A stretch of 56,948 nt of DNA, filler included, from Streblomastix strix (taxonomy: Eukaryota), in assembly GCA_008636045.1 (NCBI GenBank). It is 3 parts of 3 records of this genome, joined end to end, with 100 filler letters (N's around TTAATTAATTAA, not from the genome) between each part and the next. Parts side by side here need not be neighbours in the genome. Positions count along the whole stretch, not along the records: positions 19,036 to 37,952 come from SNRW01000560.1; 2 more parts are not named here. The stretch is one strand, 5' to 3'. Both the position numbers and the translations under genes were made by a program. Shown piece after piece: positions 1-56,948 of the stretch. Numbering within the stretch: position 1 is the first letter of the stretch; each line of letters starts with the position of its first letter. The notes beneath the pieces are model-generated. The model had not been told where the DNA came from. It searched no databases and was given only the letters and a program-made list of their open reading frames with translations.

Positions 1-489
1 AGAAAGTGTGTAACTGTGATTGAAATCTTGTACAATAAACAAAATGAGATCGTTAATTACATATATTTATATGATTCTGACAGTTTTCTCAAAAACAGCA
101 AGTGGATACAACAATATTAGCTATTATATCTCTAAAATTTTTCAACTTTTTCATTTAATCATCTGATTTGACTCTTATTCTTTCTTGCTTAAGTCCGCAT
201 ATATGTATTCAGTTGAGATTATCCAAATATCGAATTCTATTTTATCACAAATATCACTCCTTGTTATTAGTATTGCATAATGTCAGTTAGATATAATAGT
301 AATCAGCTTGCAACAATTTTCGCTTGTTGCGATATTCCTGAAAGCTCTACATTTTCAAACAGTAATTTTTTGGTTATTCTAAAATAAAGGATAGAAGTAA
401 ATAACATATAATATAAATAAACAAAATATAATTTATAATTGATTAGATAATTAGTGTTAAAAAAATTTTTGCGTATATATTATTATTAG

Positions 490-890
490 ATATATCAATA
501 AATGATAAATATCCACAATAGATCTATTTTGTATAAATATTAAGTTCAGTATTATATCATAGTGTAAATATAGAGAAAAACACACTTTAATCGTTTTTAA
601 AATCGTTAAGTGTATTGCATTATCTACATTTGTATATTTGTTAATTCAGATGAAATTGTTATGCCAAAGGAAAGATAAGATAGCATGCATATGTAATTAA
701 CAAATGAAATGATTGGGAAGCAAGAAATTTTTTTCCTCATATCTCGTCGAGGAGGGCGTGCCCCTTAGGTATGCCGTAATTAAAGCAGTTCTATAATAGA
801 TGTACATACAAAAAATGTAAAGTGCCCCCCAATATCATCGGTGGGGGGCGCTTTGACAGTCACGCCCTGTCAAGCATGACATCCCTATCA
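490..890. repeat. Interspersed repeat ending in two adjacent GC-rich hairpins; second copy at ~40738-41011
   Basis: Shared blocks such as gtaaatatagagaaaaa, catacaaaaaatgtaaagt and gggcgctttgacagtca. This copy has a ~120-nt extra segment. Confidence 0.8.
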
Positions 891-931
891 TAATCTAACA
901 AAAAATAACTTATTTTTTTTTATAACATAAA

Positions 932-2107
932 ATGGCAGAGAAGTATAGAATGAATAAAGCATAAGTTTAAAATTTACAAGATAAATTATCAGTTGTATAT
1001 CTATCCAATCGTACAGTAGTTGAATTAAGAAATATTATAACTAATGAATTGCATCGTTTTAATTATTAAGGTCATATAACTGTTACTCCAGAAATAGTTG
1101 CATTTGTAAATCAAACTGTTGCTGAAAGAAATGGTTAACAATAATAATAATTGATATAAGATAAATAACAGTAATAACCTCAACTTTAACCAATAATAGA
1201 AAAAGTTAGTGAATTATAATAATAATTGAGCACTAATGATTACCATTAGAAATATGCATAAATCTAATCATAACTTACTAAGAATATTGATGATACTTTA
1301 AAAGAATTGAAGTAAACTGATAATACTGATGAAAATGGAATATTTGATCCTGTTAAGTATAGAACTAATTAAAAATAAAAAATTTGATGAAAATAGTCAA
1401 AAATAAATTATATAATAGTTGTTTCGAGCATAACAGTAATTAACTAATTAGATACATTAATTACAAGAGTCATAATAAACAATAAACAGTATATTAAAAG
1501 AAGAATTTGATTTGAAGGATTAGATTCAATAGATAATTGAGATTATTTAGAATTATATTCAATTATTAGCTGAATAATAATTGAAACACTAATAAAAATT
1601 AGATCAATAAGAATAGTTACATCAATAAGAGATACAAGAATTGAAAGATAGAATTGAGAAATAGAATAAAGCAGCAATATTAATTCAAAAGCATTATCGA
1701 AGACATTAAACACAATAACTTATGAAATAATCAGTAAATGCTGCAAAGGTAATTTAAGGCAAATTACGAAGGCATAAGCTATACGAATAATTATAATAGA
1801 CAATCATTAATTCAAGATATAAGAGATATAGTGAAAGACCATTAAAATTCTCAAATATCTTGAAGTAAAATTAGGAGCTAATGAATTCAATAGATGAATG
1901 AAAAAGCTTAATAGTGAATATTTTGTATTACACAAAGATCATTTTAGTGAAATAGATGTAACAAAAACAGAATAATAAAATAAAAATCGAGCAATTGATT
2001 AGAATGCATTTGTTATTTTTACAACTTAAAATCTATCAGATTATTATGCTTCATTATCTCAAGCACGCAAGAAATTCTTAAGGAAAAATGAAATTTATAT
2101 TAAATGA
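932..2107 (+). pseudogene. Polinton-like fragment: Gln-rich coiled-coil ORF with two IQ-like motifs, followed by the start of a pPolB N-terminal-like region
   Basis: Table-6 frame from ATG 932 (aaaATG context), with a poly-A frameshift near 1380. Motifs AAILIQKHYRRH and AAKVIQGKLRRH. Homologous to the inverted copy at 13880-15520. Confidence 0.6.
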
Positions 2108-2128
2108 CCACCTGAGACATTAATATAA

Positions 2129-2954
2129 TGAAAAAATATATTTATTTTGATTTCATTTTTACATAGAGGTACATAAATTATATTTATTTTTTATAATTTT
2201 AATATATGCTTACTTGCACTCTAGTAAATTAACTTACAAGGACTTTTCAAGACCTTTGTAATTATATTTTTATTTCTTTTTTAATATTATTCATCAAATA
2301 GATTCAATTGTTGTTATCTACCAAAATGGACTTATTTACATTTATCTATCAAACGGACTTCCGTGTTGTCTTTCAACAAACAGATATTATTTTTAAACTC
2401 TATCAACAAAACATCTTTATTTTATTCTATTTACAAATAATTTTGAAGATTAAATAATTTAAAGTAAACGAAACTTTATTTTTAATATTTTGAATATTGA
2501 ATTTTGGTATTTCAAAAATAACTAAATCTTATTTTTCGCTAAAAAATATTAATTCTCCATATTTTTTTAATAAATAGTTTTAATTTCTTGTGGACAGAAT
2601 TTTGAATATTTTTATTTTTCAATTTAATTAATATAATTTTAAACAAATTTTGATAAAAATTTTATTAACGGCATTTATATAATCATACAGTAATTTATGA
2701 ATAATTTTCAAATTTGTTATATATAACTTATAAAATTCTTTATAGATCAAAGAAGTTAAAAAAGATTTTTTATAAATAAACGCATAATCTAAACGACTAT
2801 TTTATTCATATAACATTTACATAAAATTTCTAACAATTTATAAAAAAAGATGTCATTTTTTCAATAAATATTTTCAAATATTCCGACAAACTATCATTTT
2901 TTCATCAACAAACTTTTTTCTTTCTAATATTAGTTCAAATCTTTACTTAAATAT
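2129..2954. repeat. ~825-bp direct repeat, a copy of the region upstream of the mariner transposase (10465-11289)
   Basis: Long near-identical stretches, e.g. caaatagattcaattgttgttatctaccaaaatggacttatttacatttatctatcaaacggacttccgtg, in both copies. Confidence 0.95.
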
Positions 2955-2969
2955 TTCCCTTAGAACAGA

Positions 2970-5150
2970 CGATTTCCTGATTAAAATGAAAGTCATTCAT
3001 CCAATATCAAAGAAAGAATGATTTGATCCAGCTCCAGATGTATCGTTTGATGAAGTTGATAAAATGAGGAAAGCTGAAAAGGTATATATGAATGAATAAA
3101 TAAATTACAATTAATTTTTTATTTAAAATTTATATTATATAATATTTATTTTTATTTATATATTATGTAGAAAATGTAATAACTAGTCTTGAGAATAACA
3201 TCCTATAAGGTTATGTTCTGTACCGGGAGCTTCACTCCCTCCTTTTATTACGGGTGCGATTCCAATGTGTCGCAGTTTCCTAAAGAACAAGAGCTTGTCA
3301 AATGAGTACGCGAAGTAAAGCCAAGGAACGTCATTTCACAATCGACGAACTGCGCCGTTACCAACTTCGTGCAGACGCTATCGATGATAAACTCAGGAAC
3401 CACGTGCTGCGAAGCACTAGCTGCAAGGACTGCAAATTTGACATATCATGATCGGATTATGACGCTGAACTTGACATTTTAGTCAAATATTTCGACAATG
3501 AATCTTAAGAAGATATGAATATCAGCATTGGTAAACGAAGAGAGTCTGGAAAAATATAACAAATTTAGAATGAAGAAAGTCAAAGTTCCAACTAAATCCA
3601 GCAAACATCAAGCTTGTCCTCCCCACAACTATTACCGATGACCGCATAGAAAAGAAAAAAGATAGAAGCAATAAATATTAAAGCAGGAAGAGCAGCAGAA
3701 ATGGGAGTGTCCGATCAGTACCAACCACTCTGATTTAATTTTAAAAAAATATAATATGATTTAAGACGAACTAATGCTGGAGTTGCAAAATCTTCAGAAA
3801 TGCATCTTAGCTAATTTGTGCGAAAAATTTTTTGGATCGTGAGCCATCGGCAGTTTACATATGTTAATGAATTTTGCTTAATTTATTTTATTTAAATTTT
3901 ATTATTAGCAATATTAATATTTGTGATATTTTTAGGCACTGGCTCACGCGAAAACGAAGATTTTCTTTATTTTTTACTTTTCACTGCATCTAATATTTAA
4001 TTTTAGTTTTTTATGATAATTATTGTAAATAAACCATAAAATACAAATTATAAAATTTGATTATTATATTTATTTTGACAAAAGTGCAAATGCGCGAAAA
4101 TTAAAAAAATATTATCGCGAATCAGCATAGCATATATTATAAATTATCAATTTTATTATACAAAATTTTATTAATAAATACAAAGCATCAAATTCAATAT
4201 TAAATAATAAAAATAATTATATGAATGTTTTAAAAAATGGAAAATATAAAAAAAAATTATTCTCCATCGCTGGTGCCTAAAAATATCGCAAATATTAATA
4301 ATATTAATTAAAATATTTTTATAAAATAAAATAAATAAAATTCAGGAGCTTATACTACCTGACTCTGGATAGCGAACCAAAAAAAACTATTTTTCGATCA
4401 ACTTCGTCAAGGTGCATTTTTAAACATTTTACAATTCCAATTTTTTATAATTTTAAATCATGCTATATTATTTTAAAAAAAATAAGGGTTGTTGTTTGTG
4501 ATCGGATACCCCCAAATAAAAAACGGAAAGAAAAAAGAAAATTTATAAAAGATTCATAAAATTCTGATGACTGCTGACAATCGAATGAAGATGCAGATAT
4601 TGAGGTAAATGATGAAGACGATTCTGGAAAATAATCCTCATCAAGTCATAGCATGTCATCTGAATCTGAAAATAATAGAAAGCGATTCCGACTGGACTTA
4701 ACAGAAGATGTTCGCTTAAACTTAGAAAGGATAGGGAAAGAGAAAAAGGTAAACAAAAATATTGGAAGAATACTAACAAAAGCACTAGAAGATATAACAC
4801 GGAAGAACGGAAATAGTTCAAGCCGGTAAGATGGTTTCCAAGAGACATACAGAAAGAGTTTTTGAAAATTCAGTGGACAAAAACTATTGTGTAGTAAACA
4901 ATCAGTCCTAATGGAAAGAGTTTTAAAGAGCAAGGAGACAAATATGCAGATCTGTTACAGTCTGTAACTGCTACATAAGAATCAACTCTTGTTGCAATGT
5001 TAGCAGTAATTAATGAAGAATCAGAGTTTATAGTTCTGAAATAAGTTTATATCAATGCGACAATCACAGCTTCAATAGCTCAGAAGATGAGAGACATCCG
5101 GATTACTCATAGAATCAAAATACAAAGCATTAGCCTTTAGGCAGCCAACG
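2970..5150 (+). pseudogene. Decayed GC-richer ORF, possibly retroelement (DIRS-like) gag-type, interrupted by the MITE at 3703-4513
   Basis: Coding-like composition with scattered TGA and frameshifts. The frame can be rejoined across the MITE. It ends in the same terminal sequence as the remnant at 16155-16900. No diagnostic motif. Confidence 0.3.
3703..4513. mobile_element. Non-autonomous DNA transposon (MITE/foldback) with ~240-bp imperfect TIRs and a 4-bp AAAT target-site duplication, probably Sola-type
   Basis: Left end GGGAGTGTCCGATCA; right end (rc) GGGGGTATCCGATCA. The inner arms share attaatatttg(t/c)gatatttttaggcac. Flanks read gaaat|GGG and CCC|aaat. Confidence 0.85.
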
Positions 5151-5465
5151 TAGTTAACATCATTAAGTTATACAATAATCTACACTAATTCCTTGCACAT
5201 CTATAATCAAAATAATGATACGAAATAATTACCAAAAATGTTCAAAATTATTTAAAATGAATTTTAAATTTTCAATTTCTTTAGTAATGTTTAAATTATT
5301 GTTGTCATTTTTTTCTTATAAATGTTTAGCAGTATATAATATTAATTTATCATTTCTTTGTGAAATTTTATATTGTGGAACTTACAACGCGCTATTCATC
5401 TCATGTGATGATATTTACATTAATTGAGGATGAATAAATAAATATTTTCAGGCAGATTTTGGATC
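5085..5465. repeat. ~380-bp repeat with an inverted copy at 15761-16154; likely the terminal region of a retroelement
   Basis: High identity by eye. It produces the two near-identical spurious ORFs 5215-5427 and 15793-16023 in the track. Confidence 0.92.
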
Positions 5466-5699
5466 ATGTAATTAAACAAATGGTGATTTTCATTGTAGAT
5501 GACCATTTTTTGTTTTGTTAACTATATATAGCATATATAGTGCTGTTCCCTGATCTAGTTATTGCTCTCAAATACTCGCTCTAGGCTATGATACTGATTT
5601 TTTTACTTTTTTTTGCTGTTAGTAAAATCCAAATATATTATTTTAATAAGATCGATGATCTATTCATTTAAATTTATAAAACACATGTAAGTGAAGTGA

Positions 5700-6630
5700 T
5701 GGAACAATTAAGTCATCCAGAGATTCTTAATTTGATTTGCTAACTTCAGAGAATTTTAGACGATTTGGCACGGTTTCAACTCTTGATTAAAACGGTGAGG
5801 TGATTTTTTTCTCCTTTTCTGGACATGAAATAGTTGAAGAGAAAAGTTATGTATCTATGAAATGAAAGTGAAACTTTTATCTGAATCCCTTATTTGTCAG
5901 CTTATTCGCCATTTTAGCCAGTTTTGTACAATTGAACCTGTAACTTATAAATATAAATTTAAATATATATTAATTTATTATATTTATTAATATTTAAATT
6001 GTTTTCATACGTTAAAAACTTATACTGATTATTACTGCCAACTGCACGGCTTGCAATCAAGTCTGTCTCATTTTAAAAGAACTTTATCAACGAATCAATT
6101 TAGGAAAAGTCATACTTTAGGAGAATTTTTTTAAGTAACCGTAAGAAAAAACCGAATGCATTGTCGCATTCGTTTTTCCCATGAGATGGGACAAAGAAAT
6201 TTAAATCGAAAGTCAATCCTGCCCTAAATTTTAATTATTCGTTGATTAATTAGAATGTTAGTTGTTCATTATGGAAGTGTAGCCCACAGTCAGACCACCA
6301 CTTCATATAATTTATATTCTCAAAATCTTAATCAGCTAAAATTTGTTTAAAACATTTTAATGAGATTGATGCAGTATGTGTTAGGACTCTTGAAAATAAT
6401 GTAAATATTCTCTTAAAGGTTTATCCTTACGTGGGACGAATGCAGCAGATAAAGGAGATGCTGATTACAGAAATTTGATCGTAAAATTCCTTTCGCTCTT
6501 ATTCTCTTCTCTATAGAAGCTTAATATGTTCATTTTATTCTGCAATAATTACTGCATTACTTTGTTGAATGTTGTATATATCAGAACGCATTTGGTCTCA
6601 TTATTCTACAGTTTATCATTTGTGCATTAG
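5700..6630 (-). pseudogene. Sola(2)-type DDD transposase remnant, 5'-truncated
   Basis: Table-6 translation gives WWSDCGLHFHNEQ and FDLNFFVPSHGKNECDNAFG, with in-frame TGAs upstream and a probable intron at ~5938-6010. Confidence 0.7.
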
Positions 6631-6699
6631 ATACATTAAAAAAAAAGAATAAAAAGAATTTAAAATAAAAAAATAATAAGATGGTGATGAAAAAATAAA

Positions 6700-8340
6700 T
6701 GAAATTGTTTCAACTCTTTCTAATCAAGACATTCCTTTTGCTATTCAAACTTCAACTGAATTTATAAAAGAAAGCTCTGTTCTGAAGGAAACAGAAAATT
6801 AAATTTAGTTATGTGCAGAATGATGGAATTAATTTGATTTAAGCAATTGGAAAGTAGAAAATCTAATTGAATTAAATAGAATTGATAAAGAAAATAAAAA
6901 GAAAAATAGAAGAAGAAGACATAATGAAAGATTTAAAGAAAGAGGTTCCGTTAAAATGCATATGATTGGTATAAAAACGAAGGGTTGCCTAAGCATGATA
7001 GTAGAAATTCTGAGCAATCAGAAAATGGTTATCTTAATTCTGCTGAAATAATTTATGTTTAAAATTGAGCAGATTTTATTCTTCAAAGAATACTATTCGA
7101 TGACTTCTAAATGAGTAGTAACACTGCACAAAATCTTTCGTTTTATTGCAATTTTTAATTCTTTATTGAAAAATGAATGATTTACTGGAGTATGCTCAGG
7201 CTGTTCAAATCATTTTCAAAACTATTTGCTTTCGTACAAGTTTCATAATTGCAATTCAACAGTATAGCAGAAAAACTGGTTGAGTCATAGCAAAGCACAG
7301 ATCAGTGTAACGAGTGCAATAATGCAGATAAGATTTTCTAAAGGATATAAATTAAGGGTATTTCTTTTAGTCAGTTAGCTGTGACAGAATAAAGAACTTT
7401 GCTTCTCTGAAAAAATCACATATAAAGAGCTGAGCACCAATAAGATTAATTACAAATTCAAATTGCACCGCTATAATTGAATGAAGCAACGTTCTAGATT
7501 GATTGTAAAGAAAACTTCGCTTTGGGTATCGATCATGACGCCGATAGTATCAGTTTCTTCCATAGAGCTCCAGTCACTTGTATTGCTGCCGCAATTCATA
7601 AAAGGTTGGGACATTCAATGATATAAAAGAAAATGATTACGATACTCTCCTCTGTTCTTAATCATTCCGTCACTTTTTCATTATTATGTATTTGAAGAAT
7701 GTTTGGGTTAAATTTCCTTTTTGAAGTGGATTCGTCAAATTTTTGGTCCGATGGTGGGCTTCACTTCAGAAATAAAGTGCAAATATGGATCTTATTTAAT
7801 GAAGAAGATCTATTAGTCAAAAATGTAACATTTGAAGTCAATTACACCGAAAACCACCATGGAAGGAGACTGTCCGATTAATTATCTGATAACAACGATA
7901 CTGGATTGTAGCACAATACGCCAAAAGAAGAGATCAAATTACTTGCAAGTCTTTCTAACGAACTTCATTTTTTCACCTTATAACAGGAAACAGTTCATTA
8001 TGACCCGTCTAAAGCACATGAAATCATAATCTATTAAAAATACATTATATATATAATATAATATAATATAAATAAATATAATAAATATTCAAAAATATTT
8101 TTTGTTATTTTGCTTTATTTAGACAGACTGGATGTTGAACGGTTTGAACTTCATGCTGACTGTCTTGTAATCGAAGGATTTAAGAAATTTTTAAACTTTG
8201 TGGCAGATGAAGAGGATATTGTCGGCAGACTACTAATTGGAGTTCCAGATAACGAAGAAATTAGATTTGCAATGAAGAGTATAAGTAGACATGTAAAAAG
8301 TATTCTTAAGTGATCAACAGTTCCAGTTGCTGATAAATGA
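6700..8340 (+). pseudogene. Sola(2)-type DDD transposase remnant
   Basis: TDQCNEC, DCKENF (7501), FWSDGGLHFRN and YTENHHGRRLSD, with stops and frameshifts. Clearly homologous to the adjacent minus-strand copy. Confidence 0.7.
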
Positions 8341-9744
8341 ATCTTTTTATATGTTATTGTTAAAAAATTAGTTTACGTTCAATTAAATCTTTGATTGATT
8401 AATTTTTTTAAGAAATATATTTAAATATAATTTTAATAAGAATTTTTTTTTTAAATTTTAAACACATCAATCTTATTCCAAAACATAAAGATTCTTTATT
8501 TGAATATGATACAACTTATAATAACAATATATTAAATAAATAGTATTGGTGATGCTTTGGTTTGGAAATGTCAATGTTAAGAGTTTGAATGAGAAAATTA
8601 ACATTGATATGTCGACTAATAATTTATTCGTTCAAAAGTGAAAAATAAAAATTTTTATCAGATATGAACTAAAAAAAGTATGATTTGGCCCTTCGGACTT
8701 CCCCCTTAACTCCTATGGTTAAAACCAGGTGTTTCAAGAATTCGCTTACAAGGTTTAACAGCTCTATCCCAGAGGGAGCGCAAGCCTGAGTTCGAACCAA
8801 ATGCATGTTTAATTAAGTTCAAACTCCAAAAAAACTACATGATACTGGAGATTAATAGCTACATAATAGAGGATATCATAGAATGTCATTACTTATTTTA
8901 ATTTAAATTATTTTTTTAAATAAATAGTTTCATTATTCTTCCGATACATATTAAACAATCAAATCAGATTTTTCAACAAAATTTATGAATTAAATCTTCA
9001 ATTCATCTAAGTTGTGATTGAATTTAGAGTAAAATCAACAGTAGTTGCTTCTTCTAATCAATACAATTTAAATAATAAACAAGAATTTTTGAAGAATAAT
9101 AATAAACTAATTAATTTAAAAAAATATTCAAAATATTACTTGAAAAGGAATTAATTCTAAATTAACTTTAAAAATTAATATTTAAAATTAAATTGAATAA
9201 AATAATTTTTTAAATCCATCTAAAAAAAAAGATACAAAACTAAATTTAAAATTTTATTCAAAATGTATATAATTAAAAACTTAAATTATTTATTTAAAAT
9301 TAATTTTTTTAACAGTTTAACTAATTTAATGCTTTTTCCTTTATTTTATGATAATTTTCGTATTTTAATCGATTTTTAAGTTAAATTTATAGGAAACAAA
9401 TAAAATGGTCGAAAAATTAGAAAAATTTACTTATTAATTATTATGTAGTTGTTGAAAATAATTAGTTTTATAAAATGTAAGAACGAAATTGAGTTTATAA
9501 TTCGTTATAAAATAATTATTTATTTTCTTAAAAAGTTAAAAGATAAAATTATCTAAATAGAAAAATATTAGGCACAATTTGTAAATAATTTATTTAAAAA
9601 TATATATTAAATTATAAAAATAGCAAATTAAATTATGATATGTTCATTCAATAATTTAAAATTTAGAAATAGAGGTTTAGAAAAGTTCTTGCAAAATAAA
9701 ATTTTTCAGATCAATATTTTATTAATTTAATTTTTTTGTATACT

Positions 9745-10459
9745 GAGGCTATATATTTACCGCGCAATTAAAATATTATATTACTTCGTTTAATTCAATC
9801 ATTAATAATATCTTAGAGCTGTTTTTCTGTTTAATGTGCGAACCAATCATCTACAAATGCTTGAATTCTTTCAAGTGCTATGAATCTTTAACCATCAATC
9901 GATCCTTTTAGTTCTCTGACATGCTGGTTAACGAATTATGTACTGAACCCAAGATTCGTCAGGAGTCAAAATGAACTCAAAATGTTATTTTCTTGCTTCA
10001 ATTAGCCATTCTTGTATTACTAATGCTTTTTTATATTACAAATTATTTTTGTGCTTTTGTTCATTTATATGGAACCAATTTGTCAGTAACACAAACGTGT
10101 TTTAAAACGTTGTGCAAACAATCTAAAATTGTACTTTTGGAGTGGTGCAGCTCCTAAGCAATTTCAGTAGCAATATAACTAAGGTCTTGTACTAAATATT
10201 ATCATATTTCTTCAGTTAAGCCCAAAATAGGAGGCTTATCCGATCGATATTTATCCTATTTTGAGAAACCCTCACCTTCGAATTTATCGAGCCAGTCCTC
10301 CACTATCCTCTGTTGAACAAAGTTTTAGGAATGCTGTTACTCAAGGACTTGAAATACCTCATTTGGATTTTTATTAATCAACGAATAATGTTTAGTAAAT
10401 GCTCGGAGCTCAAATTAATAAGGTTAACGTGGGTTCAGCTCTATTTTTTGTTTTTTCAT
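9745..10459 (-). pseudogene. Internally deleted Tc1/mariner (mariner-type) transposase
   Basis: ATG 10459; HTH region (WLDKFEGEGFSKQDKYRSDKP); LVPYK (WVPHEL-like); ILTPDESWV (first catalytic D). It then jumps directly to the C-terminal LKGSIDGQRF...VDDWF. Confidence 0.85.
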
Positions 10460-10464
10460 AGAAG

Positions 10465-11289
10465 TGAAAAAATATATTTATTTTGATTTCATTTTTAAAT
10501 AAAACATATAAATTTTATCTAATTTTTATAATTTTAATGTATTCTTGCTAGTAGTCTAGAAAATTAACTTACGAAGACTTTTCGAGACTTTTGTAATTAT
10601 ATTTTTATTTCTTTTTTAATATTATTCATCAAATAGATTCAATTGTTGTTATCTACCAAAATGGACTTATTTACATTTATCTATCAAACGGACTTCCGTG
10701 TTGTCTTTCAACAAACAGAAATCATTTTTAAACTCTATCAACAAAACTTCTTTATTTTATTCTATCTACAAATAATTTTGATGATTAAATAATTTAAAGT
10801 AAACTAAACTTAATTTTTAATATTTTGAATATTGAATTTTGGTATTTCAAAAATAACTAAATCTTATTTTTCGCTAAAAAATATTAATTTCTCATGTTTT
10901 TCAATAAATTGTTTTAATTTCTTGTAGACAGAATTTTGAACATTTTTATTTTTCAATTTAATTAATATAATTATTAAACAAATTTTGATAAGAAATTCTA
11001 TTAACGGAATTTATTTAATCGTACTGTAATTTTTTAAATAATTTTCAAATTTGTTGAATATTACTTATAATATTTTTTATAGATCAAAGAAATTGAAAAA
11101 AATTTTTTTAAATAAACGCAATATCTAAACGATTATTTTATTTATATAGCATTTACACAAAATTTCTAACCAATTATTAAAAAGATGCCATATTTTCAAT
11201 AAATATTTTCAAATATTCCGCCAAACTATTATTTTTTCATTAGCAAACTTTTTTCTATATAATATTAGTCCAAATCTTTACATAAATAT
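10465..11289. repeat. 5' non-coding region of the mariner element (second copy at 2129-2954)
   Basis: Direct repeat of 2129-2954; starts a few nt upstream of the transposase ATG. Confidence 0.9.
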
Positions 11290-11399
11290 CAAAATATCAA
11301 AAAGTTTATATTTTACAAAAAAGATTGAAATAAGCTAGAATTAAAAAAAATAAATAATAGATAAAGATTAATAAGTGTAACATGAAGAAGAAGAATTAA

Positions 11400-12180
11400 T
11401 TTAATAATAGATACATTATTAGATTCTTTATAATAAATTGACTAATCAAAAGTTGATGGTAAATTCAAATCTGACTTATTAACTAAAGATTATAAATATT
11501 ATTAAAATGGTGATTAAGAATATATCACAGATGAAACTTTAAGATATGAAAGATTCATGAATTATATTTAAAGATAAACAGCAAAAATTCAAAAAACATA
11601 GTAAAAATAATTTGTATTACAAACCATTTCATCTGAATCGCTTTCACTTCATAATATTTCAACTTCATTCAAATATTTAACACCAAATAAATTGAAATAA
11701 CTTCTTATTGAATCTGAACCTAAATTATAAGAAATACCAACTTTATTATTAGTATATAAGCTTCATCGTGAATTATTTCATGAATCTCTTTCAATGCCTT
11801 GGAATTAATTAATTAAAGACTTATTTTTAGACATGCTTGAAAATGCGTAACACTTAAAAGATGCAAATATTCGATATGCAGCTTTAGAAAATCTATAAAA
11901 ATTTTGGGCTGAATCATTATAATCAAATAATTAGGTTAACTAGAGTTATCTTCTGTTGACTTTTGGGTTTTTTTGGAATATTCAAATGAATAGGCAATAT
12001 CAGTTTTGGCGGGTTTCTCTGCAGACTTATTTTCAACTTCATCTCAAGAAGCTGATGTTGAAAAGGCGTTTAGTATTATTTCTCGCATTGTTGGTGATTA
12101 GAGGGACAGTCTTACAGATGATAACATTTTATATTTTACATCAATTGCAATATTATTTAGATAAAAATTAAAAAAAATGA
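11400..12180 (+). pseudogene. C-terminal part of a hAT transposase (dimerization domain)
   Basis: After a frameshift near 11940: DFWVFLEY...LFSTSSQEADVEKAFSIISRIVGDQRDSL, matching the hAT P-S-A-x-E-R-x-FS pattern. Confidence 0.7.
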
Positions 12181-12399
12181 AATTAATTAAAATATATTTA
12201 TACTATTAAAGTTATTATATATTGTTTAATAAATTAAATATTTAATCATACAATTAATTACATGAATCTCTCGGAACTAAGAAATTATCTCTCTTTTATT
12301 ATGTAAAAGATAAAATATTATTATATAAAGTAAACGATCTTTCTAATACACTTCCAGCTTCAGTAACTGTATTTCTTGCACATCTTTCAGCTAATGATT

Positions 12400-13060
12400 A
12401 CCAATACTCTAATGATTCAGATAGTGCTATTGTACAATTAACTAAACTACTCTCTTAAATAAATAACTTCAACACTTAATCGATTAATATCTTATTTTAT
12501 TATTCTATTGGATAATGACGATCTTTTATGTTCAGATCCTTCTCTTCATAAACTACCTTTAATTGGTAATGATTTAGTCCTCAACGTTAAATATAATTCA
12601 TCGTTCCATAATCTAATTGTATTATCACGTGAATAACAAGATAATAAAAATGGATCCCTATTCTATGCACATCTTAATGAATTATGCTCAGTATGAATTG
12701 TTAAGCAATTAACAATATTATATTTATCTAAATCAAATATACGTAATATTCATTTATCTGAAGTTGCAAGAATATGATAATCATCTTGTATAAATGCTTA
12801 TCCAAATATTATATTTTGAATATTCTTATGATTATTTATGTTTATTTTCAGATGTAATTTCACTTTATTAAAATAGAAATTTATATGATGCAAAGAAGGT
12901 TAATGATAACATTCCAATTGTATGCATATGAGTTGTTGTTGGCGTCTTTTAAGAAACATTCCATAATTTAATAACATCAACATTTCACTTGCTGTTACAA
13001 AACAGTCAGGTTATTATATAATACATACAACTGATTTAATACCTGTATATTCATGATCGT
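12400..13060 (-). pseudogene. WD40-repeat protein remnant
   Basis: PDCFVTAS..DVIKLWNV, ILRIFDL and PFLLSCYSRDNTIRLWN, with TGA stops and frameshifts. Confidence 0.6.
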
Positions 13061-13879
13061 CATATGAAAGAAAAAAAATTTAAAGCCAAATTTGGCTTTT
13101 TTTTTTAAAAAAATATTTAAATTTTATATTTTTTGAAATTCAAAGAAGAAATTTTTTTGGGATGTAATATTTCATAAATATGTAATATATAACTTAATTG
13201 TTATTATCATGCACTTCAATGATTTCGTTTGCATTTGGTTATTTAATAAATTAAAAAATAAGTAGAATTTTTTCAAAAAAAAATCAAAAAATGCAGATTT
13301 GTTGATTTTATACTAAAAATAAAAAAATCTCACCTTCTCATTTTTTGAGGATTTATATAATTCATATATATTATTATAATATATGATCTTTGCTCCACTA
13401 AAATATTAAATTATTAACACTTAATGTATTAAAATTAGAAAATAATATTATTTATAATAGCCGAAAATATTTTAGTTAAAAAAATTAAAATAAATTTTTT
13501 TTATAAATTTTATAAATATTTTAGCTAAATATTAATTGATTTGAATAATTTAATATTTATTACATACAACATATATGATGTAATTACAATATGAATATAA
13601 ATATAATAGATAGCTAGTTTCTGTATAACAAAACTAAAAATACCAAAAATTTTGAAACAAAATTTTTAATGATTTTTTGATATTAGCATGATTAATTCTA
13701 TGTTATTATTTTTATAGCGATAACTATTTTATTTCATATTTATATTTGTATAATAGATATATGCATGCGTATTATTAATATGTGAATTGAAACATTAAAC
13801 AAATAATTTTTATACAAACAATTATATTTGTTTTGTTAAAAAAAATATAATTAACAAAAATTCAGAGTTTATAAACCAA

Positions 13880-15520
13880 CAAATTTTATATTAACAATCA
13901 ATATCCCTAGTGATTCCTTCTTTATTGAAGTGCTAAATTTTTTTATCCATTTTAGTGCCTAATGGTAGTCTATAAACAACAATCAAAAACGAAAATAGTG
14001 CTACCTATAATTTTGCTGAATCTTCATGAATACTGTCTTAATAATCTGATAATAAGTCAACAGCTTTTTATTTGAAATAGTCACTAGTTTGTCTATCTCG
14101 AATTACAGTGTTAGGTAAAGTCTTATAACTGTCATCAGCACTTGGTCTTATGTAAGAGTGATTATATTCATCTAATGTTTGCTAATGCATATAAACTAAT
14201 TACTTTTCTTAAAATATAGATCCAAAACTAATATATATTTTGTAAGGTTTCACTTTCTCCGATTCATATACCTAGTCGATTTTATCTTTCAGATGTTATA
14301 AGTCATAGATATGATTGAAATTGTGTTAAGTATATGGTTCTTTATTGAATATACCTTTTGATTTCATTAATTCATCAGGTAGTCCCTCAATACTAACTTC
14401 ATTCTTTTCTAAGAATTTCATGCGTGCCTGAGCTAATGTAGTATAATAAGTTGATAAATTCTATGGTGTGAAGATAACGAATGCTTTCTATTCGAGTTCT
14501 CTATTTTTATTTAATTATTCTGTTTTTGTTATACTTAGTTCACTAAAATGATCTTTGTGTAATCCAAAATATTCACTATTAAGCTTTTTCATTCATCTAT
14601 TGAATTCATTAGCTCCTAATTTTACTTCTAGATATTTGAGAATTTTAATGGTCTTTCACTATATCTCTTATATCTTGAATTAATGATTGTCTATTGTAAT
14701 TATTCGTATAGTTTATGCCCCTTTTATTTGCTTTAAATTACCTTTGCAGCATTTACTGAGTATTTCATAAGTTATTGTGTTTAATGTCTTCGATAATTCT
14801 TTTGGATTAATATTGCAGCTTTATTATTTTTTTTTAATTTATCCTTTAATTCTTGTATCTCTTATTGATGTAACTATTCTTATTGATCTAATTTTTATTA
14901 ATGTTTCAAATATTGTTCGACTAATAATTACTCATAATTCTAATTAATTTCCTTTGGCTAATGAACATCATTACTCGAAGGTTCAGAATGCAATGCATTA
15001 GCATTTATGTCGCCAACGGAATTAGTATCATTCAAATTACATTCTTCTCATAAAATTTCATTAATTGTTTGTAATGACTCTTGTAATTAATGTATCTAAT
15101 TAGTGATTTATTGCTATGCTTATATCAATTATTACATACGCCATCTTCGACCACTTTCATCAAATTTTTATTTGTAATTAGCTCGGTATTTATCAGGATT
15201 GAATAGATCATTATCATCAAAATTATCAGATTAGTTCAATTCAATTATGATAGCATTTATGCCGCCAACAGAGTTGGTATCATCAATACTTGTAGTTAAT
15301 TATGGTTATCGATCAATTACTGGTACCATTATTGGTTGCTATATTGGTTTTTATTATTATTATTGTTTAACTAAATTATTTACGAATGCCGTAATTGATA
15401 TATCATCACTTTTCGAACCTTAATATCCTTATTATTGAATATGATGTTATAATATATCGATTAATTACTATCTGGTTGAATGTATTATTGGGTTTTATAA
15501 ATGTAATGAATTAATTAAAG
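13880..15520 (-). pseudogene. Polinton-like fragment: IQ-motif coiled coil plus pPolB N-terminal-like domain, truncated before the catalytic domains
   Basis: The frame from ATG 14592 has VYESEKVKPYKIYISFGSIF ... VALFSFLIVVYRL ... DCQYKICWF. This parallels IYDAQHHQAFKIQFNFRIF ... IAIYSMPIKTYNL ... NNNCYM in the polymerase at 32218-36856. Confidence 0.65.
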
Positions 15521-15760
15521 TGTATAATTAGTCAAAAGATAAGTATTTGCTCATTTTACAATAGCAATAAATTAATAAAAAAGTTTGTTGATTAAAAGTT
15601 GATTTATAAATATATGTTTGTTTTTTCTTAATACAAAATGAGTAACAATTATGATGATGCCGAAATCCATGAAAAAGTCTAATCAAATGATAATAATATT
15701 GATGAATAATTAACATAAAAATAAAAATATATACTATTAAATGAATTATCTTTATTATTT

Positions 15761-16154
15761 GATCCAAAATCAGTCAGAAAATATTTATTAATTCATCTTT
15801 TACTAATGTAAATATCATCACATGAGATGAATAGCGCGTTGTAAGTTCCACAATATAAAATTTCACGGTGAGATGATAAATTAATATTATATACTGCTAA
15901 ACATTTATAAGAAAAAAATGACAACAATAATTTAAACATTACTAAAGAAATTGAAAATTTAAAATTCATTTTTTTAATAATTTTGAACATTTTTGAACAT
16001 TTTTTGTATTTATTTCGTATCATTATTTTGATGATAAATATATAAAGAATTAGTGTAGATTATTATATAACTTAATGTTGTCAACTACGTTGACTTCCTA
16101 AAGGCTAATGCTTTGTATTCTGATTCTTTGAGTAATCCGATTGTCTCTCATCTT
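15761..16154. repeat. Inverted copy of the 5085-5465 repeat
   Basis: Reverse-complement alignment by eye. Confidence 0.92.
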
Positions 16155-16900
16155 TACCATTTTGTGTAGCTTCATATTTTGATAATTTAACGCATATTTA
16201 TTTTTTCGTAGGTTTTAGTATAAAGTAATAAACGGGCATCAATCATATTTGTATTGGGGTACGATTTATTGTACTGTTAAAACCCTCACTCCAACGATTC
16301 ATCATTCTCAATACTCTTTCTTTCACTGTTTTGCACTCCCTAATCTCCACAATCGTTCAACGCCTCACTTACTACACTCTAAATACTCATTTCCATACTC
16401 ATCCACTACCTTCCTAATGGTATAAAATTGGAGCCAAAGGCTACTCTGCCTTGTTTTCCACGTCCTCTTGCCTGGAATCCTCTTTCCATTATTGCTTCTC
16501 TTCCATAACTAGATTAGCTCGCAGCATATAGTGTTTACTGTATCCTGAATAGATGCAACGGTTGGAATGGATAAAATGGTTGCTATAGATGCTATAGCAA
16601 CTGTGGTAACTGGATTTAAGATTGCGGATACGAGAATAGTCCCTTTTTGATTTGGAAAATGCAACTAATCTACCTTCTTATGCTCCAGATACCTCTTGAC
16701 ACTTTGAGTACTATCATCAGAGAATATTTCCGCTGGCAAAATACTACCATCTACTACTCCTATCAGCTTCCTTGGTGCATTTGCAAGTTTTCTCAGTTGT
16801 ACAACTGCATTTACACATAAACACAGCGTTGTGTAAGCATGTGCTATCTGCACAATGTTATCTTGACCGCCTAGCTCATTCCCTATTTCAACCAGATATT
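16155..16900 (-). pseudogene. Retroelement-like (DIRS gag-type) remnant
   Basis: GC-richer coding-like stretch AHAYTTLCLC...EIFSDD, then an RG-rich ERGFQARGRGKQGR. It abuts the shared terminal repeat. No RT or recombinase motif seen. Confidence 0.3.
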
Positions 16901-17344
16901 AACGATTATTTATATTTAGTAATTTGTAGAAAAATTAATAAAATCATAACCAAATGCATTCATAGTATATAATATTAACACCAAATAAAATATATTATCA
17001 AAATATATTAATATTATCTATTTATTGAAAATAAAAATTAGGAAAAATTAACTTAAAAATTTAAAAGGAGCTTAAGTCATGGCTCAACTAATTTGTCGTG
17101 GCTGGCTGAGCTAAGCCATCATGTCTAATTAGATATACTTATAAATAATTTTAAATTATAAACAATTTAATTATTTTAATAATTAGTTTCAAATTTTTTT
17201 CACAAAAAAATATTTAATTTTTAAAATTGGTTTAATTGATTTACTGAATCTTGTAAAGTTCATTGTTGTTATTTTATTTATACAAACTTTGTTCTCATTA
17301 ATACATATTTCTACTTTATTTTTAATATGCATTTTAATCAACAG

Positions 17345-18935
17345 ATATTTACCATGCAAAAATTTCTCGCACTGGTATCTGTTCGACGCATGCATATATC
17401 AATCATATGTTCATTTGCACTTGCTTTAATATTAATAATGCATACTATGCGACTTGAATAATTACCTTAATATTCAGTTGTTACAACTTTTGCTTATCAC
17501 AAGCTTTAAAAAGATTTGCTTGTAGCTCAATAATAACTCAGTAATTTACAATATTTTCTACTATAATGATGGTTAGTTTTGGAGCAATTATATTAATATT
17601 AATGGAATATCTTTTCAAGTAACCAATATAAGAAATCGTTCATACAAGTTTAAGCCTTTTATTTCCAGCTTCATTCACATTAGGAAATTAAATAATTCAT
17701 ATAATAGCATTATTAATGGGATTTAAATCAGATGTTTGTAGTGTTATTCCACAATTCATTCTAATAATAACAACTACCATATCAACAATAGTTGGAATAA
17801 TATTAACAATAATCTTTGGAATAAAAGAATAAAATTAGGATTTATAATCATTATCAATTGGAGCAGGAATAACATTATTACTATTTGTATATGTATTGGT
17901 ATATTACTACTTAGCATGTAGATATGGATGCTCTGGATGCTGCACAAAATGTTTAGATAACTGTTCTACTTGTGGTTCATGCATAGAAAGTTGTTGCTCA
18001 GGATGTGTTGATGGATGTTTAGATTGTTGCTCAGGATGTGCTGAATATTATTCAAGTCATAAAGAAAAATAAAGAATAAAAGATGAAATTAAGTAATAAA
18101 AAAAATTGAAGAGAAAGAATAAAAAAAGTATAAAAAAAAGAAGATCAAAAAATAAAAGATGAAATTAAGTAATAAAGGAAAATTGAAGAGAAAGAGTAAG
18201 AAAGAATATAAAAAGAAGAATAATAAAGAATAAAATATGAATAATAAAGAATAAAAAAGGAAGAAAATGAAAGAAGAAAATAAAAAGAAAAAGAAAAAAG
18301 ACAATTAGAATAACAAAGATAATACGAAGAAAAAAGAAGTTAATAAAGAAGATAAAAATAATTATAAAGTAAAGAAGAAAGAATTGTTGTTCATTTTGAC
18401 TAATAATAATAAAGTAATGATTAAAGAATAGTTGTTCATTCTGAATAATAATAATTATAATAATTTTTTGATAATTTTATTGTTCCCTTTGCAAATTTTA
18501 ATGAATAATAATAATTGCAATTACAATAATAATTTATTCAATCTATTTTCAATTTTGATTAACTTAATTTATAATCATTAATATAAAATTAGCATAATCT
18601 GCAAATAAATCCAATTCCAACAATTTTATTAAATAGTTCCTCATCTTCTGATCAAAATCCTTCCATTCAACATTAATCAGTGTATTAACCACCATAAATA
18701 AGATAATTAGCAAGTGAATAAGTAGATAACCCATAATCTATATCTTACTAAAATTTAGAAGAACTTGGTTTAACATAAAATATATAAACAAATATTGATT
18801 CAATAGTTTCACTAAATATGTAAATATATATTTCTTAATAATAAAATCAACCACATTAGAATTAATAAATAAATAATGCATCAACTTAAGATTAAAATTA
18901 AACAAGATAAGAAACTAATTCACAACTTACCAATA
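17345..18935 (+). CDS. Host multi-pass membrane protein with a Cys-rich juxtamembrane segment and K/E/Q-rich tail (partial, frameshifted)
   Basis: Open table-6 frame ~17458-18100 with 4-5 hydrophobic segments, then CRYGCSGCCTKCLDNCSTCGSCIESCCSGCVDGCLDCCSGC. Runs to the contig end. Confidence 0.6.
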
Positions 18936-19035
18936 NNNNNNNNNNNNNNNNNNNNNNNNNNNNNNNNNNNNNNNNNNNNTTAATTAATTAANNNNNNNNN
19001 NNNNNNNNNNNNNNNNNNNNNNNNNNNNNNNNNNN
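18936..19035. other. Artificial contig-joining spacer (44 N + TTAATTAATTAA + 44 N)
   Basis: Exact 100-nt spacer with a six-frame stop linker; an identical spacer lies at 37953-38052. Confidence 0.99.
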
Positions 19036-19959
19036 AAACTTTGTTGATATATGGGTCCAGCTAAAATAATTCCGATTTTTTTCAGCTTTTGCGGAATAAT
19101 AAATTAAGATATATAATAATAAATAAAATAAATAACCATTTCAAATTTAATTACATACTATATTCTTTAAACTATTATTTAAAAAAAAATGTAAATTTAA
19201 TTAAATCCTAATTAGACTTGAAGTAAAATAAAAAGTTAATACTTAACTTTTATATATGCACTTAATTCATTTCTAAACATTCATGAAAATTTTAATTTGT
19301 AAATCAGAATTTTAAAAAATTCTACTTTTAAGTTTTAAAAATTATTTCAATTCATTTGGTAAATAAAAACAAAGAATAATGTCAATAATTTTGATTGTAA
19401 AATATAATAAATTCTATCTCATTATTGAACATACATAATATTCAACATAAAATTAATATAATTACGAAATTATTAAATAAAATTTTAAAAATAAATAATG
19501 AAAAATACAAATAGAATAGAAAATATTTTAAAAATAATCTGATGCACTTTAATATTGTGTAAAATTTTTCACCTTCATAAATTGTCTAATTAAATGGCAA
19601 AGTTACAAAATTTGAGTTTTTCATATTTTTGCAATCTATGATGTATATTTCATGTTTTGGTGAAAAATTTCAAAGATACTAAAATGAAAACTATCGAGAA
19701 AGCTTAGTTTCTTTTTATAACAAATTGAAAATTGAACTTACTGAATATTAATACACATATGTAGTAATTGAATTTATCATCGTTGATATAAGAAAAAATA
19801 ATAAAATAAATGAATATGGAGCAATTTCAAATGAAGATTATGTTGTTTTTTAACAACGTAAATTTTTAATGCATCACAATTTTGCAGCATTTAGGTTATA
19901 TTTTAAATAAGTATAATATTTTATGCATATATGAAATTTTATTACAGAATATAATATTG

Positions 19960-20440
19960 AATTTAGTTATAGAAGCTTGAATGATCTACACTCGATCAGT
20001 TTCAGAATCAGTTTTATTTATTCTTCTGCTTTTTATTCCTAGAACTTCCTCAAACTCTCTTGGGGCGATAGAATCTATATCAGAATCATTCTCTAATTCA
20101 TTATGTTTCCGGAAATGAGGCAATTATCCTTCGCTGAAGATTTACTCATCGCTAGAAGCATGAATTTCAGATGATTAGTCTTCATCAACCGAAAAAGACG
20201 CTTGTGTGCCATTATATTCAGTATCGTTGTCGGAAGCTGCGTCTATCGCAGTAACAAACTGTTCGAATGAAAATGTCGGTCTTGCACAGAAGTCTGGTAA
20301 TTAATCGTTATCATCCTCGTCATTTGAGTTGTCATCGACCTAATTGTTCCGATTCTGCAGTCTAACTGTCATGGTGCTCGAGTAGAAACGGACGCGACGG
20401 TTAATGTTAGCTAATCCATAGAAACAGGCACTCAATACTC
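19960..20440 (-). pseudogene. Acidic low-complexity ORF fragment of unknown origin
   Basis: About 150 open table-6 codons rich in D/E/S, with raised GC and a TGA just upstream. Confidence 0.35.
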
Positions 20441-22613
20441 AATAAACAATGCTAGTTTCCATTAAACATTCTACGTTTGCTGCATAATCATTTTATTGGT
20501 TATATTATTTAATCGAAGAATTATAATATTATCATTTTGACAATAATGCAATGAAAAAAAAATTACATAATTATCAAACAATTTCGCTCTTTTTATTTTG
20601 AAAATAAATAATAGAATATTAAAAAAAAAGAATAATAATTTAAAAAAAATCAGTTTCAAAAAAATCTTAGAATATTGCATGAGAACTAAGCAGAATAAAT
20701 AAATAGCATACATACATTTAATTTTATTTATAGCGAAGAATAAGTCAATCATTCAAATTTTGAAGATTTCATACATTCAATTTATTCTGCTTATATACGA
20801 TCATTAAATTATATTTATCATTTAATATTCTTCTTTTTCATATTATTATTAGGTCAATCAAACTATATACTTCTTTAATTTCTACAATTGTAATTGCCCG
20901 AATTGGTGAGATTGGTAGAAATTGGTGATGTAGCTGATTCACTTCTAATGGACCAAAATATTAAATTTGAAGAAGGCCTATCTAACTTCAAAGCAGATAG
21001 AGGAACAAATAGAAATAATAATATAGTTAAATTATTTCTTAGGCTATTAGTTTTGTATTAATACCATAAAAAATTATTTTTCTAAATTGTTTTGCTTCAT
21101 TATTTTTGTATTGTTTTAATTTAAATAAAATTTTTTATATATATAATTTTTATGTTTCTGGTATTAATTATCATGAGTTATAATATTTCTATAAAGAAAT
21201 TTAGTTTTCTGATGAATTGAATTGAATATTGATCCAAATTAATGCTGTGCATTTATATAATTCTTTAAAAATTATTTTTTGCAATTTTCATTTGAGACTC
21301 AGAGACTGTCTTTAATTATTATAAATGATTTATTTAATTCTGCTATGAAAGTGGTATCTAAATAAACAAAATATGAATTAATATTTGATTCAATTTATCT
21401 AAGAAAAGATAGCAAAAATGTCCCATTTTTTAAAGTATTAAAATCGATCTCAGTTTAAATTTTATATCCAAAAGATTAAAATCTATCATACATCTATACT
21501 TATCTATAATATAAGCAAAATTTTTAAATATTTACATATATGATAATAAATTCACACTTTATTTCTAAAAAATATAAATTATGCTTAAATATGCTGCAAA
21601 AATCGCTTAAAAATGCTGTTAAATCGTTGTAAAGCACAGCACATTAAATTCTCGATGAAAATTAAATATTTTTTTTAATTTTATAACGATTCATCAAATA
21701 ATTCTATAACATATATTATTTTCATCAATAATGACACTAAGTACATATGTAGGCGGGGAGTAAATTGAGCACTAAAAATCATCTTTTTTAAAAAAAACTA
21801 ATAATTCAGACTAATAAACAATAATAACGATACATTTTAAAGAATAAAATTTATAATTTGTTTAATTGATAAGAATTATTAACTCAAATAATAAAATAAT
21901 TGCTTATTGACGGACAAAAATTTTGGCTTTTTTTTACAAATTTATTTATTGGACTATTTTAATAATAGCCCTTATAATTTTGCTCAGCGCACGTTTAGCG
22001 CTCTTAAAAGCGTTTTTGTCCAACACTATTGGTATTATAAAAAAGTTCTTGAAATTTGTACTCAAAGTTATTACCGGAATGCTTTAAACAGATATTGATT
22101 TTTTTGACAGTAAATATTCAAAACAAACATAATGTATAAGCTTCGAACAAATATCTAGTGCCTTTCTATTTAATAATATGTTAGATAGCCAGATCAAGTG
22201 ATATCTGAATTTTCAGAAGCACTAGAAACTTCAACCACTTTATTAGTCACCAAAAATTGGATTTTTCTACTTTTAAATACTTTAAAGGTTATATTCCAAA
22301 TTTTTTATTAAAAATACTATTTGATAATAAGACAAATAAGTAGCATAGAATGAAGAAGTTTGTGGTAAGTTCAAAATCGTATTTATTATAATCAATTTAT
22401 CCGCGATTTTGAACTTTTTTCGTCAATTTGCGAAAATCCCCAGAGCGGAAGCATATACATTAGTATGGTTCCTTTAATCATAGGAAAATGAACAAAATGA
22501 TGAAATAGACAAAGCGTGAATAAATTGATTATAATAAATATTGTTTTGAACTTACGGCAAACTTTCTTCATGAGCAATGCTAATTAATTATTAAAAATAA
22601 ATTAATGAGGGTT

Positions 22614-22820
22614 TCACTCAGTGATGCTTAATTAATCTTTGCTTTTAAGATATGCATCAGATATACGTATTATATCACGTATACTACTTAACATAGCATA
22701 TAGATTTTATACTAATTTTTTCTTTGTATCAATTTCTTTAATTTCATTATTAAGTTGTTAGCATTATTATTGTAATTTTGGTTCTATCTCTTTAAAATAT
22801 TCATACATTTATTTATCCAT
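22614..22820 (-). CDS. Viral ORFan, 68-aa coiled-coil
   Basis: ATG to TGA open in table 6 (MDKQMYEYFKEIEPKL...), caaaATG context. Confidence 0.65.
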
Positions 22821-22853
22821 TTTGAATAAATTACAATAAAAAAAATAATAATA

Positions 22854-23471
22854 TCAATATAAATCAAAATCATTGTATTCTTATTACTATTCTTCTTGGG
22901 GTTATTCTTGAATGATTTATTAAGGTTCCTGTTAAATTTATTATGGCTCTTCCATTTCAACTATCTATTTTGATTATTTGTTTCGTTTTGCTTTCAATTT
23001 ATATTTCTCTATTTGTTTGACAGCATCTTAATGTTATTGTTTAATAAATGAATTTTCAGTTCTCAACCTGATTAATTCTTCTAAATCAAGTTGAGGATTA
23101 GTGTAATTAATTTATGAAGTTTTTTATATTTTTACTACACTTTTTCTAATTTACTTCTTTAATGGTTTTTCTCGTACTTCGCTTATGGAATCATCACTTT
23201 CATTTTATTCATCTTATTGTTCTTAAGATATAAAATCTTCATCATCAATTTATTTTTAAGATGTTTTTTAAACATTTTTCTTTGGAGCAACCCCTCCTTT
23301 AGCTTATAACAGTAATTTATTCTACTATGTTTAAGTTAATTTTTTAAGTATCTTTTTCCTTTCTTCGAATGCTTTAATTTCCTTATGAATTTGGATGACA
23401 TATCCGTTGTCAAAGTATTCAATATTTGTTCCTTTCTCTATTAAATTCTTCAATGCGTGTTGTAAGTCCAT
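22854..23471 (-). CDS. Viral ORFan, 205 aa, K/E/Q-rich
   Basis: Open table-6 frame MDLQHALKNL...EYNDFDLY*. Confidence 0.8.
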
Positions 23472-23494
23472 TTGAATAATTTTAAATTAGGAAA

Positions 23495-24244
23495 ATGATA
23501 AAGGGCATAGAAAGAAACTAAATTCGCATGTCAGAATCCAAAAAATAAATGTCTGAGATTAAACATAAAGAATTAACGGATGAAGATAAAATAAGATTGC
23601 AATTGATCGATGAAGCTATCAGTAGGATTAAATCAATGCCAGCAGTCGATGAAACGACTAAAACCGAAGGTTCTGGCATAAATGCTAAACCTAAAGAAAA
23701 TGAAACATAAACCTAAAATGAAATTATTACATCAACGCATGAATAATTAATCCTTACAGAATAAAAAATTACTAAATATATGAGTAAATATAATAAAGAT
23801 AAATATAAACAAGTAGATAGAACAACTGCATAAGTTGAACCAGATGAAGTAGTTATAAATACTTATCTTTCTCATCCAAATCTCGCTGTAATGAAATTCA
23901 TCATAGAATGCTTATGGAAGACAGTAACTACAAGAAAAAGAGGAGATGATTTCATACTTTCATCAGAAAATTTTATTAAACTTTGGCCATTAATTACTTA
24001 AGAAAATGAAGATGATATTGAAATAGTATTAGAAGAACCATTGATGCAATCACATTCATGCATAGGTAAATTATATAAAAAGAAAGATTTGATTCGTGTG
24101 ATGGATGTATTAATTAAAAACGTTTGTATATCAGTTATTGATAATGTACTTTTTAACTCTATTGAGAAATTATATAGAATCAACAAGGATTTCGTTCGTT
24201 TATCTGATGCTCCTACATCAGAGATTACCAAAGATGATTTTTGA
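23495..24244 (+). CDS. Viral ORFan, ~231-249 aa (alternative ATG at 23549)
   Basis: Open table-6 frame that includes the track ORF 24041-24244 as its C-terminus. Confidence 0.8.
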
Positions 24245-24300
24245 TAATTATTTTAGATGTCTAATTTTTTACTATTTAATTATTTTTATTTATTACATAA

Positions 24301-24739
24301 ATGTTTTCACAATCCGAAATCGTTAGAGGAAAATTGCTCGAGAAACCTTAAAATATCGCAAAGGAAATTAACGTTGAACCAAATTATAAATGTGGTGATG
24401 ATTTCTATTAACGAACAGTAAATTAATAGAATAAACCATACTTTAAATTATTGAAACGTTATGGAAATAATCAATGGAATCCATAAACGGTTTATATTAT
24501 GATTGATAAAAAAAAATAATGAACATATTGAAGAAACAATTAAATAGTATTCTCAACAGATGAAAGAACTTAGTGATAGAATTATACGGTATTCAATACG
24601 TAACTTTACTGAAGCTGAAGCAACTAAATTTTATGAAATGAAACATGCCATTAAATAAATGTAAGAACAAACAAAATACAATAAGTACTGTTAATGCGGA
24701 GTTAAAAATGAAGTCAATTGTATATAATACTACGTTTGA
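24301..24739 (+). pseudogene. Viral ORFan with a frameshift in the poly-A run near 24510
   Basis: MFSQSEIVRGKLLEKP... continues as NEHIEETIKQYSQQM... in another frame after an A9 run. Confidence 0.55.
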
Positions 24740-24792
24740 TGACTGAGCATTTATGCCCGCCAACGATGTTGGTTATTATTTTTGCAATAAAA

Positions 24793-25563
24793 ATGGATCA
24801 ATAATTAAGTGATTTGGATATGATTGATGAAGATGAATAATCTATGTAATAAGAACAGGCAGTTAAATTAATACAATAGTAGGAATAGTAATAAAAATAG
24901 ATAAATGATAGGAATAATTTATTTTAAATCATTGATTAAGAAATAATAAAGTATTTTAATTATTTGAGTTAATTCTTTAAAAAAATCAAAGTTGATTTAA
25001 CTAATTTTGTAACATTAAGTATTGATTAATTTATAACAGGAATCAAGACATTTTTATATCCAATCTTTGCAAGTAAAATTGTTAAATAAGGTGGAACAAA
25101 TAACTAAATTCTATTAGCTAATGGAGATGTGATTGATAAGGATTAATTAGCGTATGAACCAATTGAAAATGCACGTTATTCAGCAATTGCACTGGGAATG
25201 TATGAGTAACGTATATGGGGTACATTAACAACATAAAATAGAAGAGTATTTATTTCACTGTAAATAACTCATTCGGATCAAAATACAGTATGTTAATCAG
25301 GATATACTTTATTCTCAATCGTTGATAATGCTATCAAACCCAAATTCAGTGGAACACCAACTAACATACCATTATATGCTGTTATGTTTGCGTATAAAAG
25401 ATGGAGTTATCCAATATTATGGAATGGTGCTATTCCTATTGATTGTTTTATTAATCCTAATGGTAATGTTATAATAAATACAATGTGTTAGTTAGGTTTA
25501 ACTGAAGATTTTTGTTTACAGATATGTGATTCATATGCTATTCATAATTAGTCGGCTAATTGA
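24793..25563 (+). CDS. Short fibre/spike-like protein, 256 aa
   Basis: Open frame with an N-terminal coiled coil, then FVTLSIDQFITGIKTF and KIVKQGGTNNQILLANG. Both motifs recur in the long fibre. The C-terminus is beta-rich. Confidence 0.75.
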
Positions 25564-25727
25564 CATATTTAAAAATAAACAAATGGACGAATTCAGTGAA
25601 ACTATCATCTATTCTCTGGAATAATTGAACATTAATTGGCATTCTATCTTTAAACAATTTGGGAGGCAGCGATCAAATATGCATGCTAATCAAAGATATG
25701 TAAATGAAAAATAATTATTTTTGCTTT

Positions 25728-27671
25728 TCAACCAGCATTAATCGTACTTCCGCCAAGCTCACCAATAACGTCAATATTTAACACTTATGGATCAGGATTA
25801 TTATCAAATGTAATTCGCATAAATGTATCACATAGATAATGCATCATTGGAGTAATAAACGCTTTAGTTGGATCAGGATAACTTCTCATAGCAATAAATT
25901 CTTTTAAATCATATTAGTTCTAATCTTTATTTATCTCTGAACTATCTAATACTCATTTAGTCAAATTACCATGTAAAATAACTTATATATTTGTTCTTGC
26001 ACCTAATTTTGAAGAATTATAGCCTCGCATAAATGAATCATCAGTAGCTAATTTCTATGCAAGCATTTATTTGTAAAGATATAGTGTTTTAGTAATTTTT
26101 GTCCCTTCAAATAATGTAGATACAGCAAATACATTTACATCTCCACTTCCATAGAAATTATCTTTATCAGAGCAGTTTATATTTTCAAATGTAAGTGAAT
26201 GATATAGATCTGATGGAGCACTAACGACATCTTAATCAACGAAATAATCAAACATTAATCCAATAACGGTTTGTGTTAATGCTTCATATGGTTATGGAAC
26301 TACATGTCGTTAATCAATAATCAAATCAAAATCATAAAATAATATAGGATAGAACCATGTTGGATACTATGGCATGGCAAACGTCATAAATAGTGATTTA
26401 ATATTAGAGAATGACATAATACTTTACATAACACCACTTGTATCAGTAAAACCACTAAATGGGAAATTTGATGATTAAGATCTAAATACTTAGGTAGGGA
26501 AATTGACTATTCTTTACTATCTAATCATGTTAACTATTGCAACTTCATTTTCAACATTAAAACATATGTTCTATATCTCTAATTTTTCAAATTTTGCATT
26601 ATTAATTTAACTAATACTGTTCTATGGTACCCTATCAGCAGCTGCAGCATTTTACGTATTGACTATTCTTACGTTAAATTTTTTATAACTAAATAATCCT
26701 TCTGCAGTAGGCTCCTTTAATAGATAAACTGTGTCTGGTTTCTCAGGTGGAATCATGTGATAAGCCAAGTGTTAGTTTCTTACCGTATCTTATTTGTTAA
26801 GTCAAACTACCTTCAAATCCTACAGGTAATCTTATATCCAAAGTTATAGAAAAAGTGAAGCGTTATTCCTAGTAAGAACAGGAAATGAGTTAAAGATTGG
26901 ATTTAATTAATTAAGATCAAGAACACTACTAAATGTAATATCAAATGGAATTTTTAAATGCTATGGAGTTTTATCACATCTTCTATCAATATCACATAGA
27001 GGTATATCAATAAATATTCGACAATGACATTTATCATTAGTGATACTTTCTAGAGGAGAAACACTAACGCTATTGCTAGTACACAAATCACTCAAGGAAT
27101 TAGAACTAATTGCAGCTTATTCTCTAGCATATATTGAAGTTCCCCATAAAGCAGTGGCATCACGCATCAATTGAAATTGGTGAAATGGTCCACACGCAGT
27201 GGAGAATCCAAGCCAAATACGTAATCGATCAGAATTATCAAATCCTTCAGCTTATTTTCCATAATACTTTTATGCGCCTTATGTCATATCTACTGTTACA
27301 TTAGTTTATGAATCTACTTTACCATTGAAGTTAATTTTCTTATTTAAATCATCTTCTTCCTCATTTGATTCATTTAATTATATCGCTAATGTATCTTTAG
27401 GTATGGCAATTGTCCAATTCACTTAGCATGTTTATACCATTGAACAAGTGGCTAATCCCCTTGCTCCTAGTGGTGCTCTAGTATATTTAACTCCACTAGA
27501 TGTTAGTTCATTTACTGGTTAATCAGAGAATTATTGCTTGGAAATTGAAAGTGATCCTGGATGAATAGTTAATGTTTTTAATATATCACCTAATTACATA
27601 TATCCAGCAACATAATCAGAGTGTTACATTTTTTACAAACTGGCTAGATAATCACTAGATTTGAATGACAT
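25728..27671 (-). CDS. Probable major capsid protein (double jelly-roll), 647 codons, with two premature TGA
   Basis: Single frame from ATG 27671 to TGA 25728, with in-frame TGA at 26802-26804 and 25953-25955. Beta-strand-rich (RIWLGFSTACGPFHQFQL, NIKSLFMTF, FDLIIDQRHV). Size and context fit a Maverick MCP; the fold is inferred. Confidence 0.75.
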
Positions 27672-27738
27672 TTCAATAAAACAAAAATAACTGTACGCTG
27701 ATGACGATAATGATAATAAATTTTTATATTAAATCAAA

Positions 27739-27948
27739 ATGGGTTTCTTCTCTGGAATAGCGAATTTTGGATCGAAAATTTTAGGCGGTGTTAAGAAAGC
27801 AGCGTAATGGGTAGCACCAGCATTACATAAAGTTTTATCTACTATCTGCGGTCCGGTAGGAATGATTTATCCTGGAATTGGTGGCGCATTAGGTGCAGGA
27901 GCTAATCTCGCAGGTGCAGTTGATCGATTGGTAAATAAACGTAATTGA
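27739..27948 (+). CDS. 69-aa Gly/Ala-rich amphipathic peptide, candidate membrane-penetration or core protein
   Basis: MGFFSGIANFGSKILGGVKKAAQWVAPALHKVLSTICGPVGMIYPGIGGALGAGANLAGAVDRLVNKRN*. caaaATG context; divergent from the MCP. Confidence 0.85.
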
Positions 27949-27968
27949 CGTAACTTATCTTTATAAAA

Positions 27969-30092
27969 ATGAACAGCTCATTATCGTAACAATAAATCCG
28001 AACAGTTAGATAGTTAATCACTAACGATATTGCTTACTATATTCAATATCAGAAACGATCTAGTTCAAGTAATGGAATGATATCAAATGATGAGTATCAA
28101 TTATTCATAGATAATAACAATGCATTAGTCTACGCCGCTAACAATTAAATCGTCGATGATATGACATCAGATTACGCATTAAAAATAGAACCAAATGGAC
28201 TATTAACAATAAAGAATTTGAAGGTGATTAATTTTGATTTTGTTGCATAGATTAATTAGTTGATTAATTAAGTGAATTTACTATAACAATCAATTGGAAC
28301 AACAGAATAGGATACCACTGATATAAAAAATGATATTGATACAATTAATTAAGAATTATCACGATAAATTCATTTCAGAGGATATTATTTATTGAATACA
28401 GATATATAAAATTTACATAATTCCGCTAATGGTGATTTTGCTTTTAGTGCTGAAAGTGGGACAGTTTGGATGTTTGATGCATCTTGGTATAATAGTGGAG
28501 ATATTGTTCCAGATTAAGTAACACCAGCTAGTGATGCAACACCATTATCTGATGGTACAGCAACTGCAGGAATTAGTACAGAATATTCACGTGGCGATCA
28601 TGTTCATCCATTAAATATAACAACTACTATTCCATCATAGGATAGTGCAAGTGGATCTGTTGGTACAAGCAATTATTATGCTAGAAACGATCATTCACAT
28701 ACAATTAATATTGAGACTAATGCTTCAAATATTCCAATCGCTAATGGTGTTGGTGCTAATGGAACATCAGCTTTTTATGCTAGACAAGATCACGTTCATC
28801 CATAGTAATTAACTTATGATGGTAATGTTACAGCAACTAAGTTCATTAAAACTGGCGGGACAGTTAATGATATATTGCTAGCTGATGGTTCTACTAAATA
28901 ACAATATTATGCAAGCAAATTATATCAAGCTGTTGATTAATCTTAATATATTAAATTATGTAAGTTTAATGCTTTAAGTTTTTCTACTGATATTTCAATT
29001 GAATTCAAAGTAGCTACTAGAAGTGGATTTGGATAAATATAATTTAATTAACATTGGACTTAAGATTTAGGGAGAAATAACTATTAGTATAAATTTATTC
29101 CAACATTAGCTTCTGGTTTTAATAGTGCATGGATCTTATATTTTGGAACTGATTTAGATAGATATGGAGAATTATGGAGTCCAATAGATAGCTATTCTTA
29201 TAATACTGTTATAAATTAAACAGATATAAGCGCTTTTTAGGGTAATATTACTGAAATATTAACCACTGACGCACAACAAGCATTACCTACAGGGTAAAGT
29301 AGCATATAACAATTATTTCTAAACATATATAATAGTTTATAAGTTAATCCAACTGGTAATAATTATAATTAAGGCATAATAATATCACGGTCTGTTAATA
29401 ATTATAGTGGAATATTTCTTGGTTGTGATCCTCTATCAACTACAGGACCATTAGCAGATTAATGGAGTATAGTAAATGCAAATAATGGTGAGTTAAGGAT
29501 AGGAGTTAATGATTAAATTACTGCGGTTAATTAAGGACTAATGATATCAGCTGATGGATAAGCTTTAACATTTAACGGTAACTAATTCGTTGATTTAACA
29601 ACAGATTAAGCATTAGCAGGAATAAAAACATTCCATAAATTAGTATAAGTAATTCCATCAGCTAATGGTACATTTAACGAAGGGATAAGAATAAGTAGAC
29701 ATTCAACAAATTAATGGAGTAATATATAATTTGGTAGCGGTCCAAATTCGAATAGTGGTAAGATTGATAACTAATGGCTGGTAGGATCAACTGGAAATAA
29801 TGGTGCAAATCCTCTTGGTTTTGTCATCATAAAAGCAGGATAAGAAGGTTAGGCTGATAGAGGATTATAAATATCTGCTGATGGAAACGCATTATCTTTC
29901 AATGATACTGTAACAGCAGGAAATGGTGCAAATAACGGAGCCACAGATAGGTCAGTTAATTATCCTGCATGCAATCAAATCTTATGGGGTGCAAATAGTC
30001 TTAGAACAGATGGTGGTTTCTATAGTAATGGAACTATTATATTCTGGAGAGCCCATGCGTTATAATTTGATCCGTACTACTAAGGATAATGA
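27969..30092 (+). CDS. Long phage-tail-fibre-like protein, 707 aa
   Basis: Fully open table-6 frame. Three repeats YSRGDHVHP/YARNDHSHT/YARQDHVHP; FIKTGGTVNDILLADGS; two repeated domains (NQGIIISR/NEGIRISR ... GLxISADG). Confidence 0.85.
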
Positions 30093-30111
30093 GGATTATT
30101 TTTGAAATTAA

Positions 30112-30570
30112 ATGGAAAAACAGTTAACGTAACCGTTCAAACAATTATTCAATGAATTAATCAAATCTCACTTTAATGATATCGATTCAATTAAAGCTAC
30201 AATTGAAGCATTATAAAATTTGTTAAAGAATGATATAATAGAATCAATCCATCTATTAATCTAAGAATTAATGAGAATCAATAAAATGTTTACTAATCAA
30301 TAGCAATAATTATAAAATATAAAGAAGATGGTAGATGAAGAAGACTATAAAAATAAGTTATTTAATGAATAGGATAAGTACTTCAAAAATAAATATCTAT
30401 TAATCAAAAAGTCATTAGATCTAAACAATTAACCATAACAAATAAAGAAGTACATTATCTCTGATGCTAGTGAAGAAGAAAAATAGATTTACAATTAATT
30501 TGTGAATGATGAATAATACAGTAACTTCGTCAATTATTATCAGCTTAATTTAAAATAATAAGATTGCTGA
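30112..30570 (+). CDS. Viral ORFan, 152 aa, helical
   Basis: ATG to TGA open in table 6. Confidence 0.75.
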
Positions 30571-30778
30571 TATATTATATATATTTGATTATCTCTTCAA
30601 TTTTATCTTAGATTGGTTCAACGAAAGTATAATGTTATTTGAATTATTCATACAATTATTTTTCTTCAATTGATAGATCATTTATCTCAATTAATGCTTC
30701 AAATATTTTGAAAATCTCATAGTCAGACGCATTATACTTATCACCAATGCTTCTTGCTAAACTATACAATTATTCCAT
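30530..30778 (-). CDS. Viral ORFan, ~82 aa
   Basis: MEQLYSLARSIGDKYNASDYEIFKIFEAL... The 3' end overlaps the convergent ORF, so the true end is uncertain. Confidence 0.5.
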
Positions 30779-30788
30779 TACATTTAAT

Positions 30789-31181
30789 TCAAACAATTTT
30801 TTTTTATGGCAAATTTAACATTTTAAGATAAAGGATGTATCTCCAATGAGTAGCTAATTCCAAATCTTTATTTGATATTGCTTCATTCAGAAATGTTTCG
30901 ATTTATTCAACAAAAAATTACGACCAATGTATGCTAGGTTAATTCTTATCCATTTTTCTTTTGTAAAAGTATTGTATAATGTAAATCGTTATATTTAATG
31001 GGACCAATACTATATTAAAATAACTCCATAATGTTTTTACAATATTAACAGTGTCCCAGAATTTCTCCGGTATGGATACTTATATGATTGATGTTATAAA
31101 ATTAACGCCATAGAACATGTAATTCATTATCCCCATGATTAACGATAGCAATTTCATTGCCGCCGTAGGTAGTATGGTCAT
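30789..31181 (-). CDS. Small viral membrane protein (2 predicted TM helices), 130 aa
   Basis: LLSLIMGIMNYMFYGVNFITSII and LWSYFNIVLVPLNITIYIIQYFY, followed by KRK. Confidence 0.7.
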
Positions 31182-31197
31182 TTTATTATTTTTGAAA

Positions 31198-32217
31198 ATT
31201 ATATTATAAGAATTATAAGATATAACATTTACTAATCAGGATCTATTGAACGAATATAAAACTAAGCCATTAACGAAGAATTCATTGTTCCTGATTAATG
31301 TAAATCATTATATTGTGGGAGCTGTTGGAAGTGGTAAAACAACATTAATGTGCAAGCTAATTGTGATATATAAAAAAATCATTAATCCATTCATATAATA
31401 CTTCTCGAATTATGGTGCAGATGAAACTAAGGCATTAAACCTAAACAGTAAGAACATTAAATTAACAAATATGACTTATGGAGAAGCAATGACATTTCTA
31501 CCTGAATTTGATGAGATAAAATACTCTACTAAAGTGACGTATACATGGTATAAGATGAATGAATAAAAATAATCATACACTAGCGATTTCATTAAACGAA
31601 TGGAAGAGTAAATCCTATAAAATAATGAGATAAAAAAGAATGAAAAACTTAATGATTATCTTAATAGAATTGCTAAACTATTCAAATAAAAAGTAATTGA
31701 AACCATTAATACATACAGTTAATCAACCAAGATATTGAGATTTGAAATTCCTGCATTAATTCAAAACGTTAGTTACCAAAAGAAATACAAAATTACTGAT
31801 GATGCATAAAATGCAGTTATTAAAATAATGAAAATACCTATATTAGAAAAAGCTTAATTACTCAATACATTAATGCTCTTGGATGATATTGGATCTAATG
31901 CAGACATCTAACGATTCAGTTCATAATTATCTAAAACAGTTACCCATCTCATTAGTGATTCTCGTCATTCAAAAAATACTATTTTCTTTATAGCTTAACT
32001 TCCAACTTATTTGTTTAAGACAGCTATGATATTAACCCATGTAATTTGCTTAGGTATAAACATCGGTGAGAGTGATCTTAAACAGGTTTATGAGGAAAAT
32101 TCCATATAAAATTTAAATTTTGATGAATTCATGATATTATAAAGGTCATTAAAGAAATATGACTTCATCATTCTGAACAAATGGATTGGTTAGTTCTAAA
32201 TTTTGAAAAATAAATGA
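31198..32217 (+). CDS. A32/FtsK-HerA-type DNA packaging ATPase (~339 aa; no ATG before Walker A)
   Basis: Walker A YIVGAVGSGKT, Walker B LMLLDD, arginine-finger/Gln motif DSRHSKNTIFFIAQ (Q encoded by TAA). Confidence 0.92.
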
Positions 32218-35200
32218 TCAATTAAATGTGAAATCTTTTGAAGAAAGGCCGAAAATAAATGGACAACATGATTAATTCTCTAGCACTGGCATTTTCGTAT
32301 GGATTCCCGTGATTCTATTTTTTTCGATAGATAAATAACTTATCTAATGATTCTTCTAGCCCAATCTCATATTAGTGCATTTCGTTATTTTTCCTTCATT
32401 AATGCAATCGATTATCTATGCTTTAGTGATTTTGTTAGTCTTCTAATTAACTCCTTTTAGTTTTATTTTTGAATTTCCATTGTAATTTGTTTCAATCATA
32501 TAATTTTTAGGAGCTAATGCCACCATTGATATTCCTTATCTTTCGATCGATAATCCAAGGATTTTATTTTCATCATATACATCGCCTCTAATCGTGGGAA
32601 AGTAATACTTAGCATTATCGTTATAAAAATCTCGATCACTAATCACAGCTTTAAATTACTAAGGAAAATCTTCATTAGGATTACCATTAATCGCCCAATA
32701 AGCTGAATCAGTATCTCCTTCAATAAAATGTATTTTATTCATATCTAAGCATTTATACATGAAATTACATATGAAATTTAGATACCAATATTTAACGTTA
32801 TCCAATACAAAAAAAAGCTACTTATAAAGGTGTTTTATAGTTACAGTGTTCTGGATTCATTTATACAATATAACTGTCTTCAGATATCTTTTGTTCATCC
32901 ATGAAGGCGTTAGATCTAATTGCTCTTTCTGTCTATTTCTTATTCATTATTTTTACTTCATGATATTTCTCAGTGTTCATTCCATCACTACCATAAGAAC
33001 TATTCATAACAATCTTAAAGAATTATTCCTATCCATTATTCTCATCTAATTTTGCTTCTATTCTAATTTTAGTAAATTCCTTAATAAATGAATTGAATTA
33101 ATCATGTTAATTGAATAGCACTTTCTATTTTGCATCATCTATAATAAAATGGCAATCATCAATCAAGAACCATTGGTAATATGAGCTAAATGCCATGAAT
33201 TCTCCCATCGTTGATGTAAGATTAGTTAGTTTACGTTATTTTTGATCAGAGCTAACATTATTGTTTTTCATATGATTATACATATAACTACCGATAGTTC
33301 GTTCATCTGTTGTGAATTCATAATTGCTTAGGATTGGTGGAAAATTAATGATATCGTTAATGTAATTCTAATCAATGTGGCCTTTAACTTCTGCTAGGAA
33401 TTATTGACCATCAGATGTAAATCTCTTTTTAATATTAATTATTCGTAATATTGTTTATTTGGAATGGTCATTGTTAGCAGAGCTCAAACCTACGGTTTCT
33501 CCCATAATCTTACCTGTTTATGATCCATACATATACATTTTTCCACCTGTACACTTAATAAATTAATGTGGTTCTGATGACATAACACTAGGATATAATG
33601 AATTGAAATCAACACCAACTACATGAGTAATTCTATGATCAGTTGTCAGAACTGTTACCTTCTTATTTTACTTATCATACCATAATCGTTTTATAAAATC
33701 AATTCCTGATCTATTGACTCGATGCATTACATTTGATAATCCACCTGCGATCCATTTTCTGATTAAATGATATACATCAATATCTGTTAGATTAGTTGGT
33801 GATCATCTTATCATACAATATTTATGTAATTATATGAACAATTTACTTATATTTTTATCTTTATCCGAGCAGAAGCAATTACAGTATAAACAACAGGGCT
33901 AAACATTATCTTTTGAATGACTCTTTGAATTATCGATTCTATCTAATGTTGGCTTATTATTCCATGTAAATTTACATCCACATATTTTGCAGTTAGATTC
34001 ATTGAATAATCGTTTGAAATATTCATAATCACTATCTTTTATACTATTTTTTATATCAGTTTTTTTTATATTTATCTTATTGAATATATCCTTTCACTTT
34101 GCTCTACAAATATTGCTCAGTTAAATGAAATTTCTACGATTAATCAGTAAAATTAGGATATATACCATTAATGTCAAAATCTTCATACGCTTTGGCATAT
34201 TTGATAGCATTAGAGCATGCAGCCATACTCATGAAACTGAACATATCAATCTTATATTAAAATTATAAGCTAATCAATGTCATTAGTGGGTTAACCATTA
34301 CATACGTATCTTATTCATCAAAGAATTGTAGATAATCTCATCTATTTTTAAATCGTTTTGCTTCATCTAGATAAATCTAATAATCCTTCTAACTAATTTT
34401 GGTTTTCTTTAATGATGAGTTGAAATCTTCCATTGAAAATGGCTCTGATTTACTTAGTACTTCATTAACGTTATCAATGTTGAAAAATTCATAGGGAAAT
34501 AAGCCTTATTTATCGTCGTAACCATCGCAAAAATCTTTTGCTGCTTACTTTAATTCCGTAGGTTAAAGATACGTTAACATATCAACAAGTTTCATCTTTA
34601 AATTCAATTTTTTATGATGCACAATTACCAATTTAACTGTTGATGGGCTACCAGTATAATTACTAATTGTCCAATCTTTGCATTACATATACGATATGAT
34701 AAATAATAAATCAAATCTTGAGCTATTGAACCCAACAATTGGCACTTCAATTGAATATGGAATTTTCTCATCAATTGTCCCAGCTGCTGTTAAATATTAA
34801 TTATCAGCATTAACTTATTCTGCTTCTTTAAACAATTAATTTAACCATTAAACTATGAAATCGTTCCCATCCTATTAGCTAAAGAAGATTTTCTTAATAT
34901 CTTATTTGTTACGGATAGTTGATGCAACTGATAGGGGAAATAATTCATACATTTAATAACTTGATTTAACAAATTTTTTATTAACGATTTTAGGAACAGT
35001 TTCAAGATCATACGTGATGAAATATTATGTTGGTTTATATTCATTTTCTCTTCCATTAGCTAATAGATATTGATAAGTTTTATTCTGCATGATATGTGGA
35101 CAATATGGTTTTTATACATAATCCAGTTTAACTTTCTTAATTATTTTTCCACCATTATTCTCACATTTAATATTGTGTTTTTCATAATCTCTTGAGTAAT

Positions 35201-36856
35201 TTTTATCTTTAGGATCGAACGCTTTTGAATTACAGTGTGGGCAAAATTACAATCCCATTAATGCTTATTTATTAGCTATGGCAAATGCATGCGCTATCTT
35301 ATTATTTTCCCATATCGATTCAACAACTAATATATCAATTGTCTTAGATTATTATTGCACGATTGTTTCATTTTAATTAATTTCATTATAATCGTTGATT
35401 TGTTCACATTAATGCATAATCTACAATCCTCTATAATAATTCTTATGTTCATTATCGTAGTAGTAAATGTCATGGTTAATTTTTAACTTTTATGATACAA
35501 TTTACGCATATTTAGTTATATCTAATCCATCAAATACTTTCAATAAATCAGTCATTTATCTACTCTTTGAATCGAATGGTAGCTCTAATACTTAAACTAA
35601 TAGTTACTTGCTAATGCTAATAATTTCATCAGGAAAATAACGTTTTTCCTTCGAATCAGAATGTAATGCTTTTGCTATTGCTTCCATATAGCAGTTGTTA
35701 TTATTTCCAGTATTTTATATATAACATTTTTGCGACCATTACAATGAAAATCGATCAATTCTTTCATACTAGCTCCAACAATTTATGGTTATAGGTTATA
35801 CGTTTTGATTGGCATGGAATAGATAGCTATATATAGTTATCTTGTGCTATCTAATGTGAAATTCTATTTATTAATTATATCAGCTTTAATGTATTGCTAA
35901 TACTCTTCAATGTCGTCTTAATTTTATATGACTTTAGGAGAATGTTCTTATATACGTGTATCTCTAGCTAAAATATATCCATAATCAACTTAAACTTAAT
36001 CATTCTAATCATGTTTATATTCTTCATAAAAGATTCTAAAATTAAATTGTATCTTGAACGCTTAATGGTGTTGTGCATCATAAATTTCATTAACGTACAT
36101 CTCTATACCGGATAATGATTAGATAACATTATTATAATGTAATTGACTTAATTATCCCCGCTGCTCATCCATTTAATTTATTATACGTTCACGATTGAAG
36201 CCTGTTTTTGCGCCATCAACTGTATCAATAAATTACTCCATTTTCTCTGGTTGAAAATACAATATAACGCCTGCATCATTATCTATTTAATTAACGTCTT
36301 TTCCTTTATACTGATTAATTTTATCTTTAATCTCTTTATTTTATTAAGCAATAATTTGGTATTGTAGATTAGCTTCCTATTCTTCTTCCATTATTCTTCT
36401 GGCTTATTCCTATTCTTCTATGATATAATTAGTCCAGAAATCGTTAGCTTATTATTACTCTTATTATTAACGATATTCCTATAAATCTTATTCATAATAA
36501 TTAGAATGATAGTGTGTTAAATCTTAATGTAATTATCAATTTTATTCATCTATTTCATAATAGAAGATATCAGCTTATTTCAGCAATTATTCTCTACGAT
36601 ATTCTTATAAATCTTATTCATATTGATACTATTTGAAATGCAATCTCTGATTGATATTCAATGAATTATATTAATGTATTTATTTTAGATGTGATTTCAA
36701 TTCACTATAGTTACTTCTTCCTGATTTCTTATAATCAATCTTGTTTAAATATTCAATGAGTTATTGTTTAAGCAAATATATTTTTAATGATTCATTAACG
36801 TTTTTGTTGTTGATTTTGAGCAATTTAACGATCTCCGCTTTCCTTAGTTAAACCAT
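32218..36856 (-). pseudogene. polB: Protein-primed family B DNA polymerase (pPolB) with C2HC zinc finger and HNH-like insertion; several frameshifts and TGAs
   Basis: ExoI YDLET, ExoII GFNSSRFD, GLFPYE, PolA VDFNSLYPS, PolB KIVMNSSYG, PolC EGDTDS, KLKGV; CPHC...HNIKC; TLDRIDNSKSH..DNV..CC..CN. Confidence 0.95.
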
Positions 36857-36903
36857 TTGTTAAAAATAAAAAACAAATATAGAACAAAAACAATTTAGAC
36901 GTC

Positions 36904-37952
36904 TCATTAAAATTATATCTCTAACAATAAATTATTATACATGTCCATATATTACATAGGTATTTTTCTTCCAAAGTTATCATATAATGTAAACACTAAC
37001 GTTTTGTTCTATCCTACTAAGCATTATTGACTCATCATATTCTATCCTCATAGTACTGGCGCTTCAATTAAATTTTGTTTAAAGCATACATTTGAGAACC
37101 CATTACCACCAACTGATTACATAGTTATTCCTTATAATTAATTAGATACGCAAATTATTAGCATTTATGGATACTCTAGAAAATTCCCTATATATGAACA
37201 GAATATTGGTAAATCAACTTCTAAGCTTTCATTATCATGTTTAGTTTAATAGAACCATACTTCTAGATCAATTTACTTAATAGCTGATGCTAAATTAACA
37301 AATTAATTAGCGCTATTCTCATTCAATCCATCATATAGATCTTATCCACCAACTAATTGAACATATAGATTTGGTGACACTATTATACGATTAGCGAACC
37401 AATAAGTGTTATTTTAATAACAGTAATCAGTCACAACTAATGGGATAAATTAACCATAGTAATTTGTTCTTCCAACTGCTGTATAAATATCTTACCATTC
37501 TCCTATAGATAATGCAGGTAATGAATTGATAATTCTAACTGGAAATGTATTAATATTATTAATGATTTATTACATTGTTTATTGTTATACGTTAATTGGT
37601 TAAGCATCAGATGTGGTAAATGTTCCATTAGCATTTATATCAACTTACTTACCAAATAAGTATCTTATTGATAGGCCATTCCCTTATGTAAAAGATTTTG
37701 GTTCAATTGATGTAATATAATTATTTTATGTTGGGCAATATAATCGTACTAATCCAATCATTCGATATAACTCATTAACTGTGGAATCTAAGATCCAGTA
37801 GTGATAAAGAAATGCATCGATCCTAAGATTAATATAATTGATTGCTGAATTCACTATATCTTATCCATAATTCTAGTTTAATGAGAACATATTATTTTAT
37901 AATTTTTATACATGCTCGTTAATTGCATTATTAAAGCATATTGCCCCACTGT
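36904..37952 (-). CDS. Probable minor capsid (penton) protein, 5'-truncated by the contig end, frameshifted near 37075
   Basis: About 290 open beta-rich codons. The C-terminal VSVTLYDNFGRKIP...LLLEI resembles the terminal strands of Polinton/virophage pentons. Confidence 0.6.
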
Positions 37953-38052
37953 NNNNNNNNNNNNNNNNNNNNNNNNNNNNNNNNNNNNNNNNNNNNTTAA
38001 TTAATTAANNNNNNNNNNNNNNNNNNNNNNNNNNNNNNNNNNNNNNNNNNNN
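37953..38052. other. Artificial contig-joining spacer
   Basis: Same structure as 18936-19035. The contig lengths 18935/18917/18896 look size-sorted, so there is no synteny across spacers. Confidence 0.99.
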
Positions 38053-38653
38053 ATATTGTTCGATAACGAAATTGGCTGATATTTGTAATATAATACATTG
38101 GCAACATAGATGTGAAAGTTATAAGTGTCGGAATCAGATGGATGCTAGTCAAGTTAATGAAGAACCACGCAAGCTATAAAAATAAAATAGAAATAATAAT
38201 AATAATAATAATTTTAAATATAAAAATAAATTAACAAACTGCTCCTTTATTCTTGAAGTTAATTATGCGCCAATCAATGTGATCAAATCCACCCCAATTA
38301 ACTAAGCAATTAAAGGTTAATCTCACAGCCCAGAATAAAACTGTTCCAATGAACCAAATGTCCTCAATTTCAAGTTTATTCACTCTTCCATTATACAAAT
38401 AGAAACTAAATAAGAAAACCGGAGGTATAATACTCCATTACAGATCAAAGACGCATGGATTGCCAACAACGACTCCAATAAGCCAAAGAAGAAGGGTTGC
38501 AAATATGTCTGCAGAAAAGAATGCATTTAGTCCCTTTAACTCAAATTTCAGCGTTATGAATTTGAAGAAGAATATGCTCAGTGATATTGTTGCTATATAG
38601 ATGAACACTAGAACAAGAATTGCCCCTAGTTTAGATTTTGGGAGAATGGTCAT
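38053..38653 (-). CDS. DUF1295 / steroid 5-alpha-reductase-like membrane protein (3'-partial)
   Basis: GNPCVFDLQWS, FWAVRLTFN, WGGFDHIDWR, IHLIPT. A GT-AG intron at 38174-38239 restores the frame. Confidence 0.85.
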
Positions 38654-39318
38654 TAGTGTTTTCTAAATTAAAAAGTAATACGATTATAAAGTGAAATATT
38701 TAATAATTACTTTTTATTAAATAAATATTGTAATAAATTTGAGTGTGATTGATTTTCTGAGTTATTCAGTCATAATTTGATTATTATTTATATTAAATTC
38801 TATACATAAATATAATTTTATGTGAAAAAATATAATGGTATACATAAAATACTTATTGCACATAGAAATATTGTAATTTTAATATATTAAAAATGGTGAT
38901 TTAGTATATTTAATATTTGAAAAAATAAATATTGTATCTATGATGGAAATTAATATTTAAATAGCATGAGCATAATAAATTTATTAAATACATATATAAA
39001 TATTAAAGTTATTATAGATTTACATCACTTTGATGTTTTCTCATCATACACAAGTTAAAAATGTATATTATGTACAATCATCAATCAAGGACTAATTTTT
39101 TATGAAATTAATTATTTATAGACATTGTTTTATATTCTGCGGAATGCATATATGCTAATTTAAAAATCCACTTTCTAACAGACATTGGAATATTATAGCT
39201 GTTTATTTTCAATAAAATTAAATTGGTAAAATACAAATTGTACTAGTTAGTTTGAAATGAATAAATGTTGTTTAAAAATGAAAAATGTAAAAAATTGAAT
39301 ATGCAAAACTGTTCATAT

Positions 39319-40005
39319 TCAGTATTTGTAAATGAAGCGGTTCAGTGTTTCTGCTTTGACCCTGTTTGCCTAAGTCATGATATTACCATAATATCCATTA
39401 TTATTCATTTACGCTTCAATTTCTTCATTAGCTCCTTCTTCTTCAATTTACTCTTCTGTTAATTGAACAAGTAATGGAAGTGGTTGTAAGGATGTTTACC
39501 ATTCATTATTTCTCCCTTCATATAGATCTCTGAGGAAATGGTAGATGTAATCCAATCCATAAAAGATCTCCTTATCTTGTTCTTCGCCTTAGCCTCCAGC
39601 TGTGCTTAATGTAAAGGCCATCAGTCTTCCATATCCATTATTAATAAGCTCTGATTGGACTTATTCATCACCTTAGTCTTGAATCCAGAAAAGACATCGT
39701 CTACTTAAACTTCTCACTTTCAATCTCAATAGATCTATTTCTTCCCTTAAGTGAGAACCAACTTTGTATAATGAAAGTGCAGTGATTGATTGTAGAAACT
39801 TCGGAATCTGAATCACTTATTTACAGGTGTGAATATACTGGATTCGATATGAAAGGGAATCAAGAGGAGAAGTTATATCTGTAAGAGATGATATAGATTC
39901 CGAATCTTATTATTCATTTAGTTTTCTTTCCTTGTTTTATGTGTATGAATCAGAAAAGGAAATTATGGCACTTGCTTCTTCTTAGATTTATTATTCTGAA
40001 TGCAT
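39319..40005 (-). CDS. Host hypothetical protein, 228 aa
   Basis: Open table-6 frame (GDEQVQSELINNGYGR...STAGGQGEEQD...EEQIEEEGANEEIEAQ). From memory it resembles an expanded Streblomastix family; not verified. Confidence 0.8.
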
Positions 40006-40737
40006 TTTATCCTGATTCTTTTATAATAAAGAAAAAATAATTGAATAAATAAATAAGAAAATTATAAGTGAATGAATATAAAGTAGGTTATATGGTGTGC
40101 AAAATATGCGGGAATGGAGGAAAAGTGTGTTTTTTCAAGAAAATAATCCTTCTTTTTGTTGGATAAATATCTTTATATATATAATGTGATTTTTAAAAAA
40201 TTAGGTGCATTATCTATTGTAGTTTTATAAAAAAATGTTAATGATATATTTTATTATTTGAAACATCAACGAGAAGTGATGTTTAAAAAAAAATTAACTA
40301 TTAATTAAGAAACAACTATATTTAGAAATAAGTAGATTTTTTGAAAGATTGTTATATAATATAAGTGTAATAGTTGGCATATATCTATTTAGTGTACTGT
40401 TTTGTTGTTCAATCGCATTTTAAAAAATTATAAATTAGTATCATATGACAAATTTTAAAATAATATTGATTATATTATATAATTAAATTTATAAATTTGT
40501 TATTGAAAAATCCCTATTGTTGAAAATTTATAATGAGCATATTGGTAAAATTATGTTTCAAACTTGGAATTTATAAAACTTTTAGCTCTTGTCTTTCCTT
40601 TCTTACGTAATTATTTTATATTTTTATATCAATAATTCTTAATATTTCAAATTTTACTAATTCTCAAAATCCAATACATTCTTAAACTGCTCAAAATGCT
40701 GTTTATTTTCTTCTGTGATTAACTAATTATAATTTTG

Positions 40738-41011
40738 TATGTCAATAAATAATAAATATCCGATATATACATCTTTTGAATAAATTTTCTGTTTTGTATT
40801 ATATCAAATTGTAAATATAGAGAAAAAAACGCACTTAATTCATTTTTTAAAACATTAAATGTACAGCCTTATCGGCATTTGTGTATTTGCTATTATAGAT
40901 GTATGCTGTAATTAAAGTTGTTTCGTATAATATGAACATACAAAAAATGTAAAGTATCGCGAATGTCATCGGTGAGGGGCGCTTTGACAGTCATGCCCTA
41001 TCAAGCTTGAC
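40738..41011. repeat. Second copy of the 490-890 repeat
   Basis: Alignment by eye; the first hairpin is degenerate in this copy. Confidence 0.8.
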
Positions 41012-41827
41012 TATACGTCGCAAAAACCGCTTAAAATCGTGTGACGGCATGGGAAGCTAGGGGCTTTCTCATAATTCAAATAAAAATTTATTATGAAACA
41101 ATTTTAAACCGATAATATTTCATAAATATTAAAGCTTCTAAAGATAAAAAATCTATTTTTTTTCAATTCACCATAATATGATCACCATTTATAATCCATA
41201 AATCACTGATTGTATGGATAATTATAAAAATAATAATTAAAGACTTCAAATAAATAAAACAATGAAGAAAAAGCACATTTTCCTATAATTCTTGTTGTAC
41301 CTATCTTAATTCAACAATTATATTAAATAATAAAACTTGAAAATTTAATATACATAATTATTTAAAATAATTCTATAAATTTAATTGTAATCTTGAAATT
41401 TTAACTTTTTTTATTTTTAAGAAAAAAGTCTTGTTGCGCAATTTACAACAAAATTCCATTTATTTAGAGATCATCATATTAATATTTTATTTTTTTAAAT
41501 CAATTATAGGATAAATATTAACTTGATTAAACACATTTCGATGACAATCAGGTATTAATTTTTTTTTAAATATTTATTTTGTGAATTTCTAAATTCTAAA
41601 TGTATTTATACTTTTAATTTTATTTAAAATTGTATTTTTAAGATAAATAGTTATAATCAGACTAAATTGATATAAATATTAAAGCCCATTTCCGAGCAGT
41701 TTCAATTATTCACAAATATAAAATAAAGGATTGCCAAATTTTTTATGTTTTATTTTTCTTTTGCTAAATTGAATTATTTATTGTTAGTATTAGTTTAAAA
41801 TTAGTAAAATATGCGTATTAGAATCAA

Positions 41828-44370
41828 TCACACCAACTTACAGAAAAGCGTTAGCAAAGACATACGTTATCCGCTAATCCCCATGAATCTTTTTGCTTGT
41901 GAGAACTTTTTCTCAATTCCAGCTTCTGAAGAAGGAATTGCAAGAACACTATCTATAAAATCGATGAAAATTTTAATCATTGGATTTGATTTATTTTGAC
42001 ACTGCCAATATCCGATTTAGTTATCAATGAGCATCTCATCATCCATATCACCATATTTTCCAGCCCAAAAAAGAACAGCTTTATTTGTTAAATATTATAA
42101 TAACATTAATTTTTCGTCATTCAACGTTTAATGTATCATTTAAATTACTTGTTTTTATTTAAGATCATCAATTGTACTTGTAAGAAATGTAGCTGTTGGT
42201 GAATTAATACAAGATTTACCTGTGATGATTTGATTGTGAATTGGTGTACCTGTAACAGAAAATTTAGGAAGCAATTCCGGTTAAATATCTCGAAGGATTT
42301 GGATTCTTTGAATTGAACTATTAGATATTCTTTCAATTTATTAAGTATCTTCAATATCTTTTTTCATTAGAGAATTTGAAAATGGCGATTCTTGTTTGAT
42401 TTCATATTATTAATTAATCTACGAAACAATTTATTGATCTTCTATTTCATTCAAATCTAGACCGTTGATGATTAGTAGTTTCCAATTTTATTCATAATCT
42501 GATTTACGTAATTGATATGTTAAATGGTTTATTTCTTCCTCATTAAATTGGATGTGATGACTCAATTTCAACCTTATATTTAGAGTTTATTCCTATTATT
42601 TAGCTTAATTCTGATTTTATTAATGTCTTGATAATGCGTAATCTTTCAATTTTTAATGATAAAAGTAAATAGAAATTCTTTTAAGGTAATCTAGCACCTT
42701 GAATTCCAATTGATCTTTTGAACAAGAATAAAACATGGAGCAGTGGGATCTGTTATTTGAATTTGAGATATGGCTAGTTGATATGCATTTTCAATTTTTA
42801 ATTTAAGTATTCTATGCTCGGGATACTTATCAGGTTTCTGAGGAATTTGAATTGATTTGATATCAAAGAATGGTATAGATGGAATAATTTCTGAAACATA
42901 ATACTTTGATACAAAAGTTAATTTTAAAGACTAAGTAGTAGAACTGATCATTGCCAGATTTCTCTATTGCATCAATTTCTTCCCTGAGTAACAAAATGCT
43001 AAATCACAAGCAAATAAATCTATATAATCATCACCAAAAATGTAAAAAAATATTTTCTTGCAAAGTGTTTTGATGAATGAGAGCCATGGTTCATAGCTAA
43101 AGATTGTAACTAAAAGATGATAATAATGAATAAGTAGAAAAACAGCTAATGGGAAAACATTTGAGACTTGTGATGTATTAGACTCAAGAACACTCGTTGT
43201 TTCAAATAAAGGCTTAGTCAGATAGTAAATATGTGTAGTAAATTTAACGGAATTATATTTTCTACTTGATTTCAATTATATAATTTCTTCAGAATGATCC
43301 ATTACTTGCTCTGCAACGAGAAACATTCCAATCCATCTTGTTTTGCCATAAGATTTTAAATAAATACTAAGTTCATTAGAATTCGATTATGAATGTAATG
43401 AACTTATATCTTCTTCCATGATTATTACTATAGCATAAATGTCGTAATGCATATCAATAGCATTTTTTAGATCTCTGTCAAGAAAATGATTAGCACATCT
43501 GTTTTGAATTAGTTTTGACAACCGTTAGGGAAGAAATATAGAGTAGTTTTGCTTAGAAAATGGTGATAATGCTGACGTGAACGATGAACCACCATTTGTT
43601 GTGGCTCCTCCAACCCCAATTTTGAATTGCTGCAAATATATTATTGTTTAAGTAACAAGTTTTGACAATCCATCAACTGTACAAAGTCTAGTATATATTG
43701 ATAAAAGTGTTGGTTCAGGAGAAATTAATGGATAAACTAGATACACTGGAACAGCATGAATATGAGACATCATTCCTGCTTCAAGAATAAGAGTGCCTTT
43801 CTTATTATAAAATACTCTCAACCTTTCAATACATTTCGAATGTGCTTTCTAAACCATTTTTTCTTTTAGTTTATAAATAGTTATCTTTGGTTATAAAGAT
43901 TCAGGAGTTTCATTTGGAAATGTCTTTTATAATCCTAATGAAGTTTTGATTACTCTAAGCATTTAAGACGAAATGCACACTTCAAATGGTACTTCGTGAA
44001 CCTTATGCAGATCTTCAAGTACATCAATAATAGAATCTGAACTTAACTGAATTTTCAAACTCTGTAATTATCTTTTAATAATCATGTTCGATTGAATCAA
44101 AGTTATCTAGCCTACTATTTCATTCACAAAAATTTCCTTCATATTTTACATAGCAATGAATATTTCGGAGGCCTGACTTTTTGCTACTTATCAATTCCCC
44201 TTCACTATTACATTTTGAATAGACGCAAACTTTATAAACACCTTTGCAGAAAAACTCACATCTAATTCAAAATTCTTTCGCTAAAAACGAATGAAGTGTT
44301 ACTTAAATGTATTCAATATCGCATTGAGGTTCTGATTCTTAACCGTTTAGAAAGGAAAATCTTTCCTACG
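41828..44370 (-). pseudogene. hAT-superfamily transposase, near full length, decayed
   Basis: RCANHFL (CxxH), KTRW, VLES and the dimerization motif LAIPSSEAGIEKKFS. Several TGAs and frameshifts. Confidence 0.85.
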
Positions 44371-46291
44371 TCTAAGATTATAAGAAATATATAGAAAATT
44401 TTATAAATAATTAAAAATTTTATACAATTTTTTTCGTTTCGTTTATCTTTCCATATACCTAATTTTCTAATGTAATTATTAGTATATTAAATCAAAAAAG
44501 TGAGATATATATATAAATAAATTCAAAATTTAAATTTAAAACAATACGAGGAAAATAAATTATTTTTTTTTTAAATTTTAATTTTTAATAAATTTAAATT
44601 ATTTAAAAAATATTAAAAATATTAAAATATTGCTGAAAACGCAAAATTATTTATGTTATTTATATTTATTGTTAAATAAATATTCGCGAAACTTCAAAAA
44701 ATTAATTTAAAATTTCAAAATAAAAATAATTATTATTACTCATTGGTAAGGTATAACTAAATTTATAATGAATTTAATTTAATAGTTTTACTTAATAACT
44801 ACCAAATTATAACAAATTTCGATTTGAATTAATTAATTACATCGAAACTAACCTTTATAATTTTATTTTGAGAAAAATATATTTTCCAAGTAAAATGGAA
44901 AATAAACTTTTTTCAAATTTATTGATTTTGAATTAATTTTTGCTAAAATCATTTTTATTGTTTGATAGATACTATTGATATATGGAAAATTAAAAATGCT
45001 TTATTCTAGTCGCATTACACTAGTAATTATATTACTATATATTTATTTACATTTATACAAATTATTTAATCAATATTTCTAATATAACAAGTTGAAAGAC
45101 TCTAAATTCATCATTTAATCAAAATTTTTCTTAATTTCTTGCTGCTCTTTGCATACTTTAATGAGTTTGATATCTGATATATTTTAAATTAATATAATTA
45201 TTATTTTCAATTTTTTTATTTTTTTATTTTTTATCCAAATTTAAGCTGCTAAACTCTAAGAAGCAAAACTTTGTGAAAATTAAAAAAGCATTTTTGCACT
45301 ACTTATAATAATTTGCAATATTCATTTATAATTTTAATTATATTTTTAATATTTTTAAACAGTAAATCTGACGAACTTATGAGAATGCACTATTTTTTTT
45401 AGAGGAGCAGTTGACATCATTAATTTCAAGAATCATAAATATATATGATATTTTAGATTAGATTTAAATTTAATTAATATATTTTATTTCTTCTTATTCA
45501 TAATATCGCATTTGAACTATTTGTAAATACTATTACAAATAACTTCTTGCAAAAATGGATAAGAATTAAAGAAAAAAAAGAAATTTATATTTCGAACTCA
45601 GGTGACAGTCATGATAAAGAATAGAAATACATGCAAATGATGATAATTACTCTTTTCATCAATAATAAAAAGATTAACTCAAAGCCCCTTACATATATAA
45701 CATGAACTTACAACATTTGAAAACGAGCATGTTACTCACATAACGTATTCACTTCACTTAAATTGAAATATGAATAATATAAATGACTTAAAGATCTACA
45801 TAGTTATAAAAAATTATTTAAATTTTATGATTGGTTAGATAGAAACAACACGTGCAAGTGACCGCCTAACCGCCTAGGCGGTCGTAAGGCGGTGCCTGAG
45901 TTTGGTAGGCGTTTTTTGAAATGTATACACCAAAATGCCATGGTTACTCCTTTTTACATTTAGCTTAGATTTTTATTGGTTATTATAATATAATTATTTT
46001 AAATAATTATTAATTTTAAATTAAATATTGTTAAATAAAATTTTATATAAATCAAAGTCGGTATGAAAATTTTTGATGCAGCAGAAAGAAAAACCTTAAA
46101 AAAATCGCTGCAATCATATTTTAACATTTAAATTTTTTATTAAAAATTATCTATTTATTGATAAGAGAAATATTGACAAGACTGATATGAGAAAGAGTAG
46201 AAAGATTAATGCGAGAAAATGAGAATTGAGTTGAAATAAAAAAGAAAAAAACTAATTAAATTAAATTGAAAGATAAAATGTGATGAGAAAT

Positions 46292-48453
46292 TCAGTAAAC
46301 ATTGGTATTACTTGGATTATACTAATTTATTAATATTCCTATTATTTAGCCTAAAATAAAGCCTAAAATAAAGACTAAAATGGAGCCTAAAATTATTTGC
46401 AGGATTGATTTGCCTTTTAAATATAGGATTTGCCAGATTGATTTGCCAATGAAGAATATGATTTGCTAGATTGATTTGTTAATGAAGAATATGATTTGCC
46501 AGATTGATTTGCCTATTAAATATATTAATTAGAAAGGTGCCATTAAAATGTGAAAGATAAAGAGGATAATAATGATGAGAACTTGCCAGATTGATTTGCC
46601 AATGAAGAATATGATTTGCCAGATTGATTTGTTAATGAAGAATATGGGTTGCCTTAATATAAAATTTATTAATAAGAAAGGTGCCATTAAAATGTGAAAG
46701 ATAAAGAGGATATTAATGATGAGAGCTTGCCAAATTAGTTTGATGAGTACAAACAGTACAGACGCAACAAAGAAATATGATATTAATATTAATATTAATA
46801 TGATTGCAATTGAAGCCAAAACTTTTATATTTAAATGAGATTAATCATGATCTTTATTATCAGATGCATCTTTTGCTGTTGATAATTTATTTGGAGAAAT
46901 TTGAAATGAATTTTAATTTGTATCAAGTAGAGATGATTCGGGGTGAAAATTTGATGATGATAGTTATAGGCAACTTGATGCATTCTCTATATTAGTCCAT
47001 TTTAAGATCCTCTTCTTTATCTCTGGGAGCTCAAGTAGATCTTCGGCAGAAGGGCGTTTCTCTGGATCCTGATTTAAATAATTAAAATAAATAATTTTAT
47101 AATTAAAATTAAATTTTAATATATTTATAATTTATCATGTTATTACTTATAAATCTGATTTCAATAAAATAAATTATACCCTGTTCATCATAGACAAAAT
47201 TGTGTCCTTTACTTGCTTCGAATACATGCTAGGCAATTGATTTGGTTTGCACTTTCTAATTCTTTCATTCGTAATTTTTTTATTTTTTCCTTAAATATGA
47301 ATGAAAATATATAAAAATTAGAAAGTTAAATATCTAATAATTATTATATAAAATGCCTTCAAATGGATGTTTCCACGAAGCAAGTTCATGGAAAATCTCT
47401 CCAAGTGCAAATATATCGGTTTATTCTGTCTGTACAACAGATCTATATAAGAGCAATATTAATAAATAATAGTTATTATTTACAAAAAAAGAAAGTAAAA
47501 TATATTTAATTTATTACCTCTATGATTATTGTCCTTCATTATCATCATTGTCATCGTCGTCTATTTCTTCATCAAGCAGTTCAACTGCAAAGTAGGTCCT
47601 TTAAATGTTAAAAATAAACAAAAAAATTGAAAGAAAATGCAAATAATTTAAACAATTTAATTAAATATTATCAAACGAAGTTCCGCCAATATGCGCATAG
47701 TATTACTGAGCATTGTTTGTCACTCGAGCAAGTCCAAAATCACCTATAATTACAATTAATCAAATAAAAATATTATTTTTATAAAGAATTATTATATTTT
47801 TTGATAAAAAGAAATTAACCAATCTTCACTAGAATAGGACCAGACAACAAGATGTTCTCTGGCTTCAGATCTCTGAAAATATAAAGAATATATTTATAGA
47901 TTTGAAAAATTTTATTTAGAGAAATATATGTTGGTAAAACCTATGTATGATGCCCATCTAATGAAGAATGCTTAGTGCATAGATCATCTATGTCATCATA
48001 TCCAATAGTTTCTATTATAATATAAAATAAGTTTATAAATATATAAAATCACTAATAATAATAATTTGAATTAAATAATACTTCTTCACTAATATACTAT
48101 TTGTTTTCTTTGAGTTTATTTATGTACTTTCTTAAATCTTCCTAATCACAGTATTCCAAAAGGATAAAAAATTCACCTTCCTCTTCGAATGATCCAAGAT
48201 AATTCACAAAACAATCTCCTTTCACAAGTTATAATGTCTCAACTTCTTTCTATGCATTTTCCCGATCTTCTTCGGTCTTAATTGGAATCTTTTTCCACAC
48301 GCACAGCTTTTCACTTGCAATTTCTTTTATCAAAAATGTAGTACTAAATGCTCCACGTCCTAGATTTTTTATTTATTAATCTGATGTAAAAGAAATAATT
48401 TAAGATAAAATTAAATTAAGGTTGATTGAAAAACATTCACTCTTCTTCGGCAT
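46292..48453 (-). CDS. Ser/Thr protein kinase (NEK/CAMK-like), ~9 exons, with a hydrophobic repeat C-terminus
   Basis: LGRGAFS, VWKK, LEYC, HRDLKPEN (split by an intron), GDFGLAR, YFAVE, TDIFALG, HPF, DPEKRPSAEDLL. Short AT-rich introns; stop TGA at 46292. Confidence 0.92.
46400..46740 (-). repeat. 33-nt (11-aa) coding tandem repeats plus a longer duplicated block within the kinase tail
   Basis: ttgccagattgatttg(cc/tt)aatgaagaatatgat is repeated; gaaaggtgccattaaaatgtgaaagataaagaggat occurs twice. Confidence 0.9.
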
Positions 48454-51198
48454 TAGTATTGAAGGTCTGCAAAAATAAATTAAATTAAAAAATATACCAA
48501 TAAATTGTAAAATAAAGAAAACAAAATTGAAGAAAAAATGAAAAGAAAATATTATTTTAAAAAACAAGAAAATACTTATAAAATTAGTGGTATAAAATAA
48601 TTATAGATATTATGAAATTCGTTATGTTTAATTAGATAATATATGCAATATTATACATTCATATCAATAATTTTAATCTTATTTAGCAAAATATTCAAAT
48701 ATTTGTGAATAATTTTTGAAATTGCATATTTGAATAGCAATGAGTTAAATTGAGATTAATATTTATAATAATTTACTTAGAAATTTAACCATTCGCAAGT
48801 ATTGAATAAACTGAACCTCAATAAAGTGTAAGTGTGTAGCGATTCAAATTTTAACCTCTTGCAATTTTTTTATCTTTCATTTTTTACAGAATATAATTTA
48901 ATATTCATCAATTAATATTGTAAATAAATGCGATATAAATACAATTAATTTAAAATAGTGTTGTTTATTGTTAAACATTTGTATTGAATTATAAATTAAA
49001 TATCAAATTAACATTATAGGGTCGCTTTAAAACGCAACGGTATTTTTAAACATATTAGAAAAATTAACTTATAAAACCTAATGATAATATGTGTATAAAA
49101 TTAATACGATTAATATTTAATTTTTTTAATAATATTTGATGATAAATCGCCGATTTAGGCTATTTTATTTAAACTTGGAGACATAACAGAAATTACTTCG
49201 CTTTAATTTTATATATTTCCAGTTTTATCTTCATAAAATTCACTTTCATTATCTAAAATAAAAGTTTTATCTATAAATATTAATTAGTATGAAGTTTCAC
49301 CTTCAAAATTTTCAAACTCAAACTTATCAAATTATTTTCCCTTAAAATCTCTTATTCTTTTTAAATTTATTTCATAATCAATATAATAATTAATTTCATC
49401 AATAACATATATTCCTGTTCGTTTATCTTTCTTTAATAATGAATTTAAATTAAATTCATGTTTATTAATTTCAATGAACTCTTCATTTTCTTCTTTTTTT
49501 TTAAATTTAATTATTAATAATTGGATTTGTAAGCAATAGGGGTGTTTTTTTGCGGAAAAAAATCCATTTTCCCGCAGATTCAAAAAACTGAGTTGTGGAA
49601 ATCCCCACAAAAAATTTTGAAAAATATAAAAAAAAATTTTTTTTAACTATATTACATATAAACTTTGTATTTATAATAGAATAATTATTTTTATATGAAA
49701 TATAAAAACATTAATTTTTTTTATGCGGATGCTGAAATTGAAAAAAATATTTTACATCCATTTATTACCTAATAGATACAAATTTTTAATAAATTAATAA
49801 ATTTTTTAAAAAGAATCATATGATCTAATTAAAATTTTTTTTATTAAAATAAAAATAACAAAATAAATTTAAAATATCCTTTGAATAAAATATGTTAAAA
49901 TTCTCCTAATAAAATTTTGTCTATTTCTATTGGTATATCCAGGTACTTTTCCTGAAGTATTAAACATAAATATTAAATAATATATTTTAATTTCTGTTTT
50001 TAATCAATTTATCTATTAAATAATTCTACATTTGGCAAAAATTTAAAAAAGAATATAAAGATGTGCGCGCTACTCTATTTGCATATTTATATATATGTAA
50101 AGACTATTTTTCAAAATTAAATATTTAAACGTATGAAAATTTATACAAATTTTAATCCTGAACAACTTAGATAAGGTGCAAAATTTTTTATTTATTTCTT
50201 TCATTTCTTCTTGATTTTTCCCAATTATCAATTGCATTTTTTATTTTAAAAAATATAATTTAAAACTAAGACATTCATTCCCATTAATCATCATCACAGC
50301 AACAATAACAGCAACACTAATTAATTAACATTCCTATCAAATAATTATTGATTTAATTAAAATATTTTAATTAATATTAATAATAAAAAAATAAAACAAA
50401 AAAAAGATACAGAAAAATTTGGCATATCTAATTTATTATACTGTTTTGCAATTTAAAATTCCTTTTAGTGATTGTAATGTCTATATTTAAATAGAATTTT
50501 CAATAATTATTAAATATATTAAATAAAAATATAAAAGAATATATATGAAGAAACGATATTAATAAAAAAAATATTAAAATATTTACATTAAAATATTTTT
50601 ATTATTTAAATAAATACCTTTAACAAAATATATTTTAAGTCTTAATGATTTGTATTAATTTTATAGAAAAATTCTAAAATAAAAACTTAAAAAATGTTCA
50701 TTCAAATAAATATTTAGTCATAAATAAAAATAAATGGAAGAAAATTGAATTATATAGAGAAAATGTTATATTTCAAATCAAATAAATATTGAAATTATAA
50801 GAAAATTAAAATTCATTTCTAAAAAATTAATTTTTATTTTTTCATAGAAATTTTGTATGCAGTCATAAAAATATTTTATTTCATTAGTTGTTCCTTAATT
50901 TATATTATGAAATTAAGTTACTTATAATATTATTTGTTAGTCGTTCCATATGAATTTAAAAATCAGGTCAAATATCCATAAGAATTTTATAATAATAAGT
51001 TGTAATATATCCAATTTATAGAAATTTTTATGTCTAACAAAACTATAAATTCTTATTGATTTAAAACACGAAGAATCACACTCAATTCCAATCACGTAAA
51101 TAAATCTTCTTATAAGAAAATTAGATTTTCGTTTATATTTTTTAATATATTTTTTTCATTTTTAATTTTGTGATAATAAATTGGAACGAAACTATAAG

Positions 51199-54100
51199 TC
51201 ATATGTGTTTTTATTCTTCTAATACCGTCGCACTATCCCCCCAAGTTATGACGGGGATGCAGATGAAGCTATTGCAGTTACATGTCCACTGATCGCATTC
51301 TGAACTACATAAGATATTTTATGTCGATGACGAACTTTGACTGTTTATTCAACTTTATTTTCGATAATTTAATTTTCATGACTTTCTCCTTCTTCTAAAT
51401 GTTATTCGTCTTTAATTAACTATTTTTTATCTTAGTTCTAATTCTAATTAGTTCTCAATTTATTAATTTCAACATTTTATTCATCATCTTAATCTTGCTT
51501 TTGTTCATCTTTTACTTCTACAATAAAATTCTCTGATGACCAAGTTGGATGAATAGCAACTGGACTTCTATAATCACAACGATGTGAATCACGATATGTA
51601 TCTGTATAATGAACCTGAAATATATATAATATATAATTATTATAATTAAATATATTATTTTTATATATAATAAAATATTAATTGAATAATTGAAAACTTG
51701 AGCCAATAATTCTGTTTGTGGAATAATTCCAGAATCTTTCAATGTTTGATCTTTATCTTCTTTTCCATCTTTCTCTTTATCTTTTTCATTTTCTTATTAT
51801 TAGTCTGATTATTTAATATTTGATTCAATTTCTTGTATTTTATCATCTTTGTATTCATCAATATTCAAATCCGAAATCTTTTCCATACTTTTCTTATTAA
51901 TATTCTTTTTCTCTTCATTTTCATCAATCAGTTCTTTTCTTTATTTTTATTCATCTGTTTCTGCGAATGGATCTAATGATAGAGAAAATGGAATTGTATT
52001 TGGAATTGATTGAATAAACATTAATGAAATATAATTAAATAATAAATAATTAAAATTATATTAGAATGGATTATAAAATTATTATTAAACTATTTATTGT
52101 AATTTTTATTATATTATTAAATAAACCTGTTAAACTGGTGTTTCACTTCAATCAATTGGAAGATTTGGAAGAGAAAGCGAAATTGGGTGAAGAAAAGATG
52201 ATTATGATGATGATGGAATATCAATTGATTTATTATCTTCACCTTTTCCATTTAAATACTCAATGATTCTTCTTATTATTTTATCTTCAATTATTCTTTC
52301 AATTTAATTTCATTCTCTTTTTCTTTCTCTTTCTCTTTCATTTTTAATTTCTTTTATTTATTCATCTAATATTCATACTTCAATTATTATCCCTTCTAAT
52401 TTTCCTTGAACTATATCTCATCTTCAATAGCAGACACTACTCATGATGCTTTCTCAATCTGGGCGCTGTATGAGACAATTCTGATCTGAACACTTTTATG
52501 GTCAAGTGTTGCAATGAGACTAGATTTGTCTTTGTCTGATGGAATTTATGGTGAAAACGATGAATATGGAGATATATAGGTTGGAAAGAGATTAGATTAT
52601 TGGGAATGATGAAAATTTTTATAATGAAGATTATTATTATTATTAAATTGAGTTACAATTTGAGAAAGAAAATGGGTTTGATTTGTCAATTTTGTTGTTA
52701 TTTGTTTTAGTATCTTTTTTCAAATTCTTTTTAGATTCCCTTTATTTTAGGTTTAATTCTTCTTTTTCATTCAAATTCATAATAATTTCGTTTTTGTTAT
52801 TATTTTCATTATCTTTGATCATTTCTATTCTACTTCCTCCTCCCCAACCATTTGATCCTCCGATTATTCATATGAATATGGATTAGCACTGTCTTCCATC
52901 ATGAGTTCTGATATGAAATGAAGATGAAAATAGATTCAATAAATCATGATATGATTTAATTAGTGTGCTTAATTTTTATAATTTTATTAAATTTGATATT
53001 AATCCAAAAATGTTATCATAATAATTTTTTCCGTGTTATTCACAGAAAAAATTTATTCTTATATCTCTTCCATTTTTTCTTATTGGTGATTCAGGTGAAA
53101 GTAATAACCATGTCAGAAATCCACTTCTCATTACTTTTGCAACATCTGACCAAACATTGACCACTCTACATGATTTCAATGGTTCTTAGGTAAATTCATA
53201 TTATATACAAACGTAGACTGTGTGAAACTCCTTCTTAAGGATTTCGAAAGGAAAAGATAAATATTTTTTTTCAATTTCTCCATTAACTGGGCTTCTAAAT
53301 AGAATTGTAATGGTAAATAGTTGAACCTGATATGATATAAATATTTTAAGGTTTTTAATTAATAATATTAAATTTTCAGTCAAATAAAATTTTTTTATAA
53401 TTTATTTTCAAACTTTTTCTCTTTTATAGAAGCTTCTATTAGCTTACTCATCATCATATGGAAGATCAATATCCTGTTTGAAATCGTAAATAATCACCGC
53501 TTCTTTCAATTTTATATTTGTTACTTTATCTTTGAATACTAATTTTTATGTAATATTTGTTTATAAATGCTATTTATAAAAATCATATGCCAAATTTTCA
53601 TTTTTAGTTAGTTTTTTATTATTTTTAACTTTTCTAACTATTCTTTTCATTTTTTGACAAATGTTACATATATTACTTCATAATTTTACTTTGAAGAAGA
53701 ATGTACTGATGAAAGAGCAAAAGTATGGATATGATATAGTTGACCATTTATATTTATTTAAATAATCATTATGAAGAATTTTTTTTTGATTAGTGGTATT
53801 ATCTCAAATTAACCTGTTTATATTTTTCATTTCTTTTGTACTAATCTCATTTTTATTCTTTGTAATTTTCAGCTAAATTTTATTTTGAATTTATTGCAAT
53901 AAATTTAGAAGAAGAAAGTGGTGATCCTTCAGGTTATTCTTCGAGGATGTTGTCGTCTTTAATTTATTATTTTAAATTAAATTTTATTTCTTCACCAATA
54001 CGTTAAACTTTTATAATTTAATTTTCTGGATCTGATTCAACAATAATTAATTCCTCTTAAACTGTTTCAAGGTAAAGATCTGCTCCTTCAAGGTATCGAT

Positions 54101-54837
54101 AATATCTTGTTTAATCAGATTTTTGAATCATAAATTTATACACATAGACTTTATCTTTATCATTTCTTTTATTCCAGGGAATATGACCACTTCTTGTTGA
54201 TTGCAAATCAGGAGAAGTTTTATTGCTGTAATGTTAGCTATAATTTCCATTAAACCATTCCTAAACCATTCCCTTTCATGAAAATGTTTGAGCGAGGCAC
54301 TTCAATAGATGACATATGTATTGTTCTGGGAGCAAATTAAAAAGTTGTAACAATTGATATACCAATTCATAAAATCTTTCTGTTTTAATAAAAAATAAAA
54401 ATATATTAAAAATTTGATTTAATTTAAAATTCAAATAAATATTACATGAGTATTCAATAAAAGCAGCATCAAGAACGCATTTCCCTTCGAACGAATAAAA
54501 AAAGTAAAAACTATAATGCCTCTTCTGAATCAGTCTTAGACATTTATTCAAGCATAATGACAAAATTCTATTTCCAAGACAACCATTTCGCTATTGAAAT
54601 TTTATGCACCGGTTTACGTTTTAAATGAATTTTCTCAATTGCGGTTACAAATGGTATTAATGTGCGCACTCTACAAATTTCAGAGTCAGAGAAACTTTCT
54701 GAATTCGAAGATTCCTCATCTAATAAAGAGATTAATCTAATTTTAGTATATATATATAATTTATTAAAATATTATATTGAAAAATAAAATTATTTTATAA
54801 ACTCGTTTGGTGTATCTATAGGATTAGAAGAAATCAT
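51199..54837 (-). pseudogene. Intron-containing Sola(2)-type transposase with a long acidic/Ser-rich C-terminal extension
   Basis: ICNIC, IIYDFKQDI, VWSDVAK and INFFCEQHGKNYYDNIFG, in the same order as the copies at 5700-8340. Several AT-rich introns; TGAs and frameshifts. Confidence 0.7.
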
Positions 54838-56948
54838 TTTAGAATTTTCTAAAGGAATTTTGAATTTTTGAAACATAAGTGTAATATTATTTCATTTATA
54901 AATAAATTTATTTAAAAAATATTTTTTTTCATCCATATCCATGCGAAAATCGATTTATAATTTTTATTATAATAAATTTTTATAGATTCTGTATTCATAT
55001 GTTAATATTTTATTATCAAATCCTAATATTACGAAACACTATGAAAACTTAGATATGCGCAAATACTTCCCCATATTATTAAAATTTATTTTAATTTAGA
55101 AAAATAATTTTTTTATATATTTTTTTTTGAAGATGAATTTTTAAATATTTTTAAATTTTTACAAATATTTATTTTATTAGTATTTTCTTTAATTATAGAT
55201 TTTTTGAAATTTTGATTGATTCTCTTTTAATTTTGAACTTCAATATATTTTTTAATACTTTAATGAATCTTACTCTGGATGAATTTAGGTATAAAAATTG
55301 ACTCGAAATAGATTTCTGCTGGTATCAAGCGTCCAATACAAGAACGTGTGAGTGCTGCAACCCTAAAATTAGTGCTCAAAGCAATGATTGTATGAAGTAA
55401 ATTTTGGTTACTTGATTTTATATACACAAAAGGAGCTGCAAATATTCAATTTTTTAATAATGGTACATTAACAATGCTATAAGAAGATATGAACTAAGAA
55501 TAGGAAGATGCTGAAGAAGGAAATTATCTACATTAAACAATAATTATCTTTACAAAAAGATATTTAAAATTTTCAATGAAACTTATTAGATTTTTTATAA
55601 TTACAAATACGCAAAAACAAGTTTGTAAATTAATACAAAAATTATAATTCAAAAAATGTATAATTTTTTTTTAATTTAAGTTATTAATAAAAAAGTTTAA
55701 ATCAATAATTAATATTTGATATTGTAATTTCTTCATAATTATTATATTCGTTGCTTGCAGTTGATATTGATGTTATCCAACCAAATCTAAAATCTATATT
55801 TTTTATAAAAAAAAACTTTGACCTCATATAATTTTAATATCTCATCTATATTAAAAATTAAATATATGATTAAAAACTATTAGTTAAATAAATAAAAAAT
55901 AAATAACTTAAGAGTTTTCATCATTCAACTATTTTTTGGTTAGACATATTAAAAATTAAACATAGACATGAAGATTTTTTGTTAATTTTTACAATATTCT
56001 TAACTAATAATTTAGCATAATTTTTTATCATTTATTTACGTATTAAATAAACTTTGAAATTATAGTTGGAATAAATTTGGCTTCTTAAAAAAAATTTTAA
56101 AAACGTATTACAATTCTTTAAATATAATTTAATTAATTAAATATTTTTAATTCTATTATTTATTTAAAAAATTTAATTTTTTAAATTATATAAAAAATTT
56201 TTTTTTAGAAAAATAAATTTTGAGTTAAAATACCAAAAAATCACTTTATTAAAACGTATTTATCTAATTGGCGCGAAATATACTAGAAATTTTTGAAGGT
56301 GATAAATAAAAGCTCTTTTTAGAATAAACAATACATTTTATAAAAATATAAGATTAGTTAGGCATCTGTTAGTTTTAAATAGAAGTACAAGATGTTAACT
56401 AAACAGACAATTCAGAAAAGTCAGAAGATTAAGAAGAATCTTATTCATCATTTTTCTTTCCATCATTTTTTATTTTTATTTGAGTCATATTTTGACTAAT
56501 TATTATTATTCATTATCAATTTTTTAATTATTTTAACAATTCTATCTCCAACTGAAAGATTTTTCACCATTTAAGTAAGAGACTGATGAGCTATCAATTA
56601 ACTACAATTGGATGGTTCCGCCCAGGAGCGACATCCATAATTTTATTTAACAAAAAAATATTAAATGAATTTTATAAGCAATTTTCATTAGTGTAAAATT
56701 CTAAATTTTGCATATGCATGAAAATCTGAAAAAAATATTATTTTTTTCCTACGCTATCAGATGAGTGCGTTATGCTTTGATTTTTAAAAAATTATTTTTA
56801 TAAAAATATTTAAATTTATTTTATATCTTAAAATTTTAGAAACAGCCGTAAGCGCTGATGGAAATCGATGAAATAAGAAATTCTCGATTTTTTCTTGAAG
56901 TACGTTTAATACTGCTATTAATTTAGTTTATTTTATTTACTTTTAAAT

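Follow-up and report, generated by a model that had tools for sequence, protein, structure and literature searches.

What are the short GC-rich segments that interrupt a Polinton-type polymerase gene in DNA labelled Streblomastix strix, and how did they come to be there? The window, meaning the whole stretch of 56,948 nucleotides analysed here, consists of three contigs joined by N runs. An earlier note on this DNA had described 27-nt double hairpins inserted in frame in one of its genes and had taken them for mobile elements. We report that such units are inserted and recur, that they have a two-hairpin form, that the 27-nt units have T and A at their boundaries, and that their lengths at coding sites are divisible by three. 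Based on these observations, we regard the 24-36-base double hairpins as likely gene-less selfish elements, copied to new places during the replication of Polinton-type viruses.

Genetic code and host genes

Under the standard code the window holds a single ORF, of 100 residues, while under code 6 it holds many. The homologues nearest to its proteins carry the Streblomastix strix label, and a report on S. strix endogenous viruses gives them the same genetic code as the window ORFs (PMC10120064). The sequencing runs that carry window DNA come from termite gut, which makes an oxymonad the likely host. Four features set the scene:

13330 (about)..15554, minus strand: host gene B, the 5' part of a Polinton-type protein-primed polymerase ORF in which TAA/TAG=Gln; a pseudogene
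932..2142, plus strand: paralog A, empty at both insert sites; also broken
32233..36391, minus strand: contig-2 Polinton-type polymerase, in several pieces (Pfam PF03175, E 4e-12; tblastn)
33870..34005, minus strand: HNH-like Cys/His motif inside the contig-2 polymerase, near 33949; a candidate mobilising nuclease

The host element has a predicted protein-primed family B polymerase, as indicated by the PF03175 match in contig 2, with gene B tied in by tblastn: P0001 matches gene B at 14768-14634 and 14436-13891 (73-77%) and, beyond that part, also matches the contig-2 polymerase. The Polinton-like gene of the earlier note is accordingly a polymerase ORF, but one that is now broken, by a TGA stop (15048-15050) and by an interruption of the frame around 14630-14590. 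Given this decay, any selection on its inserts lies in the past. As to the other hallmarks of a Polinton-type virus (capsid, integrase and terminal inverted repeats), 19 of the 21 ORFs scanned had no Pfam match, the ORF at 30931-32217 contains a Walker A motif, and a search for a long terminal repeat in contig 2 found none. With tblastn, no polymerase was found in contig 3.

Other repeats and fragments lie in the window. Stretches resembling DDE and hAT transposases by their motifs, without a Pfam match, occur at 5776-6591 (minus strand), 7699-8313 (plus) and 41828-44151 (minus). An 840-bp repeat (91%; 2120-2954 and 10455-11289) starts where paralog A breaks off and is possibly a non-autonomous element, and a 54-nt inverted repeat (85%) at 22356-22564, with 101 nt between its arms, lies just left of the contig-2 virus genes.

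Two inserts in gene B and their empty alleles

Gene B carries inserts at two sites, made up and flanked as follows:

15252..15278, minus strand: alpha unit, 27 nt, with T and A on either side, adding 9 in-frame codons; its double hairpin is the best preserved
15000..15026, minus strand: alpha unit, 27 nt, decayed, first half of a 54-nt block; 24/28 identical to the 15252 unit; z +0.6
14973..14999, minus strand: beta unit, 27 nt, AATGC-N3-GCATT, CTG spacer and decayed second hairpin; the block's second half; z -1.3
15027..15032, minus strand: AATGAT before the block, native to gene B; found in an empty allele too
14967..14972, minus strand: AATGAT after the block; both copies are kept in one empty allele (joint 14948 to 15026)

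That GC-rich inserts are missing from the paralog at 932-2107 was borne out. In an anchored alignment against paralog A, 15252-15278 faces a net gap of 27 nt, exactly the length first claimed for this insert; MAFFT misses the gap because the 5' flank has diverged. The 54-nt block at 14973-15026 faces a 57-nt gap. The best-preserved unit does have two mini-hairpins, CCAAC-N3-GTTGG and GCA-N4-TGC, and folds with z -2.6 (3/200 shuffles). The block had been described as two tandem 27-nt units between AATGAT copies. Its 54-nt length and the AATGAT on both sides are as described, but its halves belong to different sub-families, both decayed.

Empty alleles of the block are found in contig joints. 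Among the joints listed (15 of 45 and 12 of 15), at least nine skip the block with known letters between, six of them with a net difference of 57 nt and the other three with 54, 58 and 45 nt. The 54-nt empty allele retains both AATGAT copies and represents either the state before insertion or a clean loss. A single sample, possibly that of the window itself, is the source of all these joints, and they therefore document other virus copies that lack the block rather than an independent replication. Read depth, treated throughout as weak evidence, falls to 571 over the block against 3,858 and 5,693 alongside; run X4 gave no cover and run X2 a small share.

AATGAT was considered as a 6-nt target duplication; this would require a 3-nt loss in addition and is seen at no other site. 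With most empty alleles differing by 57 nt and one by 54, the duplication is not established. Nor does AATGAT recur as a boundary; what recurs is TA, around 9 of the 10 27/28-nt units, the exception being the unit at 24746.

Contigs from X1 and X3 run on behind 15290 into a perfect beta unit bounded by TA, in an arrangement unlike the 54-nt block. A low-depth X2 contig at 15250-15290 seemingly holds two alpha units in tandem.

Unit families across the window

Eleven units were located by ungapped scans, by self-BLAST and by a covariance model trained on six alpha units; all of them lie within or next to genes derived from Polintons, in a sample that barely includes host DNA. Seven are alpha (15252, 15000, 5132, 16080, 23660, 24746 and 31147), three are beta (14973, 5105 and 16107), and the one at 33474 represents a separate 24-nt family. 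In addition to those in gene B, they are:

5105..5158, minus strand: alpha+beta 54-nt block in one copy of a 400-bp repeat
16080..16133, plus strand: alpha+beta 54-nt block in the second 400-bp repeat copy; alpha half z -3.2
23660..23686, plus strand: alpha-like unit, 27 nt, with an AACC-GAA-GGTT arm, in frame in ORF 23453-24244
24746..24773, minus strand: alpha unit, 28 nt, probably intergenic, not bounded by T and A
31147..31173, minus strand: alpha-like unit, 27 nt, flanked by T and A, read in frame within ORF 30789-31181; covariance model E about 0.009, a rough value
33474..33497, minus strand: separate-family unit, 24 nt, 8 codons in the contig-2 polymerase

The unit at 31147 is the only match below E 0.01 on which the covariance model had not been trained, and contig 3 gave none below that value. 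In a unit-against-unit comparison the similarity of the block's two halves to each other fell below the listing cut-off; the 54-nt block is thus two different 27-nt units, one from each sub-family, and not a pair of twins. The claim that the same motif sits at unrelated sites in the contig-2 virus applies to the alpha and alpha-like units at 23660, 24746 and 31147, whose flanks are unrelated, but not to AACC-GTA-GGTT at 33487, which is part of the separate 24-nt family. That family's unit at 33474 is missing from 50 of 54 covering homologues. Arms and spacers are nonetheless held in common between families, the AACC/GGTT arm by 23660 and 33474 and the CTG spacer by 23660 and beta.

The mobility proposed by the earlier note is supported because units recur at sites with unrelated flanks: the 60-nt flanks of 15252, 23660, 24746, 31147 and the 14973 block are mutually unrelated, while those of 5105 and 16080 are related and belong to one repeat. 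The left flank of the 14973 block shows a weak likeness to those of the 5105/16080 blocks (3 and 5 of 300 shuffles); the 54-mer, then, may not have moved as one piece. GC content is 41-50% in the alpha and 24-nt units against 21-32% in their flanks, and 26-50% over all units. The T and A at the boundaries fit a TA duplication and a blunt insertion equally.

Inserts at coding sites, including one from the distant virus described below, measure 27, 54, 27, 27, 24 and 36 nt at the DNA level, all divisible by three, with an empty site observed for only four of them; the 24-27-nt units amount to 8-9 codons and contain no stops. At 23660, 24746, 31147, 5105 and 16080 we saw depth dips only and no clean empty site.

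The two copies of the 400-bp repeat (89%; 5084-5475 and 15751-16154) end about 20 nt past the 54-nt block, and the repeat seems to be a piece of the gene facing away from gene B. It was considered as a viral terminal repeat or origin, a reading that found no support.

Folding, covariation and enrichment

Folding is clear for the units at 15252 (z -2.6), 16080 (-3.2) and 24746 (-1.8) and weak for the others; of ten individual window units that were folded, just two have z below -2. Across six alpha rows, 89.6% of stem cells are paired, compared with 82.8% after shuffling (12/500), and three cells show double changes. Two stem pairs change on both sides, a result matched by 102 of 500 shuffles in an alignment of six related rows, one of them misaligned; covariation in the alpha stems is marginal. 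The hairpin loops are mostly GNA or its complement, and GNA-type loops are very stable in single-stranded DNA.

Where motif frequency was compared with composition, the units exceeded expectation. The alpha 3' motif, a pattern derived from the units themselves, occurs 12 times against 2.96 +/- 1.71 expected (0/100 shuffles), and structure-only scans were modestly enriched (6 vs 0-3; 7 at 6 loci vs 0-3; 3 vs 0-2). An Rfam search returned one chance-level match (E 0.34). Further double-hairpin-like words at 16821-16845, 45869-45897 and 43761-43789, outside recognised viral genes, are unrelated in sequence and may be chance.

Recurrence in related polymerases

Protein homologues offered a wider view of filled and empty sites. 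The set comprised 140 proteins, 135 labelled S. strix and five window ORFs, and a minority insertion was defined as 6-12 residues that no fewer than 70% of the homologues covering the site lack. P0012, probably the window's own locus, was left out, and P0054-P0056 and P0156-P0158 were left out of the insertion counts. There were 22 minority insertions in the 140 proteins, with a G/A/S/T/P/V share of 0.62 vs 0.27, and a separate comparison added three, each with 3-4 homologues that lack it.

Translations of window units match 4 of 24 non-self inserted segments (0/200 shuffled unit sets each). The insertion in P0178 agrees with unit 23660 at 8/9 residues and is absent from 53 of 56 homologues, and that in P0017 agrees with unit 15252 at 7/10. 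Unit 33474 is matched in P0011 (9/10 residues) and in P0058 (7/9; absent from 34 of 35 homologues). The remaining 20 segments match no window unit and are known from protein alone. Another insert is common to P0010 and P0119 at two sites (7/8, 0/1000 shuffles), and the insertion in P0083 is a plain local duplication. Together with the empty alleles in joints, homologues and the paralog, these minority insertions identify the segments as polymorphic rather than ancestral and fixed.

In P0011 and P0058 the 24-nt family replaces one Asp with Glu...Asn, as it does in the window copy when set against most homologues; this would imply a target of GA|Y, not TA, for this family. Identical inserts fill one site in several copies (three copies at residue 536 of P0036, seven at residue 226 and two at residue 281), which suggests that carriers kept replicating after the insertion. 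Of the 14 site clusters on the P0036 model (pLDDT 92), which take in five further events and the distant virus L002, seven lie in coil, six at the end of a structural element or no more than two residues from it, and one in a 7-residue helix; none is in a catalytic motif. Protein data are blind to frame-breaking inserts and hence mute on frame bias.

Minority insertions of 8-11 residues, known from protein alone, also occur in four polymerases from ENA and JGI sources (P0063, P0117, P0149 and P0153). A profile of the three 54-nt block translations found three matches among 1.84 billion representatives, all unrelated repeat proteins, a result that speaks neither way on copies in host genes. An exact look-up of 10 window ORF variants found one, a singleton. 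Unit DNA patterns had no match in metagenome contigs or in viral contigs, and no polymerase relative was found among the viral contigs.

Double hairpins in a distant virus

Seven metagenome loci (L001-L007) have 37-44% identity. One of them, L002, is a 3.6-kb Polinton-type contig that uses the standard code, and it contains five GC-rich double hairpins against 0 in 10 shuffles:

289-328, 1711-1739 and 2327-2435: L002 double hairpins

L006 has one against 0, and the other five loci are without clear excess. In L002, a 36-nt perfect double hairpin (z -4.2) with a 4-nt direct repeat lies in frame in an intact polymerase ORF. It is absent from 43 homologues, and its position is the main insertion hotspot of the S. 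strix-labelled copies. The covariance model matched nothing below E 0.2 in L001-L007, so the L002 insert represents a different sequence family. The in-frame hairpin shares its arms, and their order, with the one at 2398-2435 on the opposite strand, but the 3-nt spacer is inverted, a pattern like that of flip/flop hairpin isomers.

A model of movement and its alternatives

Protein-primed polymerases replicate by strand displacement. For the Polinton-type virus, such replication would expose single strands on which the hairpins could fold; a nick at a short target might then be filled by template switching onto the element, and the insertion would leave a duplication of 1-4 bases. A later unit could land in the TA left by the first, giving a 54-nt block, and hairpin arms may be swapped between families. 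Replicating viruses would retain only those inserts that keep the frame at tolerant positions.

The nick may be made by the HNH-like domain inside the polymerase, a speculative proposal that we consider rather improbable as it stands. Pfam HNH had no match in the window polymerase copy; it was found in P0068 (E 2e-4), with P0071 and P0046 weak and below cut-off. The strict form of the HNH-like Cys/His motif is present in 49 of 227 proteins. The main alternative mobiliser is an HUH transposase.

With such a transposase the units would be minimal peel-and-paste elements, similar to PATEs, one hairpin forming the left end and the other the right end of an IS200/IS605-like element that an HUH transposase moves as single-stranded circles and inserts between T and A without duplication. 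Two hairpins, the lack of a terminal inverted repeat and a single-strand host replicon are consistent with this, GAT precedes 3 of the 7 alpha units, where elements of this type would insert after a fixed 4-5-mer, and a blunt insertion between T and A is indistinguishable from a TA duplication. Against it, the L002 insert has a 4-nt direct repeat, whereas IS200/IS605 elements make none according to PMC7290912; the stems measure just 3-6 bp, the families do not share a target, and an HUH transposase is absent from the window ORFs scanned. We consider this route improbable.

Somewhat less probable again is a reading in which the hairpins are 3'-end or replication signals of the virus, acting in cis and occasionally miscopied into genes, with no self-propagating lineage. 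The position of four of the five L002 double hairpins just past gene ends keeps it alive, one of these has its spacer and arms in common with the in-frame insert, and giant-virus transcripts are reported to terminate at hairpins (PMC4402537). The window units, however, lie mostly inside ORFs, a fixed donor copy at gene ends was sought in the window and none found, and several families of differing sequence insert repeatedly.

We think it quite unlikely that the units are footprints of a larger TA-targeting transposon or IES-like remnants, with ends joined and the middle lost. The T and A boundaries of 9 of 10 units would fit, as would the size, since the shortest Paramecium IESs are 27 nt, and contig 1 has the DDE-transposase-like fragments mentioned above. 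Yet terminal inverted repeats are missing from the units, the window yielded no longer element that ends in this way, and the 24-nt family and the L002 insert have other boundaries.

Local manufacture of each insert by polymerase snap-back or template switching, with nothing moving, is very unlikely. Short palindromes can arise in this way, one hotspot holds several different inserts, and the P0083 duplication is itself local; near-identical units between unrelated flanks and the GC contrast of the alpha and 24-nt units speak against it, and for these two families a local origin is already largely refuted. Least credible of all are tiny introns or otherwise skipped segments removed from mRNA: the 24-nt unit has a donor-like GTAGGT and a branch-like word, but GT...AG ends are absent from every unit, the lengths are divisible by three and free of stops, and the endogenous viruses are described as intron-free in PMC10120064.

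Relation to known elements

Paquin et al. 2000 reportedly dealt with double-hairpin elements of fungal mitochondria. Like such elements in Allomyces and in Schizosaccharomyces (PMC10085805), the window units are short and gene-less, consist of two adjacent hairpins and differ in presence between relatives. They differ in belonging to nuclear-integrated Polinton-type viruses and in lying mostly in frame in protein genes (code 6). The fission-yeast elements were screened at more than 75% GC in 35 bp, well above the 26-50% of the window units, and are located in the mitochondrial genome, either intergenically or within rRNA genes (PMC10085805).

Yeast GC clusters such as GC42 are comparable in their presence and absence between relatives and in the merging and shuffling of units, and are described as having short direct repeats at their ends (PMC4478555). 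Merging is seen here in the alpha+beta block and in the arm and spacer shared between families. As for a flanking repeat, there are T and A, fitting a duplication or a blunt insertion, around 9 of 10 units, and the 4-nt repeat in L002. On the constraint of stems relative to loops, a further trait of GC clusters, the alpha rows gave the 12/500 and 102/500 shuffle values stated above. The window units are smaller than GC42 (24-27 nt), have TA instead of AG/ACT, and are viral rather than mitochondrial; GC42 sites are reported as intergenic or intronic in the same source.

Rickettsia palindromic elements likewise insert in frame in unrelated genes, add a conserved peptide and form several families, but measure about 150 bp and reside in a bacterial chromosome (PMC10969869), as against 24-36 nt here. 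PATEs of the IS200/IS605 group, which consist only of hairpin ends and are moved in trans (PMC7290912), are similar in form; the direct repeat in L002, the much shorter stems and the missing HUH transposase among the window ORFs scanned set the units apart. The Pandoravirus salinus MITE is also a non-autonomous element that has colonised a virus, and is assigned to a DNA transposon family (PMC4495683), whereas the ends of the units are not the inverted copies found in Tc1/mariner-type MITEs. The T and A around the units would fit the TA duplication of such MITEs or a blunt insertion.

The analogy drawn at the outset is therefore fair in the sense that the units work like fungal double-hairpin elements, yeast GC clusters and Rickettsia palindromic elements; they are not members of these groups, failing the defining features of location, GC content and size. 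They comprise at least three families, a composite block, empty alleles and a second host lineage (L002). At the level of titles and opening lines of abstracts, with most subscription journals outside its scope, a literature search found no description of such elements in Polintons.

Implications

More tentatively, and as a possibility that we hold to be doubtful in its full extent, Polinton-type viruses of gut protists may be parasitised by structure-defined mobile DNAs of 24-36 bases, among the smallest known, whose arms recombine into new families, which are mobilised by the HNH-like domain of the polymerase, and which supply loops of 6-12 residues across hosts with different genetic codes.

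The movement of mitochondrial GC clusters and double-hairpin elements is still described as an open question (PMC4478555). A small viral replicon with few enzymes and many copies per genome provides natural comparisons of empty and filled sites, making the target rule and the enzyme directly testable. Elements of the double-hairpin type would not be confined to organelles or bacteria, units of 24-36 nt would give a lower size limit for mobile DNA, and the same units may be one observable way in which a viral polymerase acquires new loops.

What the first reader, a model, noticed from the sequence alone, without database searches (positions are those of the whole stretch)
22614..37952. Endogenous Polinton/Maverick-like virus written in the host's TAA/TAG=Gln code
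Seen: about 14 tightly packed intron-less ORFs that open only in table 6, including pPolB and an A32 ATPase whose conserved Gln is TAA-encoded. Known: pPolB + A32 ATPase + jelly-roll capsids define Polintons/PLVs, and Mavericks are abundant in the metamonad Trichomonas. Inferred: a virion-forming virus adapted to, and host-restricted by, a reassigned nuclear code. It is invisible to standard-code annotation, and about half its genes are ORFans.
Basis: partly seen in the sequence, partly recalled or inferred. Interest (0 to 1): 0.9.

Follow-up and report, generated by a model that had tools for sequence, protein, structure and literature searches.

The report
Decayed Polinton-like virus in oxymonad genome
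This 15.6-kb block is a broken copy of a multi-copy Polinton-like DNA virus whose genes read TAA/TAG as glutamine, likely integrated in the genome of a termite-gut protist; such viruses were already reported in that host, but this capsid type is likely a second, undescribed lineage whose relatives use the standard code.

Summary
The observation largely holds. Thirteen packed gene units at 22,339-37,952 open only in table 6 (296 of 362 Gln codons are TAA/TAG). They include a protein-primed PolB, an A32-type ATPase whose conserved Gln is TAA (CAG in a standard-code relative) and a likely double jelly-roll capsid.

Corrections: as assembled the copy is broken (6 in-frame TGA, 3 polymerase frameshifts). 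It is cut by a scaffold gap, so the right end, any integrase and any protease are unseen. The penton fold is unproven. All named close homologs are from the oxymonad Streblomastix strix, not Trichomonas.

The cluster recurs: 20 of 350 homologs fuse two element genes, and related DNA covers the element in runs from three studies.

The headline (table-6 endogenous viruses in S. strix) is already published (PMC10120064). Possibly new: this ~650-aa capsid looks separate from the published Trichomonas-type one. Its relatives sit on standard-code 22-23 kb metagenome contigs, one with a primase-helicase. The probable left end is a 245-nt palindrome. Virion formation and host restriction are untested.

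The parts
22339..22583 (.). Imperfect ~245-nt palindrome at the probable left end; starts AGTAGC
   Evidence: DNA fold -51.4 kcal/mol, z -9.35, 0 of 200 shuffles as stable. X1 summed depth 0-8 at 22178-22319, ~3e4 from 22320; loose ends at 22337 and 22339 in X2; an X2 contig links it to ORF2. Terminus is inferred.
22614..22820 (-). ORF1, 68 aa, variable slot
   Evidence: skipped or replaced in contigs of X1, X2 and X4
22854..23471 (-). ORF2, 205 aa, charged/coiled, unknown
   Evidence: No Pfam or PHROG hit; weak match to L001:2444-3082, E 0.002 among 166 ORFs
23495..24244 (+). ORF3, 249 aa, unknown
   Evidence: No significant family
24301..24742 (+). ORF4, broken, unknown
   Evidence: Two frames; indels against other copies
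24793..25563 (+). ORF5, 256 aa, possible second short fibre (inferred)
   Evidence: Shares a 41-aa stretch with the 707-aa protein, 34%, E 1.6e-4; no family hit
25728..27671 (-). Major capsid protein, likely double jelly-roll, 647 codons; in-frame TGA at codons 290 and 573
   Evidence: 190 homologs, best 120 all S. strix, up to 86% identical; Foldseek top 10 all double jelly-roll capsids; Atlas capsid clusters 0.95 for homolog P0009
27739..27948 (+). 69-aa peptide with amphipathic N-terminal helix; possibly membrane-lytic like adenovirus protein VI (role recalled, inferred)
   Evidence: Homolog L001:1191-1424, E 2.5e-9; hydrophobic moment reached by 79 of 2000 shuffles
27969..30092 (+). 707-aa repeat-rich protein, probable fibre/spike (inferred), intact
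   Evidence: Three RxDHxH repeats and four G-x-x-I-S repeats; middle part variable among copies; no significant Pfam, PHROG or PDB hit
30112..30570 (+). ORF, 152 aa, coiled, unknown
   Evidence: joined to fibre and ATPase in gene model P0170
30530..30886 (-). ORF, 118 aa, unknown
31198..32217 (+). A32-type packaging ATPase; conserved Gln is TAA at 31996; homologs' start codon absent, two invariant Arg changed
32218..36907 (-). Protein-primed PolB: N-terminal region, vOTU-like Cys/His (35702, 35297), Zn finger, exonuclease, endonuclease VII/HNH insert (33806-34084), palm. TGA at 36536, 34338, 33803; frameshifts near 35712, 34073, 32809
   Evidence: Pfam PF03175 E 2.3e-12; PHROG 1035 E 1.9e-12 and 1907 E 2.7e-11; motifs; frames; vOTU and terminal protein inferred from the layout in 10.1101/2024.03.18.585575
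36904..37952 (-). Penton (minor capsid) candidate; TGA at 37048; 5' part lost in the gap
   Evidence: 14 of 14 homologs S. strix, some longer at the N-terminus; fold unresolved
37953..38052 (.). Scaffold gap (N44, 12-nt spacer, N44) that cuts the element

Best explanation
The block is one broken copy of a multi-copy Polinton-like dsDNA virus family whose genes use TAA/TAG for Gln, likely integrated in the nuclear genome of Streblomastix or a close oxymonad. Shown: table-6 coding, pPolB, A32-type ATPase, recurrence of the cluster, lesions in the assembled copy. Likely: the large protein is a double jelly-roll capsid. Inferred working cycle of the active form: a linear ~16-20 kb genome is copied by pPolB primed from its own N-terminal domain, which the vOTU-like domain would cut off. 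Host ribosomes translate the genes with TGA as the only stop. Capsid, penton and fibre(s) would assemble, the ATPase would package DNA, and the amphipathic peptide would help cross a membrane on entry. Integration would need an integrase in the missing right end or supplied by another element. Integrated copies then decay by point mutation and internal deletion. The lineage likely came from standard-code relatives, fixed TGA stops, and drifted CAA/CAG to TAA/TAG under AT pressure; that would now stop expression in standard-code hosts.
For: Code. The host uses it too: a kinase exon has 5 of 5 Gln as TAA/TAG. Host lineage: 120 of 120 listed capsid, 14 of 14 penton-candidate and 36 of 36 ATPase homologs are S. 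strix. Capsid: Sputnik E 8.3e-4 and mavirus E 8.8e-4 lead 10 of 10 top Foldseek rows that are double jelly-roll; BFVD best hit is a pithovirus capsid, E 5.8e-4; Atlas. Recurrence: 20 of 350 homologs join two or more element genes; neighbouring locus tags on contigs of equal length pair capsid with ATPase or penton candidate; four runs of three studies cover 30 of 30 bins; in X1 flank contigs have depth 7-8 and the element sums to 2e4-1e5, except 2e3 in the fibre middle. Integration: high-copy DNA abuts a low-copy flank. Decay: stops fall on Trp (54 of 57), Trp (8 of 8 non-gap) and Gly (40 of 54 non-gap) columns; deletion-type joints in other copies. Relatives: L001 shares capsid, ATPase and peptide, L002 the capsid, and both use TAA/TAG as stops (9 of 15, 8 of 13 ORFs).
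Against: The capsid model is weak (pLDDT 50, TM 0.16-0.21) and the wide VIA search gave best Z 5.1 to an unrelated protein. No integrase, protease, second terminus or target duplication was seen. The penton and fibre calls have no significant hit. Lesions may partly be assembly errors: PMC10120064 documents this for such elements, only contigs could be laid, and at some sites no contig carried the window's letter. Capsid deviation (12 of 213 conserved columns) ranks only 17th of 58, so this copy is typical rather than unusually decayed. Summed contig depth is no copy number and cannot exclude free genomes. The tree is unrooted, so the direction of the code switch is not shown.
Confidence: 0.85

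Rival explanations
1. The locus is an intact, possibly active provirus or a free viral genome scaffolded beside host DNA, and the stops and frameshifts are errors from collapsing many copies.
For: PMC10120064 removed such stops by polishing. The contig ends inside the element. Other copies differ by one base at two frameshift sites, and some window letters have no supporting contig. One bin at 22249-22319 has no cover in any run.
Against: Collapse errors should not also remove the ATPase start and invariant residues. The capsid's end branch is longer than that of its nearest named homolog (0.16 vs 0.067). Most listed homologs are also short: 23 of 120 reach 620 aa, though some are contig-end partials.
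Confidence: 0.08
2. It is simply a member of the published Trichomonas-type 'Metamonada' capsid group (820 hits in S. strix), with nothing separate about it.
For: Same host and code. The Atlas puts a Parabasalia-rich cluster at 0.96. The supplement table is cut, so its S. strix rows could not be seen.
Against: The published reference capsids are about 553-586 aa against about 650 here. Six top homolog tags are absent from the held supplement text. Three short motifs of the published capsid occur in 0 of 352 proteins. The profile finds only 211 cluster representatives, and 9 of 10 looked up are unnamed or hypothetical.
Confidence: 0.25
3. TGA is also read as Trp (ambiguous code), so the in-frame TGAs are sense codons.
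For: Two of three tested TGAs sit in Trp columns.
Against: The third is in a Gly column, a TAG also sits in a Trp-majority column, 37 TGG codons are in use, and frameshifts coexist. TGG to TGA is the expected transition in a genome with one stop codon.
Confidence: 0.03
4. A capsid-less linear plasmid or self-synthesising transposon, or a chimeric assembly.
For: Weak fold scores; no free copies found in IMG/VR.
Against: Capsid matches from three libraries; a packaging ATPase; the same module on independent contigs.
Confidence: 0.04

Closest known systems
Metamonada-group endogenous viruses of Streblomastix strix, Trichomonas and Entamoeba (PMC10120064, cluster MMPC_40)
   Same: Endogenous, double jelly-roll capsid, hundreds of copies in S. 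strix, TAA/TAG=Gln, long-term host association already proposed
   Different: Capsid here about 650 aa and apparently a separate family (not aligned directly). The passages read give no gene map, decay or ends for S. strix elements.
Polintons/Mavericks (Polintoviricetes), including Trichomonas vaginalis Mavericks
   Same: pPolB with vOTU-like and endonuclease-insert domains, A32-type ATPase, capsid, size class
   Different: No RVE integrase, Ulp1 protease, paired TIRs or target duplication seen in the visible 15.6 kb. Metamonad elements remain ungrouped in a 2026 framework (10.64898/2026.06.19.733378).
Standard-code metagenome elements L001 and L002
   Same: Capsid (E 1.6e-36, 1.6e-30); L001 also ATPase (hhalign 99.4%) and amphipathic peptide
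   Different: Standard code; L001 has a DUF5906 primase-helicase-like gene and no pPolB in the 18.4 of 23.0 kb held; Gp10_C-type fibres; no long palindrome in the parts held
Nematode/oomycete pPolB2 with HNH insert (10.1101/2023.08.22.554363)
   Same: HNH-type nuclease inside pPolB
   Different: That paper calls the insert unique to oomycete and nematode pPolB2. Whether this one is homologous or independent was not tested; inserts at various sites are known.
Virophages (Sputnik, mavirus, rumen virophages)
   Same: Best PDB fold hits; rumen virophages pair pPolB with a virophage capsid (PMC4409740, search listing only)
   Different: Hits are weak, no Pfam virophage capsid family, no protease seen, no helper virus known

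Membership tests
Polinton-like virus (broad) | [quoted passage not shown] | tested here: met
   agreement across libraries, low-confidence model
Polinton-like virus (broad) | A32-like packaging ATPase | tested here: met
   Pox_A32 in 4 of 13 members; motifs
Polinton-like virus (broad) | Single jelly-roll minor capsid | tested here: inconclusive
   pLDDT 34; no hit; weak C-terminal match to L002:4545-8525 (E 0.003) is at noise level
Polinton-like virus (broad) | Multi-copy genome of 14-40 kb recurring as a unit | tested here: met
   At least 15.6 kb
Polinton-like virus (broad) | Virion formation | not testable with these tools
   No particles or expression data
Polinton/Maverick (Polintoviricetes) | Protein-primed PolB | tested here: met
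   PF03175 E 2.3e-12; broken in this copy
Polinton/Maverick (Polintoviricetes) | RVE integrase | tested here: inconclusive
   No hit among ORFs scanned; right end missing
Polinton/Maverick (Polintoviricetes) | Ulp1/adenain maturation protease | tested here: inconclusive
   No hit; right end missing
Polinton/Maverick (Polintoviricetes) | Terminal inverted repeats and target-site duplication | not testable with these tools
   Gap at 37953; no genome held; left-end 24-mer occurs once in the window
Metamonada capsid group MMPC_40 | TAA/TAG=Gln in S. strix copies | tested here: met
Metamonada capsid group MMPC_40 | Capsid clusters by sequence with the Trichomonas-type capsid | tested here: inconclusive
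   Leans against; no direct alignment was made and the supplement was cut
Linear plasmid / capsid-less transposon | No capsid or packaging genes | tested here: not met

The most novel reading that the evidence does not exclude
An undescribed lineage of gut-protist Polinton-like viruses that crossed a genetic-code barrier: a standard-code ancestor entered a TAA/TAG=Gln oxymonad, swapped its replicase for an endonuclease-bearing pPolB, and spread to very high copy number with palindromic ends and no integrase of its own. The milder part (a second capsid lineage distinct from the published one, with standard-code relatives) is about 0.65 likely; the full reading is less so.
Probability: 0.15. Interest if true: 0.7.

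Novelty: new member of a known kind. Interest (0 to 1): 0.4.

Why it matters
Metamonad Polinton-like viruses are still unplaced for lack of genomes. This locus gives a gene map for one, and links it to standard-code relatives with a different replicase. That pair makes testable how a eukaryotic DNA virus changes genetic code with its host and whether the code then locks it in. The code observation itself is not new.

Tried and rejected
No whole genome held, so no genome-wide copy census. IMG/VR scans: 0 loci in 7 of 7; first JGI scan 0, second 2 loci. These scans back-translate peptides and may miss table-6 DNA, so blanks are weak. Phage collection tblastn with the polymerase: no match. No RNA holder listed. 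Penton: fold, Atlas, PDB profile and BFVD uninformative; a cleaned profile did not recover the L002 candidate, and an antisense ORF scored better than any real one. The fibre profile found nothing in L001/L002. PDB sequence searches with capsid, ATPase and fibre gave nothing significant. VIA wide search best Z 5.1, not informative. ORF5 as a protease: no family hit, and it shares a motif with the fibre candidate instead. TGA=Trp rejected. Integrase search in the records behind L001/L002 was not possible. Earlier-findings look-ups were empty. No complex prediction was run. Literature searches; 'Streblomastix' plus 'polinton' returned 1 paper. Subscription journals are not covered.

Full report
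1. What is in the sequence. The window is an AT-rich scaffold with two gaps, at 18,936-19,035 and 37,953-38,052. Under table 1 only 2 ATG ORFs of 90 aa or more exist in 57 kb, neither in the element. Under table 6, 13 gene-like units cover 14,482 of the 15,614 nt from 22,339 to 37,952. GC is 27.5% against 23.9% outside. In 14 coding segments 296 of 362 Gln codons are TAA or TAG. A host kinase exon beyond the gap (Pkinase E 1e-12) has 5 of 5 Gln as TAA/TAG, so element and neighbouring host DNA share the code.

2. The code call is not circular. Close homologs were themselves annotated in table 6, so I used distant ones. The ATPase motif Gln at 31,996 is TAA and aligns with a CAG codon in L001. 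L001 and L002 end 9 of 15 and 8 of 13 listed ORFs on TAA or TAG, so they use the standard code. In 10 capsid homologs at 20-26% identity, Gln fills 62 of 336 cells under TAA/TAG codons against 4.0% elsewhere; their translation table is not on record.

3. Gene identities. Polymerase: PF03175 E 2.3e-12, PHROG DNA polymerase E 2.7e-11, and an endonuclease VII/HNH insert E 1.9e-12. Exonuclease and palm motifs, and a Cys/His pair upstream, fit the TP-vOTU-Exo-palm layout described in 10.1101/2024.03.18.585575 (passages); the vOTU and terminal-protein calls are by inspection. ATPase: Pox_A32 in 4 of 13 alignment members, not the window copy. Capsid: the model is weak (pLDDT 50), yet the ten best PDB rows are all double jelly-roll capsids, two at E below 0.001, TM 0.16-0.21. 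BFVD agrees (best E 5.8e-4), and an uninterrupted homolog falls next to Capsid_N and Sputnik-type clusters in the Atlas at 0.95. The wide VIA search was uninformative. The penton candidate stays unproven. The 69-aa peptide has a homolog in L001 (E 2.5e-9) and a modestly amphipathic helix (79 of 2000 shuffles). The fibre calls rest on repeats and position only.

4. Host. All 120 listed of 190 capsid hits, 14 of 14 penton-candidate hits and 36 of 36 ATPase hits are named Streblomastix strix, at up to 86-90% identity. Four of the five runs that hold the stretch are termite-gut metagenomes. The host is therefore likely this oxymonad or a close relative.

5. This copy is broken as assembled. The capsid has TGA at codons 290 and 573, the penton candidate at 281, the polymerase three TGA and three frameshifts. 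The ATPase lacks ATG at the homologs' start and has changed two invariant Arg. The three stops tested sit on Trp, Gly and Trp columns, which fits mutation, not TGA read-through. Against over-reading: capsid deviation ranks 17th of 58, and PMC10120064 shows such stops can be assembly errors. Only contigs could be laid, so this is not settled.

6. It recurs as a unit. Twenty of 350 homologous gene models join two or more element genes, for example ATPase-fibre, peptide-capsid, penton-polymerase; order varies. Four runs from three studies cover 30 of 30 bins at 80% likeness. In X1, which may be the source sample and is not independent, flank contigs with no differences have depth 7-8 while the element sums to 2e4-1e5. 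That is no copy number, but points to a large family. Joints that skip up to 6.5 kb suggest deleted copies.

7. Ends. High depth starts between 22,320 and 22,390 after a low-copy stretch, with loose ends at 22,337-22,339 in X2. From 22,339 the DNA forms a ~245-nt imperfect palindrome (z -9.35). One X2 contig ties it to ORF2 with a different gene slot between, so it belongs to the element rather than being an unrelated insert. Its right arm is much less covered than its left, which I cannot fully explain. The AG-rich start resembles Polinton termini (recalled). The right end is lost in the gap, so integrase, protease, TIR pairing and target duplication are untested.

8. Relatives outside the host. 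A capsid profile finds 211 cluster representatives; of 10 looked up, 9 are unnamed or hypothetical proteins, several on 10-22 kb contigs. Two loci were fetched. L001 (18.4 of 23.0 kb held) shares capsid, ATPase and peptide and carries a DUF5906 primase-helicase-like gene; L002 (14.4 of 21.8 kb held) shares the capsid. In an unrooted tree the 14 S. strix-type capsids lie on one side of a 100/100 branch from 9 others. This fits one entry into the table-6 lineage but does not show direction.

9. Comparison with print. PMC10120064 (passages, section 9, supplement searches; the main table was cut, so its S. strix rows were not seen) reports 820 capsid hits in S. strix and states that these elements use TAA/TAG=Gln. 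Its reference capsids are Trichomonas-type, about 553-586 aa. The family here is about 650 aa, six top tags are not in the held text, and three motifs of the published protein occur in 0 of 352 proteins. I did not align the two directly, so 'separate lineage' is likely, not shown. A 2026 preprint leaves metamonad elements ungrouped (passages). HNH inserts in pPolB are known (10.1101/2023.08.22.554363, passages and section 8). 10.64898/2026.10.13.758929 (passages) added nothing on this host. PMC4409740 was seen as a listing only. bioRxiv supplements were closed and may bear on novelty.

10. Verdict. A real, decayed member of the Polinton-like viruses. It works like a pPolB Polinton, but membership of Polintoviricetes is unproven. 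The code story is already known; the residual interest is the probably distinct capsid lineage, its standard-code kin with another replicase, and the terminal palindrome. Interest 0.4.

Noticed in passing
window 13333-15716 (-) and 857-2142 (+): Two inverted copies (78-87% alike) of another decayed repeat; 13936-14502 matches the pPolB N-terminal region of homolog P0136 (24%, E 2.5e-8). Possibly remnants of a second pPolB element.
   Followed up: partly
window 21113-22035: A separate repeat of moderate summed depth (1e3-8e3 in X1) just left of the element, divided from it by low-copy DNA.
   Followed up: no
window 41831-44190 (-): Two overlapping table-6 ORFs ending in a motif like the hAT transposase dimerisation domain (recalled); no Pfam hit at E 0.001.
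   Followed up: partly
window 46295-48663 (-): Host protein-kinase gene in pieces, probably exons, in table 6 (Pkinase E 1e-12); a 33-nt tandem repeat at 46392-46686.
   Followed up: partly
window 2173-2954 and 10508-11289: Direct repeat about 0.8 kb, 86-93% alike, 8.3 kb apart.
   Followed up: no
window 5084-5475 and 15751-16154; 479-880 and 40726-41011: Further dispersed repeat pairs, inverted and direct.
   Followed up: no
L002 4545-8525: 1326-aa protein next to the capsid whose two ends weakly resemble the penton candidate's ends (E 0.003-0.007); could be a penton with a very large insertion, not significant.
   Followed up: partly
L001 12983-13603 and 16864-17155: Exact direct repeat of at least 300 nt and shorter repeats flanking the primase-helicase-like gene, consistent with a swappable replication module.
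   Followed up: no
window 29132-29762: Middle of the fibre candidate is far less covered than its ends in run X1, less clearly in X2 to X4, suggesting a variable segment among copies.
   Followed up: no

Follow-up and report, generated by a model that had tools for sequence, protein, structure and literature searches.

Does the short reading frame lying head-to-head with a probable capsid gene in the genome of Streblomastix strix encode a protein of its own, and what would such a protein do for the element that carries it? The window, i.e., the whole stretch of DNA analyzed here (56,948 nucleotides), joins separate contigs, as blocks of N spacers occupy positions 18936-19035 and 37953-38052, and the element in question lies between these gaps on a contig of 18,917 nt (19036-37952). 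The features at the center of the question are the following:

25728-27671, minus strand: probable major capsid protein (MCP) gene, ~647 codons, with in-frame TGA at 26802-26804 and 25953-25955
27672-27738, no strand: AT-rich spacer of 67 nt between two divergent ATGs, with 1-bp indels among copies
27739-27948, plus strand: ORF of a small amphipathic protein, 69 aa, read with NCBI table 6 (TAA = Gln)
27742-27783, plus strand: residues 2-15 of the small protein, its best-conserved segment, in which residues 3-12 align with residues 40-49 of adenovirus pre-VI
Product of the small ORF: helix 3-43, turn around Pro45 and helix 45-67, as predicted in an AlphaFold2 model

The interval 27739-27948 was confirmed as a genuine plus-strand ORF of 69 aa under NCBI table 6, and both the N-terminus quoted in the initial annotation and GGALGAGANLAG are found in it. 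As that annotation stated, the standard code misses the ORF through a single TAA, which table 6 reads as Gln23; Gln occupies position 23 in 53 of the 60 aligned relatives. The ORF starts 67 nt from the MCP ATG (27671, other strand), and no second copy of the small gene was found within the window. The product was also correctly described as free of acids until the C-terminus, its first acidic residue being Asp62, and the net charge is +6 for the whole protein and +4 over residues 2-36. The cationic amphipathic helix proposed for the N-terminus withstood the hydrophobic-moment check, as residues 3-20 scored 0.58 against 0.23 ± 0.11 in 20,000 shuffles (p = 0.0014), and residues 2-36 scored 0.47 (p printed as 0.0000) with a periodicity peak at 100 degrees. 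The AlphaFold2 model, made from 60 close sequences, was of modest confidence (pLDDT 66.5, pTM 0.29) and yielded no match in a Foldseek search. A transmembrane reading was dropped on the Kyte-Doolittle maxima, the best 19-mer reaching 1.29 in this protein and 0.8-1.45 across nine proteins of the family, below a usual transmembrane helix.

The nature of the element can be judged from the remaining features of the contig:

24739-25563, plus strand: 274-aa ORF, no Pfam match above cut-off
27969-30092, plus strand: fibre/adhesin-like protein, 707 aa, with a coiled-coil-like start and HVHP-type repeats, its function assigned by eye
30931-32217, plus strand: P-loop ATPase, matching several weak P-loop families, all below cut-off
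32218-36535, minus strand: fragmented protein-primed PolB region, PF03175 matching 32720-33727
37048-37890, minus strand: 280-aa ORF, no Pfam match above cut-off

We infer that the element is a relic Polinton-like virus integrated in the genome of this oxymonad, a protist of the termite gut. The protein-primed PolB expected of such a virus was detected (PF03175, E = 3.9e-12), and the window copy is called a relic because its MCP and polymerase are broken. The ATPase is, from its context, a probable genome-packaging ATPase, and either the 280-aa or the 274-aa ORF might be a minor capsid (penton) or second fibre protein. The contig ends at 37952, just beyond the start of the ORF at 37048-37890, and the right end of the element is missing. 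Neither an integrase nor terminal inverted repeats were found in 19036-37952, a contig cut at one end, and no protease or integrase family was detected in the 71 ORFs/segments scanned in this decayed and truncated element. Near the presumed left end, there is an imperfect inverted repeat (22334-22589; 54-nt arms with 85% complementarity, 101 nt apart), which could be a terminal or origin-like structure. The 707-aa fibre-like protein had no Pfam match above cut-off; P0210, its relative in the database, matches the N-terminal part but not the middle, a pattern that suggests a modular make-up of the receptor-binding regions.

The neighbor of the small ORF is probably the MCP gene, on the basis of two automatic UniRef names ("Major capsid protein" on 2 of the 120 listed homologues), the gene context and the accessible part of Bellas et al. 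(2023; PMC10120064). The gene has 284 homologues, and 119 of the 120 listed were labelled S. strix, the remaining one being that of the window itself. The double jelly-roll fold expected of such an MCP did not emerge from our model, which was poor (pLDDT 46.7) and for which Foldseek returned no match at E ≤ 0.001 and VIA a best Z of 3.1. The neighboring genes need code 6 as well, as 36 TAA/TAG are read as Gln in the 572 translated MCP codons. Endogenous viruses of S. strix that use a TAA/TAG = Gln code and bear MCPs of the "Metamonada group" have been described (Bellas et al., 2023); those elements agree with the present one in both element type and Gln code, and the small gene is not mentioned in the accessible part of that paper.

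A single-sequence search with the small protein recovered 73 homologue clusters at 63-97% identity, which shows that the ORF is conserved among copies. The clusters were labelled S. strix (69, including the closest relatives), JGI (3) and Logan (1). A profile search with the family gave 190 matches, the best 120 of which were listed. Among the 204 relatives examined, 158 were stand-alone proteins of 62-75 aa starting with Met, and four subfamilies (71, 43, 22 and 15 members) take in 151 of them, their medoids being 97, 65, 62 and 49% identical to the window copy. The hydrophobic moment was 0.4 or higher in 154 of the 158 members and 0.60-0.71 in five distant relatives. Between subfamilies, identity was highest over residues 2-15 (0.85), and the near-invariant residues of the N-terminus include Asn9, Gly11, Ser12 and Lys13. 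Identity was lowest over residues 48-67 (0.39), and the Gly zipper read into the Gly-rich half by the initial annotation was rejected, this half being the least conserved part of the protein. Differences that add an acid to residues 2-36 numbered 0 of 58 between the four subfamily medoids versus 25 of 277 among the rare differences within subfamilies, implying that active lineages keep the helix acid-free and integrated copies decay. The 552 rare differences had a mean BLOSUM score of -0.64, with acids in the helix among them, and the Cys37 and Tyr44 of the window copy are themselves rare residues in the family.

Selection was assessed on contigs of four DNA runs aligned on the ORF (from at most three studies, one of which may be the source of the window). 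Among the best-supported 40 of the 62 differences, 32 were synonymous versus 25.5% expected (binomial p = 8e-13), and the other two plus-strand frames had 5 and 2 synonymous among the same 40. Among the 12 listed of the 17 indels, the only ones within the ORF were a deletion of 3 bp and an insertion into the last codon, both confined to a single contig each. We conclude that the small gene is genuine and that purifying selection acts on it in the viral lineages. These data bear on the reading in which there is no free protein: the ORF would then be exon 1 of the fibre-like gene that follows it, or else the antisense shadow of an MCP extended at its N-terminus. Some gene models (P0051, P0073, P0205 and P0210) do fuse the ORF to the fibre-like gene or the antisense MCP, and on the other strand the MCP frame runs uninterrupted through the ORF with the same wobble positions, so that 28 of the 40 variants are synonymous there too. 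However, the fused models differ in their join point, and the predominance of stand-alone proteins among the relatives speaks for a free product, as does a distant relative that is a free ORF with different neighbors (see below). The MCP antisense frame in particular is disfavored because no in-frame ATG lies upstream of 27671 and the 1-bp indels, which break the MCP frame, cluster in the spacer. Altogether, we find it scarcely credible that the ORF has no product of its own.

The conservation of the small gene beside the MCP gene, named as a check in the initial annotation, was recovered in other copies: 22 of 200 locus tags adjoin an MCP tag, with ~0.9 expected. In the first set, 12 of 69 small-gene tags were consecutive with one of 119 MCP tags (contigs of equal length), the null giving a mean of 0.30 and a maximum of 4 in 20,000 draws. 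A further set, which includes the most divergent subfamily, gave 10 of 131 with 0.55 expected. Locus tags are a proxy for linkage and carry no orientation, and these counts are lower bounds because only cluster representatives were used and 120 of the 284 MCP matches were listed. When the two genes shared a contig, they were immediate neighbors in 12 of 13 cases, and a single aligned contig spans the MCP start and the entire small ORF. The two genes likely share a promoter region in the 67-nt spacer.

Of 1.84 billion representatives searched, 85 matched the family, including distant members of ~30-40% identity from ENA, JGI and Logan, and hhalign aligned two distant members to the family across about 70 columns with a probability of 97%. 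One distant relative, of 74 aa, is encoded on L003, a 2.1-kb metagenome contig that uses the standard code, 286 nt downstream of the end of an MCP-like ORF. This ORF end scored 11.9 bits against the MCP profile, the best of 2,000 shuffles reaching 8.8, and hhalign of the MCP-like piece gave an E-value of 0.0006 but a probability of only 30%. On L003, these two genes share a strand and are separated by a single short gene, and thus the head-to-head layout is not universal. The linkage between the small gene and the probable MCP gene holds across the four subfamilies and this distant standard-code relative. Three consecutive genes of L003 start in a TAAATG context (positions 471, 737 and 978), a feature of poxvirus late genes.

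Other distant relatives (P0287/P0298 and P0292) carry a C-terminal extension of 25-40 aa with a common short DSPRI motif. Two contigs were matched by P0287, of which L001 was dismissed as a chance match to an unrelated tailed-phage-like contig, and the match on L002 spans 14 residues. No relative was found in viral contigs scanned with A1, A2, A5, P0292, P0295 and the MCP piece of L003, nor in metagenome contigs scanned with the profile A1, and tblastn of P0292 against phages gave tape-measure matches only (E 6-8). Pfam holds no family for the small protein, as judged from the ORF, the alignment members and 14 further proteins scanned, and the database entries of the family are hypothetical proteins. 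It is well supported that the capsid module of oxymonad-type Polinton-like viruses encodes a real and new protein family.

What the protein resembles was examined against the PDB. The initial annotation had likened it to adenovirus protein VI and the nodavirus gamma peptide; both did emerge as matches of family profiles, at E-values that are borderline or non-significant and do not establish homology to either. Single-sequence searches with the small protein gave nothing relevant and did not find adenovirus VI, and the first profile, made of close members, matched a methyltransferase-like chain and a tape measure protein only. A diverse profile gave 16 matches (E 0.3-7) with designed helical bundles ahead of natural proteins, and these included residues 40-51 of adenovirus pre-VI (E 3.4), residues 22-39 of bluetongue VP5 and T7 gp7.3. 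With the profile restricted to its first 28 columns, a post hoc trimming made after pre-VI had been seen at E 3.4, the lytic helix of pre-VI ranked first among 177,635 PDB sequences (E 0.021 over 10 residues), level with a phage tape measure protein (E 0.022). The 10 matches of this N-terminal profile comprised five of pre-VI, three antimicrobial peptides (E 0.42-8.8), the tape measure protein and Kbp. A subfamily-balanced, full-length profile had the gamma peptide as its best natural match (residues 31-60, E 0.15), and all six natural proteins among its nine matches were virion proteins (gamma, tape measure, T7 gp7.3 and three of pre-VI). Pre-VI scored E 2-7 with full-length profiles, and its HMMER match never reached beyond query residues 3-14. 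There was no match to MCPVI, which we take to be the Pfam name of the adenovirus protein VI family, at E ≤ 1 or E ≤ 10 for the ORF, members of A1, A4 and A6 and 14 proteins, in scans whose filters drop most matches above E 0.1.

The likeness to protein VI is concentrated in pre-VI residues 40-49, of which 7 of 10 are identical to residues 3-12 of the window copy (human adenovirus chains) and 9 of 10 to those of the subfamily medoid P0313 (chain 7rd1_0). Among the aligned residues are Leu40 and Gly48, and mutants at these positions show less membrane lysis according to the accessible parts of PMC8310329 and PMC4113798. In part of supplement file 2 of PMC11071296, all seven occurrences of the five-letter core of the motif were in adenovirus VI proteins, and the same supplement prints VI just before hexon, so that the gene stands beside the major capsid gene in both systems. 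By eye, the register pairing Phe3 with Leu40 brings the C-terminal helix opposite residues ~83-106 of pre-VI, where several positions are similar. On the other hand, there is no significant full-length match between the two proteins. Adenovirus VI has ~250 aa with a propeptide, a PPxY motif and a basic C-terminal protease cofactor, none of which occurs in the 68-69 aa of the small protein; it is processed by the viral cysteine protease, whereas no protease was found in the contig studied here, which holds a decayed and incomplete element. The small protein likely works like protein VI, a statement on mode of action and not on membership in the VI family.

The nodavirus gamma peptide (PDB 1f8v_D) shares the succession of helix, Pro-Gly turn and helix over 30 columns, residues 31-60 (E 0.15). 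It is a cleavage product of an RNA virus capsid protein, and as it comes from an unrelated lineage, its likeness to the small protein is best read as convergence. Since two unrelated lytic peptides match different halves of the small protein, convergence is at least as likely as common descent. We regard as unlikely the homology reading, in which adenovirus-type membrane penetration was inherited from Polinton-like viruses of protists. Mavirus offers a further comparison, described in a paper that we take to be by Born (2018). Its MCP tail has been proposed to contain an amphipathic helix (PMC6048507, accessible part).

Closer in genomic setting is the "Cupiennin" of adintoviruses/Polintons, a small amphipathic protein proposed to be membrane-active (Starrett et al., 2021; PMC8502044), and the idea of such membrane-active proteins is thus already in print under the names Macc, pVI and "Cupiennin." Macc is a hypothetical, polyphyletic class with VI as its canonical member (Buck et al., 2024; PMC11071296, accessible part). 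Like Cupiennin/Macc, the protein studied here is small and basic, bears an amphipathic helix and has its gene within the capsid module of a Polinton-type element, and one "Cupiennin" printed in the PMC11071296 supplement stands directly before Hexon. The four printed examples, compared by eye, have ~140-150 aa and differ from the small protein in having a leader, Gly-rich sequence ahead of the helix and a tail of basic residues; "Cupiennin" was absent among the 120 listed of the 190 profile-search matches.

Taking these lines together, we consider it reasonably probable, judging from sequence, that the small protein is a virion-packaged membrane-penetration protein that acts like VI but starts at the lytic helix, with no propeptide. 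The shared 67-nt spacer would drive expression of both this protein and the MCP, and the capsid would enclose the small protein and shield its hydrophobic face. Uptake and partial uncoating would set it free, the Lys-rich face would bind anionic lipids, and the face of Phe, Ile, Leu and Trp would insert into and rupture the vacuolar or endosomal membrane. As the protein begins at the helix itself, no maturation protease would be needed, and because it differs from VI in this respect, control would lie in capsid shielding and not in cleavage. Beyond a conserved amphipathic protein linked to the capsid gene, each of these steps is one that we infer.

Amphipathic helices can also act as cement in capsids or anchor proteins to membranes without lysis. 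The protein may work inside the capsid in a non-lytic way, as cement, as scaffold or as a core protein in contact with DNA, its hydrophobic face packed against the MCP and its basic face against the DNA. The linkage and selection data would be the same, the near-invariant Asn9, Gly11, Ser12 and Lys13 look more like a protein-protein contact than a lipid-facing peptide, and the pVI helix itself also binds hexon (PMC8310329, accessible part), which implies that lytic and capsid-binding roles can coexist. However, acids are kept out of residues 2-36 in the functional lineages, and lytic or entry peptides were the closest natural matches in the PDB. A purely structural role therefore seems rather unlikely to us.

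A late membrane role, as a viroporin/egress lysis factor or as an anchor recruiting assembly, possibly through a myristoylated Gly2, was judged distinctly improbable. Such a role would suit the likely co-expression with the MCP and the helix-turn-helix layout of the model, and in Arf-family GTPases a myristoylated amphipathic helix at the N-terminus provides an anchor that does not lyse the membrane. Gly2, for which the initial annotation had suggested myristoylation, is indeed common, being present in 140 of the 158 members; of these, 137 have Phe3, and residue 6 is Gly in 114 and Lys in 11. The consensus calls for Gly2, a permissive residue 3 and a Ser/Thr-type residue 6, which Phe3 and Gly/Lys6 fit poorly, and the distant relative P0298 starts with M-L-G and so lacks Gly2. 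Myristoylation is therefore doubtful, and no segment of transmembrane strength is present to serve a viroporin.

The initial annotation further raised an antibacterial role, and the protein could be pictured as an antimicrobial peptide, viral or host-domesticated, directed against gut or ectosymbiotic bacteria. Three of the 10 matches of the N-terminal profile were antimicrobial peptides, as noted above, and single members match frog antimicrobial families of Pfam below cut-off. Nevertheless, neither a signal peptide nor a propeptide was seen in the sequence, and killing of bacteria by a synthetic peptide need not reflect the natural role. The gene moves together with the capsid gene, adjoining it in nearly all same-contig cases, and integrated copies gather random changes, including acids in the helix and, in the window copy, the rare Cys37 and Tyr44. 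An antibacterial role is unlikely for these reasons, and we give the antimicrobial reading very little credence.

No description of the small-protein family was found in the literature searched on Streblomastix and polinton viruses, a body that lies largely outside subscription papers and the data deposited by Bellas et al. The Buck naming key lists two unsubmitted Streblomastix-like MELD contigs, which may carry an annotated relative (PMC11071296, accessible part). For membrane crossing by Polinton-like viruses of protists, lipases and SLATT pores have been proposed (PMC12220804, accessible part). The present family is a concrete entry candidate for an element of the Metamonada type and is short enough for synthesis. 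Were the family homologous to protein VI, the adenovirus entry peptide would go back to viruses of protists; were it convergent, it would add one more solution of this kind that arose independently. The family also offers, as a side benefit, a library of more than 150 natural variants of a cationic amphipathic peptide.

The host region of the window contains pairs of repeats with 79-91% identity, two of them inverted (2120-2954/10455-11289, 1304-2142/14348-15242 and 5084-5475/15751-16154), which are unrelated to the small ORF.

Follow-up and report, generated by a model that had tools for sequence, protein, structure and literature searches.

A probable attachment fibre of bacteriophage-type modules in an endogenous polinton-like virus of Streblomastix strix

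Introduction

Why the genome of a protist should hold a reading frame resembling the tail fibre of a bacteriophage, and what its product might attach to, are the questions raised by a locus of Streblomastix strix, a protist of the termite gut. The locus lies within a stretch of 56,948 nucleotides, filler letters included, from assembly GCA_008636045.1 (hereafter, the window), and an earlier note on this DNA had proposed that it encodes a phage-style fibre in an endogenous virus. Endogenous viruses of S. strix that carry major capsid proteins (MCPs) of the Metamonada group and use the genetic code of the host are described in one published report (PMC10120064), the main text of which does not contain the word 'fiber'. 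In searches of open papers, supplements aside, that report was the only one found to combine Streblomastix with polintons or endogenous viruses, and none was found for oxymonad, polinton and fiber together. Phage-like fibres are known in polinton-like viruses (PLVs), including those of many other protist groups (PMC12220804), and the fibre protein Ltf has been detected in particles of Gezel-14T (bioRxiv 2022.07.28.501842).

Results

Reading frame and genetic code

The fibre gene occupies positions 27969–30092 of the plus strand and encodes a protein of 707 amino acids (P0001), open only under genetic code 6, in which TAA and TAG are read as Gln. These two codons supply 46 of the 58 Gln codons, against 12 for CAA and CAG. 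With tables 1 and 11, no long reading frame appears here; base shuffling of the ORF gave an open frame in 0 of 2000 trials, and the other five frames across it hold 8–32 TGA codons each. An intact, modular protein of this length had been claimed before, and all of the named modules are indeed present once code 6 is applied. Contigs from four DNA runs (three studies, one of them possibly the source of the assembly) cover 30 of 30 bins of the region 22500–37900. A dip in sequencing depth over the 3' half of the fibre gene cannot rank genes and is left out of the argument.

A search for relatives returned 312 of 7995 scored candidates at E ≤ 1e-3, and the best 120 of these 312 are all hypothetical proteins of S. 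strix, a few of which are automatically named 'Tail fiber protein' in UniRef. The closest is 72% identical to P0001 over 98% of the length. Together with the viruses described in PMC10120064, this supports by inference the oxymonad host that had been supposed.

Modules of the fibre protein

The N-terminal region (aa 1–88; 27969–28232, plus strand, as for all modules below) has a median identity of 81% among the S. strix copies, where alone relatives of it were found; by analogy with the layout of adenovirus and PLV fibres, it may be the anchor to the capsid or penton. It is followed by a predicted coiled coil (aa 89–135; 28233–28373), seen as a helix in the AlphaFold2 (AF2) model, in agreement with the earlier note, and matched weakly by coiled coils of known structure. 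The next module, with the motif HFRGY..AFSAESGTVW (aa 133–180; 28365–28508), makes up, with the end of the coil and the first HxH repeat, the block that P0001 shares with proteins of gut phages and prophages.

Three HxH repeats with a period of 31–33 residues (28506–28811), the putative needle of an intertwined trimer with candidate metal sites, carry their histidine pairs at residues 211/213, 242/244 and 275/277. The pattern G.S..Y[AS]R.DH.H begins at residues 201, 232 and 265; three repeats ending in YAR.DHxHP had been described, and the number is right, although the first has SR instead of AR and the second ends in HSHT and not in HxHP. The GNVTATKFIKTGG..ILLADGS module (aa 282–312; 28812–28904) contains the expected FIKTGGT..ILLADGS motif as FIKTGGTVNDILLADGS at residues 292–308. 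It leads into a jelly-roll-like beta-sandwich (aa 313–445; 28905–29303), a candidate glycan-binding module that was overlooked in the earlier note and is modelled by AF2 from about residue 315 to 445 with a pLDDT of about 90.

The C-terminal third is built around two related repeats of approximately 90 residues that are 39% identical to each other. Repeat H1 (aa 455–540; 29331–29588) bears the signature QVNP..N[QE]GI.ISR..QW..GL.ISADG; a linker (aa 541–555; 29589–29633) carries the recurrent motif VDLTTDQALAGIKTF, which is the Q..AGIKTF shaft motif noticed earlier; and repeat H2 (aa 556–650; 29634–29918) is 47% identical over 71 residues to P0323, a protein from outside Streblomastix. The tip (aa 651–707; 29919–30092) has neither an S74 chaperone nor any relative found beyond the family.

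Searches of Pfam and PHROGs gave no real match for P0001 or 26 homologues, and in particular none for Peptidase_S74 (PF13884) in Pfam. A Pfam match to Ntox46 (E 0.02) fell below the cut-off and was rejected. P0001 has no hydrophobic leader.

The surrounding element

Downstream of the fibre gene lie a P-loop ATPase (30931–32217, plus strand; Walker A GAVGSGKTT, LLDD), presumably for packaging, with weak generic P-loop matches only, and a broken protein-primed DNA polymerase (pPolB; 32218–36535, minus strand; PF03175, E 2.3e-12), in which about five lesions, approximately three frameshifts and two TGA codons, were counted by eye. Upstream is a capsid-like frame of 647 codons with two internal in-frame TGA codons (25728–27671, minus strand), the candidate MCP, which had no match in Pfam or IMG/VR; an MCP scan of viral contigs likewise found nothing. 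A 280-residue ORF (37048–37890, minus strand), with no Pfam match, is a candidate minor capsid protein or penton. Between the capsid-like frame and the fibre gene is an ORF of 69 residues (27739–27948, plus strand; MGFFSG...), Gly/Ala-rich and amphipathic-looking, that has no Pfam match, is conserved in other copies and is fused to the fibre in some of their gene models. It could be a membrane-lytic virion peptide akin to adenovirus protein VI.

The element also holds a second, shorter fibre-like ORF (24739–25563, plus strand), which has GIKTF and KQGG..ILLANGD modules. Its C-terminal domain differs from that of P0001, and in the N-terminal part of its database relative P0105 an H-like repeat stands in the place of this domain. 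Ahead of it, a plus-strand frame with several TGA codons (24380–24740), lying between two ORFs, is probably a decayed gene of the element.

N gaps flank the region on both sides (18936–19035 and 37953–38052), and the right end of the element meets the latter gap. Neither an integrase match in the element nor an inverted pair spanning it was found within 19036–37952. An inverted pair with arms of 54 nt and a spacer of 101 nt (22356–22564) marks the left border of the viral gene set and is possibly part of an end of the element. Elsewhere in the window, dispersed direct and inverted repeats of 78–93% identity (2173–2954 with 10508–11289, 1378–2142 with 14348–15169, and 5084–5475 with 15751–16154) belong to other repeat families. 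A minus-strand stretch (41828–42790) contains a C-terminal IPSSEAGIEKKFS segment, which is reminiscent of the dimerisation motif of hAT transposases; Pfam gave no hAT match for it.

The fibre gene had been contrasted, as intact, with MCP and pPolB genes carrying stops. The lesions in those genes are present, but the intactness is within chance: given seven lesions across the 13.5 kb of ORFs in the element, the probability of none in 2124 bp is 0.33, and from the MCP and pPolB rates only it is 0.09. P0001 moreover departs from the family at 14 of 219 conserved columns (6.4%, against a family median of 4.2%). Selection keeping the gene intact was rejected as an explanation, and the fibre gene shows no sign of special preservation. 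The element would then be a decaying copy in which this gene has simply escaped lesions so far.

Relatives among phages and bacteria

For the block made of the end of the coil, the HFRGY module and the first HxH repeat, a metagenome scan gave at least 602 pattern matches, at least 340 relatives and at least 77 loci; the HFRGY module is present in 13 of the 77 loci listed. Ten of the 13 loci examined could be aligned: five at 45–51% identity (about aa 101–218), one at 40% (aa 92–253) and four at 30–38%. The 45–51% matches span approximately 105–120 residues and come from phage or prophage contigs of the gut. Six contigs were checked for gene content, and the neighbours at L267, L269, L274, L275 and L277 include portal, major head, tape measure, baseplate, tail-collar or endolysin genes. 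The nifJ gene flanking L269 is nearest to Bacteroidales (62–66%, within a plasmid set only). A resemblance of the phage 'YKG..TYADLP' module to HFRGY, seen by eye, was not supported by hhalign or HMM comparison and was discarded.

When 12 chosen S. strix segments and 13 phage-side segments were placed in an unrooted tree, S. strix formed one side of a branch with 99/98 support, which does not contradict a single origin of the S. strix block as read from these sequences. Because the module tree is unrooted, transfer from phage to virus is the direction that we infer. To judge from the matches, the donors are not Bacteroidota alone, the best-matching block being found in phage contigs without an assigned host and the HxH repeat in 0 of 281 sampled Bacteroidota genomes.

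The HxH repeat is, by sequence, widespread in phages. The pattern ARGDHVHP recurs in at least 126 stretches of IMG/VR, 125 of them in frame, and in 97 of the 107 distinct segments listed the stretch of 21 residues that precedes the search motif conforms to the S. strix profile (p < 0.01 against shuffles). Tail-fibre, S74, collagen, PTR or lyase domains of Pfam were detected in 9 of 20 HxH-bearing phage ORFs scanned. Several phage ORFs (L036–L038, L013 and L074) hold 4–12 R.DH.H repeats each. The repeat itself matched no family in Pfam and therefore looks like an unmodelled fibre repeat. Among sampled genomes, the HxH profile matched in 0 of 281 from Bacteroidota, a count made without a positive control, and in 1 of 281 from a second phylum. 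A tblastn search of cultured phages gave one match, to the HxH repeat only, and none to the C-terminal third.

For the KTGG/LADG module, IMG/VR yielded eight loci with long ORFs, and five of the seven scanned contain S74, collagen or BppL_N domains. Bacterial genomes yielded at least 126 stretches. Of the loci listed, 72 of 80 (66 of 74 contigs) have record titles that we assign to Bacteroidota. The module was present in 4 of 280 sampled Bacteroidota and in 0 of 280 genomes of the comparison sample, search centres left out, counts that are too few alone for significance. Of the 50 listed KTGG ORFs that are complete at the 5' end, 30 have a signal-peptide-like start by a crude rule, and many of these proteins are for that reason probably secreted by bacteria and not phage fibres. 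The motif had been held to be common in phage fibres of this phylum; its enrichment in Bacteroidota stands, but it is rare per genome and often, it seems, in secreted proteins. KTGG/LADG genes with signal peptides are numerous on Bacteroidota chromosomes (L137–L216); a number of them also encode collagen, BppL_N, S74 or Fib_succ_major domains, and their sequences suggest a class of secreted fibre-like proteins.

The H repeats were sought among 1.84 billion representative sequences, with 118 matches, most of which align over their full length to named S. strix proteins. Five proteins from outside Streblomastix were matched by S. strix profiles at E-values, scaled to 1.84e9, from 6e-3 to 1e-23. 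The H module lies in the interior of all five; an S74 chaperone forms the C-terminus of P0323, and a Gp34_trimer domain occurs in P0349. The two repeated head-like domains described earlier are thus two related repeats, as stated, although in phage fibres they are internal modules and not terminal knobs. A word-based search with aa 452–700 against proteins longer than 1238 residues found none, a weak null that the search of 1.84 billion representatives supersedes; beyond the search centre, the H-repeat profile matched in 0 of 400 sampled genomes. The match in locus L136 was judged to be due to chance, and the ankyrin-like P0332 and P0343 are spurious. Seven other fibre-like proteins contain between one and nine copies of the linker motif VDLTTDQ..GIKTF.

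GIKTF-like, KTGG and H modules are found together in a fibre gene of a Bacteroides neonati prophage (L150/G001, 1343 aa), which looks complete, with terminase, portal, head, tape measure, endolysin and integrase genes. The record L194/G003 is titled Staphylococcus sp. but has the same phylum sample as Bacteroides neonati, and the title is probably wrong. The homology with phage fibres that had been proposed is thus supported for the aa 101–218 block, the HxH repeat and the H repeats, all of which matched phage proteins. Neither the putative binding domain nor the tip has a sequence relative in the fetched phage loci or the cultured-phage set.

Variation among the Streblomastix copies

The number of HxH repeats is 3–5 in 102 of the 121 proteins compared. 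Parsing succeeded for 89 of the 121, and 75 have a middle segment of at least 90 residues; these segments fall into three groups of 38, 32 and 5, with no cross-matches at 30%. Median identity to P0001 (117 of 121 proteins) is 81–84% for the N-terminal and HFRGY parts versus 25% for the middle domain. The comparison of genomic copies proposed at the outset accordingly revealed module shuffling, namely exchange of the middle beta-sandwich among at least three types and variation in repeat number. The database copies are gene models, in some of which the fibre is joined with the ORF ahead of it or with the ATPase, and part of the module loss among them may for this reason be artefactual. In our view, variation by repeat number and by exchange of the jelly-roll-like domain would resemble the way in which phage fibres change receptor.

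Predicted structure

The AF2 monomer, predicted from an alignment of 117 rows, has a mean pLDDT of 68.5 and comprises a helix (residues 89–135), a disordered segment (181–293) that includes the HxH region, the beta-sandwich and two beta repeats. A three-copy model was obtained for residues 133–345 of the 72%-identical homologue P0002, in three copies only, with the coiled coil omitted, the alignment unused and zinc unscored; it scored 0.53, against 0.00 for the best of three controls. Its runs agree in at least 89% of contacts, with a pLDDT of at least 78. The mark applied to such scores was attained for 21 of 30 solved self-pairs and for 0 of 23 single chains; for eukaryotic proteins it was attained in 17 of 29 cases, but in 1 of 7 that lack an older relative. 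The score may be helped by likeness to known folds, as HxH fibres have already been solved (PMC11705849). With zinc present but unscored, the predicted contacts between chains include His213 with His213 and residue 211 with 207. The trimer modelling suggested in the earlier note thus gives an intertwined assembly, at least for this homologue; the HxH repeats are predicted to form an intertwined homotrimer, in which we would place the metal sites. The same note had likened the HxH motifs to those of T4 gp37 and gp12; no such solved chain was returned at E ≤ 10 with either the protein or profiles, and a likeness in sequence is not borne out by the searches. Among solved structures, coiled coils were the only sequence relatives found for the modules of P0001.

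Residues 316–456 superpose on the jelly-roll of WceF (PDB code: 6tgf) with Z 11.1 and an rmsd of 2.9 over 122 aligned residues (VIA-align). In the trimer of WceF this domain follows an intertwined triple beta-helix (PMC7949094). Further fold matches to domains of phage tailspikes and fibres, at Z 6.0–7.0, are middling taken alone, and folding of the beta-sandwich from its single sequence reached a pLDDT of only 38.5. The best Foldseek matches in BFVD were mostly tail and tail-fibre proteins, with whole-model query TM-scores of at most 0.20; a model of Gp37 ranks first, at 0.17. A family that is missing from such fold-match lists is not thereby excluded. The beta-sandwich is the best candidate for a glycan-binding module in the model, on grounds of fold likeness together with exchange among the copies; a shared fold alone does not show glycan binding.

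Discussion

We conclude, with a probability of roughly 0.7, that P0001 is the attachment fibre of an endogenised PLV, a mosaic of phage modules that is predicted to be a homotrimer and to serve in attachment to the host. The conclusion draws on the viral context (pPolB, P-loop ATPase and capsid-like frame), the phage modules and the predicted trimer. In such a fibre, the conserved N-terminus would hold the protein on the capsid vertex, and the coiled coil and HFRGY module would start trimerisation. The HxH repeats of the three chains would then twist together as a needle, with one metal ion per repeat bound by two histidines of every chain. The KTGG module would connect to the jelly-roll-like domain, likely to bind glycans at the surface, and the fibre would be lengthened by the H repeats and the tip. 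The default target would be the surface of the protist itself. The modules were most likely acquired from gut phages and then recoded to the code 6 of the host.

The target could instead be bacterial. Filamentous Bacteroidales ectosymbionts coat Streblomastix (PMC2717939), and particles might dock on this coat, or travel with it, before entering the protist. P0001 shares modules with the Bacteroides prophage fibre and with L269, which is flanked by a nifJ gene whose nearest matches in the plasmid set are from Bacteroidales; the beta-sandwich has a fold like that of tailspike domains from phages whose targets are bacterial polysaccharides; and the tails of the virophage DSLV2 are reported (PMC12724248) to bind the lipopolysaccharide of Synechococcus. 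The shared parts are, however, shaft and linker modules, the putative binding domain and tip being those without a sequence relative in the phage sets, and PLVs of many other protist groups carry phage-like fibres as well (PMC12220804), so that phage origin does not imply a bacterial target. We consider docking on the ectosymbionts unlikely, and equally doubt that a swappable, tailspike-like domain from captured gut phage modules binds the Bacteroidales coat. Were it true, more than a hundred genomic variants would record an arms race with symbiont glycans rather than with the protist, and the coat would be a virus receptor.

A role on the virion other than entry, as decoration or as a link that ties the particle to gut matrix or to a helper giant virus, is suggested by the second fibre-like gene in the same element, and Sputnik enters on the fibres of a giant virus (PMC12724248); swapping of a single domain among the copies, on the other hand, fits selection by a receptor. 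To our knowledge, moreover, no helper virus is known for the S. strix host, and a role of this kind appears improbable. We give still less credence to a gene domesticated by the host, with modules drawn from, or now acting as, secreted surface fibres of bacterial type: many of the listed KTGG ORFs (30 of 50) have a signal-peptide-like start, and the fibre ORF is intact where MCP and pPolB are broken, yet P0001 lacks a hydrophobic leader, stands among capsid-like and ATPase genes and finds its longest and closest match in blocks of phage genes, while its intactness is within chance (P 0.09–0.33) and its departures at conserved columns exceed the family median. That a bacteriophage contig was mis-scaffolded into a single-cell metagenome comes to mind, as the source organism is coated with bacteria and N gaps enclose the region. 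It is scarcely credible, since TAA and TAG must be read as Gln at 46 places, as in the neighbouring genes and, reportedly, in S. strix elements (PMC10120064), and the neighbours are of pPolB type and not caudoviral.

The sequence link (45–51% over approximately 105–120 residues) between gut phage proteins and this probable, host-recoded fibre of a eukaryotic virus is unusually close, and one swappable domain in three types offers a testable ligand. Common fibre modules (the R.DHxHP repeat, KTGG/LADG and an EGIRI repeat) go undetected by Pfam and PHROGs in P0001. Should the ligand lie on the ectosymbionts, P0001 would provide a second example, DSLV2 being the first, of bacteria serving as docking site for a eukaryotic virus.

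Compared with the fibres of PLVs (Ltf of Gezel-14T/PgVV and those of cryptophyte, Paulinella and Trichomonas elements), P0001 is similarly long, modular, composed of phage tail modules, encoded in an element with pPolB, ATPase and capsid-like genes, and presumed to be a trimeric attachment fibre. It differs in that no S74 chaperone, collagen, laminin G, PTR or gp36 domain of Pfam was detected in it, and in having HxH repeats, a swapped beta-sandwich, code 6 and a block 45–51% identical to gut phage. The tails of DSLV2 (PMC12724248) are likewise fibres of phage ancestry on a eukaryotic virus, for which bacterial docking is proposed; they are encoded by three short gp37-like genes, form a heterotrimer of about 58 kDa and are backed by binding assays, whereas P0001 comes from one gene, is a predicted homotrimer and shows no sequence likeness to gp37.

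With fibres that hold metals along their axis, such as the T4 gp37 tip and gp12 of Alteromonas phage R22Y (PMC11705849), P0001 has in common repeated HxH pairs and predicted like-with-like contacts at the axis; its repeat, however, is 31–33 residues long, ends in R.DHxHP and has no sequence match to solved structures, and its metal sites are putative. The jelly-rolls at the C-termini of tailspikes (WceF, 6tgf; Acinetobacter phage, 6c72 and 6e1r) and the Pa193 fibre (9b45) share the fold of residues 316–456, but at 6–11% identity, and in P0001 the domain lies mid-protein with no beta-helix depolymerase domain. The Bacteroides neonati prophage fibre shares GIKTF-like, KTGG and H modules through weak, short matches; it has neither an HxH nor an HFRGY block, and its GIKTF-like motif stands ahead of KTGG, whereas that of P0001 is placed between the H repeats. 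Phage-like fibres in this group of viruses are already known, and P0001 belongs to a published class, to which it adds a close match to gut phages and a swappable domain.
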